Shown here: positions 1 to 64,000 of the stretch, piece after piece
Layout: every line of letters starts with the position of its first letter
How positions within the stretch are numbered: the first letter of the stretch is position 1
Source: Candidatus Micrarchaeia archaeon
GTDB taxonomy: Archaea; Micrarchaeota; Micrarchaeia; Burarchaeales; JACRGF01
Length of the DNA: 64,000 bases
NCBI GenBank assembly: GCA_038870455.1
Contig: JAWCPB010000001.1
Coordinates: forward strand, 3,734 to 67,733
Direction of reading: 5' to 3'
Position numbers and translations under genes: made by a program
The notes under the pieces: generated by a model
What the model was told of the DNA's origin: nothing
What the model saw: only the letters and a program-made list of their open reading frames with translations
The model's database searches: none

Positions 1-387
1 CAGAATGAAGAACTCGCCCGTGAGCGAGACAACGCCCCTTGAAATGTGCGTCGCGAGAGTCCTCGCGCCCCGCCTCTGTCTTTTGTCGTTGTCCGCAAGC
101 AGGCTGAGCGCCGCATGAAGATGCACGAAAGGCTTTCCCTCCTTCAGCGAAACGTTTCCGTGCGCGGCGAGCTCAACCGGCCCCCTGATGGTTTCGGTTT
201 TTGGGTTGAGCCTTTCCGTGCTTGCGGCCGTGATGAGCTCGGCTTCCTTGAGCGCGCCGATTCCCCAAACCGCTCCGGAGCGGATGCCGTGCACGGCGCA
301 CGCCCGGGCGAGCCCTTCGACGAGCTCTTCCCCGGGCTCGAACCTGACGGCGATTAACCTGCCCGTCTTCAGCTTCCTTGACTCCAA
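1..387 (-). CDS. PPC/DUF296-domain protein, N-terminal part (gene runs off window start)
   Basis: Manual minus-strand translation in the ilvH frame is open from about 387 to position 1. It reads ...GRLIAVRFEPGEELVEGLARACAVHGIRSGAVWGIGALKEAELI...PVELAAHGNVSLKEGKPFVHLHAALSLLADND... This matches the DUF296/PPC pattern (GIGAL... then HLH motif). There is no ATG; a TTG at 385-387 is the putative start. It is absent from the ORF track because it is edge-truncated with a non-ATG start. Confidence 0.5.
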   Translation of the reverse strand, partial: MESRKLKTGRLIAVRFEPGEELVEGLARACAVHGIRSGAVWGIGALKEAELITAASTERLNPKTETIRGPVELAAHGNVSLKEGKPFVHLHAALSLLADNDKRQRRGARTLATHISRGVVSLTGEFFIL

Positions 388-402
388 GGGAAATCACTTC
401 CT

Positions 403-912
403 TCAATCGCGCGAAAGCGCGGTGATGCCCGTCCTCACCATCTCTTTTATGCCGAAGGGCCTGATGAGCTCGACGAACGCGTCTATCTTGTCAGCCGGGC
501 CGGTCACCTCGACTATCATCGAGTTCGCGCCCACGTCGATGACCCTTCCCCTGAATATGCTGGTGAAGTTCATGAGCTCGTTTCTCGCGGCGAAGTCCTT
601 CACGTGTATTTTCGCGAGCGCAATCTCCCTCGTCACGGCCTTCTCGGGCTCCATCTCAATGACTTTAATCGTCTCCACGAGCTTGCTGAGCTGCTTGATT
701 ATCTGTTCGACAGTGTGGTCGTCTCCGGTCGTCGTTATCGTCATGCGCGAGAGGCCGGGCTTCTCCGTCTTTCCAACAGTTATCGTGTTCATGTTGAACC
801 CTCTCCTGGAGAACACTCCGGAAATCCTCTGCAGCACGCCGAACTTGTCTTCCACGAGAAGCGACAGTATGTGCTCGTGCGGAGTTCCGTTTCCCTTCGC
901 GTTGCCAGCCAT
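403..912 (-). CDS. ilvH: acetolactate synthase small (regulatory) subunit, ACT domain
   Basis: ACT-domain sequence HILSLLVEDKFGVLQRISGVFSRRGFNMNTITVG..., typical IlvH/IlvN. The ATG at 912 lies 4 nt after the ilvB stop. The longer ORF-track start at 951 would overlap ilvB. Confidence 0.88.
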   Translation of the reverse strand: MAGNAKGNGTPHEHILSLLVEDKFGVLQRISGVFSRRGFNMNTITVGKTEKPGLSRMTITTTGDDHTVEQIIKQLSKLVETIKVIEMEPEKAVTREIALAKIHVKDFAARNELMNFTSIFRGRVIDVGANSMIVEVTGPADKIDAFVELIRPFGIKEMVRTGITALSRD

Positions 913-916
913 CTGC

Positions 917-2650
917 TCACCCCGTCCCAAGCATTTTCTTTGACAGCGCATCCACCTTGCCGCACAGCGGGCTTGGAATCATGCGGTCGTTCCTGCCGCC
1001 TGCCGGCACCATGGGCAGCACATCAATCTCGGGGTCTATGACGATGTCAAGCGCGTATATGACGTCGCTCTCAAGGCCCCGCTTTATGGCTTCCTTGAGC
1101 TCGCTGGGCCTCTCCACCCTCTCCCCGTCCCCGCCGTAGCTCTGGAAGAGCTTTATGAAATCAGGAAGCGGGTGCAGTTTGGTGTGCGAGTACCTCTTTT
1201 CCATGAACAGCTTCTGCCACTGCTTAACCATTCCAAGCCATCCGTTGTTGAGTATGCAGATGACTGTCGGCAATCCGTAATGCACGCTGGTTGCAATCTC
1301 TTGGTTCGTCATCAGCACGCTCCCGTCTCCCGCGATGTCTATAACGTGCATATCCGGCCGCGCGGCCTTCACCCCGATGGAAGCGGGCAGGCCGAAGCCC
1401 ATCGTGCCGAGGCCTCCGCTGGAAATGAAGCGCCTCGGCTCCCTCGCCTCCGTGAAGTGCATGGCCCACATCTGGTTCTGCCCCACCTCAGTGACGAAAA
1501 TCGTCTTTTCCCTGGGAGTGTGCAGGTTCAGCTCCTTGATCACTCTCGCAGGATGCAGCGGGGCATTCTCCAGCGCGCCGTAGTTGCAGTTGCAGGCTTC
1601 CTTGAGTTCCCTGCACCTCCTGCTCCACTCGCTTTCCTTCTTCCTGGTCTTTTCCAGTCCAGCGAGTATTGCCGCGAGCGCCTTTTTCGCATCCGCCTGA
1701 ATGGGCACATCGGGCCTCACGTTCTTTCCAATCTCGGCCGCGTCAATGTCGATATGAATTATTTTCGCGTGCGGGGCGAAGTGCTTGATGTCCGCAGTCA
1801 CCCTATCGTCGAACCTGCACCCGACTGCCAGCACGACATCGGCTAGAGTGAGCGCGGTGTTCGCCCCAATCCTCCCATGCATTCCCACGGGCCCCAGGCA
1901 CAGAGGGTGAGTGTCGTCCACCACTCCCTTGGCCATGAGCGTGTAGACAACGGGTGCAAACAGGATCTCGCTGAGCCTCGCCACTTCCTTGTGCGCGCCC
2001 GAGATGATGACTCCCCCTCCGGCAAGTATGACCGGCTTCTCTGCAGAAATCAGCACCTCCACCGCCTTCTTCACCTGAACAGGATGCGGCTCGTACTTCG
2101 GCTGGTAGCCCGGAATGGTGATGGTCTCTGGGTACTCGAACTCAATTTCTGCATTCTGAACGTCTTTAGGCAGGTCAATCGCCACCGGCCCCGGCCTTCC
2201 GGCTGTCGCTATGGTGAAGGCCATCTTCATTATTTTCGGCAGCTCCTCCGGATTCATGACCTTGAAGTTGTGCTTCGTGATGGGCATGGTTATCCCGAAC
2301 ACATCGGCTTCCTGGAACGCGTCGTTGCCGATCAGGCTTCGGATGACCTGTCCTGTCATGGCTACGACCGGCACGCTATCCATGTACGCGTCCGCCAGGC
2401 CGGTAGTCAAATTCGTTGCGCCTGGCCCGCTTGTCGCCACGCACACCCCGACTTTTCCGCTAGCTCTTGCATAACCCTCTGCGGCATGCGCCGCCCCCTG
2501 CTCATGCCTCACGAGATAATGCGTGAGCTCCGGATAGTCGAGGAGCGCGTCGTAAAAAGGCATGATGGCTCCTCCCGGAAGCCCGAACATGTGCTTGACC
2601 TTTTCTCTCTTCAAGGCCTCGCAAATGGCCTTCGCTCCCTTCATCCTCAC
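917..2650 (-). CDS. ilvB: acetolactate synthase large subunit (TPP-dependent)
   Basis: 577 aa. N-terminus KAICEALKREKVKHMFGLPGGAIMPFYDALL, plus the TPP-binding GDG...N region and FAD region. Operon with ilvH. Confidence 0.93.
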   Translation of the reverse strand: MRMKGAKAICEALKREKVKHMFGLPGGAIMPFYDALLDYPELTHYLVRHEQGAAHAAEGYARASGKVGVCVATSGPGATNLTTGLADAYMDSVPVVAMTGQVIRSLIGNDAFQEADVFGITMPITKHNFKVMNPEELPKIMKMAFTIATAGRPGPVAIDLPKDVQNAEIEFEYPETITIPGYQPKYEPHPVQVKKAVEVLISAEKPVILAGGGVIISGAHKEVARLSEILFAPVVYTLMAKGVVDDTHPLCLGPVGMHGRIGANTALTLADVVLAVGCRFDDRVTADIKHFAPHAKIIHIDIDAAEIGKNVRPDVPIQADAKKALAAILAGLEKTRKKESEWSRRCRELKEACNCNYGALENAPLHPARVIKELNLHTPREKTIFVTEVGQNQMWAMHFTEAREPRRFISSGGLGTMGFGLPASIGVKAARPDMHVIDIAGDGSVLMTNQEIATSVHYGLPTVICILNNGWLGMVKQWQKLFMEKRYSHTKLHPLPDFIKLFQSYGGDGERVERPSELKEAIKRGLESDVIYALDIVIDPEIDVLPMVPAGGRNDRMIPSPLCGKVDALSKKMLGTG

Positions 2651-2846
2651 GGCTTACACCTCTCATGCAAGTTTTTTATCCTCTTTTGTCTGCTCATGTT
2701 TTTGCACCTCGCAGCTCAAGCCAGAATAGCGCGGCTTGAGCTCACCTAAGAACGACTACGCTGACAAGAAGAGAAACAGCCCTTTGCTCCGCGTAGTCAA
2801 ACAACATGCTTACCCGCCAATATTGTGGCCAAACGAATTTAAAAAC

Positions 2847-3704
2847 CTAACGAGGCGCTCGCGCGATAATGATACGCTCTTTTAAATCAACTTTCTTCCC
2901 AGCGAAATCAATCCACCTCACCGTTGCTTCCAAGGCGTCATTCGTTTCTTTTTTCACAAAAACGCGCGCGTCTATTCCTGCCTCCAAAGCCTCCAGCGCT
3001 TCCTTCCTCTCGTCATCCGAGATTTGCGTGACCAGCCACACGTTCCTCCCATCGTGCTCTAGCCTCCCCAGAACAGCTCGCTTGCCGCATTGGTAATCCA
3101 CCAAATAAGTACCTCTGTACTCGACTTCGTCATCGTGATTTGCCACAACCCGAACTTCTGCGAGTACCGGCGGAATGTCTTTGAGCTTTGTCAGCTCATC
3201 AAGTTTTTTCCCAAATCTAGTTTCAAGCAGTTCATCGATTTTATTCGCGTCCACGCCGGGTTTTCCGCAAATCTTTTCTAGCGACATTATCGCCGCGCGC
3301 CTGCAAACATACTGGCTGTCACCCTCCATCGCCTCCACCAGCACCAAAATCTCGTCCGCTCCGCCAAGCAGGCCCAGCGCCTCAAGGCAGTTGTGCCTCA
3401 CAATCCAATCCGTATCGCTAATTGCCTTTTCCCCTAGTACCCCAAGAACATTCTTAGAAGAATAGCCAATTTCCCCAAGCATCATGGCCGCGAGGTCCCT
3501 GTTCTCATCCCCGCGCTTGAGCGCCTGCACGAGCTTTTCGATTTCCTCGGCGGCATTGCCTTCAAGCAGCCTGCGCTTGATTGCATCACGACGCGCTTTA
3601 TAACCAGACAGCAACTTCTTTCTTTCAGGACTAGCTTCGGCGTAAAGATTCCGCCGGCTGCCTGCCACTCTTCCCATAAGTCCAGTTGATAGGCATTCAA
3701 ACAA
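2847..3704 (-). CDS. HEAT/PBS-lyase repeat protein, hypothetical
   Basis: Repeated ...LGEIG...A...ALGLLG... HEAT-like units. No catalytic motifs. Confidence 0.55.
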   Translation of the reverse strand: MFECLSTGLMGRVAGSRRNLYAEASPERKKLLSGYKARRDAIKRRLLEGNAAEEIEKLVQALKRGDENRDLAAMMLGEIGYSSKNVLGVLGEKAISDTDWIVRHNCLEALGLLGGADEILVLVEAMEGDSQYVCRRAAIMSLEKICGKPGVDANKIDELLETRFGKKLDELTKLKDIPPVLAEVRVVANHDDEVEYRGTYLVDYQCGKRAVLGRLEHDGRNVWLVTQISDDERKEALEALEAGIDARVFVKKETNDALEATVRWIDFAGKKVDLKERIIIARAPR

Positions 3705-3716
3705 ATAAATAGCTTT

Positions 3717-4037
3717 CTACTTCGCGGGCCTTTCCTCGAGTTTTTTCCTGAACCCGTTGAATTCCTGAAGTAGCTTCGCGTACTCTTTTTCGGGAATCGC
3801 GTCCGCCCTGAGCACGAGCGAGCTTTCACCGCCTGAGACAAAGTTCTCGATGAGCGCCACACCCGGCTTTCCCGCCTTCTCCTTCTCCAGCAGCTTCCTG
3901 TGCATCTCTCCCACAACCCTCTCCAAATCAACAATCAGCTCGGTGAAGCTCTCGTGCAGGTCCTCCAAATCTTTTGCTTGTTTCTCAAGCCTCGCGATCT
4001 CCTCCTTCAGCCTCCGCTTTAGCAGCGTGCGCTTCAT
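3717..4037 (-). CDS. small coiled-coil protein, hypothetical
   Basis: 106 aa, charged heptad-rich (RLEKQAKDLEDLHESFTELIVDLERV). Tightly packed between neighbours on the same strand. Confidence 0.5.
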   Translation of the reverse strand: MKRTLLKRRLKEEIARLEKQAKDLEDLHESFTELIVDLERVVGEMHRKLLEKEKAGKPGVALIENFVSGGESSLVLRADAIPEKEYAKLLQEFNGFRKKLEERPAK

Positions 4038-4046
4038 TTTCTCGCC

Positions 4047-5345
4047 TCACCTCGGCTTGAGGCGGCCCCACTTGGCGAGCGCGCGAGCGAGCTCGGGATG
4101 CCTTTTTGCCTTTTCCTCAAGGCTCTCTCCTTCCATCACCGCCTCGATGGCTTGCCTGAGCGCCTTCGCGCCAGCGCGCGTGCCATCGGGGTGGCCGTGA
4201 ATTCCTCCGCCTGCCTGAATGATTATGTCGCTTCCGAAAATTGACATCACGTCCGGCACAAGGCCCGGGTGCAGCCCTCCTGAAGAGACGGGAAACACGG
4301 GCTTGAGGCCGAACCAGTCCTGCGAGAGGTTGAGCGGGAGACTTTCATCCACCTTCTGCTTTGTAATCACTTCCTGAATTCGCTTTACTTCCTCCCTCGT
4401 TCCCACGAGCTTTCCCACGGCTGTCCCTATGTGAAGCTGGTCGACTCCAACAAGCCTGAGGAGCTTTGCCAGGCAAAGCATGCTCACCCCGTGCTTCGGG
4501 TTTCTCGTGAAAGCCGCGTGCATGGCCCTGTGCGCGTGAATGGCCAGCCCATAATCCTGGCAGGCTTCGCGCGCTGTCTGGAGTCCGGCAAAGCCGGCCG
4601 TCACCACATCCACCATGGCGTATTCCCATCCCAAGTCATACAAGAGTTTTGCCCTCTTCAGCATTTCCTTTGTTTCCGCAGTGATGTTGAGGAGCGCGCT
4701 CTTTCGCTCTCCCGTCTCCCTCTCCGCCCTCGCCCTCATCTTCGCGCACAGCCTGACTCTCTCCTCGAACCGGTTGAACTCCAGCGAAGTCAGGTTTTCA
4801 TCGTCCTTGACCAAGTCTATCCCGCCAGCCCAAGCCTCGTATGCAACCTCAGCGTGTTCTTTCGCCGAAAAGCCGACTTTAGGCTTTGGGACTGTCGCCG
4901 TAATGGATCTCTTCGGCTCCCTGAAAATCCTTCTTACTCCGGCTATGCCGAACTGCGGTCCTCTGAAGGCCCGCACATATTCTTTCGGCAGCGTGATGTC
5001 AATGAGCCTGAGATTGGCGAGCGCCTTCATCCCGAAAATGTTTCCGGCCACCCCGCTCAAGAGCTGCGGCGCGTTTCCTTTTTCCCAAAGCTCAAGCGGA
5101 TAACACAGTTTCGCAAGGCTTCCCTTCACCTCGAAAGCCATGCCCTTGAGCCTCTTTATTCTGGGCGGCAGCCGCGCGAGCGTAGTCCAGGTCCCCACCG
5201 AGCTCTCGGAAGCCATCCTGCCGAGCGCCTCGTCGCGCGCGATGCCTTCGGCCGGCTCGAAGTAAAAGAGCGCAACTAGGTCGCTTTTCGCCGGCCTTTC
5301 CCCAAAATCAACGAATTCCTCGTACCACTCGATTTTTCCTGCCAC
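4047..5345 (-). CDS. rbcL: ribulose-1,5-bisphosphate carboxylase/oxygenase large subunit, archaeal form III
   Basis: 432 aa. Carries the KPKVGFSAKEHAEVAYEAWAGGIDLVKDDENL catalytic-lysine region and the GGGIHGHPDG loop-6/C-terminal motifs of RbcL. There is no small subunit, and the length fits form III. Confidence 0.9.
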   Translation of the reverse strand: MAGKIEWYEEFVDFGERPAKSDLVALFYFEPAEGIARDEALGRMASESSVGTWTTLARLPPRIKRLKGMAFEVKGSLAKLCYPLELWEKGNAPQLLSGVAGNIFGMKALANLRLIDITLPKEYVRAFRGPQFGIAGVRRIFREPKRSITATVPKPKVGFSAKEHAEVAYEAWAGGIDLVKDDENLTSLEFNRFEERVRLCAKMRARAERETGERKSALLNITAETKEMLKRAKLLYDLGWEYAMVDVVTAGFAGLQTAREACQDYGLAIHAHRAMHAAFTRNPKHGVSMLCLAKLLRLVGVDQLHIGTAVGKLVGTREEVKRIQEVITKQKVDESLPLNLSQDWFGLKPVFPVSSGGLHPGLVPDVMSIFGSDIIIQAGGGIHGHPDGTRAGAKALRQAIEAVMEGESLEEKAKRHPELARALAKWGRLKPR

Positions 5346-5367
5346 GCGCCTGTTTCTCCCGCGTGGT

Positions 5368-6039
5368 TTAAAGGCTTTCTGTGGAGAGAAACCGGAGGAT
5401 CTTTTTTCTTTCTCCCAAGCCCCTCACGAGCAGGTCCGCTCCCGCCCTCGCCAGCTTCACCCTCGGCTCAAATCCTGTGGCAACCCCGATCACACACATT
5501 CCTGCGTTTCTCGCCGCCTTTATCCCGATGGCTGAATCCTCAATCACAGTGCATGCGCTCGGCTTGGCACCGAGCCGCCTCGCAGTCCTCAGCAGGAGGT
5601 CTGGCGATGGCTTCGGCCTATCGCCGGCCTCTGTGGTGGTGACGGCGTCAAAGAACGCGGTGAGGCCATAGTGTCTGAGGAAAGCCTTTACGAGCGCAAG
5701 CCGGTTTGATGTGGCCAGGCCTATGCGCATGCCTGTTTTTCTCAGCGCGCGTAAAAGCGGCCTTGCGCCCGGCGTGAGCTTGTTCCTGCCTGCCATGCGG
5801 GCTTGTATGAGCGTCTTTCTTTTTGCGATGCGCTCGATCACGCTCGCGCTTTTGTTCAGCCCCTTGTAGTCGAAGAATCGTTTTATGAGCAAAAAAGGAC
5901 CTTGTCCCCAGAAACGCCTTATCTCGTCCTTCGTTATCGCATAGCCGGCCTCAGCGAGCGCCTGCTTGTATGCGGCAATCCCCGCCTCCCGCGTGTCGGC
6001 CAGCACGCCGTCAAAGTCGAAGATGACAGCCTTGGCCAC
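5368..6039 (-). CDS. HAD-superfamily hydrolase (phosphatase/beta-PGM-like)
   Basis: Motif I DFDGVL at the N-terminus. Motif III-IV region ...GIKAARNAGMCVIGVATG. Confidence 0.8.
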   Translation of the reverse strand: MAKAVIFDFDGVLADTREAGIAAYKQALAEAGYAITKDEIRRFWGQGPFLLIKRFFDYKGLNKSASVIERIAKRKTLIQARMAGRNKLTPGARPLLRALRKTGMRIGLATSNRLALVKAFLRHYGLTAFFDAVTTTEAGDRPKPSPDLLLRTARRLGAKPSACTVIEDSAIGIKAARNAGMCVIGVATGFEPRVKLARAGADLLVRGLGERKKILRFLSTESL

Positions 6040-6050
6040 AAAACAGCCCC

Positions 6051-7730
6051 TCAGCCGCCCGTTTCTTCCACATAAATCGGCGTGCGCGTTAGGGTGAGCT
6101 TGGCCACGCGGAACTGCGTGGGAATCTCATAGCTCTCGTTGCCGAAGACGCTGCTCACGCGCAGGGCCGCGGAGTCGCTCGTGAAATTCACTCTCTTGGG
6201 CTCGCTGCTCCAGAAGACATACACGGGCGCGGGCTTGCCCGGCACAACAAACTTGTACGCGCGCACCCCAGGCCCGTAATCGGGCATTTCAATGGAGGTA
6301 AAGCGGTCAATCTGGCTTATCAGGAATTTGAGCGCATAGAAGGCGGGCCTCTTTCTACCGTCGTACCTGACGAGCGCGTAGGAATTCTCTTCTTCTGAAA
6401 GGGCGGGCCCTTCCTTTAGGCGCGCGTAGAAAATCTTCTGGGCCCCGTTGGCGAGCGCGAACACATAACTCCTGACGAGCACCGCGGCCTGCTCCTCCTC
6501 GCTCAGGCTCTCCACGCCAGCCCCATACCGGTCGTGAGTGAAATTGCCTGTCGGATAGGCGACTTCGGTCAGCCAGACCGTCTTGTCAAGGTTGTTCCTG
6601 GCAAGAACGTTCTTGAACGCGAGCAGATTCACGCCCTCACCGGCGTTGTTGGCGTGCAGCGAGGCGATGTAGAAGAAGTCTTTTGCACCGTACTGAAGCG
6701 TGTATTCAAAGAAATTGATTGTCGGAACATCCAGATCGGGCAGCCCGCCGTAGAGAACCTCGCAGTCCGGGCACGCGGCCTTCACAGCAGAGTAGGTGGC
6801 CCTGAGCAGGCTCGCGTACTCGAACGATGTCCCCTTGAAGTAAGGCGTGTTCCCGCTTCCAAGCGACGGCCTGTCCATCACTTCCCAGTGCTTGATGGGC
6901 TGGCGAAGGCCGGGCATGTCCTCCACGCCGTCTCCATCGTACCTCTCCACGAGCGCTCTGGCAAACTTTTCATACCTCTGGATGTTGCACGGCGCGCACC
7001 TGAACAGCGACAGCGAGCCGATTCCCTGGAACCTGCACTCGTTTCCATGGCAGGACAGCTGGTCCCAGTTGTTGAAAGGCCAGATTATGGCCTGTATGGA
7101 TAGGTTGTTGGCCTGCGAGCGGGCAACATACGCGTCGGTGAGGTTGAAGTCATAGCTTCCGTTGTTCGCTTCGACGATGTTCCAGTCAAACGGCCCTGTC
7201 ACGGGCCTGTTCCATCCCACTCCCAGCTCTGCGGCCGCGGAATAGTCGTTGTCGGCACCCACCACCCCAAAGTACGAAGAGGAAGAAGGTGGGGGCGGGC
7301 TGACAGTGATGTTAGTGACGTTCTGAGTTGCGTTAGCAGGCGCGGCGCAGTCGGCAGGGCACGCGCTCGCGTCCTCGCCAGCCTCGCATGCACCGTTTCC
7401 GCAGCAGCCGCTTCGCGTCTTCACCTCGCACGCGCCGGCTTCGCAGGTCTTGTACTGGCATGCGGTGATGTTGCCCGAGCAGCCCGCCTGCTCCCCGCTC
7501 AAGGGAGTGTGCGCGCAGGAGTAGTTGGTCTGCGCCGAGCAGTAGTCGCTCGTGCACGGGTTTGCGTCATCGCACGAGGGAGGGCACATTCTTGAAGGGG
7601 GCACGGGACACTGTGAGGCGTTTTCCACCAGCGTGCCGTCCGGGCACTGGAACTTAGGGGGAGCAAGGCAGCCCAGCAGAAACAGGGAAAATGCTGCCAA
7701 CGCGATTAACGCAAGCCTCTTCATTCCCAC
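6051..7730 (-). CDS. secreted Cys-rich glycoprotein with TIM-barrel glycoside-hydrolase-like C-terminal domain
   Basis: N-terminal signal/lipobox-like FLLGC, followed by ~100 aa with >25 Cys (CxxGxC units). Many N-x-S/T sequons. The C-terminal 400 aa resemble GH-type (beta-glycosidase/cellulase-like) TIM barrels (...WLTEVAYPTG...). The family call is tentative. Confidence 0.55.
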   Translation of the reverse strand: MGMKRLALIALAAFSLFLLGCLAPPKFQCPDGTLVENASQCPVPPSRMCPPSCDDANPCTSDYCSAQTNYSCAHTPLSGEQAGCSGNITACQYKTCEAGACEVKTRSGCCGNGACEAGEDASACPADCAAPANATQNVTNITVSPPPPSSSSYFGVVGADNDYSAAAELGVGWNRPVTGPFDWNIVEANNGSYDFNLTDAYVARSQANNLSIQAIIWPFNNWDQLSCHGNECRFQGIGSLSLFRCAPCNIQRYEKFARALVERYDGDGVEDMPGLRQPIKHWEVMDRPSLGSGNTPYFKGTSFEYASLLRATYSAVKAACPDCEVLYGGLPDLDVPTINFFEYTLQYGAKDFFYIASLHANNAGEGVNLLAFKNVLARNNLDKTVWLTEVAYPTGNFTHDRYGAGVESLSEEEQAAVLVRSYVFALANGAQKIFYARLKEGPALSEEENSYALVRYDGRKRPAFYALKFLISQIDRFTSIEMPDYGPGVRAYKFVVPGKPAPVYVFWSSEPKRVNFTSDSAALRVSSVFGNESYEIPTQFRVAKLTLTRTPIYVEETGG

Positions 7731-7734
7731 ACGC

Positions 7735-8538
7735 TCACTTTATTCCAAGCTCTGCGGCTCTCCTTGCGGCGGCCTCGAAAGCTTTTGCCAGCGCTTCTCT
7801 GAACTTCGCGCTTTTTAACTCTTTCATTCCCGCCTCGGTCGCGCCGCCCGGTGTGGCCACCTGCGAAATCAACTCCTTCGGAGGCAGGCCCGTTTTCTCC
7901 ACCATCTTTCCGGCCCCGAGGCAGGTCTGGGCGGCCAGCTCAAGCGCGATGTCTTTCGGCAGGCCAGCCCTCTCGCCTGCCTCGGCGAGCGCGCCGACGG
8001 CTTCATAGAAATAGGCCGGCCCGCATCCGCTCAACGCAGTCACCGCATCCAACAGTTCTTCCTTCACGCGCACGATTTTTCCCACAGAGCCGAAGAGGCA
8101 CTCGACAACCGCGGCGTCCTTCTCGCCCGCCGTTTTTCCGAGCGCGTAGGCGCTCGCGCCCTCGCCCACGAGGCAAGGGGCGTTTGGCATGACCCTCGCA
8201 ACCCGCGCTCCGGGAAGCTTGGCTTCGACGAAGCTGATGGAAACGCCCGCGGCTATGGAAATAACGAGCTTGCCCGCCGCCCGCCCGGCAATTTCCTCGA
8301 GGACAGCCGGCACGGCCTGCGGCTTGACGCACACGAGAACCACATCGCTTTTTTGCAAGACTTCGTTGTTGTTCCCCGCAGCCTTCACGCCCAGCTCTTT
8401 CGCCAGCGCGGCCGCCTTTCCGCCGCTGGCATCACTCACGATTATCCGTCTCGGGTCAACCGCCTTTGCCGCGAGAAGGCCCTTGACCAGCGCGCTGCCC
8501 ATCTTTCCGGCGCCGATGAAGCCGATGGTTTCCTTCAA
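7735..8538 (-). CDS. proC: pyrroline-5-carboxylate reductase
   Basis: GFIGAGKMGSALVKGL Rossmann motif plus P5CR C-terminal dimerisation domain (...ATPGGATEAG...). Confidence 0.9.
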   Translation of the reverse strand: MKETIGFIGAGKMGSALVKGLLAAKAVDPRRIIVSDASGGKAAALAKELGVKAAGNNNEVLQKSDVVLVCVKPQAVPAVLEEIAGRAAGKLVISIAAGVSISFVEAKLPGARVARVMPNAPCLVGEGASAYALGKTAGEKDAAVVECLFGSVGKIVRVKEELLDAVTALSGCGPAYFYEAVGALAEAGERAGLPKDIALELAAQTCLGAGKMVEKTGLPPKELISQVATPGGATEAGMKELKSAKFREALAKAFEAAARRAAELGIK

Positions 8539-8548
8539 TGCCAGGCAA

Positions 8549-8916
8549 TCACCTTATGCACGCATAGCTTGCCGGCGAAGAGCCTAGGGGAGCGACGACC
8601 TCTGCTTTGACGGCCTGCGTTTCTCCGGGAAACAGCAGCTTGCTGCACACGAGCTTTTCGGCGAGCACTTCCGCGCTTTTTCCGACCGCCTGCACTCTCG
8701 CGCACCCGCTGGCCAGCATGCCCCCTTCGTTCTTGAAACTCACGTCAAGCCTCAGCACTGTGGAAAAGCCGCTTTGCTCAAAAGAAGGATTTGAGCAGGC
8801 GAAGGTCACTCTCGAAGAGCCCGTGAAAGCGGCGGCCACTGGCGGAGGCTGCGCCACGCAAGCTGCCAGAAAAGCCACCATCACAACCGCCAACCCCACC
8901 CCGCCTCGCGCCATAA
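8549..8916 (-). CDS. small secreted/lipoprotein-like protein, hypothetical
   Basis: The internal start MARGGVGLAVVMVAFLAACVAQ gives a signal peptide with a lipobox-like AAC. The longer ORF-track N-terminus would overlap the proS start, so it was shortened. Confidence 0.45.
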
Positions 8917-8959
8917 TCCCATCCAACCAATTTAAACCTTTTCGAATATAAAAGCATGC

Positions 8960-10372
8960 GTGCAGCTCGACAAAAGCAATTTCTCCGAATGGTTTTCGCA
9001 GGTCGTTGAGCAAGCCGACATAATAGACATCCGGTATCCCGTCAAGGGCATGCCCATCTACAAGGGATGGGGTTATGCCGCCCTCCGCGCGTGCTTCAAC
9101 CTCCTCGAAGAGAAGCTCAATGCCTCTGGCCACCAGCAGATGCTATTTCCCCTCCTCATTCCCGAAGACCAGTTCGGCAAGGAAGCCGAGCACATCGCCG
9201 GCTTCGCCGACGAGGTGATGTGGGCCACGCACGCCGGCCTCGAGCGCATGGAGAGGAAGCTCGCCGTGCGCCCCACGAGCGAGACCGTCATGTACCCCAT
9301 GTTCGCGCTGTGGATCCGCTCGCACGCCGACCTTCCCCTGCGCGTGCATCAGACCTGCTGCGTGTACAGGTACGATACGAAAACGACGCGGCCGCTCATC
9401 CGCGGCAGGGAGATTTTCTGGAACGAGGCGCACTGCGTGCACGCGAGCGAGGAGGACGCTGAAAAACAGATTCGCGAGGCGTTCCGCATCTACAGCGAGT
9501 TCTACGCCGCCCTCGGCGTGCCTTTCCTCGCCCTCCGCAGGCCGGAGCACGACAAGTTCCCTGGCGCGGCTTATTCCATCGCGCTCGACGTGCTCATGCC
9601 CGATGGCAAGGTCCTCCAAGCCGCTACCATCCACAACCTGGGCGAGAACTTTTCGCGCGTCTACAGCATAGAGTTCGACGACGAGAAGGGCGGCAAGCAC
9701 TTTGCGAAGCAGACCACTTACGGAATTAGCATGCGGTGCTTGGCCGCGGTCATCGCGGTTCACGGCGACAACAAGGGCCTCGTCCTGCCGCCGGCCATCG
9801 CCCCCGTGCAGGCGGTGATCGTCCCAATCCTGAGCGCCGAAAAGGGAAAAGAAGCCCTCGAAGCCTGCAGGAAGATAGAGGACAGGCTGCGGCGCGCAGG
9901 CATCCGCGTCGCCCTGGACGAGCGCGAGGTCAGGCCGGGCGAGAAGTTTTACCACTGGGAGGGCAGGGGCGTACCCGTACGAATAGAAGTGGGCCCGAAA
10001 GACGTTGCTGCAAGCAAAGCGGTCGTCGCGCTGAGGACGGGCGAAAAGAAGAGCGTGCCGCAGGAGGAGATTGTCGAAGAAGTCAGGAAAGCCTTTGAAA
10101 CAGTTCTCTTCGAATTGCGGAAGAAAGCCGAGGCAGGCCTGCGCGCCCGTCTCTCAACCGCGAGGAATACGGCTGAGCTGAAAAAGGCGATTGAAAAAGC
10201 AGGCGGTTTCGTCAAGGCCGGCTGGTGCGGCGAAGTCGATTGCGCCAACGCGATCCAGGAAGCCACGACTGCAGAAGTGAGGGGCACGGAATTCGGCAAG
10301 CCAAAGGAAAAGAGCGTCTGCATCCACTGCGGCAAAGAAGGTTTTGCCGCGTGGTTCGCCAAAGCCTACTGA
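8960..10372 (+). CDS. proS: prolyl-tRNA synthetase, archaeal/eukaryotic type
   Basis: 470 aa. Class II aaRS motifs, archaeal-type architecture with a C-terminal Zn-binding domain (CIHCGKEG). Confidence 0.93.
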   Translation: MQLDKSNFSEWFSQVVEQADIIDIRYPVKGMPIYKGWGYAALRACFNLLEEKLNASGHQQMLFPLLIPEDQFGKEAEHIAGFADEVMWATHAGLERMERKLAVRPTSETVMYPMFALWIRSHADLPLRVHQTCCVYRYDTKTTRPLIRGREIFWNEAHCVHASEEDAEKQIREAFRIYSEFYAALGVPFLALRRPEHDKFPGAAYSIALDVLMPDGKVLQAATIHNLGENFSRVYSIEFDDEKGGKHFAKQTTYGISMRCLAAVIAVHGDNKGLVLPPAIAPVQAVIVPILSAEKGKEALEACRKIEDRLRRAGIRVALDEREVRPGEKFYHWEGRGVPVRIEVGPKDVAASKAVVALRTGEKKSVPQEEIVEEVRKAFETVLFELRKKAEAGLRARLSTARNTAELKKAIEKAGGFVKAGWCGEVDCANAIQEATTAEVRGTEFGKPKEKSVCIHCGKEGFAAWFAKAY

Positions 10373-10401
10373 TTTTAACCCGTTTCTCCAGAAATAAATT
10401 C

Positions 10402-10525
10402 AGCCCCGTCGTCTAGCGACCCTTTTTCGTCGAAACGAAAAAGCGTCGACGGAAAAAGGTCGGGCAATGGCCAAGGATTCGAGGCTTTGGACCTCGAGAC
10501 GTCGGTTCGAATCCGACCGGGGCTA
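10402..10525 (+). tRNA. tRNA-Gln (anticodon UUG) with ~51-nt intron in the D-loop
   Basis: Acceptor AGCCCCG (10402-08) pairs with CGGGGCT (10518-24); A1:U72 is typical of archaeal tRNA-Gln. D stem GTCT / GGAT. Anticodon arm CGAGG-CTTTGGA-CCTCG with anticodon TTG at 10487-89. T arm GTCGG-TTCGAAT-CCGAC. Removing 10417-10467 (itself a long hairpin) gives a 73-nt mature tRNA. No encoded CCA. Confidence 0.8.
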
Positions 10526-10532
10526 TAACAAG

Positions 10533-11783
10533 TCAGCCGTGCCAAGTCTCTATCCTGAACGGGATCTCGACCGCCTTTTTCCTGAGCTGTTCCTCCACTT
10601 CCATGCGCACTTTCTTCAGCCTCTCCGAGCCCCGGAGTTCCGGTACCTTCTCGAGCAGGAACGTCAGGAAGAGGTGGTTGAATTTCTCAGGGAACTCCAT
10701 CATCGGCATGTGGCCGCAAGCCATCTTGACGAACGTGGCCATGTTGCCGCCGTTCCCGCTGTTTATCACGCTCGCAATCTCTTCTCCATGCCTCCAATGC
10801 ACGAGCACATCGTTGAGCCCGGCCAGCACGAGCGTGGGCGCGTGGATGTCTTTCAGGAAGGGATATAGGTTCATTCTCCTCATCGCCCTGAGCGCCATCG
10901 CCATTGTCTCGACCGGAACCTCCAGCGCCCTCTGCATGAGGAGTTTCAGCTCCTCATTATCCAAGCCGTTCTCACTGTTCCTGAAAACAGTACCAGTTAT
11001 CAGCGAATAGAAGATGCGGCGAAACAGCGCGTTATTCACCAGCCACGTGTTTTTCAACCTATCGATAAACGGCGCGTACTCCAGCTCAAACGAGAGGAGA
11101 TCCACCCACGGCCCCAGCCGCTGCAGGTTGACGGGAAGCGTCTTGAACGGGTCGCCGTAAGGCGCCGAGAGGAGCGCCATCGCGGCGATTTTGTCGCCGT
11201 TGAATTCCTTGTAGAATTCCAGCGCGGTCAGGCCGCCCATCGAATGGCCCACGAGTATGGTCCTCTTTATTCCCTCGCTTTTCAGTATGACCGCCACGTC
11301 CTTCGCGCAATCATGGATGTACGTCGCCGTGGTGCTCGCGCCCAGCTCGGACTCGAAGTGCCCTCTCGTTCTAACCTTTATTATCCTGAAGTGCTTTCCC
11401 AGCAGGGCCGCCTGTTGCCCGTAAATGCTCGGGTAGCAGCCCCAGCCAGGCAGCATCACTATCGCGATATCTGAAACCGGCTTTTTGGGATTGTGATCAG
11501 AGTAGCAAATTCTCGCGCCGTCGTGAGACTTTATCGCCTTCAGCGGGTCGCCGTGCCTCGTTTTTCCGATAACCTCTGGAGTGACCGCACGCACCTCACT
11601 ATCCGGAGCACAGCCCGGCTTCCTCCGGATTGCTGACCTGAAATCTTCCGCTGCCCTCTCAACCCTCAAGAACGCTCTGCGAAAAACCCCATTTCCATTC
11701 TGCGGTTGAAGAAAATTGCTATGCAAACTGGGTGGCGCCCACTCTATGGCAACTCTGCTCTTCGCTGCAGTCCGGCCGCCCAT
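10533..11783 (-). CDS. alpha/beta-hydrolase fold protein
   Basis: Nucleophile elbow GHSMGG, preceded by an oxyanion-hole HGW-like MLPGWG. The true start is probably internal, since the first ~80 codons look non-coding. Confidence 0.7.
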   Translation of the reverse strand: MGGRTAAKSRVAIEWAPPSLHSNFLQPQNGNGVFRRAFLRVERAAEDFRSAIRRKPGCAPDSEVRAVTPEVIGKTRHGDPLKAIKSHDGARICYSDHNPKKPVSDIAIVMLPGWGCYPSIYGQQAALLGKHFRIIKVRTRGHFESELGASTTATYIHDCAKDVAVILKSEGIKRTILVGHSMGGLTALEFYKEFNGDKIAAMALLSAPYGDPFKTLPVNLQRLGPWVDLLSFELEYAPFIDRLKNTWLVNNALFRRIFYSLITGTVFRNSENGLDNEELKLLMQRALEVPVETMAMALRAMRRMNLYPFLKDIHAPTLVLAGLNDVLVHWRHGEEIASVINSGNGGNMATFVKMACGHMPMMEFPEKFNHLFLTFLLEKVPELRGSERLKKVRMEVEEQLRKKAVEIPFRIETWHG

Positions 11784-11859
11784 GAGTAAAATATTCTCAG
11801 AGAAGGTTGTTTATAAAGCTTGCGCTAGGCATTTTTTGCTGCGTCTCTTGCGTAAATTC

Positions 11860-12159
11860 CTATACGCCCTCTGGAATGATTGGAGGGCGCTCATCAGTTC
11901 CCAGCAGGATGTATGTGATGAACTTGTACGCATAGGTGATGTAGAGCGTTATGAACTTGTGCAGCGTAGCATTGCGCTTTGCCAGCAGCAGGATGTGCAG
12001 CCACTGGATGACAAAGCAGACCCACCCCACAAAGCCGAGGACGGCCGTGACGATGTACAGTGGAATGGCCCACAGGAATCGAATGATGAGCTCAAGCCTG
12101 CTGGCCGGCTCGGCATAGCTGACCTCCAACTTCACTGTCTCCATACGACCACCTCGCAC
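11860..12159 (-). CDS. small membrane protein, DUF4389-like
   Basis: Two TM helices. RLELIIRFLWAIPLYIV resembles the DUF4389 family. Confidence 0.45.
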   Translation of the reverse strand: MRGGRMETVKLEVSYAEPASRLELIIRFLWAIPLYIVTAVLGFVGWVCFVIQWLHILLLAKRNATLHKFITLYITYAYKFITYILLGTDERPPIIPEGV

Positions 12160-12170
12160 GCTATTTAACC

Positions 12171-12872
12171 TCAGTCTTTTTCAATCTTCTCTTTTTTCTC
12201 CTCACGCGCGTACTCCTCCATCACACGAATGCTCTTCACCTCTGGGAGAAGCCGCAGGGCATTCGCCACGAAACTCGCCTTGTTGATGAGAAAGTCAGCG
12301 TCTTTCTTTACTTCCGCTGGAAAGGTGACCTCGACTACGTTCCCATCCACCCTGACTTTTCCCCGCAGCTCGTTGTTCTCGAGCAGCGCGTTTATCTTCT
12401 GCTCGAGCGAGGTGAGCTTCTCCACGACTTTTACCTCATAAGACAGCGTCTGGCCGGCCAGCAGGTGGTTGAAGTCCACCATCACCCTGCCCGAGCTCAC
12501 GCTCTTCACCACTGCTGTGGCGTTGTCTATGTTCACGAGCTGGCCTGGGTAGGGCTCGATGCCGCGCCTCTTGAACTCGCTCTCGGGCAGCACGCGCACG
12601 AGACCCGGATCCCTCTGCCCGAAGGCCATGTCCGGGGAAATCTCGACTTTCCTGCTTTCCCCCACCTCCATGCCCTCGAGCGCCTCGTCAAGGCCTTTGA
12701 TCACCGTGCCCCTGCCGACGACAACCAGCCCAGGCGCGTACCGCGCCTTTTCGTCGAAAATGCCCTCCTTCTTGGCCACATCAGCGCTCGTGGTGTCGAA
12801 AACGCGGTTGTCGCCCGCCGTCCTTCCAGTGTATTCTATTCTGATAAAGTCCCCTTTGCCGACTTTCGCCAT
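12171..12872 (-). CDS. FKBP-type peptidyl-prolyl cis-trans isomerase (long archaeal type with IF insert)
   Basis: Matches the archaeal FKBP N-terminus (GDFIRIEYTGR...DGRVFDTT...). The length implies the IF chaperone insert and a C-terminal domain. Confidence 0.85.
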   Translation of the reverse strand: MAKVGKGDFIRIEYTGRTAGDNRVFDTTSADVAKKEGIFDEKARYAPGLVVVGRGTVIKGLDEALEGMEVGESRKVEISPDMAFGQRDPGLVRVLPESEFKRRGIEPYPGQLVNIDNATAVVKSVSSGRVMVDFNHLLAGQTLSYEVKVVEKLTSLEQKINALLENNELRGKVRVDGNVVEVTFPAEVKKDADFLINKASFVANALRLLPEVKSIRVMEEYAREEKKEKIEKD

Positions 12873-12939
12873 TGGAAAACCTCCTTTGCTCTTTTGCCCG
12901 GAAACACAAATAAATGCTTGCTAGGCAATAAACCCCATC

Positions 12940-14127
12940 GTGAGCACGCTGTTTTCGAGAGAGAACATCATCAAAGCCGCAGTCGTTTTGTTCGTCTTGG
13001 CCTTTCTCTTCGAACTGTTCGCCTTCGCCCCGCGGCAGGCAGCTCCCCCTCCTCCCCCTGAGCCCGAGGAGCAGGTCGAGACGGTCGTGGGGGTTGCGCT
13101 CATCAACGCGACAATAACCTCTTACGCGGCTGAGCTCGACGTGTTCGGTTCCTCTCCTGAAATAGATTCCGCAATCAACGAGCTGAGGAAGGAAGGCAAA
13201 ATCCTTTACACGAACAGGCTCTCGCCCAACAGGACGGTGCTCAACCTCGCAGGCTCCTCGCAGGCGGCGGAGGTTGCAGCGAGGCTCGCGCGCACAGGCG
13301 CGAGCGTGCTGGGCCGGGCGAGCGCAATCATTCCCGGGGCCGTCGAATTCACCATCTCAACCGGAACGCTGCTCGCCTCAACGGGCGGCCGCGCCGTTTT
13401 TCCCCTGGACCCGAGAATCGGGGTGGGCGAGAACGTGACCATCCGCATCACCGCGCTCATCCAGCGGGGCGCAGTGGTCCAGACCGACGTCCCACGCGTC
13501 GTCCCGCAGGCCGAGGATGTTCTGCTCACCGCTGACATCAAGAACTTCACCGCGGAAGCCAAGGCCGTGCTCACGCTCGCTTGGGAAAACAGGCTGGTGA
13601 ATGCGCAGGAAATCCTAAAGGGCCTCAACGAAAGCCTGCCTGGCGCGCGCGCCGCAGGCTATTCCCTCATTCCGGCAATCGGGGTGGAGAACGCGAGCGC
13701 TCCGCTCGACGCCCTGCGCAACCTGTCTTTCGTCGTGGGCGTGCAGGAGAACATCGTCACCGTGCAGGACAACTTCACCGACAGGGCGCTCGCCGAAAAA
13801 GAGATTCTCGCCGTTGCCGGCGTGAACGCCTCCCTCGTTTTTCCGGACGCGAGGCTCAACATCTCATTCACCCTGCCCGAGAACGCTAACATCACGGAGC
13901 TGGAGGCGTTGCTGGCCGCCCGCTTTAACGCCACGCGCGCGCGCATCCTGCGCTTTGCCGCGCTCGAGTTGTCCGACAAAGCCGAGGGGCGCGGCGGCCG
14001 CCTGCTCGAGGTTCTCGACAGGAGGGCGAGCGGTTTCGTGGATGCCGACAAGCAGCTCGGGGACTCGGTGCTCGCGGCCGCAAAAGCCAGCGTGGTGGGA
14101 AGCAAGATAGTCAAAGCGGAAATCTGA
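12940..14127 (+). CDS. membrane-anchored extracellular protein, hypothetical (N-glycosylation-sequon rich)
   Basis: N-terminal TM helix, then a Pro-rich linker (PPPPPEPEE), then ~330 aa with >12 N-x-S/T sequons. Confidence 0.5.
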   Translation: MSTLFSRENIIKAAVVLFVLAFLFELFAFAPRQAAPPPPPEPEEQVETVVGVALINATITSYAAELDVFGSSPEIDSAINELRKEGKILYTNRLSPNRTVLNLAGSSQAAEVAARLARTGASVLGRASAIIPGAVEFTISTGTLLASTGGRAVFPLDPRIGVGENVTIRITALIQRGAVVQTDVPRVVPQAEDVLLTADIKNFTAEAKAVLTLAWENRLVNAQEILKGLNESLPGARAAGYSLIPAIGVENASAPLDALRNLSFVVGVQENIVTVQDNFTDRALAEKEILAVAGVNASLVFPDARLNISFTLPENANITELEALLAARFNATRARILRFAALELSDKAEGRGGRLLEVLDRRASGFVDADKQLGDSVLAAAKASVVGSKIVKAEI

Positions 14128-14177
14128 TATCTTTTTATACCCCCTTCCCTCTTTGCTTTCCGGGAGGTGAGCAGAGC

Positions 14178-14438
14178 ATGGCTGAAAGAAAGCAAGTAGG
14201 CGTGGTGAGACACTACTACAACAAGATAGGCGTGGCAGCCATCGACCTCAGCGACGGGCTGAAGGTCGGCGACAAAATCGTCATCGAGGCCAACGAGGGG
14301 CCCGTCGAGCAGGTGGTCTCCAGCATGCAGATAGAGCACAAGGCCGTCGCCAAGGCTTCCGCGGGCCAGAGCGTCGGAATGAAAGTGGCTGCCAGAGTCC
14401 GCGAGGGAGACCCCGTCTTCAAGATTGTTGAGGGTTAA
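14178..14438 (+). CDS. EF-Tu domain-2-like small beta-barrel protein
   Basis: 86 aa. G-x-V-x-xG-x-IxxGD-x-V-x-I pattern typical of translation-factor domain II barrels. Confidence 0.5.
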   Translation: MAERKQVGVVRHYYNKIGVAAIDLSDGLKVGDKIVIEANEGPVEQVVSSMQIEHKAVAKASAGQSVGMKVAARVREGDPVFKIVEG

Positions 14439-14962
14439 GCCAGTTTGTCCCCGCCTGCGACAGCGCGCACGCGCTGCACTCCCTTCACCTCGTCTATGAA
14501 AGAGGCCACTTCAGCCGGCACGAGCCTCCTCCATTCCCTCGTTCCCCTCAGCATGCTCCTCCTTATCCTCGTGGCGTCGAAAGCCTTCCTGTCGAACAGC
14601 GGCGTGCTCCTCACTTCCTTGCCGGCGTCTTCAAAAAGCTTTTTTACGAGAGGGTTGTTGGAATAAACGACTTCATACGCGGGCACGAGGGAATTCACGT
14701 GCGCCACCCACAGCGCGTTGTTCATGATGTCCGGAACAGACAGCACGATGGCGCGGGAGTAGTAGCTGCGTTTGGCGAGCACCCTGACAATCATGTCAAT
14801 CCTCTCGCCCACAGTGAAGGGATTGTCAATGTCATAGCACTTCTGGGAGGAGCCCACGAGCACGATGAGGCGCTCGCACTCCTCTTTCTCAAGAATCCAC
14901 TCGATTGCCTTGAGGTGGCCCGTGTGAAAAGGCTGGAACCTGCCGATGAAAAGCCCCCTCAT
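14435..14962 (-). CDS. nadM: nicotinamide-nucleotide adenylyltransferase (archaeal NadM)
   Basis: MRGLFIGRFQPFHTGHL (the nucleotidyltransferase HxGH motif) aligns with the archaeal NMNAT N-terminus. The start was moved to the M that matches homologues. Confidence 0.88.
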   Translation of the reverse strand: MRGLFIGRFQPFHTGHLKAIEWILEKEECERLIVLVGSSQKCYDIDNPFTVGERIDMIVRVLAKRSYYSRAIVLSVPDIMNNALWVAHVNSLVPAYEVVYSNNPLVKKLFEDAGKEVRSTPLFDRKAFDATRIRRSMLRGTREWRRLVPAEVASFIDEVKGVQRVRAVAGGDKLA

Positions 14963-15013
14963 GGCCCTCTCTTGGTAGCGCATAATTAAAAAGTTTGGTG
15001 GGGAGAAAAAATC

Positions 15014-15949
15014 ATGGAAAGGCGTGTTTTCGCCCTGCTGGCCGCAGCGCTGCTGACCGGTTGCCTCGGCATCCAGCTTCCCTTCCTCGGAGGCGAGCCC
15101 AACCTCGTTCCCTCAAAGGCGGACTTCGTGCTCACCCTGCGCATCGGCGACATCGTCAGCGACCCTGATATCCTCAAGCTCCTCAACAAGAGCGGAACCG
15201 AGTTCGAGGCCGAACTCCGCCAGGCCGAGAGCGAGACGGGCATCGACGCGAGGAAGGTGGGCAAGCTCATCATCTTCGGCAGGACCCGCGCGGGCCAGCC
15301 CTACACGGGCACCATCGCATCCGGCCAGATCGACCAGCAGGCTTTCGTCTCGAAGGCGAGGGCCGGAAAAGCCGTGGTCGAACAGACGTACCAGGGCTAC
15401 ACGATCTACGTAGAGCCCAAGCCCCCTGGAAATGTTTTCGCATTCATCGACGGCGTTCTCGTCTCTGGAACGCGCGAAGCCGTGCAGGACGTCATTGACG
15501 TGAAGAGGGGAGCGGCCAGGCCGTTCGACAGCGAGCAGGCGAACGAGGCAGCCGACAGGGTTGACAGGAACGCGAAGGCATTCCTCATCATGCTGGGAGA
15601 GGCCGCGCCAGCCGCGCCCATTCCCGGCACACAGGGCCTGCCGGCGCAGGCGATCGCCCTCTCGCTCGACAAGCAGGGAGGCAGTGTCGCAATCAAGGCG
15701 GCAGTTCTCGCGAACGACTCCGCGGCGGCCAGCCGCGCTTTCAACTCCATCAACGGAGGCGTTTCTCTGCTGAGGGCCCTCTCCGAGCCCGGCAGCGCGC
15801 GCGAGCGCTTCTTAAACCAAATACGGGTCGAGGCGCAGGGGAATTTCGTTCTCGTGGACATTGCGACCACGGTGGCCGACCTCGAGGCTTTCGGGGGCGA
15901 TATGGCCAGGCGGCCAGCCGCGCCAACGCCATCGCCGCAGGCGCGGTAG
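15014..15949 (+). CDS. secreted lipoprotein-like protein, hypothetical
   Basis: Signal peptide with lipobox-like LTGC. Confidence 0.5.
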   Translation: MERRVFALLAAALLTGCLGIQLPFLGGEPNLVPSKADFVLTLRIGDIVSDPDILKLLNKSGTEFEAELRQAESETGIDARKVGKLIIFGRTRAGQPYTGTIASGQIDQQAFVSKARAGKAVVEQTYQGYTIYVEPKPPGNVFAFIDGVLVSGTREAVQDVIDVKRGAARPFDSEQANEAADRVDRNAKAFLIMLGEAAPAAPIPGTQGLPAQAIALSLDKQGGSVAIKAAVLANDSAAASRAFNSINGGVSLLRALSEPGSARERFLNQIRVEAQGNFVLVDIATTVADLEAFGGDMARRPAAPTPSPQAR

Positions 15950-16004
15950 CACGGACAGGCGCGGGTTTAAATACCACTTCCGACTATAAAAAATAACTAA
16001 TTCT

Positions 16005-16832
16005 GTGGTTCAAATGATTGATGAGAAAGAATTTGACGCGCTCACGCCCAAAAACCGCCCCTACGCTAGCGAGCCGACTGGCAAACTCGTGAACATGTTT
16101 TTTGCACAGGGGGAGTCTGTGGGGGCGGTCGTTTCAGAGCTCGCGGTCAGGGCAAGAAAGGGGGACAACGCTGCACTCGGAGGGCTTCTCCTGGCTCTCC
16201 AGAAAGAGAACAAGAAGCTGAGCCGGCTGGCTGCTAAGGCGCTTGGGTTGGTCGGCAAGCCCGCGCTCGACAGAATCCTGTCCACCGAACTTCTTGATCC
16301 CAGCAAGCGCGAGGGCAGCGTTAGGGACGCCGCGCTCGCCGCGCTCGCCGAGATAGGCAAAAACGACTGGAACGCGTTCGTCGAAAAGCTGTTCGTCATA
16401 GTGTCTGAGGGCAAGATCTCAAACAATCTGACCGGGCTGATTGAAGCAACCGTGCTCATCGCCCTCGCCACGGAGGAAAAAACCGCCCGCGAGGCCGTCA
16501 GCGCGTTGATGTTCGCATCGGAGCATCCAGAGCAGCTGGTCAGCGCCAACATTTTGGACAATTTGAAGGCTATTGCCGATGCGAGGAAAGAGTTCGAGCC
16601 CTCCGTGGATGACTTCATCAAAGCCAAAGCAAAACGCGAGGAAGAGGCGGCGCGGGAGAAACAGCGGATTCTAGAGAAAAACGCGAACGGCTCTGTGGCG
16701 ATCGCCCGCGTGCCCATAGTCAAAGTGCCGGGAGTGCCGAAAAACGGAACAGTCGTCCCAATCGAAGACGAGAAGCCCGCGGGAAAAGTCGTCCACATCG
16801 AGCAAGCCCGCGCGAGAAAGGCGGCAAAGTAA
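16005..16832 (+). CDS. HEAT-repeat protein, hypothetical
   Basis: Repeated A..ALG.IG / AA.ALG..G units, with a K/E-rich tail. Confidence 0.5.
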   Translation: MVQMIDEKEFDALTPKNRPYASEPTGKLVNMFFAQGESVGAVVSELAVRARKGDNAALGGLLLALQKENKKLSRLAAKALGLVGKPALDRILSTELLDPSKREGSVRDAALAALAEIGKNDWNAFVEKLFVIVSEGKISNNLTGLIEATVLIALATEEKTAREAVSALMFASEHPEQLVSANILDNLKAIADARKEFEPSVDDFIKAKAKREEEAAREKQRILEKNANGSVAIARVPIVKVPGVPKNGTVVPIEDEKPAGKVVHIEQARARKAAK

Positions 16833-16867
16833 CAGGCTTTAATAGTTTCTCCAACAAATTACTTTCC

Positions 16868-17048
16868 GGGCCGGTAGATCAGCGGTAAAACCCTTTTCCG
16901 ACGCTTCGGAAAAGCGTTTACGGAAAAGGTTTCGCGTGAGATCGCCGCCTTCGCATGCCTCTCTGGGATCAGAAAAAGGCGGAGGCCAGGGGTTCAAACC
17001 GAACCGCGGGAACTAGTCCGGCGGTTGGTGAAAATCCCCTCCGGTCCA
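16868..17048 (+). tRNA. tRNA-Ala (anticodon CGC) with three introns (D-loop, anticodon loop 37/38, T-loop)
   Basis: Acceptor GGGCCGG / CCGGTCC with the G3:U70 Ala identity pair. D stems GATC (16877-80 and 16940-43). Anticodon arm CCGCC-TTCGCA[21-nt intron 16956-16976]A-GGCGG. Variable AGGCC. T arm AGGGG-TTCAAA[~36-nt intron 16999-17034]T-CCCCT. The D-loop carries an ~50-nt insert (about 16887-16936). The spliced product is near-identical in its stems to canonical archaeal tRNA-Ala. Confidence 0.75.
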
Positions 17049-17205
17049 CACGCGCTTCATGCGCTCCTTTTGTCAGTAGTTTTCTATGCCGTATGGACTC
17101 GTCTGCCTCCACTTGCCTGGAAGGCATACAAGGAAGAGGAATTCACTCCGCCGAAAATAACGAAATTGCTCTGGCTCACAGCCAGCCATCCCCAGCAAAT
17201 CGTCC

Positions 17206-17478
17206 TTAGGACTTTCTTTTCACGAACAACCCGCACCAGCACCTGCCCCAATTGCTCCACGCTTCCTGTATCTTGAAGTTGCACGGGCACAGGAGCTCCA
17301 GGTCCTTTTGCTTGTCCCCGCTCGTCAGCCTGCACGGGCAGTACTTGAGGCCTTTTGTCTTCTCCAGGGCAAAAACCCCTTTTACAATAAACTCGACGTG
17401 CGCGCTGTCCGGGTTGAGCTCGAAGTCCTTTCCTTCGGTAAATCCCTTGAGGAGCTCAAGCCACTCGATTTCATTCAC
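17206..17478 (-). CDS. ferredoxin:thioredoxin reductase catalytic-subunit-like protein (FTR-like)
   Basis: 90 aa with CPCR...CPC...CWC Cys arrangement, like FTR catalytic chain / FDR. GTG start 6 nt after the stop of the upstream rubredoxin-like ORF, in the same frame. Confidence 0.7.
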   Translation of the reverse strand: MNEIEWLELLKGFTEGKDFELNPDSAHVEFIVKGVFALEKTKGLKYCPCRLTSGDKQKDLELLCPCNFKIQEAWSNWGRCWCGLFVKRKS

Positions 17479-17484
17479 TTGAGC

Positions 17485-17640
17485 TCACCCAGCCACTTGC
17501 TCGATGATCGCCATCGCCTCCTCCTTTGTCACTTCGATGTAGGCGTTTTTCGCCCCGCACGTGGGGCAGATTTCTGGCGGCATGCGGCCCACATGCACGT
17601 CGCCGCAGACGGTGCAGCGGAAGAATTTTTTCGCAGGCAT
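17485..17640 (-). CDS. rubredoxin-like zinc-ribbon protein (51 aa)
   Basis: Manual translation: MPAKKFFRCTVCGDVHVGRMPPEICPTCGAKNAYIEVTKEEAMAIIEQVAG, with CxxC...CxxC. Below the ORF-track length cutoff. A TATA-like TTAAATAAAA lies ~25 nt upstream. Confidence 0.6.
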   Translation of the reverse strand: MPAKKFFRCTVCGDVHVGRMPPEICPTCGAKNAYIEVTKEEAMAIIEQVAG

Positions 17641-17993
17641 GATTTTATATGCGAAAAGCTTTTATTTAACCTTCATGCCTCCTTTTTCTGGTGTGGGGTT
17701 TGCGCGTCAATCTTTTTCAGCGTCAGCCGATTCCAGCCTGGCCGCTGGTCCGATGGGAAAAGGCTGGCGAGGCATGGGATGCCAGCACGCGGCCGGGCGG
17801 AGTTCCTTTCGCCCGCGTGAGCAAAGCCTTCGTCTGTGTGCTTGGTAAAACCGGGGGAGTCGTCGCCTCGTTCATCGACAATGCGCTCTCACTTTCGATA
17901 GATGCTCCTTTTCTGGCCTTCAACGAGCTTTGTCACCTGCGCGTGGCGAAAGCGCACACCAAAAGCGAGCTTCTGCTGCGGGAAGAGGGCTCG

Positions 17994-18248
17994 ATGTACG
18001 GGCAGACAATCAAAATCTGTGCGGATGCCGCTGAACGCGTTTTCAAGAAACTATGGAAGAGCGCGCCCCGGCAGGCTCGCGTCGTCCTGTCCGCGTGGCT
18101 GGACAGGATAGAGCGCCTGAAAGAATGCATTCCGGAAGCCGTAATGCCGAAGTACGACGGGTTTGAAGTGCGTGCGCGCATGGGGCGCGCACTGCCCGCG
18201 AAAGACTTCGCACGCATTCCGCCCTTGCTCGAGCCTTTTGGCGGCTAA
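17994..18248 (+). CDS. hypothetical protein (weak)
   Basis: In-frame ATG inside the GTG-started ORF 17691-18248. No recognisable domain. Convergent 4-nt overlap with ftsZ. Confidence 0.25.
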   Translation: MYGQTIKICADAAERVFKKLWKSAPRQARVVLSAWLDRIERLKECIPEAVMPKYDGFEVRARMGRALPAKDFARIPPLLEPFGG

Positions 18249-19318
18249 ATGTAGTTGATGTCCTCAAGGCCCAGCACGAGCTTCGCGTCCTGCTGCCTCT
18301 CGAGCGGCTTTCCGAGAATCTGCGGCGATGTTATGCCGGTCATTATCGCGGTGACGACGACCTGGTCCTCGAGCTCCGGCGACAGCCTCGCCCCCCAGAT
18401 GACATTGGCGTTCTCGTCGAAAGCCTCGGTCAGCTTCTCCCCTATCGTTGTCGCTTCGCCGAGAGTCAGCGTGGGCGAGCCGGCTATGTGAATGAGCGCG
18501 CCCTTGGCCCCCGTGTAATCCACGTCGAGAAGCGGGTTGGTGAGCGTGCTCTTGACGGCCTTCTCCACCTTGTCGGTTCCCTTTCCCTCCCCGACCGCGA
18601 TCATGGCCACGCCCGCGTTGTTCATGATCGCCTTTACATCCGCGAAGTCGATGTTCACGAGGCTCGGCAGCGTGATGGTGTCGCTTATTCCCTTGACGGC
18701 CTTGGCGACGATCTCGTCCGCGATCTGGAAGGCCTGGTTCATGGGCAGGTTCGGCACGTAGCTGACGAGGCGGTTGTTGTCTATGATGACCACCGTGTCG
18801 CAGATTTTCTTGAGCTGGTCTATTCCCCAGTAGGCCTTTTCTATCCTCGCCCTCTCGAGGCTGAACGGAAAGGTCACCATGGCCACGACAATCGCTCCCT
18901 GTTCCTTCGCCACTTCAGCGATGACCGGTCCGGCGCCCGTGCCCGTTCCCCCGCCCATTCCCGCGCTGAGGAACACGAGCTCGCTGCCAGCCAGCACTTC
19001 CCTCAGACTGTCCCTGCTCGCTTCCGCACACTTCTGCGCTACTTCGGGGAATCCGCCGGCTCCCAGCCCGCGCGTGATGGACTGGCCGATGAGCACTCTC
19101 CTGCTCGCCTCGACAATACGCAGGTGCGTGGCGTCCGTGTTTATCGCAACCGTGTCCGCGCTGCGTATGCCCATTTTCGTGAGGCGGTTTACCGTGTTGC
19201 AACCCGCCCCTCCCACGCCAACCACAGCAATTCTTATCCTGTCGGACGAGGTTGAGGCCTCGGGCTGGGGCTGCCCGCTTCCAAGAACCGAGTTAATCAA
19301 ACTCTCCACTGCCACCAC
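18245..19318 (-). CDS. ftsZ: cell division GTPase FtsZ (paralog A)
   Basis: Tubulin signature GGGTGTG, AVVGVGGAGCN, N-terminal GTPase and C-terminal domains. 357 aa. Confidence 0.95.
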   Translation of the reverse strand: MVAVESLINSVLGSGQPQPEASTSSDRIRIAVVGVGGAGCNTVNRLTKMGIRSADTVAINTDATHLRIVEASRRVLIGQSITRGLGAGGFPEVAQKCAEASRDSLREVLAGSELVFLSAGMGGGTGTGAGPVIAEVAKEQGAIVVAMVTFPFSLERARIEKAYWGIDQLKKICDTVVIIDNNRLVSYVPNLPMNQAFQIADEIVAKAVKGISDTITLPSLVNIDFADVKAIMNNAGVAMIAVGEGKGTDKVEKAVKSTLTNPLLDVDYTGAKGALIHIAGSPTLTLGEATTIGEKLTEAFDENANVIWGARLSPELEDQVVVTAIMTGITSPQILGKPLERQQDAKLVLGLEDINYI

Positions 19319-19378
19319 CTGCCTCGGGGAAATTCCCCCTCTTCCGGTCGCCTGTAAGGCGAAGCGGCTTTTCCCGCC

Positions 19379-20449
19379 TCACCCGATTATCTCAATGTCG
19401 CCGTACGCCACTTCCTTTGGCTTGTCCTCGAACGGCTTGCCGAGCACGCTCGCGCCCTTCACGCCCGTGACTATGGCGACTATCTCTATCTTCCCGTCAT
19501 AGCCTGGTATGAGGCGCGCTCCCCACTTGACGTTCGCCTTGGGATCCATTCTCTCAGTGATTATCTCGCCTGCCTTTATCGCGTCGCCGAGCGTGAGGTC
19601 GCTTCCCCCGCTTATGTGGATGATCGCCCCGCTCGCACCCTCGAAATCAACGTCAAGCAGGCGGTTCTTAAGCACTCCCTCCGAGGCTCCGGCCACCTTG
19701 TCGGTTCCCTTTCCCTCCCCGACCGCGATGAATCCGACTCCCCCTCCGCCCATGATCGCCCTCACGTCGGCGAAGTCGATGTTGATGAGGCTCGGCTGGG
19801 TGATTGTCCAGACCAAGCCGCCGATGGCCTTGGCGAGAATCTCGTCGGCCACCGAGAAAGCGTCGTTCATGGGCAGGTTGGGCACAAGCTGCACCAGCCT
19901 GTTGTTGTCGAGCACTATGCACGAATCCACCACTTTCCTGAGATTGGTTATTCCCTCGTCGGCCTTGACTCTCCTCGCCCTCTCGAGGCTGAACGGGTAA
20001 GTCACCATGGCCACGACAATCGCTCCCTGTTCCTTGGCGATCTGGGCGACGATCGGTGCCGCGCCCGTGCCCGTTCCCCCGCCCATTCCCGCGCACACAA
20101 ACACGAGGTGTGCATTGGAAAGCTCTTTCTCCAAAAGGTGCCTGTCGACCTCGGCCGCCTTCGCCCCGGTTTCGGGATAGCCCCCGGCTCCCAGCCCGCG
20201 CGTGATGGACTGGCCGATGAGCAACTTCTTGGCCGCCTCATTCACCACGCTCAGGTGCTGCCTGTCCGTATTTATGGCCAACAGCTCGCACCCTTTCACG
20301 CCCGCCCTCACTAGCCGGTTGATGGTGTTGTTTCCAGCACCGCCCACGCCGGCGACCACTATCTTTATGCTCTCGGAGCCAAAGTTTTCCTGAGCTGGCC
20401 CCTGCTCTCCCATAACGCTTTTTATCAAACTCTCCATACTGATCGCCAC
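19379..20449 (-). CDS. ftsZ: cell division GTPase FtsZ (paralog B)
   Basis: GGGTGTGAAP, VAGVGGAGNN. 356 aa. About 55% identical to paralog A by eye. TATA TATTTAAATA at 20468-77. Confidence 0.95.
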   Translation of the reverse strand: MAISMESLIKSVMGEQGPAQENFGSESIKIVVAGVGGAGNNTINRLVRAGVKGCELLAINTDRQHLSVVNEAAKKLLIGQSITRGLGAGGYPETGAKAAEVDRHLLEKELSNAHLVFVCAGMGGGTGTGAAPIVAQIAKEQGAIVVAMVTYPFSLERARRVKADEGITNLRKVVDSCIVLDNNRLVQLVPNLPMNDAFSVADEILAKAIGGLVWTITQPSLINIDFADVRAIMGGGGVGFIAVGEGKGTDKVAGASEGVLKNRLLDVDFEGASGAIIHISGGSDLTLGDAIKAGEIITERMDPKANVKWGARLIPGYDGKIEIVAIVTGVKGASVLGKPFEDKPKEVAYGDIEIIG

Positions 20450-20467
20450 GCCATCTTGATAATGCGG

Positions 20468-20477
20468 TATTTAAATA
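20468..20477 (-). promoter_or_regulatory. TATA box for ftsZ paralog B
   Basis: TATTTAAATA lies 19-28 nt upstream of the ATG at 20449. Confidence 0.5.
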
Positions 20478-20546
20478 CTTTTCGCTCGCCTCTCGGACGC
20501 GCGTGCGCGTGTGCAGCTATAAAAATTGTGCTGCGCAAACCGCCTC

Positions 20547-20906
20547 ATGGCAGCGGAAAAAAATCCTGCGAAAAAATCTTCCGGAAAAATTTCTGAGAAA
20601 GACGTGCTCGGCGCGCTGAAGGCAGTTATCGACCCCGAGATAGGCATTGACATCGTGGATCTGGGCCTCGTGTACGAAATTAAGATAGACGCGGAAAACA
20701 GCGTGCATGTGAAGATGACTCTCACCACTCCCTTCTGCCCGCTGGGACCCATGATTCTCAACAACGCAGAGCGCGCCGTGCAGGGAATCAAGGGCGTGAA
20801 GAGCGCGAAAGTCGAGCTCGTGTTCGAGCCGCCTTGGACTCCGGACAGAATGAGCACGGAAGCAAAAAAATCGCTTGGCTTCACGCAGCCCGCGCAGACC
20901 CCTTAA
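20547..20906 (+). CDS. DUF59/MIP18-family Fe-S cluster assembly protein (SufT-like)
   Basis: Conserved DPEIGIDIVDLGLVY...TTPFCP motif. ATG at 20547 with TATAAAAA ~23 nt upstream. The ORF-track TTG start is 21 nt further up. Confidence 0.8.
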   Translation: MAAEKNPAKKSSGKISEKDVLGALKAVIDPEIGIDIVDLGLVYEIKIDAENSVHVKMTLTTPFCPLGPMILNNAERAVQGIKGVKSAKVELVFEPPWTPDRMSTEAKKSLGFTQPAQTP

Positions 20907-22213
20907 GTCACTCCAATCTTCGCCATCGCGTTTCTCGGGTTCTCGTAGTAGGCCTGCGTGAATTCGCTGAGCTGCTTTATCTCGCGGATGCCCGCCCTGG
21001 CGAGCGCGCGCAGCACCTTCACGCGCAGCGCAAGCTCGTCCATGACTTCCTTGGGCGAAATGCCCGCCGCGGACGCCAGGCGGTCCCTGTAAATCACGCT
21101 GGGATGTACATTCACCATGCTGCCCGTGTGCGGGTCGAAGGAGCACAGGTCGCTGAGGAGAACTTTCTTCTCAATCCCCCCCGTCTCGGTCACCTGCCCG
21201 ACCACTCGCCTCAGCCTGCCATTCACCCAATAGTGCCGCGTGACGATGAAAACATCGATGAGCGGAATGACCTCGGTCGGGACGCTCATGGGAACGTTTT
21301 CAAGGCGCATGACGGCCTCCCTCGCGCTGTTGGCGTGCAGCGTGCCCATGCAGATTTTTCCTATGTTCATGGCGGTCATGAGGTCGTTGGCCTCGTTTCC
21401 CCGCACTTCGCCGACGATTATCCTGTTTGGGTGCATGCGCATGCTGTTTTTGACGAGGTCCTGCATGGTCAGCTCCTCGGTCGTCTCGAGCCGAGCGGTG
21501 TTCTCGTTCGCCTCGGTGTTCAGCTCGAGCGTGTCCTCGATGACCACGATCCTCTCGTTGGCGGGAAAGAAGGAAAACAGGGCGTTGAGCATCGTCGTCT
21601 TGCCAGAGCCGGGCATTCCCGCGATGAGTATGTTGGCCGGCTTTATGCGCAGCCCGTCCGCGTACAGCCAGAACTGCGCGGCCAGCTCAACGCTCATGGT
21701 GTTGTTTTCGACCAGGTCGATGAGCGAGAGGGGCCTCTTGTTGAACTTCCTGATTGTAATCTGCGGCCCGAAGGGCGAGGCTATGACGTTCGCCCTGCTT
21801 CCCTCCGGCAGGTGGAAGTTGTTTATGTCGTTCAGCCTGTCTTTTCCTGAGAGCACGAGCAGGCGCTTTACAAACAGGTTGAGCTGTTCGAGTGTTCTGA
21901 ATTTCCTGTCGGTCTTGACCATGCCTTCTTTCGTGGAGAACGTGTAGATGGGCTTGAGGCCGTTTATCATTATGTCCTCAATCTCCTCCCTTCTCATCAG
22001 GTCGTCGAGCTCCCCGTAGCTCAGCACGTTCCGGATGAGCGCGTTCTTCTTCTCCTCGCTGATTTTTCCATAAACTTCCCTGACGGCCTCGCCGACGATT
22101 CTCTCCTGCTCCTCCCTCGTCTGCACGAAGGAAAGCCTTCCCACGAGCTTTTCGAGCAGCCTCTCTTCCTTCTCCTCTTCCTCGGTTTTGCTTGTTTCAA
22201 TCTCGAGCTTCAT
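20903..22213 (-). CDS. GspE/VirB11/FlaI-family secretion ATPase (type II/IV secretion system protein E-like)
   Basis: Walker A IAGMPGSGKTTMLNAL. Asp box ERIVVIEDTLEL, Walker B and His box region (RIIVGEVRG, GTLHAN). 436 aa, shorter than archaellum FlaI. 22 nt downstream of the last membrane paralog on the same strand. Confidence 0.88.
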   Translation of the reverse strand: MKLEIETSKTEEEEKEERLLEKLVGRLSFVQTREEQERIVGEAVREVYGKISEEKKNALIRNVLSYGELDDLMRREEIEDIMINGLKPIYTFSTKEGMVKTDRKFRTLEQLNLFVKRLLVLSGKDRLNDINNFHLPEGSRANVIASPFGPQITIRKFNKRPLSLIDLVENNTMSVELAAQFWLYADGLRIKPANILIAGMPGSGKTTMLNALFSFFPANERIVVIEDTLELNTEANENTARLETTEELTMQDLVKNSMRMHPNRIIVGEVRGNEANDLMTAMNIGKICMGTLHANSAREAVMRLENVPMSVPTEVIPLIDVFIVTRHYWVNGRLRRVVGQVTETGGIEKKVLLSDLCSFDPHTGSMVNVHPSVIYRDRLASAAGISPKEVMDELALRVKVLRALARAGIREIKQLSEFTQAYYENPRNAMAKIGVT

Positions 22214-22234
22214 GCGACTCTCCTCGCGTGCAGT

Positions 22235-23263
22235 CTATATTAATCTAATCAGCCCCTGGGCGATCTCGGCGACGTTCGCGCCCAGCAGGTCGGATAGCTG
22301 CTTCACCGCAGTGAATGTTACGGTCAGCGCCATGAGTGGGTATATGTAGGCTTCCATGAACATGAAGGGGATGAGCCTGCCCACAGTGGTAAGGTAGGCT
22401 ATTATTCCAGTGTTTTTTACCTTCCATATAAAACTCAGCTGCGCGATGCCTTCCTGCGTTGCACACTGCTCCCTCAGCGCCTCCACATTGTACTCCACGC
22501 AGCTCAGCAGGTCGTGCTGGGCCGCCACCGATAATATGAGCGCATAGCTGAAGGGATACACCAGATACATGCCGATGGCCAGCCCCATGAGGAAGGCGCC
22601 CGCCCCCCTTGTGTAAGGCAGCACGCGCAGCACAACGCCGAGGGGCAGGAATATCGTAAACATGGTGTCCGCGACAAAGTTGAGAAGTTGCCTCTGGAAA
22701 TAGTTAGCGATGAGCAACCACGTCGAAAGCTGGGCTATCTGATGGGCAATGTTGGAAGGATAGGAGAAGGGCCAGCCCGTGACGGTGTGCACGCCATAGC
22801 TCGACAGCGTCACACTCGCCATTGTATCCACGACCAGCGCAATGCGCAGCGCCGTGACATAATAACGCCTGAGGCAGTCCAGCGTGCTGTTGAGATAAAA
22901 GTGGGTGAGGCTGAACGGATTGTCGGGTTGGATGACTCCCGGGGGTATGACCGACAACACTGGGTTATTGACAGCCAGCTCGCGCGTAGTGTTTGCCACG
23001 CCGGTGGAGATGAGGCCGGTGAAGGCGATGAGGCCGAACACGAGCATGGCGCTGGCCATCGCCTGCAGGAATTCACTCCGCGCCCACTTTTTTGCTTCGG
23101 GCAGGTCAAAGATGACTGAGACCATGTAGGCGAGCGCCACAAGAAATATGGATGTGAGCACAGCCAGCGCGGCGGCCTGCTGCCACACCAGCCCGGCCCC
23201 AGTCGTCCAGGCCGTCGTGACCGCAGCCTGCGTTGCCTGCCCGAAATCCGCCTGCAACATCAT
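22235..23263 (-). CDS. paralogous polytopic membrane protein P1 (unknown family)
   Basis: Multiple TM helices. Shared motifs WARSEFLQ, FLPLGVVLRVLPYTRGAGAFLMGLAIGMYLVYP, and C-terminal LGANVAEIAQGLIRLI. Confidence 0.7.
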   Translation of the reverse strand: MMLQADFGQATQAAVTTAWTTGAGLVWQQAAALAVLTSIFLVALAYMVSVIFDLPEAKKWARSEFLQAMASAMLVFGLIAFTGLISTGVANTTRELAVNNPVLSVIPPGVIQPDNPFSLTHFYLNSTLDCLRRYYVTALRIALVVDTMASVTLSSYGVHTVTGWPFSYPSNIAHQIAQLSTWLLIANYFQRQLLNFVADTMFTIFLPLGVVLRVLPYTRGAGAFLMGLAIGMYLVYPFSYALILSVAAQHDLLSCVEYNVEALREQCATQEGIAQLSFIWKVKNTGIIAYLTTVGRLIPFMFMEAYIYPLMALTVTFTAVKQLSDLLGANVAEIAQGLIRLI

Positions 23264-24678
23264 ATCATCCTCGTGAGGTTGGACACATCCACCTCCTCCC
23301 CAAAGAACCGCGAGAGGTCGCGCGCGATGGTTACAAGCAGGATGAAATTAAAAGCCGGCAGCAGAATGGCCCCAATGAGAATATAAGAGGCCACCCGGAT
23401 AAGCCCAAAGATCGCGTATGTGCCGCCCACCAGCGCCAGCAGCGTGCCGCCCAGCGCGCCCTTGAGCAAAGCCATTCCACCCAGCCTGCCTATCGCCGTC
23501 ATCGATGTCAGCACGGGCGCCAGGTAGGCTACAAGGACTGCCCATACCGTATGCCCAATAATGGCGAGCATTCCCAGCGCGTCCTCTTCGCTCACCGACC
23601 AAGCAGACCGAGGCACCTTGCAGGACGTGCACACGCCGCCCTCACATTCTCCTGAGAAACAATCGCTGCCCGCGTCACATGCATCGCCAGGATAGCCGAG
23701 CTCAAGACATCTGTTCGGCTGGTTTGGGTCGAACCTTCCAGAACAGCACTCCTGCGCCGTGCTGGCTTCTCCCGCAAAAATACATGGGGGGCAACTCCCA
23801 TCTGCATCGCATGTCAGGCCACCACAGCACTCGGTCGTCGAGTAGGGCCTGCACCTGTACTGGGAGGAGAGGGCGCCCATCACGTCATTTGTGGCATCGG
23901 CAATCGCCAGCATGTTTATTCCGAGCAGGATTGGATAGAACACGAACAGCGCCACGGCAATACCCATGAGCGCGCCACCGAATCCGCGCGTGAAGCTGAA
24001 GCACCTCAGCACAACACCCACGGGCAGCACGATGTTGAACATGGATACGAGGATGAACTTGAGTATCTCGGCCTGCACGAGGTTGGTTATCCAGGCGATT
24101 GTAAAGGACTGCAGCATGAGGTTGAGCCCGCTCTCGAGCGCCGAGAGCCCGGCCATGGGCTGGACGCTGACGCCATATCCGCCGGGCTGCATGCCGCTCG
24201 CATAGCTCGTGGCGATTGCCACGCGCCACTGCAGCACAAAGGCGTGCAACCATCCAGTTATTATTTTTTCATTCAGCCACCTCACATACTCAAAGGCATA
24301 GTCATACAGGTTCGGCGTTGTGCCGGCGGGCATGCCGACGAGGTTTGGGTCGAATCCGAAAAGCGCCGGAAAGCTCGGGCTGCACAGCACGCCCACGGCC
24401 AGCACGAGGTTGGCCACGATGACCAGGCTCGCCGCCGTTTGGTAAAACTCGTTCTTCGCCCACGTCGCCGCGCCCGCGATGCCCAGCACGGTTGCTCCCA
24501 TGTACGCGAGCACAAGGATGAAGAAGGAGAGCAGCGCGCCCAGCGTGGCCCAGCCGGCCCACGAGCCCCAGCTCGCCGTTATGCCGCACGCGTACGCGGC
24601 GCTCGTTGAGATGGGTGGGGATATGCTCACACACCCCGCCAGCGCGAATGCGCCCAGCACAACAAACATCCTGTTCAT
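23260..24678 (-). CDS. paralogous polytopic membrane protein P2 with Cys-rich extracytoplasmic insert
   Basis: Lipobox-like LAGC signal. WAKNEFYQ. VLPVGVVLRCFSFTRGFGGALMGIAVALFVFYP. A ~90-aa insert with 20 Cys (CCGGLTCDADGSCPPC...). C-terminal FGEEVDVSNLTRMI. 4-nt overlap with P1. Confidence 0.7.
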   Translation of the reverse strand: MNRMFVVLGAFALAGCVSISPPISTSAAYACGITASWGSWAGWATLGALLSFFILVLAYMGATVLGIAGAATWAKNEFYQTAASLVIVANLVLAVGVLCSPSFPALFGFDPNLVGMPAGTTPNLYDYAFEYVRWLNEKIITGWLHAFVLQWRVAIATSYASGMQPGGYGVSVQPMAGLSALESGLNLMLQSFTIAWITNLVQAEILKFILVSMFNIVLPVGVVLRCFSFTRGFGGALMGIAVALFVFYPILLGINMLAIADATNDVMGALSSQYRCRPYSTTECCGGLTCDADGSCPPCIFAGEASTAQECCSGRFDPNQPNRCLELGYPGDACDAGSDCFSGECEGGVCTSCKVPRSAWSVSEEDALGMLAIIGHTVWAVLVAYLAPVLTSMTAIGRLGGMALLKGALGGTLLALVGGTYAIFGLIRVASYILIGAILLPAFNFILLVTIARDLSRFFGEEVDVSNLTRMI

Positions 24679-24682
24679 GTCA

Positions 24683-25885
24683 TCACACTATCTTGGAGAG
24701 CGCTTGCAGATTGACGTCGGCTCCCAAAATATTTGCCAGTCCTCTTATCGCCGTGAAGGTGATGAGCAGCTGGAGGGCAGGCATGACAAATCCCAGCACG
24801 ACTGTCATGTAAACAAAATAGCCAATGAGCATGATGAGAATGACGGTCAGCGCAGGAATCAGCTTTCCCGTGGGCAGCAGGAAGAGCAGAAAGAACACCT
24901 CCCCAAGATAGACAAAACCGCTCGGATTGAGCAGTGTGGACACGGCGTTCACCAGATGCTCGCGCATTGGCTCAGTGATTCTCTCAGCCACATCGAGTGC
25001 GGTGCAGCTCGGCGGAAGCGGCGCGCCGAAGCAGTACGCCCTTGCCATGTGCGCCTTCAGAAATTCGAACGACATGATGTATGTGAGCGGCCACACCACA
25101 TAGAACCCCACGGCGATGGCGATGAGCGCGCCGCCCGCGCTGCGCGTGAATGGGAACGTCCGCAAAAGAATCCCGACGGGAAGAAAGATCGGCATCATGG
25201 TGTCACGGACAAACTTGAGAAAAACCTGCTGCCCTATGATGCTGGCCAGCGCGAGTCCCTGCCCATTAAGCACTATGGCGAGCGCATCCAGGATTGGGCG
25301 CAGCGCCACGCCCGGCTGTATGGTTATGCCCACACGCATGGGCGCGATGGAGACGGTCGAGGAGGCGAGCACCCCAAATGCTATGTTCATGCCGTTGAAA
25401 ATGATGTAAAATACTATCACTATCCTTTGCGCGATGGCGAGAAATTGCTCGGCAACCTGGAATGCATCGTTGGCGGATACGGTGAGGCCCGCCGAAACCC
25501 TCTCCAGGTACCATGGCAGGTAAAACAGCGGGACGAAAACCTGATCGATGAAGCTGATTATGACGAACATCGCGCCAACGAAAATCGCGGTGGCGACGAG
25601 CTGGTACAGCTCGTTCTTTGCCCATACAAGCAAGGAGGGCATGCCGAAGCCGAACGCCAGCATGAACATCACAGCGACAACAAAAGACGAGAGCAGCAGG
25701 GCGATCATCGTTGGGCCATACCAGTTCACTCTCGTCTCGCACGTTCCCGTCTCGGTGAGGTAGGTGCCCGGGCAGCATCCACCTGGCCCGGGCGGCGCCC
25801 CCGCGCCCGTGCACCGCTGTATCGTGCCGAGGCAGCCAGACAAGAGTATGAGCCCGACCAGCGCGAGCGCCCACGCCCTCATCAT
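24683..25885 (-). CDS. paralogous polytopic membrane protein P3
   Basis: LLSGC signal. WAKNELYQ. FLPVGILLRTFPFTRSAGGALIAIAVGFYVVWP. C-terminal LGADVNLQALSKIV. Confidence 0.7.
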   Translation of the reverse strand: MMRAWALALVGLILLSGCLGTIQRCTGAGAPPGPGGCCPGTYLTETGTCETRVNWYGPTMIALLLSSFVVAVMFMLAFGFGMPSLLVWAKNELYQLVATAIFVGAMFVIISFIDQVFVPLFYLPWYLERVSAGLTVSANDAFQVAEQFLAIAQRIVIVFYIIFNGMNIAFGVLASSTVSIAPMRVGITIQPGVALRPILDALAIVLNGQGLALASIIGQQVFLKFVRDTMMPIFLPVGILLRTFPFTRSAGGALIAIAVGFYVVWPLTYIMSFEFLKAHMARAYCFGAPLPPSCTALDVAERITEPMREHLVNAVSTLLNPSGFVYLGEVFFLLFLLPTGKLIPALTVILIMLIGYFVYMTVVLGFVMPALQLLITFTAIRGLANILGADVNLQALSKIV

Positions 25886-26955
25886 ATCAACCTCGTTAGC
25901 CCGGCGATCTCAATGTCGCCGCCGAGATTCTGCGAGAGTATCTTCACAAAAGATATCGTGGTGATGAGGCTCACAAACGGCACGAAGGTGGCATAGATAA
26001 GGATTTTGGCCGTTTTCTCAAACACGCCCTCGTCACCGATGAGCCAGCTTCCACCGGTGAGCGTGCCGGTAATGGCATCCCATAGCCCGAAGTTTTCGGG
26101 CTTGTGCGGCACAAGACTCTTGCCCAAACCCGTGCCTTGCGCGCTCGTGTATGCCTCCTCCAACGCGCTCGGGTCGATGATGAGCACGTATGTTTTGGCC
26201 GTGGTGGCGCCCACCACGGCGTGAGCCAGCAGATAGACAATGGGTAGCACGAAATAGACGCCTATGGCCACCGCCATGAGCAGTCCCCCGAGCCTTCGCG
26301 TCATGAAGAACGAGCGCAGCACAATGCCGAGCGCCAGTAGCGTCGGATACAGCGAGAACATCGTCAGATCGAAAAAGACCTCAACGGCCTTCATGACTAT
26401 CATGACCTTGGTGATGAGGTCAAACGTGGTGTTGAGGCTGTCGGTGATGACATGAAAACCTGCGAGCGGGGTGAACATGAAGTTGAGCCACGGTGCAACC
26501 AGCCCCTCCCAGCCCACGGACATCGATGCCAGCATGAGCAGCCATGAGTTCGTGCGCAGGATGAGTTTGTTCATCTCCCTCAGGTTGGAATACATCGCAG
26601 TCGTGTAGTTGCGGGCCAGCAGGATGTGGCATCCAGTTCCCGTGCAGCCCACATCGGCCGCCAGCGCGGCATCCAAGCTCGTCAGCAGCCCGACGAGCGC
26701 GGCCACGATGACGAGGCTGGCGATTGCCTGGTACAGCTCGTTCTTGCCCCACGTCTTGAGGTGAGCGATGTTGAAACCGAAGCCCACCGCATAGGCTAGT
26801 GCTGTCAGCATCAGCATGATGAACGCGAGCGTGAGCGCCTCGGCCCGCCAGTCCCACGGCGTGCCGCCCCACAGCGTGGTGATTGGCTTTCCCCCGAGCG
26901 TCACACAGCCCGACAGCAGGAGCAGGGCAAGCACGGCCACAAGCACTTTTTTCAT
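25882..26955 (-). CDS. paralogous polytopic membrane protein P4
   Basis: LLSGC signal. WGKNELYQ. LGIVLRSFFMTRRLGGLLMAVAIGVYFVLP. C-terminal LGGDIEIAGLTRLI. Confidence 0.7.
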   Translation of the reverse strand: MKKVLVAVLALLLLSGCVTLGGKPITTLWGGTPWDWRAEALTLAFIMLMLTALAYAVGFGFNIAHLKTWGKNELYQAIASLVIVAALVGLLTSLDAALAADVGCTGTGCHILLARNYTTAMYSNLREMNKLILRTNSWLLMLASMSVGWEGLVAPWLNFMFTPLAGFHVITDSLNTTFDLITKVMIVMKAVEVFFDLTMFSLYPTLLALGIVLRSFFMTRRLGGLLMAVAIGVYFVLPIVYLLAHAVVGATTAKTYVLIIDPSALEEAYTSAQGTGLGKSLVPHKPENFGLWDAITGTLTGGSWLIGDEGVFEKTAKILIYATFVPFVSLITTISFVKILSQNLGGDIEIAGLTRLI

Positions 26956-26959
26956 CGCA

Positions 26960-27898
26960 TCATCTACCCAGCTTGTGTATGATGACTTTTACGGTTGCCT
27001 TGATGAATGTAGTGGTGATCACCATGCTCAGCGCGGGCAGGAAGACCGCCTGGGGAATGACATGGCTGATGGTCAGAAACGCCTTGCACTGCCTGCGCGG
27101 ATCAAAATAGCTGAAAATCCCGAAACGGCTCACATCACCCGGGTTGGCAGGCGTGCCCGGATCGAGCGGCACGCTGCACAGCCCGAAGAGTCCCAGCTTT
27201 GCGCTCGGGTCGTTGATGTCGCTCCAGATCACATCGGCGACCATGGCGTTCATCACATAAGTGAGCGGAAACACCACGTAGAAGCCAAAGGCTGCTGCCA
27301 TGAGGAACGCGCCCGCATCCCTGGTGAAGGAGATGCCTCTCAGCAGAATGCCCGCGGGCAGCACGATTTGGAACATGGTGGCCTGGATGAACTGCAACAG
27401 CACCTGCTGCAACAGCAGGCTTGAGAGAAGGGGCCCGAGGATGTTCTCGAGCAAGTTGATGTTGTTGGCAAGTCCCTTTAGCCCGGCGAGCGGCGCATAG
27501 CTGAATCCCCACGCCGTGGGTCCTATCTGCACCGCGTACTGCCCGATGACATTCGCTTCGTACGCCAACGCAAACAGCTCCATCATGGTGGGCACGGCCT
27601 GCGTCCACACCAGCTCGGTGAGATACTTGTCCGCTATGTCAAACGGATTGCCTCCGGCGAGCTGCAGCGAGAGCTGGCAGGCCAGGCTCGAGAAAAACGC
27701 CGCGTTGGCCAGCAGGAAAAGCGTCAGAAGGACTTGGAAGAACTCCTCCTTCGCCCACGCCTGCCAGCCGGGCCTTGCAAACAGCGGGGCCACCATGTAC
27801 ACCCCGCCGACAAACATGAACACGATGAGCATGGCTACGGCAACGGTGTCGCCAATTCCCGGCAGGGGAGCGCAATACGAGAGAGTTGCGGCAGGCAT
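26960..27898 (-). CDS. paralogous polytopic membrane protein P5
   Basis: The start was reset to the internal ATG (MPAATLSY...), 2 nt after the P6 stop. WAKEEFFQ. VLPAGILLRGISFTRDAGAFLMAAAFGFYVVFP. The C-terminus is divergent. Confidence 0.65.
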   Translation of the reverse strand: MPAATLSYCAPLPGIGDTVAVAMLIVFMFVGGVYMVAPLFARPGWQAWAKEEFFQVLLTLFLLANAAFFSSLACQLSLQLAGGNPFDIADKYLTELVWTQAVPTMMELFALAYEANVIGQYAVQIGPTAWGFSYAPLAGLKGLANNINLLENILGPLLSSLLLQQVLLQFIQATMFQIVLPAGILLRGISFTRDAGAFLMAAAFGFYVVFPLTYVMNAMVADVIWSDINDPSAKLGLFGLCSVPLDPGTPANPGDVSRFGIFSYFDPRRQCKAFLTISHVIPQAVFLPALSMVITTTFIKATVKVIIHKLGR

Positions 27899-27900
27899 GC

Positions 27901-29588
27901 TCACACCAACTTGGTCATCCCAGCCAGCTGCGTCTCTCCACCGAGCGAGCCTGACAACGAGCGGAAGAATGTTATGACGATTATGATGTCGACTACGGTC
28001 AGCACAGTCACCACAAGCAGCTTTCTCACCACAATGGGCAGCGCCCACTCGTCTGGAACCAACCAGGTAAAGGTCGGATTATCGGTGAGGCCGGCGTTGG
28101 GGCACAGGGCCGGCACGCTGCCTTTGCACGATGAACATGGCTGCTGTGCCGTGTTGGCATCGCACGTGATGTAGTCATACGCAGCGTACACATAATACGT
28201 GGGCCAAAGGCTCTGGAAAGAGCCAGAGCCCACCGCCCCAAGTAGGCTAACCAGTGGCGAGCCCGCCACCACCCCAACGCCCGTGATGCCGGCGAAAAGC
28301 AGCTGCCCGCCCACCGATTTCCACACCTCTCCCGCCCGCTCGTACTCCCGCCTCAGCCAGCACATGACCTGATACCATTTGCACGCGGGCTTCACCGTGA
28401 CATTGAGGCTGGCCTCGGCCATGTCCTGGCAATAACCACGCGGGTCACACCCGCCGTAAGACGTGCCATCGGGCCTAACCACTACAGGGCATCCTTCGCT
28501 GCAGGGCGTGGCGTTTATCGTTGTCACCACAACCCCGTACTCAAAAAGACCCTCGCCCGGATTGCTCACGGGAAAGTTAACGGGCACGCCAGCGGCATAA
28601 GCCCCTTCACCGAGCCATACGAAATCCGTAGACGCGCCCTCCTTCCACTCTCTGTACCACACATCATAAGTGCCATTGGGCGCCTGGATGAGAAAAGTGA
28701 GGTTGAAATAGCCGGTCCCGCCGACAGTGCTGAGGGGCGAGAAAAAGGCAATCTTACCAATGCGTCCGAGGTCGCTTTCGACAATCCTCCACTCCGGCGG
28801 GATGTCGCCAGCCGCGCTGTACTGCGCCACAACATCTCTGTCATACTCATAGATGCCCTTATTGAGGGCGAGCGTGAGCGGAAACACGACATACCCCGAT
28901 ATGGCGAGCGCGATGATGGTCGAGCCAAGCTTTCGCGTCAGACTGAACGTCCTGAGTATCAGGCCGAATGGCAGGAAAAACGTGAAGAACTGCTCGTATA
29001 TAAACTCCAGCAGCGCTTGCTGGGCCATGAGATTGACGATGGTGAGCGCGGCGGCGTCGGCGATTTTTACAATCATCCCGTTCACCATCGTCAGCCCCAC
29101 CAGCGGGCTGATGCCCACGTTGGGCATCGTTGTGCCGATGGGAATCCCAAAAAGCTGCGGATAGAGCACGGTGCCCATTGTACCGAGCGTGCCTATGCCG
29201 GCATCGAGCGTCAGCAGGCGGGTATAAACGCGCGTCAGGTCGTTCAGCGTCTCGCTCAGATAAGCATAGCCGAGGCCGATGTGGCTGTAGCCACCCGTCA
29301 TGTCTGACACAATTGTGTTAAGCACGGTCAGCGAGGAGAAGACAAGGCCCACCATGAGCGCGCTCACCGCCGCTTCGGCGAGCTCGTTCTTTGCCCATGC
29401 CTGCAGCTCGGGCGAGCGAAGCAGCTCGGACAGCATGTACGCAATTGCCACGAACAGGAACGAGATGGCAACTGCCGTGAGGGCGATCGAAAACCAAAAC
29501 GCCTCGCCTCCCCACGTTGTCTGTATCGACGTTGTCACATTGAGCAGGAACTGCTCGGGCGGCGCGGTCGGGGAAGGCAGGGTCATCT
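27901..29588 (-). CDS. paralogous polytopic membrane protein P6 (largest; extra Cys-containing extracytoplasmic domain)
   Basis: The start was reset to the ATG at 29586 (MTLPSPTAPP...). The ORF-track N-terminal 207 aa overlap leuS on the other strand and follow the TATA box. WAKNELAE. FLPFGLILRTFSLTRKLGSTIIALAISGYVVFP. C-terminal LGGETQLAGMTKLV. Confidence 0.7.
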
Positions 29589-29613
29589 CTATCGAGGTTT
29601 TTACTTCTCCACG

Positions 29614-29624
29614 CTTTAAATAGG
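29614..29624. promoter_or_regulatory. bidirectional TATA-box promoter (membrane-paralog operon / leuS)
   Basis: CTTTAAATAGG lies ~29 nt upstream of the P6 ATG (29586, minus strand) and 22-29 nt upstream of the leuS GTG (29644, plus strand). Confidence 0.55.
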
Positions 29625-29643
29625 TTATCTGTGAAAAAACCGC

Positions 29644-32430
29644 GTGGGGCAATCCATCGAGGAAAAATGGCAGAAAAGATGGGCCGAGGCCAGGCTGTTC
29701 GAGGCCGAGCCGCAGCCAGGCAGGAAAAAGTTTTACCTCACCGCGGCGTATCCCTACCCCAATTCTCCGCAGCACATCGGCCACGCCCGGACATACACGA
29801 CTACCGACGTTTATGCGCGGTTCAAGCGCGCCCAAGGATACAACGTGCTTTTTCCCATGGGCTTTCACGTCACGGGCACGCCCATCCTCGCAATGGCAAA
29901 GAGGCTCGCGGCCAGGGAAGAGGAGCTGCTGAGCCTTTTCGAAAAGGTTTTCGGCATCCCGAAAGAAATCTCGCTTTCCCTCGCCGAGCCCACCGCGCTC
30001 GTGGCCTTCTTCTCGCGCGAAATCGAGCAGGGCATGCGCGAGATGGGCTTTTCGATTGACTGGCGCAGGAAGTTCTACACCTATGACCCCGACTACAATG
30101 CATTCATTCAGTGGCAGTTCCGCAAGCTGAAGGAAAGAGGCTTCATCACCAAAGGCGCGCACCCCGTTCCCTGGTGCCCGCGCGACAACCAGGCCGTGGG
30201 AAGCCACGACACAAGGGGAGACATAGACCCTGAGCTCGGCGAATTCACGCTCATAAAGTTCGCCTTCGGCGACGCCTTCCTTCCCGCCGCCACCCTGCGC
30301 CCCGAGACGATTTACGGCGTGACCAGCATGTGGATAAATTCCGATGCCGACTATGTCAGGGCGCGCGTGGATGACGAGAACTGGATTGTCTCAAAGGAAG
30401 GGGCGGAGAAGCTGGCCGCCCAGGGAAGAAAAGTGGAGGTGCTCGCGCAGCTCAAGGGCTCCGATGTTAAAGGCGAGTGCATTAATCCCATCAACAGCCA
30501 GCCCGTGCCGATTTTCCCAGCTTCATTCGTCGATCCCTCGAACGCCACGGGCGTTGTCATGAGCGTGCCAGCCCACGCTCCATACGACTACTTAGCCCTC
30601 CGCGATTACCTCCGCACGGCTGGCCAGCTCTCCCGGCTCGAGGCCATGCTCGTTCCCGTGCTGAAGATAGAGGGCTATGGCAGCGCGCCGGCAAAGGAAA
30701 TCAGCGAGGCCATGGGCATAGCGAGCCAGAATGACCCCAAAGCCGAGGAGGCGACGAGGGAAATCTACAGGAAGGAGGCGCACACGGGGGTGATGGTCGC
30801 CGGAAAATACGCCGGCGAGCGCGTGCTCACCGCGAAGGAAAAAATAAAGGCCGACCTGCTGGGCGAGGGAAAGGCCTCGCTCCTTCACGAGATCATCAAC
30901 GGCCCCGTGTATTGCAGGTGCGGCGCCCGTTGCATCGTAAAGAGCATCAAAGATCAGTGGTTCATTGACTACGGCAATGCCGCCTGGAAACGCGCCGCGC
31001 TGGAGTGCCTGCAGGGCATGCGTGTCATCCCACAGAAAACCATTCCGGAGTACGAATACACCATCGGCTGGCTTAAGGAGAAAGCCTGCACGAGAGCCCA
31101 GGGACTGGGCACCCGCTTTCCATTCGACGAGCGCCAGATGATTGAGGCGCTCAGCGACTCGACCATCTACATGGCATACTACACGGTGGTTCACATACTG
31201 CGCCGGGAGGAAATCCCCTTGTCCGAAGCCGCGTTCGACTACATCTTCCTAGGGAGGGGGAAGGGCTCTCCCGCGCTGGACGCCGCCAGGCGGGAGTTCC
31301 TCTACTGGTATCCCCTCGACTCGCGGCATTCGGCCACCGACCTCGTGCACAACCACCTGACGTTCTTCATTTTCAATCACACCGCGGTTTTCCCGCGCGA
31401 GCTATGGCCCAGGCAGATCGTCACAAACGGCTTTGTGCTCATGGAGGGAAGCAAGATGAGCAAGAGCCTTGGCAACATCCTTCCCCTGCGCCTTGCCATA
31501 AGAAAGTACGGCGCGGACGTCGTGCGCTTCAGCGTGGTCTCGGGCGCCGACCTGGCGCAGGATGCCGACTTCAACGAAACCCTTGCCGAGGCGATTTCCA
31601 CTCGCCTCAAGTACTTCGCTTCGCTGGCCGAAATCGCTGCCACCGCGAGTTCCCGCGAGCTCAACCACCTAGACCGATGGATGCTCTCCAGGCTCCACCG
31701 GAAAATACGCGACTACGAGAAGAACATGGAGGAACTGCGCTTCCGCGAGGTGGCCCAGGATGTCTTCTACAACCTGGCCAACGAGCTGCGCTGGTACGCC
31801 CGGCGCACCGGAAAGGCCAATGGCCGCGTGCTGCGCGAAGTGCTCGAGAACTGGATTCTCCTCATCGCTCCATTCATGCCCCACTTTGCCGAGGAGGCAT
31901 GGGAGCGGCTTGGGAAAAAACAGTTTGTCAAGGAAGCGGCGTTCGTCTCGGCAGCCTCCCTGCCCGAGCCCGACGAAACAAAAATAAGCCCGCTGGACGA
32001 GCTGGGCGAGGAAATAGTCATCAGCACGCGCGGGGACATCGAAAACATTCAGAAAATCACTGGGAAGAAGGCAAAGCGCATTTTCCTGTATGTCGCAGCC
32101 GACTGGAAACGCGCCCTCTATCGTCTGTTGTTTGAAGAAAAGAAGTTCGAGCCCGCCATTAAGCGGGCAATGGCCGACGCGGTCTTAAGGCAACACGCGA
32201 AAGACGCGTCCAGGGTGCTGGCGGCCCTTGCGAAAAACATCGGCGGGCTCTCGCCCGTCTGCCCGAGCCAGGCCGAGGAGGAGGCTGTGCTGCGCGAGGC
32301 CATTCCCTTTCTCTCCGGAGAGTTCGGCGGAGCCGAAGTGGCTGTCGCGAGGGAAGAGGACGCGCCCGCCCCGCACGCGGCAAAAGCCGAGGGGACTATG
32401 CCTTTAAAACCGAGCATATTCATTGAATAA
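29644..32430 (+). CDS. leuS: leucyl-tRNA synthetase, archaeal type
   Basis: 928 aa. HIGH (PQHIGHARTYT) and KMSKS (GSKMSKSLGN) motifs with a CP1 editing insert. GTG start. Confidence 0.95.
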   Translation: MGQSIEEKWQKRWAEARLFEAEPQPGRKKFYLTAAYPYPNSPQHIGHARTYTTTDVYARFKRAQGYNVLFPMGFHVTGTPILAMAKRLAAREEELLSLFEKVFGIPKEISLSLAEPTALVAFFSREIEQGMREMGFSIDWRRKFYTYDPDYNAFIQWQFRKLKERGFITKGAHPVPWCPRDNQAVGSHDTRGDIDPELGEFTLIKFAFGDAFLPAATLRPETIYGVTSMWINSDADYVRARVDDENWIVSKEGAEKLAAQGRKVEVLAQLKGSDVKGECINPINSQPVPIFPASFVDPSNATGVVMSVPAHAPYDYLALRDYLRTAGQLSRLEAMLVPVLKIEGYGSAPAKEISEAMGIASQNDPKAEEATREIYRKEAHTGVMVAGKYAGERVLTAKEKIKADLLGEGKASLLHEIINGPVYCRCGARCIVKSIKDQWFIDYGNAAWKRAALECLQGMRVIPQKTIPEYEYTIGWLKEKACTRAQGLGTRFPFDERQMIEALSDSTIYMAYYTVVHILRREEIPLSEAAFDYIFLGRGKGSPALDAARREFLYWYPLDSRHSATDLVHNHLTFFIFNHTAVFPRELWPRQIVTNGFVLMEGSKMSKSLGNILPLRLAIRKYGADVVRFSVVSGADLAQDADFNETLAEAISTRLKYFASLAEIAATASSRELNHLDRWMLSRLHRKIRDYEKNMEELRFREVAQDVFYNLANELRWYARRTGKANGRVLREVLENWILLIAPFMPHFAEEAWERLGKKQFVKEAAFVSAASLPEPDETKISPLDELGEEIVISTRGDIENIQKITGKKAKRIFLYVAADWKRALYRLLFEEKKFEPAIKRAMADAVLRQHAKDASRVLAALAKNIGGLSPVCPSQAEEEAVLREAIPFLSGEFGGAEVAVAREEDAPAPHAAKAEGTMPLKPSIFIE

Positions 32431-32440
32431 GCTGGTCAGT

Positions 32441-32968
32441 ATGGTTCTTGAGTCAAAGGAAAGCAGGGCGGGCGCGCTGAGCGCGCTGGGCGCGGTCGTT
32501 CTCGCCTACGCGTTTTACTCTCTGTACCTCGCCGCGCAGGTTCCCGCCTCTTCCTTTCCGAGCATCACCGCGCGCTCGGCCGCGCTCATCGGCAGCGCGG
32601 CGCTGCCAGCCGGCGTCGGCTTCGCGCTCCTGTTTCTCGGAGTCACGATGCTGTTCGCCACCGCGCGCTCGGCCGCTTTCTTCGTGCTCGCGGCCCTCGC
32701 GTGGCTCTACGCCGCCTACAGCCTGCACAGCCTCGGCTCGGTCGCCGCCACGACCGACATCCCGTCCTATGCGACGCACGTCGGGATTCCCGTGGTGGCG
32801 TTCGCTTTCCTGGCCGCCGCGGGCATGTTCGTGGCCGATCGCGAAAGGTCAGCCCGGCTGAAGAGCCTCGAGGAGGAGGTCGCTTCGCTCCGCGCAGCGC
32901 TGGAGGAGGAAAAGGCGAAGCGCGCAGAAGCTGAGAAAAAGGCGAGCCCGTTTCTCATAAAAGAATAG
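32441..32968 (+). CDS. membrane protein with C-terminal coiled coil, hypothetical
   Basis: Four hydrophobic helices followed by LKSLEEEVASLRAALEEEKAKRAEAEKK. ATG at 32441. The ORF-track TTG at 32423 overlaps the leuS stop. Confidence 0.5.
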   Translation: MVLESKESRAGALSALGAVVLAYAFYSLYLAAQVPASSFPSITARSAALIGSAALPAGVGFALLFLGVTMLFATARSAAFFVLAALAWLYAAYSLHSLGSVAATTDIPSYATHVGIPVVAFAFLAAAGMFVADRERSARLKSLEEEVASLRAALEEEKAKRAEAEKKASPFLIKE

Positions 32969-33008
32969 TTTATTAATTTCTGCGAAGAATATTTTCGGTG
33001 GTTCTTCT

Positions 33009-33398
33009 ATGAAAATCGTCATCTCCGACCCGAAGGCAGGAAACACTTTTCAGACCGAGCTCGAAAAGAGCAAAGAGGGCGCGCTGGCGGGCTTGAAGAT
33101 AGGCGACGTTTTCGACGGGGCGCTCGTGGGCGCGCCGGGCTACCGCCTGCGCATCACTGGCGGAAGCGACAGGGAGGGCTTTCCCATGCGCGCCGACGTG
33201 TCTGGTCCCAGGCGGGCCAGCGTCCTGCTTTCGGGGCCCCCGGGCTTCCGCCCCTCCAGAAAGGGCGAGCGCGGGAGAAAGAGCGTCAGGGGGAACACCG
33301 TCAGCGACGCCATCGCCCAGCTGAACACCGTGGTCGCCGAGGCCGGCGCCAAGCCGCTCGCCGAGCTTTTCCCGTCCAAGCCCAAGGAGAAGAAGTAG
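33009..33398 (+). CDS. rps6e: 30S ribosomal protein S6e
   Basis: MKIVISDPKAGNTFQ...GYRLRITGGSDREGFPMR matches eS6. Confidence 0.9.
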   Translation: MKIVISDPKAGNTFQTELEKSKEGALAGLKIGDVFDGALVGAPGYRLRITGGSDREGFPMRADVSGPRRASVLLSGPPGFRPSRKGERGRKSVRGNTVSDAIAQLNTVVAEAGAKPLAELFPSKPKEKK

Positions 33399-33818
33399 AT
33401 GAAGCTCATACTCGTTCCCACAGACGGCTCGCCCGCCGCCCGCCGCGCGCTCTCCAAAGCGCTGGAGCTCGCAAGAAAATTCAAGAGCAAAATCATCGCC
33501 GCTAACGTCATCGAGCCGGTGGGCTGGACCGTCGCCACGGCGGACGCGCTCGTGCTCGAGGCCAGGGCGCAGGAGTGGCAGGCCGGCGTGCTCAAGGAAG
33601 CCGAGAGGATGGCGCGCGGCAAGGGCGCGAGGATAAGGACGGCCGCCCTGCGGGGAGTGGTCGCGGACGAGCTCGTCGCCTATGCGAAGAAAACAAAATG
33701 CGACCTCATCGTGATGGGCTCCAGGGGCCTCTCGCGCACGGACAGGTTCCTCCTCGGCAGCGTCAGCGACAGGGTGCTGCACCACGCGCCCTGCAGCGTA
33801 TTGATCGTGAGAAAATAA
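33399..33818 (+). CDS. universal stress protein (UspA family)
   Basis: KLILVPTDGS...DLIVMGSRG...GSVSDRVLHHAPCSVLIV. The start abuts the S6e stop. Confidence 0.88.
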   Translation: MKLILVPTDGSPAARRALSKALELARKFKSKIIAANVIEPVGWTVATADALVLEARAQEWQAGVLKEAERMARGKGARIRTAALRGVVADELVAYAKKTKCDLIVMGSRGLSRTDRFLLGSVSDRVLHHAPCSVLIVRK

Positions 33819-33831
33819 GAGCGGGGAGTTT

Positions 33832-35049
33832 GTGGCACAGGCTGAAGTGAACATAGGAATGCTCGGGCACGTCGATCACGGAAAGACTGCGCTAACCCAC
33901 GCGCTGACCGGCGTCTGGACTGACACGCACAGCGAGGAAATCAAGCGCGGCATCACCATAAAGCTCGGCTATGCCGACGCCGTCTTCCGCAAATGCCCCA
34001 AGTGCGGCGAGCCCCAGGCCTTTACAACAAAGGAAAAGTGCCCAAAATGCGGCTCGGCCACAGACGTTCTCAGGCGCGTTTCCTTCATCGACTCGCCGGG
34101 CCACGAGACGCTCATGACCACAGCCATCGCGGCCTCAAGCGTCATGGACGGGGCGCTTCTCGTCATCGCGGCGAACGAGCCGTGCCCCCAGCCTCAGACG
34201 CTCGAGCACCTCATGGTGCTTGACATCCTCGGCGTGAAGAATGTCATCGTCATCCAGAACAAGATAGACCTTGTGTCGAGAGAAAAAGCGCTTGAGAACT
34301 ACAACCAGATTAAAAAATTCTTGAGCGGCACTGTGGCGGAAAACGCCCCGGTCATTCCGGTCGCGGCAAACTATTTCGCGAATCTGGATCTCGTCATCCA
34401 GGCCATCGAAAAGCACATTCCGACTCCCAAGCGCGACGCGGGCGCGCCCTTCCGCATGTACGTGGCGCGCTCTTTCGACGTTAACAAGCCCGGTACGGAT
34501 ATAGACAAGCTCGTGGGCGGGGTGGTCGGCGGCTCCATCATACAAGGCACGGTGCGCGTGGGAGACGAGATTGAGCTGCGTCCTGGAATTTCAAGGGGCG
34601 CCGAGAAGGAGGGCAGGGAACCCTCGCACGAGCCCATCGTCACGCGCGTGGAGAGCCTGAGCGTTGGAAGCGAGAGACTGGAGGAAGCGCGGCCCGGCGG
34701 CCTCGTGGCCATCGGCACCCGCCTCGACCCGGCCCTCACAAAAGCCGATTCCCTTGTCGGCAACCTCGTGGGCAAGCCCGGCACGCTGCCCGAGCTCGTC
34801 AGTGAGGCGGAGCTTGATTTCGTGCTGCTCAAGCGCGTCGACCTCGAAAACCCGCCGCTGAGGCAGAACGAGCCGCTTGTGCTAAGCGTCGGCACGACAA
34901 CAGCCATCGGCTTCGTGGATAAGATAAAGAAAAACATCCTGTCGCTCAAGCTCAAGCGTCCGATCTGCGCCAAAAAGGGAAGCAAGGTCGCGCTCTCCCG
35001 CCGCCTGGGCCAGCGATGGCACCTCGCCGGCTACGGCACGCTGCGCTAA
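33832..35049 (+). CDS. eif2g: translation initiation factor aIF2 gamma subunit
   Basis: G1 GHVDHGKT, a zinc ribbon (CPKCG...CPKCG), DSPGHE and NKID motifs, and domains II/III. Confidence 0.95.
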   Translation: MAQAEVNIGMLGHVDHGKTALTHALTGVWTDTHSEEIKRGITIKLGYADAVFRKCPKCGEPQAFTTKEKCPKCGSATDVLRRVSFIDSPGHETLMTTAIAASSVMDGALLVIAANEPCPQPQTLEHLMVLDILGVKNVIVIQNKIDLVSREKALENYNQIKKFLSGTVAENAPVIPVAANYFANLDLVIQAIEKHIPTPKRDAGAPFRMYVARSFDVNKPGTDIDKLVGGVVGGSIIQGTVRVGDEIELRPGISRGAEKEGREPSHEPIVTRVESLSVGSERLEEARPGGLVAIGTRLDPALTKADSLVGNLVGKPGTLPELVSEAELDFVLLKRVDLENPPLRQNEPLVLSVGTTTAIGFVDKIKKNILSLKLKRPICAKKGSKVALSRRLGQRWHLAGYGTLR

Positions 35050-35097
35050 CGCTAATCTCCAATTTTGCAAGCCGACGAAGTCATCGTTTGGTTCTGA

Positions 35098-35769
35098 TTA
35101 GCAGATGCTCGTGAAAGTCACGTTCTGCGAATAAGTCCCCGGGGGCGTGCCGGAAGGGGGCCTGAGCTGGAAGTACGCCGTGAAAGAGCCCGAGCCGACG
35201 AGCGAGTAGTACACCGTCGCATCGCTTTCCGCCAGCAGGCTCTTTGAAGCAAACGGTACGCCGCTCTGGTTCGCCCACCGCGTGGCGTTCGCGGGCATGC
35301 TTTTCCCCGCATCGGTCCAGTTCGTTCCCCTAACCAGCACGTCGGCCGCCTGCACCACCAGCCCCGGAACCTCATCGCCGTAGCCCGCGCCGCTCACCAC
35401 GCTTCCCGAAATCCGCAAGCCCGCCCCCTTCTCAACGAAAAAAACGTAGGACCACCCGCTCCAGCTTTCAACGCGGGAATTCTCCACGAGCAGGGATGCG
35501 TTTCCGGCCACGCTCACAGCGAATTCCCCGTCGCGCGATGCATTGACCAGCAGCGTGACGTTCCTCAAAACCAGTTTCCCCGTCACGTTCAGGTTCCCGT
35601 TCAGCACCACCCCGCCGTCCGCGCACGCCTGTTCAGTCGGTACAATCCAATCGCCTTTTTCTGGCGGAGCGCATCCCGACGGCGGAAGCACCGCGGCCGC
35701 GTAAACCTTTCCCCTCGGAGCGGGTTGCAGCAGCCCCGCGCACCCGGCGAGCACGATTGCAAGCGCCAT
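35098..35769 (-). CDS. secreted lipoprotein-like protein with beta-helix-like repeats, hypothetical
   Basis: LAGCAG signal/lipobox. Repeated NxT sequons and GxxxV repeats suggest a right-handed beta-helix. Confidence 0.45.
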   Translation of the reverse strand: MALAIVLAGCAGLLQPAPRGKVYAAAVLPPSGCAPPEKGDWIVPTEQACADGGVVLNGNLNVTGKLVLRNVTLLVNASRDGEFAVSVAGNASLLVENSRVESWSGWSYVFFVEKGAGLRISGSVVSGAGYGDEVPGLVVQAADVLVRGTNWTDAGKSMPANATRWANQSGVPFASKSLLAESDATVYYSLVGSGSFTAYFQLRPPSGTPPGTYSQNVTFTSIC

Positions 35770-35820
35770 CAGTTCCGCGCGTCCATCGCTTTTCTTTAAA
35801 TCCTCACACTATATTTAATT

Positions 35821-37977
35821 GTGCGCAAGAGGTTTGTGGAAGGCGCGAGACGACCCATCTTCTCCAAGTGCGAGGTAGCCGCCGCGCTTTGGAACGTGCT
35901 GCGCAACCGCGGGATAGAGAGGCTCTACAAGCACCAGGCCCAAGGCATTCGCCTCATCCGGCGAGGCAGAAACGTCGTCGTCACGGCTCCCACGGCGAGC
36001 GGCAAGAGCGAGATCTGCCTCATCCCAGTCATGGAAGCCGCCCTCCAGGGCAAGCGCTCGCTCCTCCTGTTTCCCACGAAAGCGCTGTCGCGCGACCAGC
36101 TCGCCCGCCTCAGGGAATTCTCCATTCTCGGCATCCGCTCCGACGTGTATGATGGCGACACGCCGCCGCACCACCGCGAAAAAATCCGCGCCGACTTCCC
36201 CCACATCATCGTCTCGAACATTGACATGCTCCATCACATGCTGATGAACTCGCGTCTCTTCAACCCCTTATGGAAATCGCTCAAGTTTGTTGTCATCGAC
36301 GAAGTCCATTACTACTCTGGCGCGCTGGGCGCGCACGCCGCAAACATTCTCCGGAGGCTCAAGCGCGCGTTGTCTCGCTTCAAAGCAAAGCCGCAGTTCA
36401 TCTGCCTTTCCGCAACAGTCGGCAACGCCAAGCACTTCGCCGAGTCCCTGGCAGGCGAGCCCTTCTCGCTCGTTGACGCGCGTTTTGCCTCCCGCTCTCC
36501 GCTCGAGCACCTCATCATCGTTCCCGAAGAGCGCTCTTACACAACCGAAGCGGTTGGCCTCGCTGAAGAACTCCTCTCTAAACGCCACTGCCGCAAGCTT
36601 CTCCTGTTCGCGAACTCGCACGCTGTTGTGGAGAGGGTTGGGCTCATGGCGAGAGAAAAGGGCCTTTTCCTGAAAGCATATAGGGCCGGCCTCGAGAGGG
36701 AAGCGCGCCGCCGCCTCGAGCAGGAGTTCAAGACAGGCAATCTCAACGCGCTGGCCGCCACTTCCGCTCTCGAATTGGGAATGGACATCGGCGCTGTCGA
36801 TGCGGTCATCCTCGCCGGTTTTCCGGGCAGCATCACGCGCGTGCGCCAGCGCATCGGCAGAGCGGGCAGGAAAGGCCAGAAGGCGGTTGCTGCCTACATC
36901 GCGAGGGCAAACCCGCTTGATGTGTATTACGCCGAGCACCCAAAGGAATACCTGCACGGCGAGCCTGAAAACTGTTTCGTGAATGTCGAGAACGAGCACA
37001 TCCTCAAGCCCCACCTGCTGGCGGCCGCAAGGGACCACCCACTTTCCGAGGAGGAACTCCCCCTTTTCGGCGAGCCTGCTCCCCGCCTCTTCGCCGAACT
37101 CAAGCGCGAGGGCCTACTCAAAGAATGGGCGGGCGGCTGGATTCCGACCAAGGAGGGCCTGCGCCTGCTGCGCGCGCTCTCCATCCGCGGCGCAAGTGAG
37201 GCCATCCGCATTTACGATGTCAGCGCGCAGAAGTTCATCGGTGAAAGGGAAGAAGCGATGGCGCTCGGCGAGCTTTTCCCCGGCGCGATATACCTTCACG
37301 GAGGCGAGAAGTTCGAAAGCGAGCGGCTCGACCTTGATAAAAAGATCGCTTTCGTGCGCCTCATGCGCACCCCGACCACCGAATACACGACGGCCCTGCG
37401 CGAACGCCATGCCGAAATACTCGAGACGCGCAGGCAGCGCCCCGCTCTCGGCTGTAATCTTTTCTTCGGCCGCGTGCACATCACTGACGAAGTGTATGGC
37501 TATGTCGTGCGCGATTTCTTTCGCGAAGACGTCGCCCGCAAGCACCTTCTGCAAACCCCTCTGCGCCACGAGTTTGACACGCTCGCGCTGTGGGTCGATC
37601 TGCCTGAGAAAATTGTTTTCTCCACCGATAACTTTGGCGACGGCCTTCACGGCGTGGAACACGTGGCCATCGCCATGGCTCCCGCGCTGACAGGGGCTGA
37701 CCCCGGCGAGCTCGGAGGCATTTCCTACCCCAGCGGCCGCATGTTCGTTTATGAGGGCTATGAAGGCGGTGTGGGCGCCACGGAAATATTTTTCGACAAG
37801 TTCGAGAAAATCCTTCGCATGGGAGCCGCCCGCCTCTTCTCCTGCCGGTGCAAGAGCGGATGCCCGGCGTGCGTGCTCGACCCTCTGTGCGGCAACAACA
37901 ACCAGCACCTAGACAAGGCGGCGGCTAGAGAGATACTGCACAAAATTTTCGGCGAGAGAGGCCACGGCCAGACTTAA
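35821..37977 (+). CDS. DEXH-box helicase with C-terminal DUF1998 zinc-finger domain (YprA/MrfA-like)
   Basis: Helicase motifs: Walker A (APTASGKSE), DEVH, SAT, and motif VI (QRIGRAGR). C-terminal four-Cys CRCKSGCPACV...C, typical of DUF1998. GTG start, with TATA-like TATATTTAA ~10-20 nt upstream. Confidence 0.8.
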   Translation: MRKRFVEGARRPIFSKCEVAAALWNVLRNRGIERLYKHQAQGIRLIRRGRNVVVTAPTASGKSEICLIPVMEAALQGKRSLLLFPTKALSRDQLARLREFSILGIRSDVYDGDTPPHHREKIRADFPHIIVSNIDMLHHMLMNSRLFNPLWKSLKFVVIDEVHYYSGALGAHAANILRRLKRALSRFKAKPQFICLSATVGNAKHFAESLAGEPFSLVDARFASRSPLEHLIIVPEERSYTTEAVGLAEELLSKRHCRKLLLFANSHAVVERVGLMAREKGLFLKAYRAGLEREARRRLEQEFKTGNLNALAATSALELGMDIGAVDAVILAGFPGSITRVRQRIGRAGRKGQKAVAAYIARANPLDVYYAEHPKEYLHGEPENCFVNVENEHILKPHLLAAARDHPLSEEELPLFGEPAPRLFAELKREGLLKEWAGGWIPTKEGLRLLRALSIRGASEAIRIYDVSAQKFIGEREEAMALGELFPGAIYLHGGEKFESERLDLDKKIAFVRLMRTPTTEYTTALRERHAEILETRRQRPALGCNLFFGRVHITDEVYGYVVRDFFREDVARKHLLQTPLRHEFDTLALWVDLPEKIVFSTDNFGDGLHGVEHVAIAMAPALTGADPGELGGISYPSGRMFVYEGYEGGVGATEIFFDKFEKILRMGAARLFSCRCKSGCPACVLDPLCGNNNQHLDKAAAREILHKIFGERGHGQT

Positions 37978-38714
37978 CTCGCTGCGGCAGCGCAGTTCTG
38001 CTGGCACTGAGCCTGCTGGTCCGCTGGCAGCAGCGCGCACGCGCTCAAGCACTGCTGCAGAAGACCCTCGCCCGGCGGCTGGCTCTCAGGCGGCGGCTGT
38101 GGCGGCATCAGCCCGCCCAACAGATCCGCATAGCTGCAAACGCTTCCGGGCGTTGCAAACTTTTCATCGCCGAATACATCGGGATTGCACTGGAAGTTCG
38201 TTGGAGGAATGCTCTCAAGCTCGCTGGCGCTTGCCGCCTCAGCCCCTCCGGCTGGCGGCTGCGCGGCCTCCTGTGGTGTCATTCTCAGCCAATCGCAGTT
38301 TTTTCCCATCGCCGCGAACGCCTGCTTCATCTGCGCGCCGACCTGCAGGTACGTCTCGCCGCCCCTCACCACCGTGATAATGGGCTCAGTCATTTCGGGC
38401 GGTCTCGTCTCAGTCCTGAAGTTGCTTCCCCGCAGCCACAGGTTTGTTGTGATGGACCGGCCGCCCTCTGTCGTTGTAACCGTGCATCTCACCGGCATCC
38501 CGAGCGCGACCAACTGCGCAAAACCCATCCCGAGAAGCGACTGCACCTCCGGTTGAGTGGGGACGCTCGGCGCGGGTTGGGCAGGCGTGGCGGGCTGTGC
38601 CGGCTGTGACGGCGTGGGCTGGCCAGGCCCCGAAACATTCTGCTGTGTCGGTGCGCCCTCACATCCTGCAAGAAGCAACATTCCGAAAACAACCAATGCG
38701 GCTACGTATTTCAT
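37974..38714 (-). CDS. secreted lipoprotein-like protein with Pro/Gln-rich linker, hypothetical
   Basis: MKYVAALVVFGMLLLAGCEG signal with lipobox, then a PTPSQPAQPATPAQPAPSVPTQP linker and a Cys-containing C-terminus. Confidence 0.5.
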   Translation of the reverse strand: MKYVAALVVFGMLLLAGCEGAPTQQNVSGPGQPTPSQPAQPATPAQPAPSVPTQPEVQSLLGMGFAQLVALGMPVRCTVTTTEGGRSITTNLWLRGSNFRTETRPPEMTEPIITVVRGGETYLQVGAQMKQAFAAMGKNCDWLRMTPQEAAQPPAGGAEAASASELESIPPTNFQCNPDVFGDEKFATPGSVCSYADLLGGLMPPQPPPESQPPGEGLLQQCLSACALLPADQQAQCQQNCAAAAS

Positions 38715-38775
38715 CAACGCACCCCCTTAACTCTTTTTCATCCATGTTTTTAAGCGTAGCGCACAAACTTTCCAC

Positions 38776-39435
38776 ATGGCAAACAATCATCCAAGCCTGA
38801 GGTTCATTGAAGACGTTCTCCTCGCTTCGTTCGGCGTGGCCATCGCTGCGCGCGGGCTCGCTGAACTCTATTATACTCTTTTCAGAACATTCGCCCTAGC
38901 GAACGACTCTATCCGCATCAGCGAAGCGCTTGGCTGGCTGCTCCCGCCCGCAGGCCTGGCCGCCGCCCACATCAGCGTAGGTGTTGCGGCCGCAGTCATC
39001 GCCGCTAGGACAGGGAAATTCGAGGAAACCTCGTCGCTCGTCACGTCGGCCTTCGTGGCGCGCTTCTGGCCCATCCCGGTTCTTGCGGCCGTGGGGGCAG
39101 TCGTATCGCTTATTCTCGGCATTATTGCCAGGGCGTTCGTCGCCCTCCCGCCCGGCTCTAGGCCAGAGACCTTCCTACTGCCCGCCGCCCTGCTGATCAC
39201 CGGCGGGCTCGGGTGCATGGCCGGAACTTACTTCGGAGTTTATTTCGAGGCCAAGCCGGATGAAGCCAGGAGGCACAGGTGGTTTGCCATCCCGTACGCG
39301 CTCGTGGGAGGATTGGGCGCAGGCCTCGTGCTCGCCAGCCTGGAGCTGGAATCCGCCCCCCTGCTCCTCTCCGGCTCCCTGCTCCTTGGCCTCTTCCTCC
39401 GCTACGCCTTTCTCAACTACCTGCACGGGAAATGA
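38776..39435 (+). CDS. integral membrane protein, hypothetical
   Basis: Six predicted TM helices. No known motif. Confidence 0.45.
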   Translation: MANNHPSLRFIEDVLLASFGVAIAARGLAELYYTLFRTFALANDSIRISEALGWLLPPAGLAAAHISVGVAAAVIAARTGKFEETSSLVTSAFVARFWPIPVLAAVGAVVSLILGIIARAFVALPPGSRPETFLLPAALLITGGLGCMAGTYFGVYFEAKPDEARRHRWFAIPYALVGGLGAGLVLASLELESAPLLLSGSLLLGLFLRYAFLNYLHGK

Positions 39436-39973
39436 GCGCAATCTTCCTGAAGTTCTCCTCCATCCTCCTTCTTATTTTCGGAAACCTCATCCCGGCCGCG
39501 GGATGAAAGGTGGCAAAAAATTTTCTCCCTTCTTTCTCGACAACCTTCCCTGCGACCTCCCCAAGTTTTTTCCCAAGCACATCGGCAACCGCCACTTCCC
39601 CTAATAATATAATCAGTCTCGGGTTCACGGCCTCGATTTGCGCCTTCAGGTAAGAGAGGCACGCGGCCAGCTCGTCAGCCCTCGGCTTCCTGTTCTTCGG
39701 CGGAAAGCACTTTACTGCCGAAGTTATGAATACTCCGCTCCGCTCTATCCCCGCCTTTACCAGCAGTTTATCCAAAAACCTCCCAGCCATTCCCACGAAA
39801 GGCTTTCCGCTCTCGTCTTCTCTCCTGCCCGGCGCTTGTCCCACGAAAAAAAGTTTCGCACCCGCTGGCCCTTCCCCGGGCACGGCCTTTTTCCTTGACT
39901 TGGAGAGCCTGCACAAGGAACACGCCCGAATCTGCCTTGCCAGCTCCTCCAGCCTATTTTCAACCTGCTTCAC
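39413..39973 (-). CDS. udg: uracil-DNA glycosylase, family 4 (Fe-S)
   Basis: CxxC N-terminus, GEGPAGAKLFFVGQAPG (motif A), and HPAA (motif B). Confidence 0.88.
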   Translation of the reverse strand: MKQVENRLEELARQIRACSLCRLSKSRKKAVPGEGPAGAKLFFVGQAPGRREDESGKPFVGMAGRFLDKLLVKAGIERSGVFITSAVKCFPPKNRKPRADELAACLSYLKAQIEAVNPRLIILLGEVAVADVLGKKLGEVAGKVVEKEGRKFFATFHPAAGMRFPKIRRRMEENFRKIALISRAGS

Positions 39974-40413
39974 GCAACTCCACCATGTTTCAAAAAACTA
40001 TTAGATTTTTCTAATAATCTTTTTGCATTTTCAAAAGTAAGCTTCTCCAAAGCCTTTTTGAAAGGCAGCCACTCAAAACCAATATGCTCAAAAGAAAGCT
40101 TGACCTCCTTTTGTTTTGTCTCAGCGAGCTGGAAATAAACAGTCTTGGCAACCGTTTTTCCTTCTCTTCTAAAAAAATATTTGAGCTTCTCGCGAAAACC
40201 CGGAACAAATTCCACATCAGTTATTCCAGTTTCCTCCGCGATCTCCCTCCTCGCCGTCTCCTCTACGCTCTCGCCTTTTTCAATCTTCCCCTTTGGAAAA
40301 TCCCAATGCCCTTCTTCATAATGCAGGATGAGGTAGAGGATCTGCCCACCTTCTCTCCTGAAGACAATCGCGCCTGAAGAAAACTCGAGCGGCACGTTGC
40401 TCTTTTGATTCAT
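39970..40413 (-). CDS. NUDIX hydrolase
   Basis: Nudix box GKIEKGESVEETARREIAEETG. Markedly AT-rich relative to its surroundings. Confidence 0.85.
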   Translation of the reverse strand: MNQKSNVPLEFSSGAIVFRREGGQILYLILHYEEGHWDFPKGKIEKGESVEETARREIAEETGITDVEFVPGFREKLKYFFRREGKTVAKTVYFQLAETKQKEVKLSFEHIGFEWLPFKKALEKLTFENAKRLLEKSNSFLKHGGVA

Positions 40414-40568
40414 AACTTTTAAATTCCTGGATGTCCGCGCTGACAGAAAGTTAGGAAGCTTTTAACACCACTTCAGTAAACTCATTATCAAGTCTGGTTT
40501 TTTCAAAACTTCTTATGGTTCACTGCTACAGTGTTAAGCGGGTTTTATGGCACGTGGAAGCACGCTTA

Positions 40569-41855
40569 TCAGGTGTTTGAGCTTAAAGATGGGCAATGTC
40601 CTTTAATTAGTTTACTGATACGGTATTCCCAGGCACATTCAATAAAACGAGCTATAATTATTGCGGAGTTTTGAATGGCCCGTGGAACGAGTACGTTTGC
40701 CTGCTTAAAGCATTCCTCATCGCTTAATTTTCCAATTTTATTTTGATACGGATCAGTGCCGGGCACATCAACGCTCCTGAACTCTTGCGTCTCTCTTGCC
40801 ATATTGTCAACAAAATCAGCGAGTTTTTCCATAGCATTCTCCCAAGTCCAGCTGGGGTTCTCTTTCGGCGGTTCTAGGGGACCGCTATCCCAAATAGTTA
40901 TGTTCATTTTTCCCCTTCCGCGCCTAATATCAGGATAATCCCTCTTCTTTAGCCATTGCTCGAGCGAATCGAGTTTTCCAAAAAATACCGTTGGACCATG
41001 AACATCATTGTGCACATGGGCGGGCACGTGGAGATCGGCTATAAGATGGAGGATGTGGCCGAGCACGCAAAAGGCCTCTGACTTTTCGCCATTCGCATAC
41101 AGTTCCATCCCCCAATGCCAGAAAATTTTTATCCTGTCAAGCGCGCTCTGGAATCTGATTTCTCCATTTTGAATGTTCAGTCCCCTGTCTCCCTCGGCGC
41201 GCATAGGATCGTAGAAGTGACCCATGTACGGTCTGTTGATGGGATCGGCTTCAATCGCCTCACCTACCATTTTCTTCCATAATTTAGCAATACCCATAAA
41301 AATTCCTTGAAGCGGGCCGATCTTCTGGTTCAAATAGCGCTGAGCAAATTCTCTACCACTTTTGAAAGGCTCAGATGGTGCCTTAACAAACAGATCCTCA
41401 AGCTTCTCACCGGGTCTGAAAATGTAGTCCTCTGCCAGCGCACCCACCATTATCTGCCAGGTGTGCTCAATGGCTTCTGGCTTGCCACTCAGTTTGGCAG
41501 CGTGAAAGGCTATGTACTCGTGGCAGGCTCCGTCAGCATGGCGAAGTTTTGCCACTTCCCGCTGAGCCGCGAAAATGTTGTATGGAGGAATTTCCTGCCA
41601 TTTCGCAATCTTTCTGCTCAATCCATCTGGCAGTGGGCCCGTGCTAAATTTCAACACTGAAGTGAGAGGTCGGCTTTCAACCTCAACAAGGGGAAGGCAT
41701 TTTGCAAATGCGTGCGCTGGCTGAAGGGAAGGTGGAAAGAGTCTATCAAAAACTTGGTTAATCTTTCCAACAAAGTTTTCGAATTTTCTATTTACTTTCT
41801 GTTTGGCCTCCCCCCTCATGAAATTATTTTTCTCGCCAGAGTATTTAAAGGACAT
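40569..41855 (-). CDS. zinc-dependent phospholipase C-like protein
   Basis: Motifs GHFYDP and HILHLIADLHVPAHVHND resemble the Zn-coordinating H/D residues of bacterial PLC/alpha-toxin N-domain (DHFWDPD, HYFGDIDTPYH). Lower GC than the neighbouring genes. Confidence 0.5.
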   Translation of the reverse strand: MSFKYSGEKNNFMRGEAKQKVNRKFENFVGKINQVFDRLFPPSLQPAHAFAKCLPLVEVESRPLTSVLKFSTGPLPDGLSRKIAKWQEIPPYNIFAAQREVAKLRHADGACHEYIAFHAAKLSGKPEAIEHTWQIMVGALAEDYIFRPGEKLEDLFVKAPSEPFKSGREFAQRYLNQKIGPLQGIFMGIAKLWKKMVGEAIEADPINRPYMGHFYDPMRAEGDRGLNIQNGEIRFQSALDRIKIFWHWGMELYANGEKSEAFCVLGHILHLIADLHVPAHVHNDVHGPTVFFGKLDSLEQWLKKRDYPDIRRGRGKMNITIWDSGPLEPPKENPSWTWENAMEKLADFVDNMARETQEFRSVDVPGTDPYQNKIGKLSDEECFKQANVLVPRAIQNSAIIIARFIECAWEYRISKLIKGHCPSLSSNT

Positions 41856-41870
41856 CCATGATTATAGTGC

Positions 41871-42437
41871 ATGAAGAACTTGCTCATAGTGCTGGCCGTG
41901 CTTCCGCTCGCCGGCGCTTCCGTGAGCGATGTGAAATTTTCGTTCATTGACAGCAGTGGAAACAAGGTTGATTTTTACCCGGCTGGTTATTCTGGAAAAG
42001 TTTCGGTCAGGGCTGAAATCAGCGACGCGGCGTATCCCGAGTGGGTGGCTGGCGAGGTGAGATATACCTTAAGGTGCGAACTCATTGACCAGAATGGAAC
42101 CAGGCTCAGGCTTCCGGAGGCGATGATTGGATGCATTGCCATCAGCGGGCCCGGTGTGTTGAAAAACTGCAGGAAGGAAGTCTCTTTCGAATTCAGGGCC
42201 GAATACGTGAAAGGCGGGAGCGTGGAATGCTTTCTTGACGAGCAAAAGGCTTTTTCGAGCACTATCCCGTTTGCGCAGTTTGTCTCCCAGCCGCCCGTAC
42301 AGCCTCCAGCACAGCCGGCCGTACAGCCTCCGGCTCAATATCAAACGCAGCAGGGACCGGTCTGCTGTGCTGGCATAGGCCTGCTACTCCTCGGGTTGTT
42401 TTTGCTTTGTTCCGGGGAGGTGGATTGTCCTTCCTAA
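41871..42437 (+). CDS. secreted protein with C-terminal hydrophobic anchor, hypothetical
   Basis: Signal peptide LPLAGAS, a PPVQPPAQPAVQPPAQ linker, and a C-terminal TM. ~54-nt convergent overlap with lpdA. Confidence 0.45.
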   Translation: MKNLLIVLAVLPLAGASVSDVKFSFIDSSGNKVDFYPAGYSGKVSVRAEISDAAYPEWVAGEVRYTLRCELIDQNGTRLRLPEAMIGCIAISGPGVLKNCRKEVSFEFRAEYVKGGSVECFLDEQKAFSSTIPFAQFVSQPPVQPPAQPAVQPPAQYQTQQGPVCCAGIGLLLLGLFLLCSGEVDCPS

Positions 42438-43760
42438 AGCGTCCTCGACCGCCTCCTTGAAGGCTTCGGGGAGCGTGGGGTGCGCGTGAATCGTTGAAGC
42501 GACGTCCTCTGCTTTCGCTTTGAGTTTGATCGCCAATGCGGCTTCGGCGATGAGCTCGCTGGCGTGGGCGCCGACGATAAGCGCGCCGCACAACACGCTC
42601 TTTTTGATGAAGACTTTCACAAAACCCATTTTTTCACCTATGCATGCGGCCTTGCTGCTCGCTGCGAAAGGAAACCTCCCCACCAAAACGCCGGTTTTTT
42701 CCTCGGTTTTGCCGACGCGCGCGATCTCGGGCTGGGTGAAAATGCAGGCAGGCAGCACGACCGAGTCAAAGGTTGTTTGCTCCCCCATGATGTTCTCCGC
42801 GGCGACTACTCCCTGTGCGCTGGCTTCGTGCGCGAGCCTTCCACCCGCGGCATCGCCAATGGCATAGATGTTTGGAATGTTTGTCTGCATGCGCGCGTTC
42901 GTTTTGATCCCCCGCCCGTCGAATGCCACACCAACCGCCCGCAAGCTCGCCTCGTCGATATCTGGCTTTCTGCCGATGGCCACGAGAATCTTCTCAGCCT
43001 CCACTTTCTCTCCGCCAGCAATGATCGTTTCTCCATCAATTTTCTCGACTCTTTTTCCCAACACAAAATGCACGCCCGCGCGCTTGAGGGAGTTGAAGAG
43101 AAGCTGGGAGGCTTCAGCGTCCTCGAAAGGGAGAATGCTGTCGGCCATCTCAATGACCGTCGTCTTCACGCCGAGCGCGCTGAACGCGCACGCGAACTCA
43201 ACACCTTCAACTCCGCCGCCGATGACTGCGATGGACTCCGGCTTCTCGCTTAGGCTCCATATTGTTTCGCTCGAGAGAATGTTTCCGCCGAAGCGGGCGA
43301 AAGGAAGCTCGGTGGGCAGCGAGCCTGTTGCGATGACAATATTATTTGTTTGAAGCTGCCTGCCTGCGGCTGCGACAGTGTTTCTTGACTTGATAACGCC
43401 GGTTCCTTGAATTATTTCGACGCCGTTGCTCTGGAGGAGGAGCTCTACGCCTTTCGAGAGGCTGGCCGCGATGGCACTCGCGCGCTTCATGGTTGCAGCA
43501 AAATCAACGGAGGCCGTTGCGTTGATGCCGAATGCCTTTGCCCTGCCTATTTTTTCGGCGAGCTCCGCCGATGCGAGCAGGGCTTTTGTGGGAATGCAGC
43601 CCGTGTTTGTGCAGGTTCCGCCCAGCTTCGCCCTTTCCACGAGCGCGACCTTTCCGCCGAGCTGTGCGGCGCGAATGGCGCAGACATACCCGCCCGGCCC
43701 TCCGCCGACCACGACGGCGTCAAAAGGCAAGGCCTCACCTGTTAGACCCTGTTCAGCCAC
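42384..43760 (-). CDS. lpdA: dihydrolipoyl dehydrogenase (E3 / glycine-cleavage L-protein)
   Basis: FAD motif VVGGGPGGY, redox-active disulfide GGTCTNTGCIPTK, NAD-binding motif (GGGVEGVE), and C-terminal HAHPT...E. Confidence 0.92.
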   Translation of the reverse strand: MAEQGLTGEALPFDAVVVGGGPGGYVCAIRAAQLGGKVALVERAKLGGTCTNTGCIPTKALLASAELAEKIGRAKAFGINATASVDFAATMKRASAIAASLSKGVELLLQSNGVEIIQGTGVIKSRNTVAAAGRQLQTNNIVIATGSLPTELPFARFGGNILSSETIWSLSEKPESIAVIGGGVEGVEFACAFSALGVKTTVIEMADSILPFEDAEASQLLFNSLKRAGVHFVLGKRVEKIDGETIIAGGEKVEAEKILVAIGRKPDIDEASLRAVGVAFDGRGIKTNARMQTNIPNIYAIGDAAGGRLAHEASAQGVVAAENIMGEQTTFDSVVLPACIFTQPEIARVGKTEEKTGVLVGRFPFAASSKAACIGEKMGFVKVFIKKSVLCGALIVGAHASELIAEAALAIKLKAKAEDVASTIHAHPTLPEAFKEAVEDALGRTIHLPGTKQKQPEE

Positions 43761-44461
43761 TCCTCCGTGGCGTATTTGGTCTCTGCCAGCTCAGCCGCCC
43801 TTTCAAGTTCTTCTTTCGTGGGCTTGCTGGGCTCGAGCTGCGCGCCGAAGTGCGAGGAGAAGCCCCTTTTCAGCGCTTCCGCGACTTCTCCGAATTCCCT
43901 GTCCAGGCCGGTCACGCGCTCCTTCACGTTCTGGATGAGCTTGCCCCTCATCTTCTCATCGGGAACCTTGAGGAGGGAAAACATTTTCTCCACATCAACT
44001 TTCAGGAGAATCGTCCCGTGCTGGAGGAGAACTCCCTTTCTCCTCGTCTGTGCATTGCCGGAGAATTTCCTTCCGTTGCAGACCAGGTCGTTCAGGGGAA
44101 CGAACTGGCCTTGAACGCCGATGCCGGCCAAGCCTTTAAGGATGGCGTCGCACACAAGGCGATACGACGCGCGGATGTCAGCCGGATAGCTGCGGGTGAT
44201 GAATGAGTAAGTGAGTTCTGCGTCGTGGAAAACCGCTCCCCCACCAGTAATCCTTCTGACGACATCGACTCCAAGTTCTTCGCACTTTGCCACATCAACC
44301 TCTTCGGAAAGCCTCTGGAAATAGCCTATGGAGACAGCGGGCGGGTTCCACGCGTAAAGGCGCAGCGAAGGAACGTCGCCCGCCTGTTCCATCATGGCCT
44401 CGTCAAGCGCCATGTTCCAGAAGGCGTCATGCGAGCCTGTTTCGAGGAGCCTGATTCTCAA
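43742..44461 (-). CDS. lplA: lipoate-protein ligase A, catalytic N-terminal domain (LplA-N)
   Basis: RIRLLETGSHDAFWNMALDEAMM... and the K-containing RRITGGGAVFHD region of LplA. Probable TTG start 4 nt after the lplA-C stop. The ORF-track start at 44518 would overlap the upstream gene. Confidence 0.8.
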   Translation of the reverse strand: MRIRLLETGSHDAFWNMALDEAMMEQAGDVPSLRLYAWNPPAVSIGYFQRLSEEVDVAKCEELGVDVVRRITGGGAVFHDAELTYSFITRSYPADIRASYRLVCDAILKGLAGIGVQGQFVPLNDLVCNGRKFSGNAQTRRKGVLLQHGTILLKVDVEKMFSLLKVPDEKMRGKLIQNVKERVTGLDREFGEVAEALKRGFSSHFGAQLEPSKPTKEELERAAELAETKYATEEWLNRV

Positions 44462-44465
44462 TGCA

Positions 44466-44738
44466 TCACCTGCAGGCGGCCAGCACGGCCTGCGCCAGCT
44501 GCGCCGCATCAAACCCATACGCTTCCACGCCCGGGCGCTGGAGAAAGGCCTCCGCCTTTTTCTTTATTTCCTCCTCGTTCACAGGCGTTCCCTCAAGCGC
44601 CTTCTCCAGCTCGGCGATGGCGTCCTCTGGGTAGAAAAAGAAGTCTCCAGTGATTTTAATGCGGCGAATGACCTCGTCGAACTCCACGAAAATCTTGAGG
44701 AGTTTGCCTGCCTTGAAAACGCCCTTTCCACTCCTCAT
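44466..44738 (-). CDS. lplB: lipoate-protein ligase A, C-terminal accessory domain (LplA-C/LplB), separately encoded
   Basis: 90 aa. [18 protein letters not shown] resembles the stand-alone LplA C-domain seen in Thermoplasma-type split LplA. Confidence 0.7.
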
Positions 44739-46144
44739 CCCACCTCACCCTGCCATCTGAGGTTCGGCTGTCTCGCCGCGAGCACGCCGTCAAGCCTCCC
44801 AACAGGCGTGGTCTGTGGAGCTTGCCTGAGCAGCTCCGGGTTTGATTCAGCCTCCTGCGCTATTTTAATCATCGCATCCGCGAACGCGTCGAGCGTTGCC
44901 CTGCTCTCGGTTTCGGTTGGCTCAATCATGAGCGCTTCTTTTACAATGAGCGGGAAATAGATTGTGGGCGCATGGAAGCCATAGTCGAGCAGCCTCTTCG
45001 CGATGTCCATGGTGTGAATTCCTTTCGCGGCCTGCTTTTCTCCCGAGAGCACAAACTCGTGGCAGCACACCCTGTCGAAAGGAGGCGCGTAGTGGTTCTT
45101 GAGTTTTTGCAGGAGGTAGTTTGCGTTTAGGATGGAGGCTTCGCCTGCTTCCTTCAGCCTCGGGCCCAGCGCGCGGATGTACGCGTATGCCCTGACCATC
45201 ACGCCGAAGTTTCCCCAGAACGAGCGGACTTTGCCGATGGAGTCGGGCTTCCTGTAATCGAATGCGAATCTGTCGCCTTTCCTGACTATGCGGGGAACAG
45301 GCAGGTATTTTTCAAGCTCTGCTTTCACTCCGATGGGGCCCGAGCCCGGCCCTCCGCCTCCGTGCGGAGTGGAGAAGGTCTTGTGGAGATTGACGTGAAT
45401 CAAGTCAAACCCCTGGTCGCCCGGCCTGGTAAGGCCGAGCATGGCATTGAGGTTCGCTCCGTCGCAGTAGAAGAGAGCGCCCGCCTCATGCAGGATGCGC
45501 GCGATTTCCGAAATGTTCTCGTCAAAGAGGCCGAGCGTGTTCGGGTTTGTCAGCATAAGCATGGCGGTGTCGCCGTCAACGATGCGTTTCAGCTCAGCGA
45601 TGTCCACCCCACCCCTGGCATCGCTCTTCACGGTGACGACCGCGAACCCGCACGTGGCGGCCGAGGCCGGATTGGTGCCGTGCGCGCTGTCCGGCAGGAT
45701 GACCTTGCTTCTTTTTCCATTGAAGTGCTTTTTCGCAATCATGCAGGCGGTGAGCTCGCCGTGCGCGCCCGCGGCCGGCTGAAGCGAGAATGCGTCCATG
45801 CCGGTGATTTCGCAGAGATAACGCTCGAGCTCCCACATCAACTCAAGCGCGCCCTGGACTGTTTCTTCAGGCGCGAGCGGGTGGAGGCCGGAAAAGCCGG
45901 GCAGGCGGCAGGCGTCTTCATTGATTTTGGGATTGTATTTCATCGTGCAGGAGCCGAGGGGATAGAAGCCCGAATCCACGCCGTAGTTTTTCTGCGAAAG
46001 AGCCAGGTAGTGGCGGATCACATCGACTTCGCCGGCCTCAGGCATGGGGAGCTTTTCCCGCAGGAGTTCCTTCGGCAGATCAACTTCGTCCGCTTCTGGA
46101 ACGTGCTCGGCCGGCTTGCTCTTCAGTTCGAACAGGAGCTTCAT
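44735..46144 (-). CDS. gcvPB: glycine dehydrogenase (decarboxylating) subunit 2 (P-protein C-terminal half)
   Basis: PLP region [18 protein letters not shown]. 469 aa. Confidence 0.93.
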
Positions 46145-47412
46145 GCAACCGCCTTCTCGACCACCGCAACAAATTCGTCGATGTCCGCGCTGGTCGTGGT
46201 TTCAGTTGCGCACAGCAGCCACTCCCGCCTGCCGAGCGGAATCCCTCCGAGCATGCCTTTCTTCAGCAGAGCTTTGTTGAGTTTCTTTGGCGAGACGGGC
46301 GTGCTGGCCGCAAACTCGTTGTAAAAAGGCTTGTCATGGAGGAGGGCGAAGCCGAGGGAGGCAAGCCTGCTCTGGAGCTCGTGCGCTCTCTTGAAGGAAA
46401 GCGCGGCAACCCTTTGGAGACCGCTTTTTCCGAGGAGAGCCAGGTAAATCGTTGCGGCGAGCGTGTTGAGCGCGTGATTGGTGCAGATGTTTGAAGTCGC
46501 CCTCTCCCTCCTGATGTGCTGCTCCCTCGCCTGCAGGGTGAGGATGAAGCCCCTCTGCCCTCTTGAATCGACAGTCATCCCGGCAAGCCTTCCTGGCATC
46601 TTCTTTACGTGCTCGCTCCTCACCGCCATGAAAGCACCGTAGGGGCCTCCGAAATTCAACCCGTTGCCAAAGGCCTGCAGCTCTCCGACAACAATATCCG
46701 CGCCATAGTCCCCCGGGGGCTTGAGGAGCGCGAGCGAAGTCGGGTCAGAGACCGCCACAACCAAAAGCGCGCCCGCCGCGTGTGCGGCTTCAGCGAATTC
46801 ATCCACCCTCTCAATGCAGCCGAAGTAATTCGGATTCTGAACAATCGCGCATGCGGTTTTTTCTGAAATCTTTTTTCCAATCCTGAAGCCGCATGATTTC
46901 GCATATGTTCTCAGCGTCTTTTCGTATTCCGGGTTCAGCGGGTTGGCGATGAACGCCTCGCGCCTGCCCGTTTCCGAGCGCGAGAGGAAAAAGGCTTCGG
47001 CGAGCGCAGAGCCGGTCTCGTAGAGGCCTGCGTTTGCGGCGTCCATGCCGGTGAGCAGACAGATCAGAGTCTGGAATTCGTAGATTGCCTGGAGAGTCCC
47101 CTGGCTGACCTCCGGCTGGTATGGTGTATAAGCGGTGTAGAATTCTCCCCTGAGGAGAAGGTGATTGACTGCGGAAGGAATGTAATGATTATAGGCCCCC
47201 CCTCCACGGAAAACCCGCAGGAGCTTGTTCTTCTCACTCAGGGCCTTCATATGGCTTGCGAGCTCCAGCTCGCTCATCGGCTGCGGGAGGTCGAGTGGCC
47301 TGTTAAGCAAGGGAGCGAGCCCTGCTTTCTGGATGAGCTCATTCACGCTCGCCGCGCCAACTGCAGAGAGCATGGCGCGTTTGTCTTCTTCGGTCAGGGG
47401 AATGAAGTTCAT
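46141..47412 (-). CDS. gcvPA: glycine dehydrogenase (decarboxylating) subunit 1 (P-protein N-terminal half)
   Basis: 423 aa. Typical GcvPA N-terminus [13 protein letters not shown]...YTPYQPE. Confidence 0.92.
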
Positions 47413-47423
47413 GGCAAAAACCG

Positions 47424-47798
47424 TTAGTGCTGAGGTGCGCTCTTCGTGTATTCTTCGTACGCCTTTTCATCCATCAGCTTGTCGAGTTCTTTGAGGTTGG
47501 CCGGCTTGAGCTTGACCATCCAGCCCTTCTCGTACGGGGATTGATTGACCAGTTGGGGAGCAGTGAGCAGCTCGGAATTCACCTCGACTACCTCCCCGGA
47601 TACCGGAGCGTATACGTCGCTGCTCGCCTTCATGGAATCGACAACAGCGATGGAATCGCCCTGTTTGAACTTGGCGCCGACCTTCGGGAGCTCGAGCGAG
47701 ACGATGTCGCCCAAGGCCTTTTGGGCGAAGTCCGTGATTCCGACAAACGCAAGCCCTTCCTTGATTTCCACCCACTCGTGTTCTTTGGTGAATCTCAT
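47424..47798 (-). CDS. gcvH: glycine cleavage system H protein
   Basis: Lipoyl-lysine motif SMKASSDVYAPVSGEVVEVN. ATG at 47798 preceded by GGAGG. The ORF-track start at 47831 is the alternative. Confidence 0.88.
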   Translation of the reverse strand: MRFTKEHEWVEIKEGLAFVGITDFAQKALGDIVSLELPKVGAKFKQGDSIAVVDSMKASSDVYAPVSGEVVEVNSELLTAPQLVNQSPYEKGWMVKLKPANLKELDKLMDEKAYEEYTKSAPQH

Positions 47799-47817
47799 CC
47801 TACTCGCCTCCCAACAC

Positions 47818-48903
47818 CTACTTTCTTTCAATTTTATAAAATCTATGGCTTGTTGTCCTCGCCGGGAAAAGCCTCTCTCTTATTTTGATTTGAATCTGGC
47901 TCCCGAGAGGCAAATCCACGGGAACAAAACAAAAGCCGATGGGCTTGCCGAGCGTCGGGGAGAAAGTGCCGCTCGTCACCACGTCGAATTGTTTCCCGTT
48001 CACGAAAACCTCGTTGCCATGCCTGGGGACAGCGCGCTCTAGAAGCTCAAACCCCACCAGCTTGCGCTTTGGAGGGTTTGCGAGAAGCGCCCCTTTGCCG
48101 ATGAAATCCCCTTTGTCGAACTTGACCGTCCATGCCAGGGGCGCCTCGAGCGGGGTGATGTCATCCGTTATGTCGTTCCCATACAGCATGAGGCCCGCCT
48201 CAAGGCGCAGCGTGTCGCGCGCGCCCAGCCCGCAGGGCTTTATGCCGAACTCCGCGCCGGCTTCCATGAGCGCGTGCCACATCTTTTCAGCATGCTCGGG
48301 GGAAAAGTAAATCTCGAAGCCGTCTTCTCCAGTGTAGCCTGTCCTCGAGACGAGGCAGGGCACGCCCGCGACAGGAAATTCGGCGAAGTGGAAGTAGGCG
48401 ATGGAAGAGAGGTTGAAATCGGTGAGCTTCTGCAGAGTCGCCTGTGCCTTAGGCCCCTGCAGCGCGAGCTCCGCTACCTCGCTGCTGATGTTGCGCAACT
48501 CCGCCCCCTGCCGATTGTGTGCGTTCATCCAAGCCCAGTCCTTGTCGGTGGTGGAGGCGTTTACCACAATGAAAAAATCGTCGGCTTTCCGGCGATATAC
48601 GAGCAGGTCATCCACAACACCCCCTCGCTCGTTGCACATTGGGGAGTAGAGGGCCTGTCCGTCGGCGAGTTTTGAGGCATCGTTTGTGATGATGTGCTGA
48701 ATGAAGGCGAGCGCGTTTTCTCCCTTCACTTCAATCTCCCCCATGTGCGAAACATCGAAGAGCCCCACTGCTTTTCTCACGGCATCGTGTTCTTCTATGA
48801 TGGAGGAATACTGTACGGGCATCTCCCACCCGCCGAATTCCACCATCTTGGCGCCCAACGAACGATGGATGGCGTTGAACGGTGTGCTCTTCATCGGAAC
48901 CAC
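47818..48903 (-). CDS. gcvT: aminomethyltransferase (glycine cleavage T protein)
   Basis: TPFNAIHRSLGAKMVEFGGWEMPVQY, GcvT fold. 361 aa. Confidence 0.92.
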   Translation of the reverse strand: MVPMKSTPFNAIHRSLGAKMVEFGGWEMPVQYSSIIEEHDAVRKAVGLFDVSHMGEIEVKGENALAFIQHIITNDASKLADGQALYSPMCNERGGVVDDLLVYRRKADDFFIVVNASTTDKDWAWMNAHNRQGAELRNISSEVAELALQGPKAQATLQKLTDFNLSSIAYFHFAEFPVAGVPCLVSRTGYTGEDGFEIYFSPEHAEKMWHALMEAGAEFGIKPCGLGARDTLRLEAGLMLYGNDITDDITPLEAPLAWTVKFDKGDFIGKGALLANPPKRKLVGFELLERAVPRHGNEVFVNGKQFDVVTSGTFSPTLGKPIGFCFVPVDLPLGSQIQIKIRERLFPARTTSHRFYKIERK

Positions 48904-48946
48904 GCTCTCGGGAATGATTTAAAGTCATTTTTTATAATTACCTGTC

Positions 48947-50296
48947 ATGACCTCGCTCACCTTTTTCGGTGGCGTGAATGAGATAGGCGGCAACAAAATA
49001 CTCATCGAGGACCGAGCTACGCGCGTCTTCCTTGATTTTGGCCAGTCCTTTACGCTGCTTGATGGTTTTTTCGTGCCCGAGGCCTTCCTCAAGCCCCGCG
49101 AGCGGTTCGGCCTGCGCGACCTGCTCGCGCTCGGCCTCATACCGAGCCTTCCCGGCCTTTATTCAAAAAAGGCGCTGTCGCACTCAGAACTGAAATTCAG
49201 CGACCCCAAGTTCCACGGCATCTTCATCACACATGCGCACTTTGACCACGTGGCGCACCTCGAGTACCTGCATCCAGAAATCCCCATTTACCTCGGCGAG
49301 TGCACAAAGCTCATCTTGGACTCGATGCAGCAGACCATGGCCGGCGTGGAGCTTTACTCCGAGGAAAACAAGATTGAAACCTTCAGGACTGGCAAGGAAA
49401 TCAGGGTGGATTCGATTTCCCTCAAGCCTTTTCATGTGGACCACTCGGTCCCGGGCGCATACGGCTACATCGTGGCAACGAGCGAGGGCACGATGGCCTA
49501 CACCGGCGACCTGCGCATGCACGGTCCGCGCGCCGACATGACGGGCGAGTTCGTGGAAAAGGCGGGCGAGAGCGATGCCGACGCCCTCATCATCGAGGGC
49601 ACGCGCGTGCAGCCCGAGGAAAAGAGAAAGAATCACTCCGAGCAGGTGGTGTTGGAGGAGTCGATGAGGCTGGCGCGCGAGAGCAAGGGGTTCATACTCG
49701 CCATGCGCTACCCGCGCGACATAGACCGCTTCCGCACCTTCTATACGGTGGCTAAGGCGACGGGCAGGCAGCTCGTGATCTCGACAAAAACAGCACATCT
49801 TTTGCGCACGCTTCAGCGAGACCCACAGCTCAGGCTGCCCGACCCCCTCTCGGACCCCAACCTGCTCATCCACGACAGGCGCCTGCTCAGGCCCGGGCTG
49901 TGGGAGGAGCCCTTTCTCCAGCATGCCGTAACCTCGGGTTTTATCCGGGAAAATCAGTCAAAGCTGATTGTTGAGCTTGACTTCTATGCCCTGCCCGAGC
50001 TCATCGACATCCGCCCCGCGGGCGGAGACTGCATTCACTCCATGAGCGAGCCGTTCGAGGAGGATCCCCTCTCTCAAATTTCTGACGAGGTGCTCGACAA
50101 CTGGCTGAATCTGTTCGGCTTAAGGAAACACCAGCTGCATGCCTCCGGCCATGCCAGCAAGAGCCAGATTTTCGAGATGATTGAAAGGATAGGGCCGAAG
50201 AAAGTCTTCCCAATACACACGCTGAACCAGAGCCTATTCAGAGAAGCGAACGAGAAAACAGTGGTGGTGGAAAAGGGGAAAAAATACATTCTGTGA
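48947..50296 (+). CDS. rnj: ribonuclease J (archaeal beta-CASP metallo-beta-lactamase RNase)
   Basis: MBL motif HAHFDH and beta-CASP motifs (...HASGHAS). About 450 aa, typical of archaeal RNase J. Confidence 0.85.
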   Translation: MTSLTFFGGVNEIGGNKILIEDRATRVFLDFGQSFTLLDGFFVPEAFLKPRERFGLRDLLALGLIPSLPGLYSKKALSHSELKFSDPKFHGIFITHAHFDHVAHLEYLHPEIPIYLGECTKLILDSMQQTMAGVELYSEENKIETFRTGKEIRVDSISLKPFHVDHSVPGAYGYIVATSEGTMAYTGDLRMHGPRADMTGEFVEKAGESDADALIIEGTRVQPEEKRKNHSEQVVLEESMRLARESKGFILAMRYPRDIDRFRTFYTVAKATGRQLVISTKTAHLLRTLQRDPQLRLPDPLSDPNLLIHDRRLLRPGLWEEPFLQHAVTSGFIRENQSKLIVELDFYALPELIDIRPAGGDCIHSMSEPFEEDPLSQISDEVLDNWLNLFGLRKHQLHASGHASKSQIFEMIERIGPKKVFPIHTLNQSLFREANEKTVVVEKGKKYIL

Positions 50297-50314
50297 TTTT
50301 TGGCGCGACACGAA

Positions 50315-50953
50315 TTAGGCAGGAACCGTCTCATTCCTGTAAAGAGTCACGCTCCTCGTTTTCGTTACATTGGCCTTCCTGGGGAGCTCAGCGTAATGCA
50401 CGCCGTCGTGCGGGAGGATTGTTATCCGCACGTTGCCAAGGTCGATGTAACAGGAGTAGGGTCCGACATACTGCTCGGGCTTGAAGATGCCCGACGGCAG
50501 GACCACCTCGCGGCCAGACAACGCGTACATCTCGGTCACCACGTTGCTCACCCGAAAGTGGAGGTTGTGCTGCGGCGCGCTGTCCATCACGCCATCATAC
50601 TCAGCATTGAAATACACGTGAAACGGGTTGGGGTTTGACAGCACGAGCGAGGCGGCGCATTCCTCCTCGCTGTCAGAAACGTTCTGCGAGCGCACGATGG
50701 ACAGGTTCTTCACCTCCACATTCTGCGGGCCCGCGAGCACGCGCGCCATGAGCTCAACCTCTTCCACATAAGTTTCATTGACTTCATAAGGAACGAGGAC
50801 CGTGCGCGTGGCCGGGGTGATGTTTGCAGGAGGCGCGGGCGGGATAATTGGCGGCGTGGCATTCTGCGTGACGTTCGGCGCTGGCGGGGGCGGGAGAAGC
50901 GGGCATCCCAGCAGGAGCATGGCGATGGCAGCCACGAGCGCGAGGCGTTTCAT
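50315..50953 (-). CDS. secreted lipoprotein-like glycoprotein, hypothetical
   Basis: Internal start MKRLALVAAIAMLLLGCP (signal + lipobox), a Pro-rich linker, and several NxT/S sequons. The ORF-track N-terminus was discarded. Confidence 0.5.
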   Translation of the reverse strand: MKRLALVAAIAMLLLGCPLLPPPPAPNVTQNATPPIIPPAPPANITPATRTVLVPYEVNETYVEEVELMARVLAGPQNVEVKNLSIVRSQNVSDSEEECAASLVLSNPNPFHVYFNAEYDGVMDSAPQHNLHFRVSNVVTEMYALSGREVVLPSGIFKPEQYVGPYSCYIDLGNVRITILPHDGVHYAELPRKANVTKTRSVTLYRNETVPA

Positions 50954-51008
50954 TTTCCCTATTGCACATTGAAAAGCTATCTTTAAATACCAATAACTGC
51001 ATAAAAAA

Positions 51009-52007
51009 TTGCTCGTGCAACAAATCACCAAAAGGGAGGCAGCCCGCATCCGCTTCGCCGCGCGTGTTTTTGCCGGTGGCACAAACAAAGATACAGAGGA
51101 CTTTGAACGCATTCTGAAAAAGCTCTATGTGGGGGAAGGGCTCGAGAAGAGAAAAACAAAGCCCACTGAGATAGATCCGGACATCGTGGCAGGAAACAAA
51201 CTTGCTCTGAAAATTAGAGAACACCCTCTATACGACGAAATTCGTAAGCTTCCCATTGGAAACACAGCGGATCGCGTGACGACTTCTCTTGTTTTTTATT
51301 ACGGCATTGAAGGCGAGGATGTTCCGAGGGCCAAAGATTTCGTGAACGCGCTGCTGGAAAAGAACCCGGCCATTAACGAAAGCCCGGCCAAAATCTACGC
51401 TGGCTTGAAGTCGCCATCGGACGACATTGCCGCGGGTGCGGCCGAAAAGCTCTTTCTCACGCGCTCGCCCAGCGCGCCGCGCATTCTTCTCGCAATGTTG
51501 GCCAGCAGCGCCCGTTCGGGCCGTGCGACGCTGCTTGAGAAGGTCAAGGGCCTGCTGGCAGAGGCTGCGTTGCAGTCAGAAGAAAATTTCAGGAAAATCT
51601 CCATAGGGCTGGCGCGGCTTATTCCAAAAGGAGAGGAAGTCAGGAAGGCCGCCGAGGAAGTGCTGTATGCGCTTTTCTGGCACGACATTCCGGCCTTTCT
51701 CACATCGCTTAAGGAAAGCCGGCTGGCAAAAACGATCATCGCGGGAGGGACGGTCACAGCGCTCGTTGGGCTGGCCCACGCAGGAAGCGAGGGGGTTGAG
51801 GCCGCAAGAGCTCTTTTGGCCAAAAACTTCTGGGGGGCGCTAGCTAACGTCGTCTCGATGGCGCTTAATCTGGTTCCCGCCGCTTTTGGCGCGCTGTTCG
51901 CCAACAAATATCTCGCATCCTACACCGAGCTGGCCAACGATGTACAGACGCTGATAGGCGAGGCCTGGAGAAAAGCGGAAGCGTTCCTTTCCGCCAAAGT
52001 CGCGTGA
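51009..52007 (+). CDS. hypothetical protein (alpha-helical)
   Basis: 332-aa ORF with a TTG start. No recognisable motif. Confidence 0.4.
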   Translation: MLVQQITKREAARIRFAARVFAGGTNKDTEDFERILKKLYVGEGLEKRKTKPTEIDPDIVAGNKLALKIREHPLYDEIRKLPIGNTADRVTTSLVFYYGIEGEDVPRAKDFVNALLEKNPAINESPAKIYAGLKSPSDDIAAGAAEKLFLTRSPSAPRILLAMLASSARSGRATLLEKVKGLLAEAALQSEENFRKISIGLARLIPKGEEVRKAAEEVLYALFWHDIPAFLTSLKESRLAKTIIAGGTVTALVGLAHAGSEGVEAARALLAKNFWGALANVVSMALNLVPAAFGALFANKYLASYTELANDVQTLIGEAWRKAEAFLSAKVA

Positions 52008-52022
52008 GGCGTGCCGCAAGAC

Positions 52023-53567
52023 CTACTTTTTTCTTCCCTTAAACAACACCGCTAGGTCTTCCTCAATGCTGGCGGTGCTCTTCTCGCTTTCGGTGAGCTT
52101 TCCCTCGATTTTCTCGCGTCTCTCCTCGAGCCTGCGCAGCCTCTCGCCAGCGCTCCTACCGCCCTCCATCTGCTTGAGCAGCTCCTCAAAGCGCGCGCTG
52201 ATTTCCTTGCTTTCCTGAATCATCTGCGCCAGGCTCTTCTTGGCAGCATCGGCCTTGGCGTTCAGCGCCTCTTCCTTCTTGAGCACCTGTTTGACCTCGT
52301 ACTCATGGCTCTCGCTGAGCTCCTTGAGCTCCTTCAGGTACTTCCGCACGAAGCCCGTTTCCACGGCTTCCCTCAGGGCATTGAACTCGCTCTCGTTTTC
52401 CTTCACGTACGCAGTGAACTCGCCGAACTTCCTCTCGTACTCCTTTTGATAAGCGCTTATCCATTCATCGACCTTGCGCAGCTCGGCGATGGCCTTCTCG
52501 AGTTCGGCCACGCGCGCGTTCTCGCCATGCAGGCGTGCCCTAGCGTCGTCAATGCGCTTCTTGGTTTCGGCCTCGCTCTGCTTGAGCTTGGCGAGCGTTT
52601 CCTCCATGTCCTTTATTCTCGCGTTCTCAAGCTCGATGCGCTCCCGGGCTTCCTTGATGTGCGCCTTCGTCTCGCGCTCGATGTCGGACAGCCTGGCGAG
52701 CGCGTTCTCCATGTCGTCAAGGCTGGCCGTCTCCTTGGCGATGGTCTTCCTCGCCTCCTCCGAGCTCCTGGTCACGCCGGCCTGCAGCTCGCGCAGCAGG
52801 CTCACGGTCTGCTGTATCTTGCCGGTGGTCTCGTCGAGCGCCTTCCTGGCCTCCTCCTCCTTCTGCTTCAGCTTGAGCACGTCCAGCTCGACATTGCTTA
52901 TCATGTCCGGAATCTCGATGGCCCTCTGGCGCAGGCGCAGAATCTGCGTTTCCTTGGCCTGCAGGCGGTCTTCGAGCGCCTCCAGCTCGGCCTCGAGCCT
53001 TTTTGCAATGGGCAGGTAGGCATCACGCACGAGAGTTTCGCGCTCGCTCTTCAGCTCCTCAATCTCCTTGGCCTTCTGGTTGATTTCGGAAATCTTCGCC
53101 TTGAGCGCCTCGGACAAATCGACTATCTCCTTGGGCTTGGCCTCGCGCGCCGGCGCGGGCGTCTTGGCCTCAGGCTTTGCCTCCTCGGCCTTGACCGGCT
53201 TCTTTATCTCCTGCTGAATTTCCTTTGCTGACGAGAGAAGCCTCTCGAGCTTTTCCTCAAGCTGCGGCTTTTCCCTCGGCGCTACGGCCTGGGAGAGCGT
53301 CGGGAGCCTCGCCTCGCCCTTCCACACGGCGTAAGCGCGCGTGAGGTGATACTCTATCCTGACGAGGCCCTGTTCCTCGAGCACGCGGCACCACTTCTCG
53401 ACATCCCTCGTCCCGAGGCCCGTGCCCTTGGCGAGCTCGCTGACCTCGACGCGTCCCTTTTCCTTGAGCAGCCTCAGCACCCTGTCCACGTCAGTGCTGA
53501 TGAAAGCATCTTCCTTCGTCACGCAATCCCCCCACACATCAGAACCAACCGATGACTTTTCCGTCAA
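52023..53567 (-). CDS. winged-helix plus long coiled-coil protein, hypothetical
   Basis: N-terminal wHTH-like region (VLRLLKEKGRVEVSELAKGTGLGTRDVEKWCRVLEEQGLVRIE), then ~400 aa of heptad-repeat coiled coil. TTG start inside repeat copy 1, so the true start is uncertain. Confidence 0.6.
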   Translation of the reverse strand: MTEKSSVGSDVWGDCVTKEDAFISTDVDRVLRLLKEKGRVEVSELAKGTGLGTRDVEKWCRVLEEQGLVRIEYHLTRAYAVWKGEARLPTLSQAVAPREKPQLEEKLERLLSSAKEIQQEIKKPVKAEEAKPEAKTPAPAREAKPKEIVDLSEALKAKISEINQKAKEIEELKSERETLVRDAYLPIAKRLEAELEALEDRLQAKETQILRLRQRAIEIPDMISNVELDVLKLKQKEEEARKALDETTGKIQQTVSLLRELQAGVTRSSEEARKTIAKETASLDDMENALARLSDIERETKAHIKEARERIELENARIKDMEETLAKLKQSEAETKKRIDDARARLHGENARVAELEKAIAELRKVDEWISAYQKEYERKFGEFTAYVKENESEFNALREAVETGFVRKYLKELKELSESHEYEVKQVLKKEEALNAKADAAKKSLAQMIQESKEISARFEELLKQMEGGRSAGERLRRLEERREKIEGKLTESEKSTASIEEDLAVLFKGRKK

Positions 53568-53620
53568 CGCTTTTGCCGGATCGCCGGCAAAAGGGTTGTA
53601 TCGTTGGTTCCGATACCTCC
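53557..53620. repeat. 64-nt double-hairpin element, copy 1
   Basis: TTTTCCGTCAACGCTTTTGCCGGATCGCCGGCAAAAGGGTTGTATCGTTGGTTCCGATACCTCC. Hairpin 1 is CTTTTGCCGG/CCGGCAAAAG; hairpin 2 is GTATCG/CGATAC. Confidence 0.8.
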
Positions 53621-53673
53621 GAACCGCGGGAACCTACGGTTCCCCCAGTTCCAGGTTCCTCCTGACCCCTCCC

Positions 53674-53737
53674 TTTTCCGTCAACGCTTTTGCCGGATCG
53701 CCGGCAAAAGGGTTGTATCGTTGGTTCCGATACCTCC
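53674..53737. repeat. 64-nt double-hairpin element, copy 2 (identical)
   Basis: Exact duplicate of copy 1, separated by a 53-nt spacer that itself contains the hairpin GGGAACC/GGTTCCC. Followed by TTTTT. Confidence 0.8.
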
Positions 53738-53741
53738 TTTT

Positions 53742-54272
53742 TCATGCAGCGCCCGCAGGCGCGGCGATTATCGAAAACCTCCCGGGAAGCTTGAGCTTTG
53801 CCCTCCTCAATGCTTCTCTCGCGTGGCCAGCTTTCTCGGAAGTGGTTGAGAGGCGAAAGATCACCTGCCCCCTGTGCACCCTCGCCCCCCTGTCCGTGGG
53901 CCTGCCGTAAGCATGACGCATGCCCTTCTGCAGGCGGTCAGCACCCGCGCCCAGAATCATCTTGTTCTCGCGGATGACGTTATGCGGATAGACATCCACT
54001 TTCAAGAAATACCCGCCCGGAAGCGTCTTCTCCAAGTACTTGTTGGCAGCCTGCCGGGCGCTCTCAAGCGCATTGTCCCTCACCTGCACGCCCTCCTCGG
54101 CGACAAGACGGAAGAGCGAGTCGAAAGCAGGGTTCGCCTGTCCCATGGCATAAATACTGACGGCGTTGTGCGGCAGGGCCTTTACGAAGCTCTTTCTGGG
54201 CATTTTCTTGGAGTACCTGGTCCAAGCCGCTTTGTTCAAGCTCCTGCAGGTTCTCGCAGGCCGAAGGCCCAT
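53742..54272 (-). CDS. rpl10e: 50S ribosomal protein L10e (uL16)
   Basis: MGLRPARTCR..., NKMILGAGADRLQKGMR, RVHRGQVIF, and ALRRAKLKLPGR match uL16/L10e. Confidence 0.9.
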   Translation of the reverse strand: MGLRPARTCRSLNKAAWTRYSKKMPRKSFVKALPHNAVSIYAMGQANPAFDSLFRLVAEEGVQVRDNALESARQAANKYLEKTLPGGYFLKVDVYPHNVIRENKMILGAGADRLQKGMRHAYGRPTDRGARVHRGQVIFRLSTTSEKAGHAREALRRAKLKLPGRFSIIAAPAGAA

Positions 54273-54369
54273 GATAGACACCTCTATTCACAAAAGGCGT
54301 GCTAACATTAGCCGCGAGGCATATATAAAGATAGCGATTTCGTGCGCTTCAAACCACACGGCTCCACCA

Positions 54370-54789
54370 TCACGCTTTCCGTATGCTGGCGATTATCCTC
54401 GAGGTCTTGAATATCCTGCCGTTCAGGCGCTCCCTGATCTTCACGAGCCTTATTCCTTTTTTCCTCAGATTGGCGAAATCGCCTATGGGCTGGTCGTAGC
54501 CGAATGCTATTATGTCGGGCTTAACGCGCCGGACCACGGCGAACTTGTCGCGCGGGCTTCCGATGACGACCTTATCCACGGGCTTCAAGGAGGCGACTAT
54601 GCGCGCCCTGGCTTTTGCGGAGTGAATGGGCTGCCTTTTTTTGACGCGCCTAACCGTGGCATCCGCCGCGATGACCACCACGAGGACGTCGCCGAGCTTC
54701 TTCGCCTTCTCGAGAAAGAAAACATGGCCCGGATGCAGGATGTCGAAAACACCGCCCGTGAGTACGACTTTTTTCTTTTTCCCCGGCAT
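54370..54789 (-). CDS. cytidylyltransferase-family nucleotidyltransferase, probable FAD synthase RibL (or PPAT-like)
   Basis: VVLTGGVFDILHPGHVFFLEKAKKLGD resembles the archaeal RibL / (H/T)xGH nucleotidyltransferase family. Confidence 0.7.
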   Translation of the reverse strand: MPGKKKKVVLTGGVFDILHPGHVFFLEKAKKLGDVLVVVIAADATVRRVKKRQPIHSAKARARIVASLKPVDKVVIGSPRDKFAVVRRVKPDIIAFGYDQPIGDFANLRKKGIRLVKIRERLNGRIFKTSRIIASIRKA

Positions 54790-54793
54790 CCTC

Positions 54794-56167
54794 TCAGCCC
54801 AGTTTTTTCTTCAGCAGCCTGGCCACGATGGCCGGGTCCGCTTTTCCCCTCGTCTTCGCCATGACCTTGCCCGCGAGAAAGTTGAGCGCTCTGGCCTCGC
54901 CTGCCCTGTAGTCCTCGCCGGCCTTCGGATGCTCTGCCAGCACTTCCTCAACTATTTTTGCAATCTCGCGCTCGCTATCGATTCTCGCCAGCCCGCCGGC
55001 CTCTGCCTCCGCCTTTGCTGAAGAGATTTTCTTTTCAATGAGTTTGATGAGGAGTTCTTCCGCCACTTTCTCGGTTATTTTTTTGGAGAAAAGAAGCTCG
55101 AGGAGCTCGGAAACTTGTTTTTCGGACAGGCCCGAGTCTTTGAAGGCCAGGTTCCTCCAGTTCAGTTGTTTCTTGAGCGGGCCCCGCATCCAGAAGGCGA
55201 GCTCCTGGGGAGGGAATTTTTTTGCCAGCGACTCGAATAGATCGGCGAGCTCTTTTTCAGCAACAATAACCCACGCATCCTCCTCCCTTATCCTGTGCTT
55301 CCGCGCAATGCGCGCGCTCCTCTGCCTCGGAAGCTCGGGCAGGCTGAGGGAAGCGACAAGCTGCTGTGGGATGACGAGCGGGGGGATGTCGGGATCCGGG
55401 AAGTACCTGTAGTCTTCGGCGGCTTCCTTCTTCCGCAGGCCGATTGTGATGCCCTGCGCCTCGTCGTAGTGCCGCGTTTCCTGCGTCACCGCCATGCCCT
55501 TGGAGAGGAGGGCCTTCTGTCTGAGAATCTCGTAACTGAGTGCGGTGAATACTCCCTTAAAGGAGTTGATGTTCTTCACCTCGACGCGGCTTCCGCCCGC
55601 GAGCGAGATGTTGGCGTCGATGCGCGTGGAGCCAGCCTCCTCCCTCGCGGCATCCAGGTAGCCGAGTATGGCGGCCAGCTCTTCGAGGAAAGCGCGCGCG
55701 GCCTCCGGGGAGCGCAGGTCGGGCTCGGTGACGATCTCGACGAGCGGAATGCCCGACCTGTTGTAATCCACGAGGCCCTTCTTCAGCTCGTACCTGCCCG
55801 GGTCCTCCTCGAGGTGGAGCTCGCGGATGCGCACGCCCCCGAGCTTTCCATCGACTGCTATGGGCTTGCTGGTTCTCTGGTAGCCTGATGGCAGGTCCGG
55901 GTAGAAGTAGTGCTTTCTCTGAACGTGAATGGGCTTGCCCGTGAATATTTTCGCGCCGAGCGCGCGCGCCGTCCTCAACAGGTTTTCGAGCGCGCGCCGG
56001 TTTACGGACATGGGCTTGGCGCCCGGTTGGCCGGTGCAGACGGGGCAGACGTTCGTGTTCGCCTCCATCCCCTTGTAGCCCGCCCTGCAGGGACAGAATA
56101 GCTTGGCCTCGCTCTTGAGCTGCACGTGAATCTCAAGGCCGATGAGCAGATCTCTTGTTTCAGGCAT
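54794..56167 (-). CDS. gatB: aspartyl/glutamyl-tRNA amidotransferase subunit B
   Basis: IGLEIHVQL...CPCR...CPVC N-terminus and a C-terminal GatB/YqeY domain. Confidence 0.93.
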   Translation of the reverse strand: MPETRDLLIGLEIHVQLKSEAKLFCPCRAGYKGMEANTNVCPVCTGQPGAKPMSVNRRALENLLRTARALGAKIFTGKPIHVQRKHYFYPDLPSGYQRTSKPIAVDGKLGGVRIRELHLEEDPGRYELKKGLVDYNRSGIPLVEIVTEPDLRSPEAARAFLEELAAILGYLDAAREEAGSTRIDANISLAGGSRVEVKNINSFKGVFTALSYEILRQKALLSKGMAVTQETRHYDEAQGITIGLRKKEAAEDYRYFPDPDIPPLVIPQQLVASLSLPELPRQRSARIARKHRIREEDAWVIVAEKELADLFESLAKKFPPQELAFWMRGPLKKQLNWRNLAFKDSGLSEKQVSELLELLFSKKITEKVAEELLIKLIEKKISSAKAEAEAGGLARIDSEREIAKIVEEVLAEHPKAGEDYRAGEARALNFLAGKVMAKTRGKADPAIVARLLKKKLG

Positions 56168-57572
56168 GCCTTTCCTCCAGCAGTTTCATCGCCGCAAGAG
56201 CCTTTTCATCCTCAAACGCCTTTGCGTGGAACTGCGCGCCCACGCTCAGTCCGCCAATTTTCCCGCACGGGATCACGCCGGCGGGAATGCCGCACAGGTT
56301 CGCGCTGACAGTGAGGACATCGGAGAGGTACATCTCAAGCGGGTTGAGCTTCTCCCCGATTTTCCACGGAAGGACCGGCATGGCCGGCCCGAAGAGCACA
56401 TCGCACTTGGCGAGCGCGGCCTCGAATTCCTTCTTGAGCGCCGCGCGCGCCCTCAGCGTCTTGCCGAGCCACGCCTCATGGAATTCCTTCATGGTGATGA
56501 AAGTGCCGAGGAGAATGCGGCGCTTGACTTCCTTGCCGAGTGCCCTGTCACGCACTTCGCTGACCGCAGCGATGAGCGGCTTGGTGAGGTCGGCGGCCGC
56601 GCCGTACCGCAGGCCGTCGTACCTCTGCATGGCGGAAGAGAACTCGGCGAAGTTCAGGAGATAGTAAATGGGAATGGCGTACTCGATGGAGGGAATGGAG
56701 ACTTCGATGAGGGAAGCGCCGGTTTTCTCCAGCTTCCCTGCAGCCTCCCTCACGGCCTTTCCGACTTCCGCATTGACTCCTTCGAAAAACTGTTTTGGAA
56801 CGCCCACGCGCAGCCTTTCTTGAGCCGCGAGATTGAATTCCCTGGGCTTTACTCCCGCAGTGACAGGGTCGAGCTTGTCCTCGCCCGCGATGACTGAGAG
56901 CACCTGCGCGGCGCTCGCCGAGTCTGCCGCGAGCGGGCCGATCTGGTCGAGCGACATTCCCATGTCAATCAATCCGTAGCGCGAGACCAAGCCGTAAGAG
57001 GGCTTGAAGCCGACCACGCCGCAGAAAGCCGCTGGGCAGCGGATGCTTCCGCCCGTGTCGGTGCCGAGCGCGGCGTCGCAGAAGCCTGCCGCGACCGATG
57101 CGGCCGCGCCGCCGCTGCTCCCGCCCGGAACGCGCTCTTCATCAAGCGGGTTTCTGGTCGGGAAAAACGCGCTGTGAGTCGTGTCGCTTCCGCAAGCGAA
57201 TTCGTCCATGTTCGTGCTGCCGATGATTATTGCGTCCTCGGCGAGAAGGCGCTGCACAGCGGTCGCGGTGTATGGCGCAACGTAGTTTTCGAGCATTTTC
57301 GAGCTGCAGGTGGCCCTTTTTCCTTTCAAGCACAGGTTGCTTTTGATGGAGAAGACCACTCCGGCGAGCCGACCGAGCCTCTCGCCCCTCCTCGCCCTCG
57401 CATCAATTTCCCTGGCTTTCGCCAGCGCGTCTTTCTCAAACACCTCAACGAATGCATGAATGCGCCCATCCCTCTTGCGAATCGCCTCAAGAAAGCCCGC
57501 CGTGCGCTCTTCCGCGGATAGCCTGCCATCCCTCACCGCCTTTGCGGTCTCGAAGACGCCCATTTTATTCAC
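56160..57572 (-). CDS. gatA: glutamyl-tRNA(Gln)/aspartyl-tRNA(Asn) amidotransferase subunit A
   Basis: Amidase signature GGSSGGAAASVAAG...GTDTGGSIRCPAAFCG. Confidence 0.93.
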   Translation of the reverse strand: MNKMGVFETAKAVRDGRLSAEERTAGFLEAIRKRDGRIHAFVEVFEKDALAKAREIDARARRGERLGRLAGVVFSIKSNLCLKGKRATCSSKMLENYVAPYTATAVQRLLAEDAIIIGSTNMDEFACGSDTTHSAFFPTRNPLDEERVPGGSSGGAAASVAAGFCDAALGTDTGGSIRCPAAFCGVVGFKPSYGLVSRYGLIDMGMSLDQIGPLAADSASAAQVLSVIAGEDKLDPVTAGVKPREFNLAAQERLRVGVPKQFFEGVNAEVGKAVREAAGKLEKTGASLIEVSIPSIEYAIPIYYLLNFAEFSSAMQRYDGLRYGAAADLTKPLIAAVSEVRDRALGKEVKRRILLGTFITMKEFHEAWLGKTLRARAALKKEFEAALAKCDVLFGPAMPVLPWKIGEKLNPLEMYLSDVLTVSANLCGIPAGVIPCGKIGGLSVGAQFHAKAFEDEKALAAMKLLEERHA

Positions 57573-57850
57573 TCCAGCGACTTGGGCGCGGAAAGAAACC
57601 TGCCCTCCTTCCTGTTGAAGTTCGCGAGAATACCCTCAACCTCTTCGCATTCCTCCGCCATGTCCTCCCTGAGGGCGTTGGCGAGCTCCCTTCCGTAGTA
57701 ACGGGCCTCGCCTTCGCCCATCTTCCGTATTTTCGAGAAATGCGCGAGAATCTCCTCGAGCTCTTTCCTGAATGAAGCCAGCTCGGCCTGCGACAGGCGG
57801 AGCCTCGCGATCTCGGCGACCTTGCGCAGTGTTTCTTCAGAGAATTTCAC
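57569..57850 (-). CDS. gatC: amidotransferase subunit C
   Basis: 93 aa, GatC-like (VAEIARLRLSQAEL). Overlaps the gatA start by 4 nt. Confidence 0.8.
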   Translation of the reverse strand: MKFSEETLRKVAEIARLRLSQAELASFRKELEEILAHFSKIRKMGEGEARYYGRELANALREDMAEECEEVEGILANFNRKEGRFLSAPKSLE

Positions 57851-57859
57851 GGGCTCGCC

Positions 57860-59248
57860 TCACGGCATCCTCTTCCCGAAATACTCACGCAGCGCCAGTG
57901 TGCACGCCTCGTTCTTCAGAGCCTGCGCTCCCTCGAGCACCCTGAACCCCCTTCTCAGCGAAGCCGCGATGTGCGAGGGCAGGGCGTACTTCAGCGGGCG
58001 CGCCACGATCTCCTTCAGGAGTGAAGCCGCGGTGGTGTGCCGCCTTCTCTCTATCGCGACCGCCCTCGTCCCCTCAATGAACGGGCCTCCGAGCGCGCGG
58101 CCGTGTGCTGCCACGAAAGCATCGAGGTCCTGTGCATGCCACACGTCGGGACCCCTGACCTTCCTCGCGGGGGACAGCTCGGCGACCTCGAGCTCGAAGA
58201 GGAGGACGCACGATTTTTTCTCGTCGCTCCACCACCCGCTGCCGATGAGGCGGAAGCCGGCCGCCTCCAGGTGCTTCGAGACTGCATGCGCGGCTTTCTT
58301 GAGCTGGGGCCACAGCACGTCCGGAACGACGCCCGGAGCGCGGAATAGAAGGACGAGCACGTTCTTTCTCTCGGCGAGGGCTTTCCTGAGGCGGGCGGCC
58401 GAAATCTCTTTTTTCGCCGGGAAAAAGAACCTCTCGCTCGGCTTCTTCAAGAACTTTCTCGCCGCGCAGACGAACGTGGCGAGCGAGGCCTCGCTCACCA
58501 CGGCAGCGACGTTTCTCTCCCTGTCCACGGGATCAACGGCTATCATCGGTGTGGGGAACTTCTGGCCCAGCGCGCGCTCGTCATAATGCTTTTCCACGTC
58601 AATGACGGGTCTCCGCCACCTTTCGACCGCGGCAATCACGTTGGCGAAAGAACCGTAGTGCGCAACGAGCAGCTCGCACAAGTAGCCCGAAAAGCCTTCG
58701 ACTTTGAGCTCGGCGCCGTACGCGTCGATGCCTTTGAGGAAGGCCTTGAGCAGCCGCACGTCATCCCGCTGTTTTTCGGTGAGCCTGGCCTTGACCCACT
58801 TGGTGTGCAGCTGGCTCCTGTCCACGCTCGTGGCCTTCTCGCTGATCTCCTCTATCTTGTAGCTCGGGACGATGTCGGCGTCGCACGCCTCGAAGCTCGC
58901 GTGCAGGTAAGGATGCTCGGCGTAGCCAATCGTCCAGGGGTGGGGCGCGATGGCGGCCTTGGCCCACCGGAGGCCCAGCGTTTCGAGCTGTTTCCTGGAA
59001 TATGTTTTCGGAAATAGGATGAACACATCGAAGTCCCTGTCGCCCTTGAGGTTGGTTTGCTTGGCGATGCTGCCCGCGAGCTCGACCTCGACATCCCCCG
59101 GGATGACTGCCTTGAGCCGCGCCATGATTCTGTCCGCGAGCAGGCGCTCGGCGAACTCCTCGCTCCTTGTCGGTTTTATCTTCCGAAGCACACGCGCGCA
59201 CACCCGCTCGAGCTCTGCCGCGGTGGCTTCGATGCCGGTTTCCTTCAC
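57860..59248 (-). CDS. cca: CCA-adding enzyme (archaeal class I tRNA nucleotidyltransferase)
   Basis: GSIAKQTNLKGDRDFDVFILFP (catalytic DxD), YAEHPYLHA, and RLLKAFLKGIDAYGAE...GFSGYLCELLV. The start was moved to the GTG at 59248 (VKETGIE...) because the upstream AT-rich segment is the promoter. Confidence 0.88.
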   Translation of the reverse strand: MKETGIEATAAELERVCARVLRKIKPTRSEEFAERLLADRIMARLKAVIPGDVEVELAGSIAKQTNLKGDRDFDVFILFPKTYSRKQLETLGLRWAKAAIAPHPWTIGYAEHPYLHASFEACDADIVPSYKIEEISEKATSVDRSQLHTKWVKARLTEKQRDDVRLLKAFLKGIDAYGAELKVEGFSGYLCELLVAHYGSFANVIAAVERWRRPVIDVEKHYDERALGQKFPTPMIAVDPVDRERNVAAVVSEASLATFVCAARKFLKKPSERFFFPAKKEISAARLRKALAERKNVLVLLFRAPGVVPDVLWPQLKKAAHAVSKHLEAAGFRLIGSGWWSDEKKSCVLLFELEVAELSPARKVRGPDVWHAQDLDAFVAAHGRALGGPFIEGTRAVAIERRRHTTAASLLKEIVARPLKYALPSHIAASLRRGFRVLEGAQALKNEACTLALREYFGKRMP

Positions 59249-59267
59249 GCCCGTTATTTTACCAATC

Positions 59268-59281
59268 AATAATATTAATAA
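59268..59281. promoter_or_regulatory. bidirectional AT-rich TATA region (cca / pilin-like gene)
   Basis: AATAATATTAATAA lies ~25 nt from the cca GTG (minus strand) and ~25-33 nt from the ATG at 59304 (plus strand). Confidence 0.5.
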
Positions 59282-59303
59282 CGCGTATTGCATAGCTCTC
59301 TGC

Positions 59304-59729
59304 ATGAGGGGCCAGGCGGGCGTAGAGGTCCTCATTGTCGTCGGCATCATCGTCGTCCTGCTCATTCCGTTCATTCTCGGAATCTACGCGCAGGCGCAGA
59401 CTTTCGGTGACCAGGTGAACGTCAATCAGGCGGACAGGATGGCGCTCACGCTGTCGGAGGCCGTGGATGTCGTCGTGGCGAGCGGGGAGGGCAGCAACCT
59501 GACCGTTTTCGTGACCACGCCCGCGAACGTGCAGGAGATTCGGGCGGGCGGCCGCGAGATAGTCATCCGCCTGGCCGTCATAGGCGGAGAGACGGAGATA
59601 GTCAAGACGACCAGGGCGAACCTCACCAGCCAGAACCTGGACAGGATCCGCTCGCCCGGAACGTACAAGGTTTTCGTGGCCGCAGAGCGCTCCCCCGCGG
59701 GCGCGCTCGCGCGCATAGAGCCCGCGTGA
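59304..59729 (+). CDS. pilin-like protein with class III (type IV prepilin-like) signal peptide
   Basis: MRGQAGVEVLIVVGIIVVLLIPFILGI: short basic N-terminus, G-Q cleavage-site context, then a ~22-residue hydrophobic helix. 141 aa. The ORF-track upstream extension was rejected. Confidence 0.6.
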   Translation: MRGQAGVEVLIVVGIIVVLLIPFILGIYAQAQTFGDQVNVNQADRMALTLSEAVDVVVASGEGSNLTVFVTTPANVQEIRAGGREIVIRLAVIGGETEIVKTTRANLTSQNLDRIRSPGTYKVFVAAERSPAGALARIEPA

Positions 59730-59805
59730 AGGTGGGAGCACGCCGCTTTCAAAGCTCGAGGTTCTGGAGAGAAAGAGAAGGCGCCTGGCTTACTAGCTCG
59801 AGAGC

Positions 59806-60087
59806 GTGACGCGAGAGATCAGCGAGCTCACCCTCAAGGGAGCCAAGGAGCTTGCGAGGGAAGCGCATTCGTTCTTCACCGACATCGACGTCGTCGTGCT
59901 CCTGCTGTGGTCGCTCATCTCGCCCGCGGCGGGGCTCGCCTACATAGCATGGGTGAGGTATCCACGCCTGCGATTTTACGTCATCCCGCCTCTCGCGCTC
60001 GTGAGCATCGTGCAGTTTATCCTGCAGTGGAGCTGGGTGATTTACTTCCTGCTGCGGATGTTCAGAGCCCTGCCTTCGCTGCCTTAA
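59806..60087 (+). CDS. small membrane protein, hypothetical
   Basis: 93 aa with two hydrophobic helices. The competing antisense ORF 59749-60147 is Arg/Glu-rich low-complexity. Confidence 0.3.
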   Translation: MTREISELTLKGAKELAREAHSFFTDIDVVVLLLWSLISPAAGLAYIAWVRYPRLRFYVIPPLALVSIVQFILQWSWVIYFLLRMFRALPSLP

Positions 60088-61201
60088 AGCCCGCTCCCCT
60101 GCGGGTTTTTTTCGTCGCGCGCTCGAGCAGCTTGGCCAGCTCGTCAAGCAGGTTGTGGAAAATGAGCTTTAGGTCCCACCCTTGAATGCTGGCATTCACC
60201 CTCTCCTTGGCGGTCTGCACGCTGCCCGCCAGCGAGTAAAGGTGCCGGGCGCCCCTCACGCGCTGTTTTTTCGCCGCCACGCGCATTTTCTGGATGGTGT
60301 AGGCTTTTCCGTACTTGGCGAGGAACCTGTCCAAGTACCCGCGCAACACGCCAACGCTCTCCCTGTCCTCGGCGTCGAAGCCGCTGAGCTCAGCCCGCGG
60401 CTCCTCGACCACCAGGATGTTTCCGAAAATGTCTTTGGCTGAAATAAGCCCCAGCGGCCTCTCTCCCTCCCCGAGCACAATGAGCGTCGAAACGTTTTTG
60501 TCTGCCATGAGCAGCGCGGCGTCGGCGAGGCTTGCGTCCGGCGGAACCGCATCGACAGGCTCCCTCTTGAGGGAGCTCACGGGCTGTTCGCTGAGCCCCA
60601 GCCTTTCCCTGACAAGCGGGGGCCTGTCCTTCGGCTTGGCGAGCGCGGTGCTGAGCTCGAAAGTGCCTATCACCCCTGAAAACCGCCCGCTCTCGTCCAC
60701 CACAACGAGCCTCTTGACCTTTTTCTCCCTCATGCTCGCCCTCGCCGCAGCGAGGGAAGCGCTTTCCGGAATCGTGGCGGCCGGAGCGCTCATGAAGTCA
60801 GCCACCCTCCCCTTTGGAAGGAGGTTTCCCTTCGCCAGCGCAGCGAGCACTTCCGCCCTCGCCACCACCGCGGAGGGTTTTTCCCTCTCAACGACCGGCA
60901 GGGCCTTGAAAGGCGAGTTGTAGAACAGCCTGCAGATTTCCAGCAGGCTGGCGCCCCTCTCCACAGCGGGCGCCGGAACGGCGTACGCACCGGCCTTCGC
61001 CTTCGTGGGGTCGGGCGGCATTCTCGTGATGCACCTGTCGTCGATTATTCCCTCGTACTTTCCGTTCCTCGTGACGACCACGCACGTGCCTGTTTTCGCA
61101 AGCTCCGCCGCGACTTTGCTCAACGGTTCTTCGAAGTCGAACACGACGGGCTTCTGTTCCCTGATCTCCACCATGGCAACCCCCCTCATTTCCTCTCGCA
61201 C
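60062..61201 (-). CDS. CBS-domain protein (tandem CBS pairs + C-terminal domain)
   Basis: Four CBS-like units (...VADFMSAPAATIPESASLAAARASMREKKVKRLVVVDESGRFSGVIG...). Confidence 0.75.
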   Translation of the reverse strand: MREEMRGVAMVEIREQKPVVFDFEEPLSKVAAELAKTGTCVVVTRNGKYEGIIDDRCITRMPPDPTKAKAGAYAVPAPAVERGASLLEICRLFYNSPFKALPVVEREKPSAVVARAEVLAALAKGNLLPKGRVADFMSAPAATIPESASLAAARASMREKKVKRLVVVDESGRFSGVIGTFELSTALAKPKDRPPLVRERLGLSEQPVSSLKREPVDAVPPDASLADAALLMADKNVSTLIVLGEGERPLGLISAKDIFGNILVVEEPRAELSGFDAEDRESVGVLRGYLDRFLAKYGKAYTIQKMRVAAKKQRVRGARHLYSLAGSVQTAKERVNASIQGWDLKLIFHNLLDELAKLLERATKKTRRGAGFKAAKAGL

Positions 61202-61479
61202 GCCTTCTCAAGCTCGAAAAAATGCTGTTCGGACAGCACGAACCGCAGCTCGTGGCGGTCGCCCATGACGTCGAACGCGGTGAGCTGCGCCTCCACCTTC
61301 CCCAACTGCAGCCTCCTTGAAATCCTCAGCTCCCTCGCGTACCCGAGCGGAATTTTCAGCGACTGGCTTCCCTTCACCGCCAGCCCCCTCTCGCAAACCT
61401 CGATAGAGCCCGCCGGGGAGTCGAACGCGTCGCCGTAAATCGGGATTGACGAAATCGTTTTTCCAAGCAGCGCATCCAT
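61186..61479 (-). CDS. hypothetical small protein
   Basis: Internal ATG (MDALLGKTIS...). No motif. Confidence 0.35.
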   Translation of the reverse strand: MDALLGKTISSIPIYGDAFDSPAGSIEVCERGLAVKGSQSLKIPLGYARELRISRRLQLGKVEAQLTAFDVMGDRHELRFVLSEQHFFELEKACERK

Positions 61480-61553
61480 TGACAGTCGCCGAAGCCAATT
61501 GGGGAGATAGCCTTTAAATACGCATCTCCCAAAGTTAGGCAGCGAGGTAAAAA

Positions 61554-62132
61554 ATGGCAAGGCGCGTGCGAAAAGGGCAGTCTGCGATGGAGTACCTCAT
61601 CACCTACGGGTGGGCGCTGCTCATCATGCTCGCCGTGCTTGCCACGCTCTACTCCATGGGCCTCTTCCGGCCCTCGAGGTACATGCCCCAGGAGTGCGTC
61701 TTCCAGCCGAGCTTCACGTGCCCCTCGTTCATCCTCAAGCAGATTCCCACCGGGGGATACAACCTGTCCTTCACTGCGGTGAACGGCCTGGGCTTTGACA
61801 TCATCGTTGATGAAGCCAACCTGACTACGGAAGACGTGGGCATGCCGGGCAAGCAGGTTTATTCCTCCGCGCTCTGTTCGGCCACGGGCTTGCCGCGGTG
61901 CGAGGTTCTCGTGAATGGAAACTACCCGCCCACGGGTGTCGTACGGCCGGGCGACGCGGTGGTGTTCTCTTTCCTCATCTTTGAAAACACCGCCGCGCCT
62001 ACGGTGGGCTCGCTCGAGCGCGCTCACGTTTCGCTCGCCTATCGCAACTGCGCGGTGGCCACGCGGGACTGCGAGGACGGCACGCCCCACGTCATCAGCG
62101 GCAGGATAACCGCGGTTGTCGAGCCTGGCTGA
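61554..62132 (+). CDS. archaeal type IV pilin-like protein (class III signal peptide)
   Basis: MARRVRKGQSAMEYLITYGWALLIMLAVLATL: canonical KGQ|SAMEYL cleavage context for PibD-type prepilin peptidases. Cys-containing globular domain. Confidence 0.8.
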   Translation: MARRVRKGQSAMEYLITYGWALLIMLAVLATLYSMGLFRPSRYMPQECVFQPSFTCPSFILKQIPTGGYNLSFTAVNGLGFDIIVDEANLTTEDVGMPGKQVYSSALCSATGLPRCEVLVNGNYPPTGVVRPGDAVVFSFLIFENTAAPTVGSLERAHVSLAYRNCAVATRDCEDGTPHVISGRITAVVEPG

Positions 62133-62152
62133 GGCCCCGCCCACCGCCATAT

Positions 62153-62162
62153 TTTTATATAC
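62153..62162 (+). promoter_or_regulatory. TATA box upstream of smc
   Basis: TTTTTATATA lies ~32-41 nt upstream of the ATG at 62194. Confidence 0.45.
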
Positions 62163-62193
62163 CTTCAGCGAGCCTATTCTAGGCGACCCGTAA

Positions 62194-64000
62194 ATGTTTA
62201 TTTCGCGCATCCGCTTCCGTAACTTCAAGTCTTTCCGCTATGCAGACATTCCGCTCTCCAAGGGCTTTGTGTGCCTGGCAGGCCCCAACGGCTCGGGCAA
62301 GAGCAACATCTGCGACGCCATCCGCTTCGCGCTCGGCGAGAACTCGCTCAAGGCCATTCGCGCGAAGAAAGTCTCCGACCTCATAACCACGGGCGCGGAC
62401 AAGGCCGAAATCCACCTTCACCTCGACGGCGAGGCGGATTATGAGATAAAGCGCGCCATCCGAAGCGACGGCAAGACCGCGTACAGGCTGAACGGAAAGC
62501 GGACCACACGCAGCCTCGTGCTCGACGCGCTGCGGCCGCATGGCGTGGAGGCGAGCGCGCACAACGTCATCGCACAGGGCGAGGTTGAGCGCATCGTCCA
62601 GATGTCGCCCAAAGAAAGGCGGGAGATAATAGACCACGTGGCGGGCATCAGCGATTACGAGGAGAAGAAAAAGGAGGCACTGAGGGAGCTCGATGCAGTG
62701 GAGGGGAAAATCGGGGACGCAACGCTCATCCTCAAGGAAAGGGAGGGCGTGTTGGCCGAGCTCGAGAAAGAGCGTGATGCTGCGCTCAAGTACCTGGAAA
62801 TCAAGGGCAGGCTGCAGCGCCTCAAGGGCTCGCTGCTTTACACGGAGCTGCAGAAAGCTGAGAGGGACCACGCGCGCGCCGTGGAGAAGGGCGTGGCGCT
62901 CGCGGCCGAGCTCGACAGAATGCAGGGGGAGCTGGCCGCGCTCGATGCGAGGATAAAGGAGGGTGAGGCGAAACGCGATGCGATAGTCTCGAGCATCAAC
63001 GAGCTTGGCGGAACTGAGAAGGCGCTGCGCGAGGTGGAGGAACTCAAGCGCGCCCAAGCCCTCGAAGAGAACGAGAGGAAGAACAGGCAGGCCGAGGCGG
63101 GCAGGCTGCGGGGAAGGCTCAGGGAATTCATGGAAGAGGCGGACACGGTGGAGATGAAGCTCGGCGCTTTCGGCAGCGACGTGCGCGCCTGGAGCGAAGA
63201 GCTCGCGTCGCTCTCTAAGGAGCTGGCCGGCCTCGAGGCCGAGCGGGCTCGCCTGGAGGGGGAGGCCGGCGTGGGAACGCGCGCGCTCGAAGCCGCGAGA
63301 ACCGAGGTCGAGCTTCTAGGCCAGGCGCTCGAGTCCGCGAAAGACTCGCTCAACTCCCTCGAGCTCGAGAAGGCCAAGGCGCTTCAAGGAAAAGAGGCCG
63401 CGGCGCGCGAGCGCGCGCGCATTCAGGCCGAGCTGGAAGAGGGCGGCGGAAAAATCAGCGGGCTGAAGGAAAAAGCGAGGGAAGCGCTCGACGAAGCCGC
63501 CAAAGCAGGAAGGGAGCTCGACAACCTGTTCGCGAAGGAAAAGGAGTTGAACGCGCGCCTCGTCGAGCTCGAAAAAGAACTGCTTTCCGTGAGGGAAAAG
63601 TGGGCGGTCGCGAGAGCGGCCGCGGGCAGGGAGCCGGCCGCGGACGCCATCGACTTTGTTCGCTCGCTGCGCGACAAGCGGGTTGTCAAAGGCATTCACG
63701 GGACTGTCGGCGAGCTGTGCTCCTTCGCCCCGGACATTGCGGTCGCCGTGGAGGCGGCCGCCGGCCTGCGCCTCAACTACATCATCGTGGACAGCGTTGA
63801 TGCCGCGAGCGAGGCCGTCAGGCTTCTCAAGCAGAAGAAGGCAGGCAGGTGCACTTTCATTCCATTGGACAGGAAGTTCTCTGCGGCAAAGGCCGAGGCT
63901 CGGGAGGGCGCGCGCCCGCTCCTCGAACTCATCCAGTTCGATGCCAAGCTTCTGCCTGCCATGCACTATGTCTTCGGCGACACCCTGCTCGTCAAGGACC
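62194..64000 (+). CDS. smc: chromosome segregation protein SMC, N-terminal part (continues beyond window end)
   Basis: Manual translation from the ATG at 62194: MFISRIRFRNFKSFRYADIPLSKGFVCLAGPNGSGKSNICDAIRFALGE (Walker A head), a long coiled coil, then the hinge motif (GIHGTVGELCSF...DAKLLPAMHYVFGDTLLV). Absent from the ORF track because it is edge-truncated. Confidence 0.9.
   Translation, partial: MFISRIRFRNFKSFRYADIPLSKGFVCLAGPNGSGKSNICDAIRFALGENSLKAIRAKKVSDLITTGADKAEIHLHLDGEADYEIKRAIRSDGKTAYRLNGKRTTRSLVLDALRPHGVEASAHNVIAQGEVERIVQMSPKERREIIDHVAGISDYEEKKKEALRELDAVEGKIGDATLILKEREGVLAELEKERDAALKYLEIKGRLQRLKGSLLYTELQKAERDHARAVEKGVALAAELDRMQGELAALDARIKEGEAKRDAIVSSINELGGTEKALREVEELKRAQALEENERKNRQAEAGRLRGRLREFMEEADTVEMKLGAFGSDVRAWSEELASLSKELAGLEAERARLEGEAGVGTRALEAARTEVELLGQALESAKDSLNSLELEKAKALQGKEAAARERARIQAELEEGGGKISGLKEKAREALDEAAKAGRELDNLFAKEKELNARLVELEKELLSVREKWAVARAAAGREPAADAIDFVRSLRDKRVVKGIHGTVGELCSFAPDIAVAVEAAAGLRLNYIIVDSVDAASEAVRLLKQKKAGRCTFIPLDRKFSAAKAEAREGARPLLELIQFDAKLLPAMHYVFGDTLLVKD

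Follow-up and report, generated by a model that had tools for sequence, protein, structure and literature searches.

The six-gene array and its adjacent ATPase

The window analysed here, a 64,000-nucleotide stretch of a contig from a Candidatus Micrarchaeia archaeon, carries a run of six paralogous membrane protein genes (P6 to P1) that is followed by the gene of a PF00437 ATPase, 7 out of 7 being encoded on the minus strand:

29614..29620, minus strand: TATA-like box TTTAAAG, putative promoter, read from sequence
27901..29586, minus strand: P6, array position 1, 561 aa, family core plus extracytoplasmic insert
26960..27898, minus strand: P5, array position 2, 312 aa
25882..26955, minus strand: P4, array position 3, 357 aa, lipobox LLSGC, canonical core
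24683..25885, minus strand: P3, array position 4, 400 aa, lipobox
23260..24678, minus strand: P2, array position 5, 472 aa, lipobox plus Cys-rich insert
22235..23263, minus strand: P1, array position 6, 342 aa, minimal core, no signal peptide
20903..22213, minus strand: PF00437 ATPase, 436 aa, final gene of the predicted transcription unit

A sequence-only reading had described a packed, single-strand six-gene array running into a secretion-type ATPase, and this layout was borne out after the starts of P5 (ATG at 27898, not GTG at 28048) and P6 (ATG at 29586, not 29588) had been corrected. Neighbouring array genes either overlap by 4 nt or are 2 to 4 nt apart, and P1 is separated from the ATPase by a 21-nt spacer containing an SD-like GGAGAG. 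The TATA box that had been placed ahead of P6 corresponded to the TTTAAAG at 29620-29614, which precedes the P6 ATG by about 30 nt and lies within a 57-nt divergent spacer common to P6 and the LeuRS gene.

The six products were, as proposed, tandem paralogous polytopic membrane proteins, with around 25% pairwise identity (24-28% to P1) and five membrane helices in each type. This paralogy is far beyond chance, because 3,124 cluster representatives matched the family profile with E<=1e-3, which sets the size of the family at 3,124 or more clusters at 50% identity. All six carry the motifs W-[AG]-[KR]-x-E and L-P-x-G-x-x-L-R-x-F-x-x-T-R-x-x-G. A C-terminal LG-x-D...L-x-R-L-I is found in every paralog except P5, and the positional orthologs of P5 in other loci also miss it. 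The architecture claimed for all six proteins was thus upheld for the motifs, with P5 as the exception for the tail, but not for the lipobox, which is clear only in P2, P3 and P4, doubtful in P5 and missing in P1 and P6. Cys-containing inserts were found in both P2 and P6 with revised figures: P2 has 18 Cys (not 20), 14 of which lie in the extracytoplasmic TM4-TM5 loop, and the P6 insert between TM4 and TM5 spans roughly 270 aa (not ~250) with 10 Cys. The predicted topology placed the lipobox N-terminus outside, the Cys-rich inserts in outer loops, and the conserved motifs, including W-A-K-x-E and TR/GG, on short positively charged loops at the cytoplasmic face. An AF2 model of P4 (pLDDT 83, pTM 0.77) was all-helical, and its helices, 32-48 residues long, overshoot the membrane; in the P6 model the core was confident and the insert of low confidence. 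In many other lineages, the protein at position 3 (P4) is an expanded one of 700-1,580 aa.

Judged from its sequence, the ATPase is an intact PF00437 protein of the GspE/FlaI/TadA/VirB11 superfamily. It matched Pfam T2SSE at 7e-36, its Walker A (GMPGSGKTT), Asp, Walker B and His boxes read as intact, and its nearest relatives were AfGspE (2e-57), CpaF (5e-50) and FlaI (4e-39).

Conservation of the array and database matches

Among 84 sequences (83 other loci plus the window), 60 contained exactly six co-directional copies in a fixed order, and several genomes carried two arrays. The best match of a protein at a given position was the protein at the same position of another locus in 59-93% of comparisons; orthology at position 1 (P6) was kept in 38 of 59 loci. 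The six genes are ancient, position-specific paralogs of one uncharacterised five-helix membrane family, which occurs in fixed six-gene sets across the Micrarchaeota, a phylum of tiny host-dependent archaea.

No Pfam family matched the paralogs, and neither T2SSF nor TrbL (PF04610) showed any similarity in 105 family members. The PDB gave no sequence match, no fold match and no PilC-like fold for the family. NCBIfam returned nothing above cut-off, and only CedE and CedA were matched by more than two of the 105 members: CedE by 4 (best 1.2e-5) and CedA by 3 (best 1.6e-4), in all 7/105 members, far below the NCBIfam cut-offs and one of them a weak colinear match. Similarity to proteobacterial VirB6 was not detected either, the hhalign probability being below 1% against both TrwI alone and a TrwI-family profile. 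The view that the paralogs form an undescribed family therefore stood: it is unnamed, with nothing in Pfam or the PDB, recurrent sub-cutoff CedE/CedA matches in NCBIfam, and no profile match to FlaJ/TadC/GspF or VirB6.

Genomic neighbourhoods and links to pilins

A search for the same combination of ATPase and array found it only in the clade of the window, at 5 loci (the window, L001, L004, L008 and L085). L008 shows the depth of this clade, its P4 and ATPase being 33% and 65% identical to those of the window, and in L085 an IS605 transposase lies between array and ATPase. The PF00437 ATPase was missing from every other array locus extending past the array end; most arrays had no ATPase nearby, their neighbours being LeuRS/FtsZ or giant uncharacterised proteins. 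Conversely, ATPase orthologs with 50-62% identity were solitary among housekeeping genes in 7 other contexts, often adjoining glucose-6-phosphate isomerase. These contexts are the archaeal loci L087/88 (a single shared context), L089, L090, L091, L092 and L094, and locus L093 of a bacterium, a member of the Omnitrophota, in which such arrays are absent. No T2SSF (PilC/FlaJ) gene was found in the 12 ATPase contexts examined. The evolutionarily kept unit is the six-gene array, not the array plus ATPase, and the proposal that both form one system was weakened, because arrays occur without the ATPase and its orthologs are solitary.

Where flanking genes had been called, at least 13 loci had LeuRS upstream of the array and at least 12 had FtsZ downstream of it. 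In the commonest context, a divergent LeuRS gene precedes the array and two FtsZ genes follow it, at a distance of only 300-500 nt in several loci. Second-type arrays were flanked by giant uncharacterised proteins of two classes, single-pass membrane proteins of 1,000-1,950 aa and secreted proteins of 1,300-1,450 aa rich in Cys and N-glycosylation sites.

Genomes of the Fermentimicrarchaeum lineage have the array in one tight operon, preceded by VirB2-like pilins and followed by a CedB/CedD/VirB4-like ATPase. The order, seen in L017 (complete genome CP058998) and 8 further genome loci, is 2-3 pilins, six paralogs, two TM proteins of roughly 273 aa, a 512-aa ATPase and three small proteins; the L017 operon comprises 15 genes with junctions of zero to few nt. 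The pilin matched Pfam TrbC (1e-4) and T4SS_pilin (2e-4), and the 512-aa ATPase matched CedD (5e-19), CedB (5e-18) and VirB4-like (3e-15) in NCBIfam and VirB4 (4ag5, 2e-10) in the PDB. When metagenomes were scanned, five or six family genes preceded the CedB-like ATPase in 6/6 loci reaching far enough upstream, shorter contigs ending within the array. A distant contig (L122) showed a pilin (5e-8), one full-length family member (4e-23), a TM protein and a VirB4-like ATPase, the gene layout of Ted/Ced. No family member was found within 10 kb upstream of the CedB-like ATPase module in L113-L118 and L124, and the window harbours no VirB2-like pilin or VirB4-like ATPase. As to class III pilins, none occurred in any array locus; of two class III-signal pilin genes claimed, one was confirmed (plus strand, 61554-62132).

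Pilins were also linked to the family by fusion: in L070 and L077, the position-2 paralog (P5 ortholog) carries one or two pilin modules at its N-terminus (domain E-values 3e-7, 2e-9 and 6.5e-10). All linked or fused pilins are of the two-helix VirB2 type. Moreover, the pilin profile aligned with the TM1-loop-TM2 hairpin of the family at hhalign P=2.7e-5 (7.7e-6 for position 1), against P=0.1-0.5 for the controls (reversed alignment, TrwI and five other membrane families), a likeness between hydrophobic helices at an hhalign probability of only 59-84%. A comparable pilin-like hairpin relation has been reported for CedA/CedA1 and VirB6/VirB2 (PMC9905601), and CedE, which has five TM helices, has been described as paralogous to CedA and structurally homologous to VirB6 (PMC11868833).

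Possible functions and comparison with known systems

The earlier suggestion of a secretion- or pilus-type surface apparatus is probably right, given that VirB2-like pilins and a CedB/VirB4-like ATPase flank the array in related loci: the array is probably the membrane base of a conjugation-like (T4SS/Ced-like) cell-surface machine. We give an even chance to the narrower reading, an expanded VirB6/CedA/TedA-type platform of a chromosomally domesticated, conjugation-derived surface apparatus. T4SS use both VirB4-class and PF00437-class (VirB11) ATPases, and both classes adjoin arrays, in different clades, which we count in favour of this platform, along with the old, ordered array, the topology, the operons of related lineages, the pilin fusions and the links to pilin and Ced proteins. 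Against it we count the missing VirB6 similarity, the sub-cutoff CedA/CedE matches, the modest probability of the pilin-hairpin alignment, the lack of a VirB2-like pilin and a VirB4-like ATPase in the window, the many arrays with no ATPase close by and the CedB-like modules that have no family member upstream. The six paralogs would together build a single hetero-oligomeric platform or channel of the cytoplasmic membrane, with the long helices and the variable, Cys-rich, partly lipid-anchored outward loops as its base and surface part. A hexameric motor ATPase would then dock on the near-invariant motifs of the cytoplasmic face, namely the W-A-K-x-E loop, the LR/TR/GG loop and the LGGD...RLI tail. 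For Fermentimicrarchaeum-type genomes, the motor would be the split CedB/CedD/VirB4-like ATPase and the platform would assemble the VirB2-like pilins of the same operon; in the window clade, the predicted co-transcribed PF00437 ATPase may act in a VirB11-like or alternative motor role. From all this we infer a pilus or channel function, possibly with a role in host contact.

That the window ATPase is an unrelated neighbour, a solitary PF00437 family with an independent role that landed between array and FtsZ in one clade, has a chance just short of even; this concerns the ATPase link alone and is compatible with the platform reading. The solitary orthologs (seven archaeal loci and one Omnitrophota context), the related genomes with only 300-500 nt between array and FtsZ and the IS element tolerated in L085 all agree with it, but the 21-nt junction with its ribosome-binding site, an adjacency that persists over a fairly deep clade and the ATPase contexts without a T2SSF partner do not. 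Those same three observations, together with the AfGspE, CpaF and FlaI affinities and the class III pilin gene at 61554-62132, would suit a novel PilC/FlaJ-replacing platform of a type IV filament-like machine, driven by the adjacent ATPase and assembling class III pilins encoded elsewhere. Nevertheless, we regard this as quite unlikely: the ATPase is missing from the other extended array loci and mostly solitary elsewhere, even in an array-less bacterium, a transposase parts it from the array in L085, the family has neither T2SSF similarity nor a PilC-like fold, and the pilins linked or fused to it are of the VirB2 type in loci lacking class III pilins.

A lineage-specific envelope or cell-biology complex (S-layer or surface-protein anchor, divisome scaffold, transporter), with ATPase and pilin links incidental in compact genomes, also appears unlikely. 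The LeuRS-array-FtsZ-FtsZ context is the most widespread one, giant proteins flank the second-type arrays, and no secretion family exceeded curated thresholds. However, FtsZ synteny is weak evidence, because LeuRS adjacency is equally conserved and clearly not functional; the pilin fusions, the minimal L122 operon and the tight L017 junctions are hard to explain as coincidence, and CedE and CedA are the sole recurring matches of the family.

In the window clade, a polytopic gene directly upstream of an AfGspE/CpaF/FlaI-like PF00437 ATPase recalls GspF/PilC/TadB-TadC/FlaJ. The array proteins nevertheless lack a T2SSF domain and cytoplasmic helical-bundle domains, the ATPase link is not conserved and class III pilins are absent from array loci; this analogy of the sequence-only reading found no support. 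Its other analogy, with the tandem VirB6-paralog arrays (RvhB6a-e) of the Rickettsiales T4SS (PMC2653234), fits better in view of the operon with pilins and a VirB4-like ATPase, and both cases combine tandem paralog expansion, large extensions and an obligately host-associated organism. Like VirB6/TrbL, the array proteins are polytopic and all-helical with long helices, R388 VirB6 having seven, five of them hydrophobic (PMC9259494); by analogy, the array would be placed as VirB6 is, at the base of a VirB2 pilus beside VirB4 and VirB11-class ATPases. The family differs in having no detected sequence similarity to VirB6 (hhalign below 1%, no Pfam TrbL) and no fold match in the PDB, in implying six distinct subunits where R388 VirB6 is a homopentamer, and in belonging to an archaeal single-membrane envelope without VirB7-10 equivalents.

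The Ced/Ted systems exchange DNA in Crenarchaea by means of CedA/CedE or TedA (VirB6-like), CedA1 or TedC (VirB2-like pilin) and CedB/CedD or TedB (VirB4-like ATPase) (PMC9905601, PMC11868833). The array differs from them in its six fixed-order paralogs, doubled in several genomes, where Ced/Ted has one or two, in its lipoboxes, in variable extracytoplasmic inserts of up to about 1,200 aa, in the PF00437 type of the adjacent ATPase in the window clade, and in a sequence similarity far below family cut-offs. The conserved C-terminal tail (not in P5) and the W-A-K-x-E motif belong to the array side of the comparison, which for these features was made from array sequences alone. Yet both systems are chromosomal and domesticated, CedE and the paralogs have five TM helices each, and the gene set of Ced/Ted recurs in related array loci, where a pilin of two helices and a polytopic membrane protein are accompanied by an ATPase of the HerA/VirB4 class with TM/NTD parts. 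The pilin-like N-terminal hairpin and the weak recurring CedE/CedA matches point the same way, and, as in Sulfolobus, the gene of the ATPase can lie apart from those of the membrane proteins.

Gene block and predicted protein anatomy in the window

Gene coordinates and junctions confirmed that six tandem related genes lie in a tight block on one strand together with an ATPase gene of the PF00437 superfamily, as the sequence-only reading had described; the block itself stood, and only the start codons of P5 and P6 were slightly off those initially called. The genes of the block, named P6 to P1 from array position 1 to position 6, are listed with other features of the window.

Features of the window
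27901-29586, minus strand, P6, array position 1
26960-27898, minus strand, P5, array position 2
25882-26955, minus strand, P4, array position 3
24683-25885, minus strand, P3, array position 4
23260-24678, minus strand, P2, array position 5
22235-23263, minus strand, P1, array position 6
20903-22213, minus strand, PF00437 ATPase of 436 aa, last of the seven-gene block
29644-32430, plus strand, LeuRS, divergent, upstream of the array
18245-19318 and 19379-20449, minus strand, two FtsZ genes downstream of the array
40569-41855, minus strand, 428-aa ORF in a low-GC island, no Pfam match
41871-42437, plus strand, 188-aa ORF in the low-GC island, no Pfam match
61554-62132, plus strand, class III-signal (type IV) pilin gene, N-terminus MARRVRKG/QSAMEYLITYGWALLIMLAVL

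Junctions within the array were gaps of 2-4 nt or 4-nt overlaps, P1 was separated from the ATPase by a 21-nt spacer containing GGAGAG, and the 57-nt divergent spacer between P6 and LeuRS contains a TTTAAAG box, ~30 nt ahead of the P6 ATG. Array and ATPase are probably co-transcribed in the window. A convergent FeS-assembly gene and the two FtsZ genes follow the seven-gene block downstream. The window belongs to a 'Candidatus Micrarchaeia' genome; in NCBI, P6 and the ATPase have identical counterparts among MAG proteins, and identity to a sister MAG is 87-94%. Long "shadow" ORFs opposite the paralogs (e.g. 24479-25996, plus strand, 505 aa), typical of such GC-rich sequence, had deceived a naive longest-ORF caller and were rejected as genes. 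Elsewhere in the window, the low-GC island (40001-42000; GC 0.455 vs ~0.59 elsewhere) may have been horizontally acquired. Two class III pilin genes had been placed about 30 kb from the array; one of them was confirmed (61554-62132, 32 kb away), and a longer ORF that overlaps it on the other strand was judged spurious.

P2-P6 were 24-28% identical to P1, and alignment of the six proteins recovered the motif blocks that had been listed as common to them all. Some finer details required amendment: a lipobox-like N-terminus, claimed for the six proteins, was clear only in P2, P3 and P4; P5 lacked the C-terminal tail motif, as does position 2 in every array; and 18 cysteines, instead of 20, were counted in P2. 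Hydropathy, the positive-inside rule, the lipoboxes and the Cys-rich inserts gave one and the same topology, with the N-terminus outside and five TM helices. In the predicted arrangement, TM1 is followed by a short cytoplasmic loop with W-A-K-N-E and then by TM2; an outer loop of 80-125 aa leads to TM3, which ends in L-P-x-G-x-x-L-R; a short cytoplasmic loop with F-x-x-T-R-x-x-G-G precedes TM4; a variable outer insert lies between TM4 and TM5; and a cytoplasmic tail, L-G-G-D-x-E-x-x-G-L-x-R-L-I, ends precisely at the C-terminus (conserved peptide LGGDVEIAGLTRLI). The topology check suggested earlier thus placed both the W-A-K-N-E and the F-x-x-T-R-x-x-G-G motifs in cytoplasmic loops. Across 105 family members, G210, R214, R220 and P238 (P4 numbering) were invariant and E73, G223 and G345 nearly so, all except P238 being located in cytoplasmic loops or in the tail.

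The AlphaFold2 model of P4, built on the 105-sequence alignment, was confident (pLDDT 83, pTM 0.77) and all-helical plus a small beta hairpin; its helices, 32-48 residues long in the model, would have to project beyond the membrane. The model of P6 reproduced the P4 core, with a low-confidence insert of ~260 aa (residues 253-513). Strain-level hypervariability of the outer loops was rejected, since the loops were about as conserved as the core when compared with a 94%-identical relative; compared with the related locus L001, they were only moderately more divergent than the core.

A phylum-wide family organised in six-gene arrays

When 1.84 billion cluster representatives were scanned in full with the family profile (HMMER), 3,124 proteins passed E<=1e-3, of which 755 also passed E<=1e-30. 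The family therefore comprises no fewer than 3,124 clusters at 50% identity, and some of its members are 1,100-1,700 aa long. All named members are "hypothetical proteins" from Micrarchaeota or 'Parvarchaeota'. The six window proteins had no usable match in Pfam or NCBIfam, eight members with giant inserts contained no Pfam domain, and the family profile matched no PDB sequence at E<=10. The claim of an undescribed membrane family was therefore borne out (no Pfam family, no solved structure and, in NCBIfam, only sub-cutoff matches to CedE and CedA), and no description of the array in Micrarchaeota was found in the literature searched.

When the GTDB species representatives were scanned with an alignment of P4 orthologs, 80 loci were obtained, almost all from Micrarchaeota MAGs, including the complete genome of 'Ca. 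Fermentimicrarchaeum limneticum', a 'Ca. Micrarchaeum' MAG, Bilamarchaeaceae and one Iainarchaeum. With the family HMM, exactly six co-directional members were found in 60 of 84 sequences (83 loci plus the window), the remainder being contigs cut short or split ORFs. Array order was also conserved: the protein at a given position best matched the same position of other loci in 59-93% of comparisons and, for positions 1-6 of the window, in 38, 55, 59, 44, 51 and 57 of 59 loci, respectively. Expansion was most frequent at position 3, where proteins reach 1,582 aa. At least 7 genomes among the 80 loci carry two arrays, one of them being the sister MAG of the window (L004 and L071). The family is thus phylum-wide, very large and unannotated, with a rigid six-gene organisation; since the six subunits are distinct and co-inherited, we infer that they form one hetero-oligomeric complex.

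The commonest context of the array was a divergent LeuRS gene, the array and an FtsZ-FtsZ pair, with only 300-500 nt between array and FtsZ in several loci. Of the loci with called flanking genes, at least 13 have a divergent LeuRS gene upstream and at least 12 have FtsZ downstream (synteny loci L005, L007, L012, L014-L016, L024, L030, L032, L036, L048, L052, L058, L061 and L068, plus the window), and in most FtsZ-flanked loci both FtsZ paralogs were called, on the array strand. This synteny was more widely kept than adjacency to the ATPase.

Other neighbours were recurrent as well. At least 17 arrays of the second type (non-LeuRS) have, divergent and immediately upstream, a gene for a giant protein of 1,000-1,950 aa from one family. 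Among these are the second array of the window's sister genome (giant protein at L071 2347-6003, minus strand) and the arrays of L020, L027, L034, L038, L044-L047, L050, L055, L062, L065, L075 and L081-L083. The giant proteins contain no Pfam domain, and their conservation is confined to the region around the TM helix; those of L034 and L044 cross the membrane once, with a short N-terminal segment outside and the great bulk of the protein in the cytoplasm. In seven loci (L038, L044, L045, L056, L062, L074 and L082), array position 6 is directly followed by the gene of a secreted lipoprotein that measures 1,300-1,690 aa, abounds in cysteines and N-glycosylation sequons, and has no Pfam domain. 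The gene starts within 3 nt of the array end in 6 of the 7, the called ORF of L062 overlapping that end, and the lipoprotein probably belongs to the surface part of the array's system. Downstream of the array, on either strand, eight loci (L006, L009, L011, L034, L046, L047, L055 and L075) harbour a ~188-aa protein that combines a TM helix at the N-terminus with a PLD-like HKD domain (PLDc_2, 1.7e-24); it may act as a nuclease of the Nuc type or on phospholipids.

ATPases associated with the array

The T2SSE domain of the window ATPase was recognised at 7e-36 (124 bits vs a Pfam cut-off of 24.9), and in its sequence the motifs GMPGSGKTT, RIVVIEDTLEL, RIIVGEVRG and GTLHAN indicated an intact Walker A, Asp box, Walker B and His box. 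Its nearest solved relatives were AfGspE, CpaF and FlaI, and it scored below every curated NCBIfam equivalog cut-off (FlaI, 218 vs 550 bits; TadA, 163 vs 373; VirB11, 127 vs 250; TrbB, 121 vs 305). It adjoins the array only in the window, L001, L004, L008 (65% identical, at a contig end) and L085 (66% identical, with an IS605/OrfB (TnpB-like) transposase, 6097-7338, in between). Orthologs with 50-62% identity were solitary among housekeeping genes, often beside glucose-6-phosphate isomerase (L087/88, L089, L090, L091, L092 and L094), and so was one with ~50% identity in an Omnitrophota MAG (L093 7001-8344); no T2SSF gene was found beside any solitary ortholog in loci L087-L094. The obligate array-ATPase partnership proposed initially was consequently abandoned, adjacency being clade-specific, and functional coupling of the two appears somewhat doubtful. 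These results flag a widespread group of solitary PF00437 ATPases of ~430-450 aa in Micrarchaeota and Omnitrophota, without a known membrane partner.

A different ATPase accompanies the array elsewhere. The array occupies the middle of a 15-gene operon, with genes separated by zero to a few nt, in the complete genome CP058998 (L017) and in eight more loci from genomes; the operon encodes two or three ~118-aa proteins, the six paralogs, two ~273-aa TM proteins, a 512-aa ATPase and three small proteins. Each ~118-aa protein has a signal peptide, two hydrophobic helices and a basic loop, and matched TrbC/VirB2 (1e-4) and T4SS_pilin (2e-4) in Pfam, both below cut-off; the pilin profile had no real match among PDB sequences. 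The 512-aa ATPase matched AAA_10, DUF87 and P-loop_TraG in Pfam, CedD (5e-19), CedB (5e-18) and VirB4-like conjugation ATPases in NCBIfam, and HerA and VirB4 (4ag5) in the PDB. In a metagenome scan seeded with this ATPase, relatives with at least 72% identity always followed an array, and L122 showed a minimal operon of a pilin (5e-8), one full-length family member (4e-23), a TM protein and a 32%-identical ATPase. Altogether, a pilin, a VirB4-type ATPase and a polytopic all-helical protein occurred together in L017 and the 8 genome loci like it, in L122 and in at least 6 loci from metagenomes; in the window itself, no VirB2-type pilin or VirB4-type ATPase was found.

Relatives of the 512-aa ATPase with 50-66% identity belonged to a module of a TM protein, the ATPase, a Zn-ribbon TM protein, a ~250-aa protein and a ~850-aa two-TM protein, with no family member within 10 kb upstream (metagenome contigs L113, L114, L117, L118 and L124; GC 0.26-0.55). 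This array-less CedB-like module, reminiscent of Sulfolobus, where cedB is unlinked from cedA, may represent a broader uncharacterised archaeal membrane ATPase system. In L025 (15804-18947), a CedB/VirB4-like ATPase carries a ~515-aa insertion right after the Walker A lysine (GITGAGK/S...VFVHN/SYFVK) whose boundaries match those of a P-loop intein; L100, L103 and L109 probably contain a similar insertion.

Possible relationship to conjugation-type membrane components

The pilin HMM matched the N-terminus of the position-2 paralog in two loci, with two tandem modules in L070 and one in L077, and these proteins are pilin-paralog gene fusions. In profile-profile comparisons (hhalign), the pilin hairpin aligned to the TM1-loop-TM2 hairpin of the family (P=2.7e-5 for the whole family, 7.7e-6 for position 1 and 4.4e-5 for position 2); significance was moderate, with P=2.7e-5 to 9.5e-5 and probabilities of 59-84%, while seven controls (the reversed alignment, TrwI and five unrelated membrane families) gave P=0.1-0.5. 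An N-terminal hairpin resembling the cognate pilin has also been reported for CedA/CedA1 and VirB6/VirB2 (Beltran et al., PMC9905601). In NCBIfam, CedE (4 members, best 1.2e-5, a level at which ~0.001 matches are expected by chance over 105 scans) and CedA (3 members, best 1.6e-4) were the only families matched by more than 2 of the 105 members, all far below the cut-offs (CedA NF041796, 330 bits; CedE, NF053657). Twenty members scanned individually gave one weak, colinear CedA match (L017 position 5), and the six window proteins gave no CedA or CedE match at E<=1. CedE, a paralog of CedA with five TM helices, is structurally homologous to VirB6 (PMC11868833); the five TM helices predicted here fall within the ~5-7 of CedA/CedE, and a CedB/CedD-type partner ATPase is present in related loci. 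Direct comparison with R388 TrwI/VirB6, alone or as a 30-sequence alignment, gave a probability below 1%, the alignment being shallow (all sequences at least 50% identical to TrwI) and remote homology beyond its reach, and no TrbL/VirB6 (PF04610) match was found in the 105 members.

Of the two known arrangements invoked by the sequence-only reading, a PilC/FlaJ-like platform of a type IV filament did not hold: T2SSF (PF00482) was matched neither by the six window proteins at E<=1 nor by any of the 105 members, the P4 model showed no fold like the solved PilC/GspF/CpaG-H platforms, and the ATPase link is not conserved. Nor do the paralogs share a conserved operon with both a PF00437 ATPase and pilins of class III, the sole such pilin found lying 32 kb away. 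An ABC-type permease was set aside, as no ABC ATPase is linked, and so was a divisome role suggested by FtsZ adjacency, LeuRS adjacency being equally conserved and such synteny weak evidence. A non-secretory role of the array in the envelope is considered unlikely. Operon context, gene fusions and weak homology tie the family to conjugation-type pilins and CedB/VirB4-type ATPases, and the best-supported model is a VirB6/CedA/TedA-type membrane component of a domesticated, conjugation-derived apparatus, with six fixed paralogs in Micrarchaeota. The apparatus looks domesticated because its chromosomal context beside aminoacyl-tRNA synthetase genes is stable. Of the original proposal, the undescribed secretion- or pilus-like membrane system was retained, and the obligate ATPase partner and PilC-like role were dropped.

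In such an apparatus, the conserved cytoplasmic motifs would dock a hexameric motor inside, and the variable outer domains would present lineage-specific surfaces. A more specific, and rather improbable, version is a heterohexameric membrane ring, one subunit per position, matching the six-fold symmetry of a docked motor ATPase. This ring would be the core of a Micrarchaeota/DPANN-specific, conjugation-derived conduit repurposed for attachment to the host archaeon and exchange of DNA or other macromolecules, and its hugely expanded outer domains would serve as host-recognition modules. If true, it would constitute a new architecture for a cell-to-cell transfer machine and a molecular handle on the DPANN-host interaction. 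The DPANN membrane proteome is mostly unannotated, and the family is directly relevant to the interaction of these archaea with other cells, including host attachment and the exchange of material with hosts.

The best-supported model is thus a Ced/T4SS-like system with a new feature, the six-paralog platform. If this reading is right, the six subunits, their conserved cytoplasmic motifs and the C-terminal tail become concrete targets, and the range of Ced/Ted-type domesticated T4SS extends from Crenarchaea to DPANN. The second arrangement put forward initially, an array of VirB6 paralogs, offers the nearest likeness for the expansion: the RvhB6a-e array of Rickettsiales is the closest analogy to the six paralogs, which would then be an archaeal parallel to the Rickettsiales VirB6 expansions.

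Follow-up and report, generated by a model that had tools for sequence, protein, structure and literature searches.

The question raised by this locus is whether a patch of low-GC DNA, situated in a 64-kb window (the whole stretch of 64,000 nucleotides that was analysed), is a single islet of horizontally acquired genes, and whether the phospholipase C (PLC)-like protein encoded in it is a secreted or membrane-active lipase of a possibly host-associated archaeon, as a sequence-only reading had suggested. The patch, which lies in the high-GC genome of a DPANN archaeon of the Micrarchaeota, is real but composite, consisting of two unrelated genes. The explanation that we favour, and consider fairly probable as a whole, combines an old pair of NUDIX hydrolase and uracil-DNA glycosylase (UDG) genes with a gene for a cytoplasmic PLC-fold phosphodiesterase, the present copy of which would have been recently acquired or exchanged horizontally.

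Composition of the Low-GC Patch

The region between positions 39970 and 41860 has a GC content of 45.2%, compared with 58.8% for the entire window, and represents the global minimum of the window in sliding 1891-nt windows (z = −6.5); outside the patch, such windows have a mean of 59.2%, a standard deviation of 2.2%, and a minimum of 53.1%. The AT-rich islet was therefore confirmed, although the background is close to 59% GC rather than the supposed 62%, and the approximate values of 40% and 45% GC given earlier for the NUDIX and PLC-like genes were near the measured 42.8% and 46.5% (spacer, 40.0%). The GC content of the third codon positions (GC3) is 0.453 in the NUDIX gene and 0.478 in the PLC-like gene, against about 0.70–0.82 in most genes of the window. 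GC1 and GC2 of both genes are also below those of most window genes, and therefore part of the patch effect reflects amino-acid content. The anomaly is repeated in the sister genome L004, where the PLC-like gene has 45.9% GC and its locus 57.2%. The features of the patch and its flanks are listed in Table 1.

Table 1. Features of the low-GC patch and adjacent DNA (positions in the window).
Feature	Position	Strand	Remarks
Family-4 UDG	39413..39973	-	PF03167, E = 2.4e-37
NUDIX hydrolase	39970..40413	-	147-aa ORF; PF00293, E = 8.8e-21
Non-coding block, ~115 nt	40460..40578	-	Begins at the stop codon of the PLC-like gene; separates the PLC-like and NUDIX genes
PLC-fold gene	40569..41819	-	416 aa from Met13 (probable start); longest ORF, to 41855, 428 aa
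TATA-like box TTTAAATA	41842..41849	-	22 nt upstream of the Met13 ATG; read from the sequence
Window-specific insert, ~555 bp	41852..42405	+	Borders the PLC-like gene on its 5' side; absent from L004
ORF within/over the insert	41871..42437	+	188 aa
Dihydrolipoamide dehydrogenase (LPD)	42384..43760	-	Pfam Pyr_redox_2, Pyr_redox_dim; GC 58.2%, GC3 0.675

The NUDIX and UDG Genes

The NUDIX hydrolase had been recognised correctly: its PF00293 score of 74.8 bits exceeds the cut-off of 21.1, and the NUDIX box is intact in the translation (GKIEKGESVEETARREIAEETGI; consensus G-x5-E-x7-REUxEExGU). Translation probably starts at the GTG at 40395, giving a protein of 141 aa, and a TTTAAAAG box is located 22 nt upstream of this codon (40417–40424). 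In public records, the protein and its close relatives are named bis(5'-nucleosyl)-tetraphosphatase; it scored below the curated cut-off of every NCBIfam equivalog model. The few named matches among its homologues belong to Woesearchaeota, Nealsonbacteria, and Njordarchaeales, and the two nearest outside homologues that were inspected (66% identity) adjoin a gene of a PolX-family polymerase, one on an archaeal-looking contig and the other on a bacterial one.

The stop codon of the NUDIX gene overlaps the start of the UDG gene, the product of which matched TIGR00758 with 167.7 bits, over the cut-off, and which is intermediate in composition (GC 54.4%, GC3 0.626). The overlap is found in three related genomes, namely the window, L004, and L082. 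The NUDIX protein would be a small nucleotide pyrophosphohydrolase translationally coupled to the family-4 UDG, and an old resident of the lineage, with a role most likely in nucleotide-pool sanitation or DNA repair. The proposal of a single islet could not be maintained, since the NUDIX gene, coupled to that of UDG, shows ordinary divergence, while the PLC-like gene has a history of its own.

Fold and Metal Ligands of the PLC-like Protein

The protein of 428 aa described in the sequence-only reading corresponds to the longest possible ORF, but the true start is probably Met13 (ATG at 41819), because both the public annotation and the ORF of L004 begin there, and because a TTTAAATA box is conserved 21–22 nt upstream of this ATG in both genomes (21 nt in L004). 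The homology between the window and L004 stops just upstream of the box, and its position implies a putative promoter of the PLC-like gene itself, producing a leaderless transcript.

Both motifs noted previously are present in the translation, GHFYDP at residues 212–217 and H270-x3-D274-x-H276-x-P278-x-H280-x-H282 further downstream. A Foldseek search of PDB libraries matched the protein to PLCs at E of about 1e-4, the family profile matched PLC-Bc at E = 4e-4, and hhalign gave a probability of 95%; the protein has the all-alpha PLC/P1 fold of the zinc PLC and nuclease P1 superfamily. The assignment to this superfamily is supported by the fold and the core ligands, whereas the PF00882 model of zinc-dependent PLCs gave only 12.3 bits (E = 0.17, residues 254–285 only) against a gathering threshold of 26.8 bits. 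Among 33 family members, 32 match PF00882 weakly, with a best E of 4.5e-5, and a precomputed PF00882 match is on record for the homologue P0023. The gene is a divergent, Micrarchaeota-specific member of the zinc PLC/S1-P1 nuclease superfamily.

The core ligands His69, His118, Asp122, and His128 (PLC-Bc numbering) correspond to H213, H270, D274, and H280 in phmmer, hmmsearch, and hhalign alignments, and all four are invariant in 33 of 33 family sequences. An extended hhalign alignment of low confidence equates H112 with His14 and D204 with Asp55, both invariant in the 33 sequences; the Asp55 equivalent could instead be D143 in the GAxAEDY motif. In the same extended alignment, the position of His142 is taken by F292 (Leu in most members), leaving this ligand absent, and that of Glu146 by D296, invariant in the 33 sequences, and the ligand pair His142 and Glu146 of the third metal site is not conserved. 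Invariant residues beyond the PLC set include H282, N283, D284, and H286, of which the nearby H282 and H286 might stand in for the third-site ligands. E142/D143 are likewise invariant, and together with H282, H286, and W86 they are candidates for the vacant Trp1 and His142 positions. The N-terminal Trp1 ligand is also missing. Since His142 and Trp1 are absent, the metal site of the family may differ from that of a classical PLC. An N-terminal extension of about 100 residues, mostly disordered at residues 39–70, precedes the catalytic domain. Between the equivalents of His14 and Asp55, about 50 further residues are inserted, among them an amphipathic Trp/Lys helix; overall, the protein consists of one helical domain and a disordered N-terminus.

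The S1-P1 nuclease model was weakly matched by 18 of the 33 members, and an alternative reading, which we regard as possible albeit unlikely, is that the protein is an S1/P1-type nuclease, that is, a phosphoesterase acting on single-strand nucleic acid or nucleotides as a partner of the NUDIX and UDG enzymes, and not on lipids. The known S1/P1 nucleases (5FB9, 8QJL, 3W52; PF02265) are clearly farther from the protein than PLCs are, in both structure and sequence. These enzymes are typically secreted or glycosylated and carry an N-terminal Trp ligand. Across 24 loci, no conserved operon partner of the PLC-like gene was identified. Het-C domains, a third branch of the superfamily, have been described as related to both PLC and P1 (PMC3482391); Het-C was not among the Pfam hits at E ≤ 1 for any of the 33 members.

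Distribution and History of the PLC-like Gene

The family comprises about 25 clusters at 50% identity, the members of which are annotated as "hypothetical proteins", and in the literature that was searched, no zinc-PLC-like family was found described for Micrarchaeota, for DPANN, or for archaea at large. A search with the window protein yielded 35 clusters with 41–57% identity, every named one of which belongs to Micrarchaeota; the closest homologue outside the genus of the window shares 56% identity, and bacterial matches share 26–33% across half of the protein. Matches at E ≤ 1e-30 were obtained for 25 representatives, followed by a steep fall in score, and the gene is present in 23 GTDB species representatives, all of them Micrarchaeota. 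A homologue is also carried by a Micrarchaeum MAG (L007). Its synteny is clade-specific, among housekeeping genes. In 21 of 22 other Micrarchaeota loci, the GC content of the homologue deviates from the local value by only −0.03 to +0.04, and in four hosts with 56–59% GC, its GC3 is 0.67–0.73. Such a distribution, usually at host GC, is at odds with a rare or single import from bacteria. The one outlier, the locus L024, where the GC content of the homologue exceeds that of the locus by 0.11, was considered as a second transfer and rejected, the GC content of this locus being heterogeneous (0.36–0.59).

At the window locus, the PLC-like gene adjoins DNA of variable content. It is present in two of the three related genomes, the window and L004, and absent from the equivalent locus of L082, where the order of the genes for LeuRS, aIF2-gamma, helicase, UDG, and NUDIX is kept and two other low-GC genes occupy its slot. 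On the other side, the native high-GC flank is formed by LPD, the final gene of a lipoate ligase/glycine-cleavage cluster, which in L004 ends 24 nt ahead of the start of the PLC-like gene. The 188-aa ORF associated with the window-specific insert has an N-terminal hydrophobic signal-like segment, PAQP-type repeats, and a C-terminal hydrophobic anchor, as judged from hydropathy, with no match in Pfam or NCBIfam. DNA identity between the window and L004 is 0.88–0.94 over positions 40650–41780 and roughly 0.75–0.88 in the flanks. The synonymous divergence (dS) between these genomes is 0.34 for the PLC-like gene, compared with 1.08 for NUDIX, 1.60 for UDG, 0.56 for the helicase, 0.60 for LPD, 0.91 for LplA, and 0.70 for a membrane protein. 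The low dS could in part reflect constraint on synonymous sites instead of recency.

The idea of horizontal acquisition therefore survives for the PLC-like gene, with its low GC content in both sisters, its absence from L082, and its low dS, and is not supported for the NUDIX gene, which is found in all three relatives and diverges normally. Atypical composition, one of the marks of a genomic island, extends to the whole patch; patchy presence and an age younger than the flanks apply to the PLC-like gene only. The present copy would have been acquired or exchanged recently in a high-GC, Bailongiarchaeales-like lineage, one previously reported as shaped by horizontal transfer (PMC12892359). Because the family is spread over 23 Micrarchaeota representatives, usually at host GC, the source would most simply be a lower-GC Micrarchaeon, i.e., a transfer within the phylum. 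The search for a donor lineage was not successful: a neighbour-joining (NJ) bootstrap tree grouped the window and L004 with 100% support and placed this clade with support of at most 0.43, and the nearest outside homologue is distant, as given above. The housekeeping genes common to the fetched loci were too few for a species tree; for aIF2-gamma, the next relatives are only 70% identical, and the three of their contigs that were looked up come from genomes outside the set of PLC-like loci. A virus as the vector was rejected, as neither the PLC-like family nor the 188-aa ORF has relatives in IMG/VR.

One could suppose instead that no transfer took place, both genes being inherited vertically and the low GC content resulting from local mutational or selective constraint, e.g., on expression level or amino-acid content. 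The phylum-wide occurrence of the family, its synteny within clades, the lack of incongruence in the NJ tree, the lack of mobility genes at the patch, and the sharing of the patch with the sister species are all compatible with this, as is the lowered GC1 and GC2. However, the deficit is largest at GC3, about 0.27–0.30 under typical genes; the homologue follows host GC in nearly all other loci, including the four GC-rich hosts; the gene is missing at the L082 locus; and its dS is the lowest of all tested neighbours, although compositional disequilibrium should raise synonymous change. We therefore judge vertical descent of both genes to be rather improbable and retain recent acquisition or exchange of the PLC-like copy.

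Cellular Location and Possible Function

A secreted lipase is unsupported, because a signal peptide or transmembrane segment was found in none of the 33 members by a Kyte–Doolittle scan, which is cruder than a dedicated predictor; the maximum 19-residue mean in their first ~60 residues is at most 1.12. A signal peptide whose removal exposes Trp1, as defines secreted PLCs, was likewise found in none of the 33. The suggestion of a host-associated archaeon also lost ground, since the sister MAG belongs to the order Bailongiarchaeales, one of the 'WAL' lineages, which are predicted to depend less on a host and to possess a large part of the lipid pathway themselves (PMC12892359). A zinc PLC toxin of bacterial origin, secreted or attacking membranes and directed at a host, is very improbable: it would agree with the fold likeness to alpha-toxin and to Listeria and Bacillus PLCs, with the distant bacterial relatives, many within very large multidomain proteins, and with the reported occurrence of Het-C domains, related to the PLC fold, in polymorphic toxin systems (PMC3482391), but is opposed by the lack of export signals and of an alpha-toxin-like C-terminal membrane-binding domain, by the exclusively Micrarchaeota nearest relatives, and by the predicted lifestyle of the lineage.

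The PLC-fold protein is probably a cytosolic metal-dependent phosphodiesterase, possibly acting at the inner face of the membrane. Its substrate would most likely be a phospholipid head-group ester, cleaved by PLC-type chemistry, with nucleic acid as the alternative. More speculatively, and with considerable doubt, the Micrarchaeota-wide family could represent the first archaeal-type phospholipase C, a cytosolic enzyme at the membrane face with a re-modelled zinc site devoid of Trp1 and His142, perhaps with other residues in their stead, cleaving the head groups of ether-linked sn-glycerol-1-phosphate lipids; if so, these archaea with small genomes could use it to rebuild or reuse membrane lipids, whether their own or scavenged. 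The family bears on the wider question of how membrane lipids are acquired, retained, and altered in DPANN archaea, to which it contributes a candidate enzyme for bench work, conserved across the phylum and unannotated, with a PLC fold but lacking an export signal. For enzyme evolution, it adds to the PLC/P1 zinc-hydrolase fold an archaeal branch whose metal site is altered. As evidence of gene transfer alone, a small composite patch with no mobility genes is of modest value.

A Conserved Non-coding Block at the Junction

The non-coding block aligns among the window, L004, and L082, and its identity to L082 is 80%, compared with about 74% in adjacent aligned blocks, which are mostly coding. 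RNAalifold predicted a long hairpin on the gene strand, with an energy of −23.1 kcal/mol and 33 pairs, four of them with compensatory changes, against −13.4 kcal/mol on the plus strand. The block matched no Rfam family, further copies were found neither in the window nor in the fetched loci, and scanning metagenomes with a gapped pattern of 30 bases returned no copy. The PLC-like copy would have landed beside this hairpin-forming element, at a point where gene content varies among relatives. A secondary, speculative possibility is that the block represents a novel small RNA or a hotspot of recombination at which low-GC cargo genes are swapped between Micrarchaeota. No tRNA was detected by ARAGORN over the whole window, and the one marginal tRNA match from Rfam (10469–10525) is about 30 kb from the patch; neither an integrase nor convincing flanking direct repeats were found at the patch.

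Comparison with Known Systems

The NUDIX protein shares the full Nudix box and the PF00293 domain match with Ap4A hydrolases and MutT-like pyrophosphohydrolases; it differs in scoring below the NCBIfam equivalog cut-offs, so that its Ap4A specificity is putative, and in the coupling of its gene to that of UDG. The PLC-like protein has 14–18% identity to the phosphatidylcholine-preferring PLC of B. cereus (1AH7), Listeria PlcB (8CQM), and the N-domain of alpha-toxin (1OLP, 1CA1). Unlike the secreted bacterial zinc PLCs, it is archaeal and apparently cytosolic, with no signal peptide or propeptide, and unlike clostridial alpha-toxin, it has no C-terminal beta-sandwich membrane-binding domain. 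With classical genomic islands, which adjoin a tRNA and bear an integrase, the patch shares a sharp contrast in composition, a gene cargo that differs between close relatives, and indels at its junctions, whereas it is only 1.2–1.9 kb long, lacks a tRNA, integrase, direct repeats, and viral relatives, and has its junction marked by a conserved non-coding block predicted to form a hairpin.

Low-GC patch and its gene neighbourhood

The sequence-only reading had described an AT-rich islet carrying a NUDIX hydrolase gene and a phospholipase C (PLC)-like gene, and sliding-window analysis bore out the low-GC patch. It has 45.2% GC versus a mean of 59.2% (sd 2.2%) in same-size windows outside (z = -6.5), and is the lowest-GC interval of the whole window; the background itself is 59% GC, not ~62% as had been stated. 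In 1-kb bins, GC content was 0.53–0.65 throughout the window, except for 40001–41000 (0.429) and 41001–42000 (0.480), and a 200-nt profile placed the trough at about 39900 to 41950. The GC deficit is greatest at third codon positions: the NUDIX ORF has a GC3 of 0.453 and the PLC-like ORF one of 0.478, versus about 0.70–0.82 for most window genes. The second-lowest GC stretch of the window (0.53–0.54) contains an ORF with a GC3 of 0.56, a milder outlier.

Both ORFs lie on the minus strand, in the order glycine-cleavage T, H, P1, P2, lipoate ligase (LplA), dihydrolipoamide dehydrogenase (LPD), PLC-like, NUDIX, and family-4 uracil-DNA glycosylase (UDG), beyond which are genes for a membrane protein, a MrfA-type helicase, aIF2-gamma, and LeuRS. 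For a DPANN genome, the complete glycine-cleavage cluster is a notable capacity, whether biosynthetic or catabolic. The NUDIX assignment is solid (PF00293, E = 8.8e-21, intact Nudix box), and the motifs GHFYDP and H-x3-D-x-H-x-P-x-H-x-H were both found in the PLC-like protein. The length of 428 aa is that of the maximal ORF only; translation probably begins at Met13 (ATG at 41819), the start used in the public annotation of an identical protein ("Candidatus Micrarchaeia archaeon" MAG) and in the sister genome locus, L004. A TTTAAATA box is conserved 21–22 nt upstream of this ATG in the window and L004, and similarity between them ends immediately upstream of the box; the PLC-like gene apparently has its own TATA box.

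No tRNA was found in the window by ARAGORN, and the sole RNA-family match in 64 kb is a marginal tRNA (29.3 bits versus a gathering score of 29). Several long ORFs with GC1 > GC3 and no Pfam match reflect either a wrong greedy frame choice or unusual, possibly surface, proteins.

Coordinates of the features in the window and in related loci
Feature	Location	Strand	Remarks
Low-GC patch	39970–41860
PLC-like gene	40569..41819	-	416 aa from Met13; longest ORF to 41855
NUDIX gene	39970..40413	-
UDG gene	39413..39973	-
Complete glycine-cleavage cluster, LplA, LPD	42384–48903	-	directly upstream of PLC-like gene
Non-coding block	40460–40578; L004 11262–11378; L082 4080–4198	- (window)	~115 nt; begins at PLC-like stop codon
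Window-specific insert	41852–42405		~555 bp; ORF 41871..42437 (+), 188 aa
Window-specific insert	35051–35774		~724 bp; ORF 35098..35769 (-), 223 aa
Low-GC patch upstream of NUDIX in L082	L082 3214–4946		two genes, 268 and 250 aa
Second-lowest GC stretch	2001–4000		ORF 2847..3704 (-), 285 aa
Marginal tRNA	10469–10525	+	57 nt
Long ORFs, GC1 > GC3	23200–29300		e.g., 24479..25996, 26420..26872

Separate histories of the PLC-like and NUDIX genes

L004 (MAG QQ_201907_bins_60) is colinear with window positions 29956–52167 at 82–88% DNA identity. This MAG (1.16 Mb, 57.4% GC) belongs to Bailongiarchaeales (GTDB o__JACRGF01; PMC12892359, Dataset S1), one of the "WAL" lineages, predicted to be less host-dependent and to encode a large part of the archaeal lipid pathway (PMC12892359). 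In a third relative, the JGI hot-spring contig L082, aIF2-gamma is 87% and NUDIX 84–87% identical. The identity of aIF2-gamma drops to 70% outside the genus, making the window lineage an isolated one.

The PLC-like family is not the rare bacterial-type import that had been supposed, but is native to the phylum Micrarchaeota: it is present in 23 GTDB species representatives, and at 21 of 22 other loci the gene differs in GC by only -0.03 to +0.04 from its surroundings. Among these 21, four hosts at 56–59% GC have a PLC-like GC3 of 0.67–0.73. Family synteny is clade-specific and of housekeeping character, with 2-oxoacid:ferredoxin oxidoreductase genes downstream in one clade and NAD kinase upstream in another. 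The one exception, L024, was rejected as a second transfer, the GC of its locus being itself heterogeneous.

Only the window and L004 have copies about 11–13 points under local GC. L082 keeps the order LeuRS, aIF2-gamma, helicase, UDG, NUDIX; upstream of NUDIX come two other low-GC genes with no assigned function, and past these the genes are unrelated. Neither the PLC-like gene nor the glycine-cleavage cluster is present at that locus. In the window–L004 comparison, dS is 0.34 for the PLC-like gene (third-position identity 0.83), versus 0.56 for the helicase, 0.60 for LPD, 0.70 for the membrane protein, 0.91 for LplA, 1.08 for NUDIX, and 1.60 for UDG. In a sliding comparison, identity of 0.88–0.94 is restricted to about 40650–41780, with flanks at roughly 0.75–0.88. 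The dN/dS was 0.05–0.16 for all genes compared, and the value of 0.14 for the PLC-like gene indicates purifying selection. Because its GC is un-ameliorated, it is absent at the near relative's locus, and it is younger than its flanks, we read the PLC-like gene as probably a recent horizontal acquisition or exchange, with the two sister lineages as partners or a donor common to both as the source. Several points weaken this reading: the closest outside homologue of its product is 56% identical, neighbour-joining bootstrap for placement of the window and L004 clade is at most 43%, the lineage stands isolated, and no tRNA, integrase, or flanking repeat was found around the patch, nor any viral relative. 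That the transfer took place within the phylum is argued from parsimony.

The proposed horizontal acquisition is thus probable for the PLC-like gene, while NUDIX shows ordinary divergence, and the two do not form one islet given the L082 synteny, the UDG overlap, and the dS values. NUDIX has a GC content of 0.43–0.49 in all three relatives and, if foreign, would be the older arrival. In each of the three genomes it overlaps the start of UDG, and a PolX-family polymerase directly adjoins its two closest inspected outside homologues (66% identity; L087 3001–5129 and L088 1173–3423, one contig archaeal-looking and one bacterial). Based on this overlap and adjacency, NUDIX travels with DNA-repair genes and not with the PLC-like one, which suggests a subfamily acting as a DNA-repair or nucleotide-pool partner.

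Non-coding block and variable sites

The non-coding block is conserved in all three relatives, with 80% identity in L082 versus about 74% in neighbouring, mostly coding aligned blocks, and marks the point where their gene content diverges. In L082, the gene preceding the block is a different one, also of low GC, and an additional gene lies between the block and NUDIX. A long hairpin is predicted on the gene strand (-23.1 kcal/mol, 33 pairs, 4 with compensatory changes; opposite strand -13.4), and from only three sequences this structure is suggestive. No Rfam match was found, nor further copies in the window, the loci, or a metagenome pattern scan. The block may serve as a recombination hotspot or be a 3' element or small RNA.

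In L082, two other genes (GC 0.48 and 0.465) take the place of the PLC-like gene, so the spot upstream of NUDIX holds variable low-GC cargo. Two inserts are absent from L004. The product of the 188-aa ORF, which overlaps the 3' end of the LPD gene by 54 nt, begins with a signal-like segment, contains PAQP-type repeats, and ends in a hydrophobic anchor, with no family or viral match. The other insert lies between the genes for aIF2-gamma and the MrfA-like helicase and carries an ORF with native-like GC (GC3 0.77) that matched nothing in Pfam; similarity to L082 in this stretch is short and partial.

Family and fold of the PLC-like protein

Membership in PF00882, which had been expected, was not obtained with the single sequence (12.3 bits versus a curated cut-off of 26.8), and its match to Bacillus cereus PLC (PLC-Bc) was borderline (E = 0.1). 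The 35 homologue clusters, at 41–57% identity, all carry the annotation "hypothetical protein", and those with a named source are without exception from Micrarchaeota. An exhaustive profile search returned only 25 representatives at E <= 1e-30, after which scores fall from 134 to 88 bits; 2,587 further distant relatives match the catalytic core only, many within very large proteins.

The family alignment, A1, contains 52 invariant columns, including H112, E142-D143, D204, H213-F214, H267, H270, D274, H280, H282-N283-D284, H286, D296, and E299. The family profile matched PLC-Bc with E = 4e-4, and hhalign, at 95% probability, paired H213, H270, D274, and H280 with His69, His118, Asp122, and His128. 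A relaxed, low-confidence hhalign run gave H112=His14, D204=Asp55, and D296=Glu146, with Phe/Leu292 at the His142 position. A confident AlphaFold model built from A1 (pLDDT 79.4, pTM 0.77) has disordered residues 1–16, 39–70, and 178–189. In structure comparison, S1/P1 nucleases scored 12.7–13.6 and the remaining non-PLC entries <=5.4; Foldseek was concordant. Taken together, the homologue profiles and model-based matches make the PLC/P1 fold assignment secure, with PLCs nearer than nucleases.

Proposed function and comparison with known enzymes

The PLC-like protein, in which most metal ligands are invariant phylum-wide and which has no export signal, would be a catalytically active metal-dependent phosphodiesterase of the cytoplasm. 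Within this reading, cleavage of a phospholipid head-group phosphodiester is slightly favoured, because PLCs resemble the protein far more closely than nucleases do. The main rival, a nuclease or nucleotidase role, is rather improbable overall. An insertion of ~50 residues holds an amphipathic Trp/Lys-rich helix (FMGIAKLWKKMVG in the window sequence), which may dock the protein at the inner membrane face. The transfer event by itself is ordinary; an unannotated PLC-fold enzyme that spans an archaeal phylum is of moderate interest for the lipid economy of these archaea. No description of a zinc-PLC-like family in Micrarchaeota, DPANN, or archaea was found in the literature searched.

The idea of a secreted enzyme finds no support, since a hydrophobic N-terminus is absent in all 33 family sequences, and therefore no processing would expose an N-terminal Trp ligand. 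Unlike the secreted zinc PLC toxins, the protein lacks a signal peptide, Trp1, and the alpha-toxin C-domain, and, compared with PLC-Bc, His142 is replaced in the family. The absence of the Trp1 and His142 ligands points to a different architecture of the third metal site, with the invariant E142/D143, H282, and H286 as candidate replacements. Het-C was not among the Pfam matches of the 33 members. The PLC-like protein is a member of the PLC/P1 superfamily at the fold level, but a non-canonical one, which adds an N-terminal extension of ~100 residues, as well as the ~50-residue insertion, to the canonical zinc PLCs.

Follow-up and report, generated by a model that had tools for sequence, protein, structure and literature searches.

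An intergenic block downstream of the gene for ribosomal protein L10e (rpl10e) in a Candidatus Micrarchaeia MAG carries two identical hairpin-bearing copies and is probably an insertion of about 206 nt composed of dispersed archaeal hairpin repeats. The repeats belong to two families, here called E1 and E2, which would have become nested and then partly duplicated, and which are probably selfish or neutral. We also put forward a broader and more tentative proposal, namely that E1 and E2 may be RNA (or single-strand) modules, as yet undescribed, whose sequence is under constraint and which are distributed over archaeal phyla. E1 might then propagate as the 5' part of a mobile family of bulge-helix-bulge (BHB) introns that colonises tRNA, 16S and 23S genes and intergenic DNA, with E2 as a boundary hairpin of tRNA and rRNA 5' ends and the present locus as a nested specimen showing their mutual insertion. 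Text searches of the literature by sequence and by description gave no match to E1 or E2, and searches of Rfam found neither.

Anatomy of the block and its gene context

The window is the whole stretch of 64,000 nucleotides (64 kb) analysed here, and its minus strand is the sense strand for rpl10e, for the gene downstream of it and for the repeat block. A repeat search placed the two copies at 53556-53620 and 53673-53737, each 65 nt long and 100% identical, with a start-to-start distance of 117 nt and a spacer of 52 nt. A sequence-only reading of the same DNA had recognised the identical pair but gave 64 nt for each copy and 53 nt for the spacer. Its two hairpins per copy stand, the first (CTTTTGCCGG-ATCG-CCGGCAAAAG, at 53570-53593 and 53687-53710) extending to 15-nt arms with one mismatch and the second being GTATCG-TTGGTTC-CGATAC, as does the third hairpin in the spacer. 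That the minus strand is the relevant one, that two unrelated modules are fused in the '64-mer', and that a third piece at 53555-53538, downstream of copy B, closes an outer hairpin had been overlooked. Neither half of the repeat occurs elsewhere in the 64 kb at up to three mismatches, and none was expected in 100 shuffles.

Each 65-nt copy is a fusion of the 5' half of E2 with a complete 43-nt E1 module, and on the minus (sense) strand the block runs in the order E2 5' half, E1, degenerate E2, E2 5' half, E1 and E2 3' half (Table 1). E2 is a hairpin of the form GGAGGUAUCGGAACC...GGUUCUGAU, about 27 nt in its minimal form. At the block its 15-mer is exact at 53737-53723 and 53620-53606, and the complementary 9-mer GGTTCTGAT is exact at 53546-53538, with the G.U wobble. 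Most copies have an apical loop of 2-4 nt, which the insertion of E1 lengthens here to 59 or 176 nt. Intermediate loops are found in L050 (32 nt), L167 (44 nt) and others (17-25 nt); L167 shows the same architecture of an E2 with an apical insert and also has the GGAACC-AAC... extension of the E2 stem. Among about 0.96 Mb, a regular expression for the pairing of the two E2 halves matched only L014, L050 and the window. The 14-nt core of the spacer, GGAACCGTAGGTTC, is the commonest E2 apex (loop GTA), and on its opposite strand the spacer matches the T-loop intron of tRNA-Ala at 15/15 nt. In the MFE fold the E2 5' half of copy A pairs with tail T; the minus-strand fold energy is -124.1 kcal/mol (z = -6.7), and that of the plus strand -103.6 kcal/mol (z = -5.5). 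The E2 arms at the block form inverted repeats of 9 nt, although the same arms make up the hairpin, and the flanks (TGAAAAA versus GTGTGG) show no direct duplication.

Table 1. Positions of the block components, the flanking gene features and the related E1 and E2 copies in the window.
Feature	Position	Strand	Remarks
E2 5' half, copy A: GGAGGTATCGGAACC	53723..53737	-	exact 15-mer also in L014, L050 and, among the matches listed, over 120 metagenome contigs
AACGATA linker, copy A	53716..53722	-	either lengthens the E2 stem or pairs locally in the 6-bp hairpin GTATCG/CGATAC
E1, copy A: CAAC-C-CUUUUGCCGG-CGAU-CCGGCAAAAG-C-GUUG-ACGGAAAAG	53673..53715	-	model R1 53.1 bits, E = 4.2e-11
Spacer S, degenerate E2: GGAGG...GGGGGAACC-GTA-GGTTCCCGC	53621..53672	-	adjoins E1 directly, as in L083 and L126
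Repeat copy B	53556..53620	-	E2 5' half 53620-53606, linker 53605-53599, E1 53598-53556; R1 53.1 bits
Tail T: TCATCGGTT + GGTTCTGAT	53538..53555	-	E2 3' half (53546-53538) with extended stem; pairs with the 5' half of copy A or B
Truncated junction copy of E1 tail and E2 3' half: GACGAAGTCATCGTTTGGTTCTGAT	35070..35098	+	20/21 identity (E = 1e-4 within the window); convergent ORFs flank its 48-nt spacer
rpl10e CDS	53742..54272	-	Pfam Ribosomal_L16, 3.3e-28; stop TGA 53744-53742; upstream flank of the insertion
Native translation signals of the downstream gene	53520..53537	-	GTGTGGGGGGATTGC then GTG start (53522-53520); kept downstream of the insert
E1 opening the 51-nt D-loop intron (10417-10467) of tRNA-Gln(UUG), 10402-10525	10417..10457	+	R1 54.7 bits
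E1 opening the first of three introns of tRNA-Ala(CGC), 16868-17048	16888..16928	+	R1 53.3 bits

The assignment of the upstream neighbour to rpl10e was upheld by Pfam, and its exact 176-aa product is present on an independent contig. Translated from 53522, the downstream protein is identical over 499 aa to NCBI protein QXH27_00310, and its native start region aligns with GTGGGAGGTGTTCGC-ATG of a relative. The gene had been taken for a wHTH/coiled-coil gene; the wHTH label comes from a reading of the N-terminus only, and a Pfam search of the protein gave no wHTH match. Homologues of the protein number only four among 5.8 billion sequences. The L10e stop codon borders the block on one side; on the other, the next gene keeps its native Shine-Dalgarno sequence and GTG intact. 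Being on the coding strand of both flanks, the block would lie within any mRNA spanning the two genes. Its predicted fold there is a single closed domain of several hairpins, in which the outer E2 stem would bring the flanks together. An E2-based device of Shine-Dalgarno sequence, hairpin and start codon, hinted at by L014, L169, L212, L232 and an in-frame GTG at 53537, was rejected on ORF-start offsets of 0-139 nt, the true start being the GTG at 53522 with its own Shine-Dalgarno sequence. E2 was likewise rejected as a promoter on a reading of its sequence, which has no TATA-like element, forms a hairpin and has a loop of variable length.

The E1 and E2 families

E1 has the 43-nt consensus XYAC-C-CUUUU...AAAAG-C-GUY'X'-ACGGAAAAG. 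A covariance model, R1, built from 67 E1 copies of other genomes only, matches the window at exactly four places, which score 53-55 bits. Two of these are in tRNA introns and two in the block copies, and the next best site scores 14.6 bits. Both block copies match R1 over its full length (1-43, at 53556-53598 and 53673-53715) and show every E1 feature, namely the 4-bp basal helix CAAC/GUUG, the C.C mismatch, the CUUUU...AAAAG helix and the ACGGAAAAG tail. The motif AAAAGCGTNNACGGAAAA occurs four times in the window versus 0.06 expected. The basal helix of E1 covaries strongly: the X-X' pair is GC in 21 copies, UA in 17, CG in 15 and AU in 14 with none unpaired, Y-Y' is paired in 65/67, and both pairs are Watson-Crick in 123 of 128 E1 copies versus a shuffle mean of 19. 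The sequence of the apical stem differs freely among copies, and the conserved features G.U and C.C are specific to one strand.

Among the matches listed, the E1 pattern occurs in more than 116 genome stretches, and exact matches to the E2 pattern occur in more than 120 metagenome contigs, in addition to L014 and L050. By record titles only, which are the source of the taxonomy given here for both families, E1 is present in Micrarchaeia, Aenigmatarchaeota, Iainarchaeum, Woese-, Nano- and Parvarchaeota and Altiarchaeota, and further in ANME-1/Methanophagales, Methanocellales and Thermoplasmata. Tandem arrays of the repeats are found in L082, L012, L149, L237 and L214. Of the four earlier suggestions, a miniature repeat element is the one supported by this dispersal and by the four E1 copies in the window. 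The many dispersed copies speak against a local functional element, as the sequence-only reading had itself allowed they would. A tight co-occurrence of the two families was rejected on only six R1 matches in 0.5 Mb of E2-bearing contigs, and a viral origin on the presence of E1 in only two IMG/VR contigs and of E2 in none.

The two E1 copies outside the block open introns of disrupted tRNA genes. For tRNA-Gln, the BHB motif makes the first intron nucleotide the first nucleotide of E1, and the spliced sequence folds as tRNA-Gln by ARAGORN; for tRNA-Ala, the spliced sequence folds as tRNA-Ala with G3.U70, and E1 starts the intron at its first nucleotide under the splice-site choice used. In seven strict BHB examples, among them L017, L032, L093 and L110, the intron likewise begins with E1, and in the sister genome E1 is found within the 23S and 16S rRNA genes. 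Relative to tRNA signatures, E1 is in sense orientation in 49 cases and antisense in seven. X and Y were considered as target-site nucleotides copied at insertion and rejected, X being the first intron nucleotide and not exon. E1 is best read, on these sequence features, as the conserved 5' module of a BHB-intron family in tRNA and rRNA genes and intergenic DNA. Against R1, the tRNA introns of this window score 53-55 bits, whereas their orthologues reach 16.5 bits in L125 and stay below 10 bits in the sister genome, so that the E1 motif is not needed by the host tRNA.

Removal of the E1 introns restores tRNA-Gln and tRNA-Ala, and the block, being intergenic, interrupts no functional RNA or ORF. 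A scan for strict BHB motifs (as distinct from relaxed BHL motifs) ranks the tRNA-Gln intron at the top and gives background-level candidates only in the block on either strand. The block is presumably left unspliced because no BHB motif is present.

Origin of the block and alternative readings

The spacer between rpl10e and the downstream gene measures 219 nt here versus 21 nt in the sister genome, where neither element is present, and this difference marks the block as an insertion. The downstream protein of the sister genome is 83% identical, and a 40% relative has a 50-nt spacer, also without the elements. No transposase was found among the ORFs listed at two loci (L083 and L065), and no target-site duplication or other mobility hallmark was seen, so that the word 'mobile' reflects the distribution of the elements only. 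E1 and E2 may have spread through RNA by reverse splicing, by way of hairpins or ssDNA, or by recombination. The 65/65 identity of the copies would reflect recent local duplication or gene conversion and not constraint, and the block probably has no function specific to this locus.

Some observations count against a neutral reading. The single-stranded ACGGAAAAG and GGAGGU are conserved across phyla, which resembles long-term purifying selection on a functional motif, within the limit that the conserved positions of E1 and E2 were set by the search patterns. The evenly distributed X-X' covariation is likewise selection-like. The position of E2 near tRNA +1 and 16S 5' ends and the recurrent order of E1 then E2 hint at a role in punctuation or processing, perhaps here too.

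It is conceivable, if rather unlikely, that the two elements act as functional RNA signals for punctuation or processing, with E1 on the 3' side and E2 on the 5' side of RNA segments, read by a conserved factor (for instance an endonuclease, ligase or chaperone) and here separating or stabilising the rpl10e and downstream cistrons. In five checked cases (L229 twice, L142, L144 and L141) the end of E2 precedes tRNA +1 by 0-2 nt, and in L216 it precedes the 16S 5' end by 2 nt. E1, besides beginning at the 5' splice site in the seven strict BHB cases, lies 1-5 nt past tRNA 3' ends in L052, L080, L108, L115 and L117. The order E1 then E2 recurs in L083 and L126, and by coordinate comparison in L219 and L161, and the order E2, tRNA, E1-like is seen in L142 and L144. 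E2 moreover keeps its G.U wobble and GNA triloops and has compensatory variants (L186, L133/L237), and the single-stranded motifs are kept across phyla. Yet 73 of 122 E2 copies and 66 of 128 E1 copies have no tRNA signature or fixed relation to gene ends, and E2 also occurs antisense within tRNA T-loops and abutting antisense tRNA 3' ends, for which a DNA-level repeat is the better fit. The same gene pair in the sister genome lacks both elements, and resident E1 copies decay.

One of the earlier candidate interpretations, an array of terminators or attenuators separating rpl10e from the downstream gene, is improbable. Its hairpins are stable, and some E1 copies with longer T runs directly 3' of tRNA genes could terminate there. 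The TTTTT run noted after the copies does exist (53738-53742), but on the plus strand, antisense to every neighbouring gene, the sense strand reading AAAAA before GGAGG. The longest T run on the sense strand is T4 (CCCUUUUG), and the sole terminator-like match (53715-53733 plus CTCCTTTTTC) is again on the plus strand, antisense to the flanking genes. E1 is also found within tRNA and rRNA genes that need transcription through it.

That the perfect duplicate is an assembly artefact is very improbable, even though the source is a MAG and short-k assemblies break within the repeat. The left junction (the L10e stop, then AAAAGGAGGTATCGGAACCAACGATACAACCCTT) was recovered in an independent assembly of run SRR27730040, whose contig ends within the repeat, as expected of a true repeat and not of a MAG artefact. 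A repeat of 65 nt is, moreover, shorter than a typical read, and tandem E1 and E2 copies occur in many unrelated assemblies.

The palindromes could also be DNA operators through which the downstream wHTH-like coiled-coil protein regulates itself, and two identical palindromic sites 117 bp apart do lie directly upstream of this putative DNA-binding protein. This proposal is highly improbable, however: the orthologous pair in the sister genome is entirely without such sites, the palindrome family occurs in tRNA introns and in phyla without a detected homologue of the protein, the apical stem varies freely, and the G.U and C.C features are strand-specific. Least credible of all is a coding reading, in which a minus-strand ORF at 53745-53539 would specify a protein of 68 aa containing an internal repeat of 39 codons, its translation coupled to that of rpl10e by an ATGA overlap. 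The ORF exists, its repeat spacing is a multiple of three and its ATG overlaps the L10e stop, but it has no Pfam match, the NCBI model of the downstream gene starts at 53522 and not at upstream in-frame starts, and the ORF is made of E1 and E2. Elsewhere these two occur within introns of tRNA and rRNA genes and in every context and frame, and the stop of the ORF is the UGA of E2.

A dedicated small-RNA locus, also suggested before, found no match in Rfam, and the same modules lie within tRNA and rRNA genes elsewhere. The Rfam search proposed in the sequence-only reading, run over 53000-54400 at E up to 10, gave as its best match ylbH at 16.6 bits (E = 1) versus a gathering score of 50, and Rfam 15 at the gathering threshold found one tRNA fragment only in the whole window. 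A tRNA or tmRNA in the region was rejected, since ARAGORN finds none and the second hairpin, which has no U33, C56 or purine 37, fits neither an anticodon arm nor a T arm. The boxes that define C/D box and H/ACA RNAs, K-turns, hammerhead and pistol ribozymes, integron attC sites, IS200/IS605 ends and triplexes are absent, and Rfam reports none of these.

Relation to known systems

E1 resembles the non-canonical BHB introns in archaeal tRNA genes of ARMAN-2/Micrarchaeum, DPANN and Thermoproteales in opening introns at D-loop, anticodon and T-loop positions and in strict BHB motifs that cut exactly at its first nucleotide. Unlike these introns, the block copies interrupt nothing and have no BHB, E1 spans many phyla and is also found in rRNA genes, tRNA trailers and intergenic DNA, and its conserved part is the competing 'proximal' arm with the ACGGAAAAG tail and not the BHB. 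'tRNA intron transposition' was reportedly proposed by Fujishima et al. in 2010 from similar introns in different tRNA genes.

With the small palindromic repeats of bacteria (REP/BIME, Correia/NEMIS, ERIC) and archaeal MITEs the elements share short imperfect hairpins that are multi-copy and mostly intergenic, tandem or nested arrays and a presence that varies between close relatives, and like them they would be co-transcribed with the flanks. They differ in that a search for an autonomous partner, a target-site duplication or terminal inverted repeats beyond the hairpin arms found none, as did one for a RAYT-like transposase among the ORFs listed at L083 and L065, and in that the E1 family doubles as a spliceable intron. 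The sequence conservation of E1 and E2 also crosses phylum boundaries, whereas REP families are not known to be conserved in this way. Spliceable mobile elements such as IStrons and eukaryotic introners are harmless in essential genes since the host or the element removes them from RNA, and insertion of E1 into tRNA, 23S and 16S genes would be harmless in the same manner. Removal of E1, unlike theirs, would use the host BHB endonuclease and ligase and not a ribozyme or spliceosome, and no transposase was associated with it among the ORFs listed at L083 and L065. By this analogy, the mobile-intron family of E1 would be an archaeal counterpart of introner elements.

For annotation, perfect hairpin duplicates that look regulatory in such genomes may be dispersed repeats, and special regulation of the downstream gene should not be inferred from this block. 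For the origin of the many non-canonical introns in archaeal tRNA and rRNA genes the E1 module gives a concrete handle, offering sequences for work on intron mobility and endonuclease specificity. The tRNA genes of micrarchaeal and other DPANN genomes are heavily disrupted, with endonucleases of broad specificity (PMC3239211, PMC5829648), and the failure to recover full sets of tRNAs from DPANN genomes is a practical obstacle (PMC5829648). E1 allows hidden, disrupted tRNA genes to be found: ARAGORN detected no tRNA in the 64 kb, and the two disrupted tRNA genes of the window were recovered by following E1.

The insertion between rpl10e and the downstream gene

Two copies of a repeat, at 53556-53620 and 53673-53737, occupy the spacer between rpl10e and a coiled-coil gene with a start-to-start spacing of 117. 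The perfect duplicate of the sequence-only reading keeps its full identity (100%), although the repeat search of the window gives a length of 65 rather than 64 nt; the two hairpins of each copy and the hairpin of the spacer are present as described. Each 65-mer consists of the 5' half of a small hairpin repeat (E2), a linker, and a 43-nt hairpin module (E1). The minus strand is the coding strand of every gene neighbouring the block, and the block lies in the sense orientation. Folding of the minus strand is predicted to be strong, at -124.1 kcal/mol (z = -6.7); the plus strand reaches -103.6 kcal/mol.

Comparison with the sister genome GCA_038890815.1, the closest relative, identifies the block as an insertion. 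In that genome the downstream protein is 83% identical and gene order is unchanged. There, the spacer between L10e and the next gene is only 21 nt (TGA-GAGCCAGTGGGAGGTGTTCGC-ATG), and the corresponding spacer in a 40% relative is 50 nt. Since the native GTGGGGGGATTGC-GTG is kept in the window, the insertion amounts to about 206 nt (53741-53536) and separates the stop codon from the native Shine-Dalgarno.

Features of the block and of related loci (window positions unless another stretch is named)
Feature	Position	Strand	Remark
rpl10e	53742-54272	minus	Pfam Ribosomal_L16, 3.3e-28
E2 5' half and linker (copy A)	53737-53716	minus	
E1 (copy A)	53715-53673	minus	
Spacer S, degenerate E2	53672-53621	minus	core GGAACC-GTA-GGTTC, the commonest E2 apex
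E2 5' half and linker (copy B)	53620-53599	minus	
E1 (copy B)	53598-53556	minus	
E2 3' half, extended stem	53555-53538	minus	
Downstream coiled-coil gene, GTG start	53522-53520	minus	499 aa of translation match NCBI protein QXH27_00310, from a Candidatus Micrarchaeia MAG, without a difference
Truncated E1-tail/E2-3' junction	35070-35098	plus	20/21 identity to block
tRNA-Gln(UUG)	10402-10525	plus	one 51-nt D-loop intron, 10417-10467
tRNA-Ala(CGC), G3.U70	16868-17048	plus	three introns
tRNA-Ala D-loop intron	16888-16939	plus	
tRNA-Ala intron after anticodon loop	16957-16977	plus	
tRNA-Ala T-loop intron	16999-17034	plus	
Sister genome, 23S	L012 5-114	minus	two tandem E1 copies, 66-nt period
Sister genome, 16S	L012 4661-4701	minus	E1 copy
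Candidatus Iainarchaeum MAG	L082 7650-7837	plus	four tandem E1 units, 50-nt period, one tRNA intron

The block belongs to two dispersed families, E1 and E2. Shuffled sequence gives 0 matches to either half of the 65-mer, so the recurrence of these halves is not due to chance. The truncated junction, which takes up most of the 48-nt spacer between convergent ORFs 33832-35049 (+) and 35098-35769 (-), shows that this genome has no fewer than two instances of the E1/E2 composite. The order E1 then E2 also occurs in other genome stretches and metagenome contigs (L-numbers here and below), namely L083 and L126 and, by coordinate comparison, L219 and L161.

The E1 module in tRNA and rRNA genes

A BLAST search of the insert against the window gave short matches in two further spacers, leading to two overlooked tRNA genes. 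ARAGORN missed both; Rfam covers only the 3' part of tRNA-Gln(UUG) (10469-10525, 29.3 bits) and does not detect tRNA-Ala(CGC) at the gathering threshold. Both form perfect cloverleaves once the presumed introns are removed, and their D-loop introns open with the same module as the 10-bp hairpin of the block in its minus-strand reading. This module, E1, has the form XYAC-C-CUUUU[variable apex]AAAAG-C-GUY'X'-ACGGAAAAG; the window has 4 occurrences of AAAAGCGTNNACGGAAAA, where 0.06 would be expected. Separately, 16999-17013 (+) of the tRNA-Ala T-loop intron matches 53619-53633 of the block spacer at 15/15 nt, on opposite strands relative to E1, and GAACC/GGTTC-rich arms appear to be common to the intron families.

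Among the matches listed (one genome per GTDB species), the gapped E1 pattern occurs in more than 116 stretches, assigned by record titles to Micrarchaeia, Aenigmatarchaeota, Iainarchaeum, Woese-, Nano-, and Parvarchaeota, as well as Altiarchaeota, ANME-1/Methanophagales, Methanocellales, Syntrophoarchaeum, and Thermoplasmata. Which positions of E1 and E2 count as conserved was set by the search patterns themselves; the two free nucleotides covary almost perfectly with two nucleotides 5' of CCC. Of 128 distinct copies among the matches listed, 123 have Watson-Crick pairs at both places; shuffling gives 19 on average. Across an alignment of 67 sequences, X-X' is GC 21, UA 17, CG 15, and AU 14 times and never unpaired. 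The covariance model made from these 67 foreign copies has exactly four hits of 53-55 bits in the window, namely both tRNA introns and both 65-nt copies, the next best scoring 14.6 bits. The apices carry recurrent non-hairpin inserts, GCTCGCTCCAGATGGGCACGCTCG and CAGGAGCTNNCGCTTCC (L006, L008, L057, L068, L076, L096, and L114; also L019, L024, L048, L074, L092, and L106), whose occurrence in different phyla suggests E1 sub-families with their own conserved loops.

By T-loop signatures, 56 of the 128 copies among the matches listed lie in or adjoin tRNA genes in the sense orientation (39 5' of the T arm, 12 interrupting the T-loop, 5 just 3' of the tRNA), the context classes coming from simple regular expressions and ARAGORN, which misses disrupted tRNAs. 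A T-loop signature near E1 is sense in 49 and antisense in 7 of these 128. In seven clear cases of the bulge-helix-bulge (BHB) splice motif (L017, L032, L033, L079, L093, L110, and the tRNA-Gln of the window, whose intron a strict scan recovers), the 5' cut falls exactly before the first E1 nucleotide. The inner helix is formed with a second, distal arm (AAAAGGGUY'...), and the conserved proximal arm of E1 and its ACGG tail are located in the loop.

The sister genome has two tandem E1 copies (55.7 bits) within the region that aligns to 23S rRNA, and one more (36.5 bits) within the region aligned to 16S rRNA. Its tRNA-Gln and tRNA-Ala introns are orthologous but score below 10 bits with the E1 model, and they retain the distal helix through compensatory changes. 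The conserved E1 motif is thus dispensable for the host tRNA, the pattern expected if conservation serves the propagation of E1 itself. The 16S match of the sister genome covers 2136 nt for a 1478-position model, indicating large insertions in that gene.

The E2 hairpin

The remaining 22 nt of each 65-mer start with GGAGGTATCGGAACC. This exact 15-mer is also found in one Woesearchaeota and one Aenigmatarchaeota locus, followed each time by the 9-mer GGTTCTGAT. In the window this 9-mer occupies 53546-53538, lying 10 nt downstream from copy B; in the MFE fold it pairs with copy A's 5' half and closes off the entire block. The pattern GGAGGTATCGGAACC-N(0-30)-GGTTCTGAT occurs in more than 120 metagenome contigs among the matches listed and in no viral contigs. 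The usual loops are GTA, GCA, TAA, GAA, or 2 nt, GGAGGT belongs to E2 itself, and variants retain the stem by compensatory changes (L186, L133/L237); because of a conserved G.U wobble, the hairpin is specific to one strand. L167, whose E2 stem has the same extension (GGAACC-AAC...GATT-GGTTC) and whose apex holds an insert of 44 nt, has the architecture of copy B and its tail. Tandem arrays of E2 or its halves in L149, L237, and L214 (periods 74, 65, and 32 nt) are not CRISPR-like, since their spacers are identical.

Among the matches listed, and with context classes of the same simple kind as for E1, 73 of 122 distinct copies are intergenic, and a tRNA signature lies no more than 130 nt away in about 41%. 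By Rfam, tRNA position +1 follows E2 by 0-2 nt in L229 (twice), L142, L144, and L141, and in L216 E2 ends 2 nt ahead of the 16S 5' end; some copies adjoin antisense tRNA 3' ends or lie antisense within T-loops. In the metagenome contigs L195, L196, L158, and L200, E2 has a complete tRNA on one side and a repeat of that tRNA's 3' end (T arm and acceptor) on the other, an arrangement resembling an integration footprint or duplication of a 3' exon. Genomes of these kinds also have other small hairpin repeats close to tRNA genes, for example CTATCGAGCGAAGCGAAGATAG and GCATCA...GATGATGC (flanks of L152, L204, L160, L141, and L081).

Interpretation of the block

We favor, with some reserve, the reading that the block is a nested insertion, either neutral or selfish. 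Any mRNA that covers both rpl10e and the downstream gene would include the block, which would be tolerated because it lies upstream of an intact Shine-Dalgarno and folds back on itself; its perfect 65-nt identity would stem from recent local duplication or gene conversion. The main rival, that E1 and E2 are genuine processing or punctuation signals, is unlikely, even though E2 closely adjoins RNA 5' ends, E1 falls at 5' splice sites and at tRNA trailers, and single-stranded motifs are conserved phylum-wide, because many copies of both are without such context, antisense copies exist, the block is missing from the sister locus, and resident copies decay. Readings as a terminator (no sense-strand terminator was found in the block), an operator, a small ORF, or an assembly artefact of the perfect duplicate are weak. 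The junction "L10e stop, AAAAGGAGGTATCGGAACCAACGATACAACCCTT" recurs in a separate assembly of run SRR27730040, broken within the repeat, so the element is no MAG artefact.

An Rfam check of the 64-mer locus, proposed in the sequence-only reading, gave no match for the block in Rfam 15, and no description of either sequence family was found there or in the searchable literature, which is no proof of novelty. Among the closest known systems are the non-canonical BHB introns in tRNA genes of Micrarchaeum and other DPANN (PMC3239211; PMC5829648), together with the tRNA "intron transposition" proposed for Thermoproteales, cited as reference 29 of PMC3239211. The block itself lacks what defines a BHB intron, and a strict BHB scan gave no motif in it. 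Also among the closest are archaeal MITEs and the palindromic repeats of bacteria (REP or Correia type); of the MITE hallmarks, a flanking direct duplication is absent at the block, and the 9-nt inverted repeats formed by the E2 arms are at the same time the hairpin. Spliceable mobile elements may be likened to it in concept only. Elsewhere in the window, 40001-42000 has a G+C of 0.455, against 0.53-0.63 in the rest, and the low-G+C stretch around ORF 40569-41855 may be foreign DNA.
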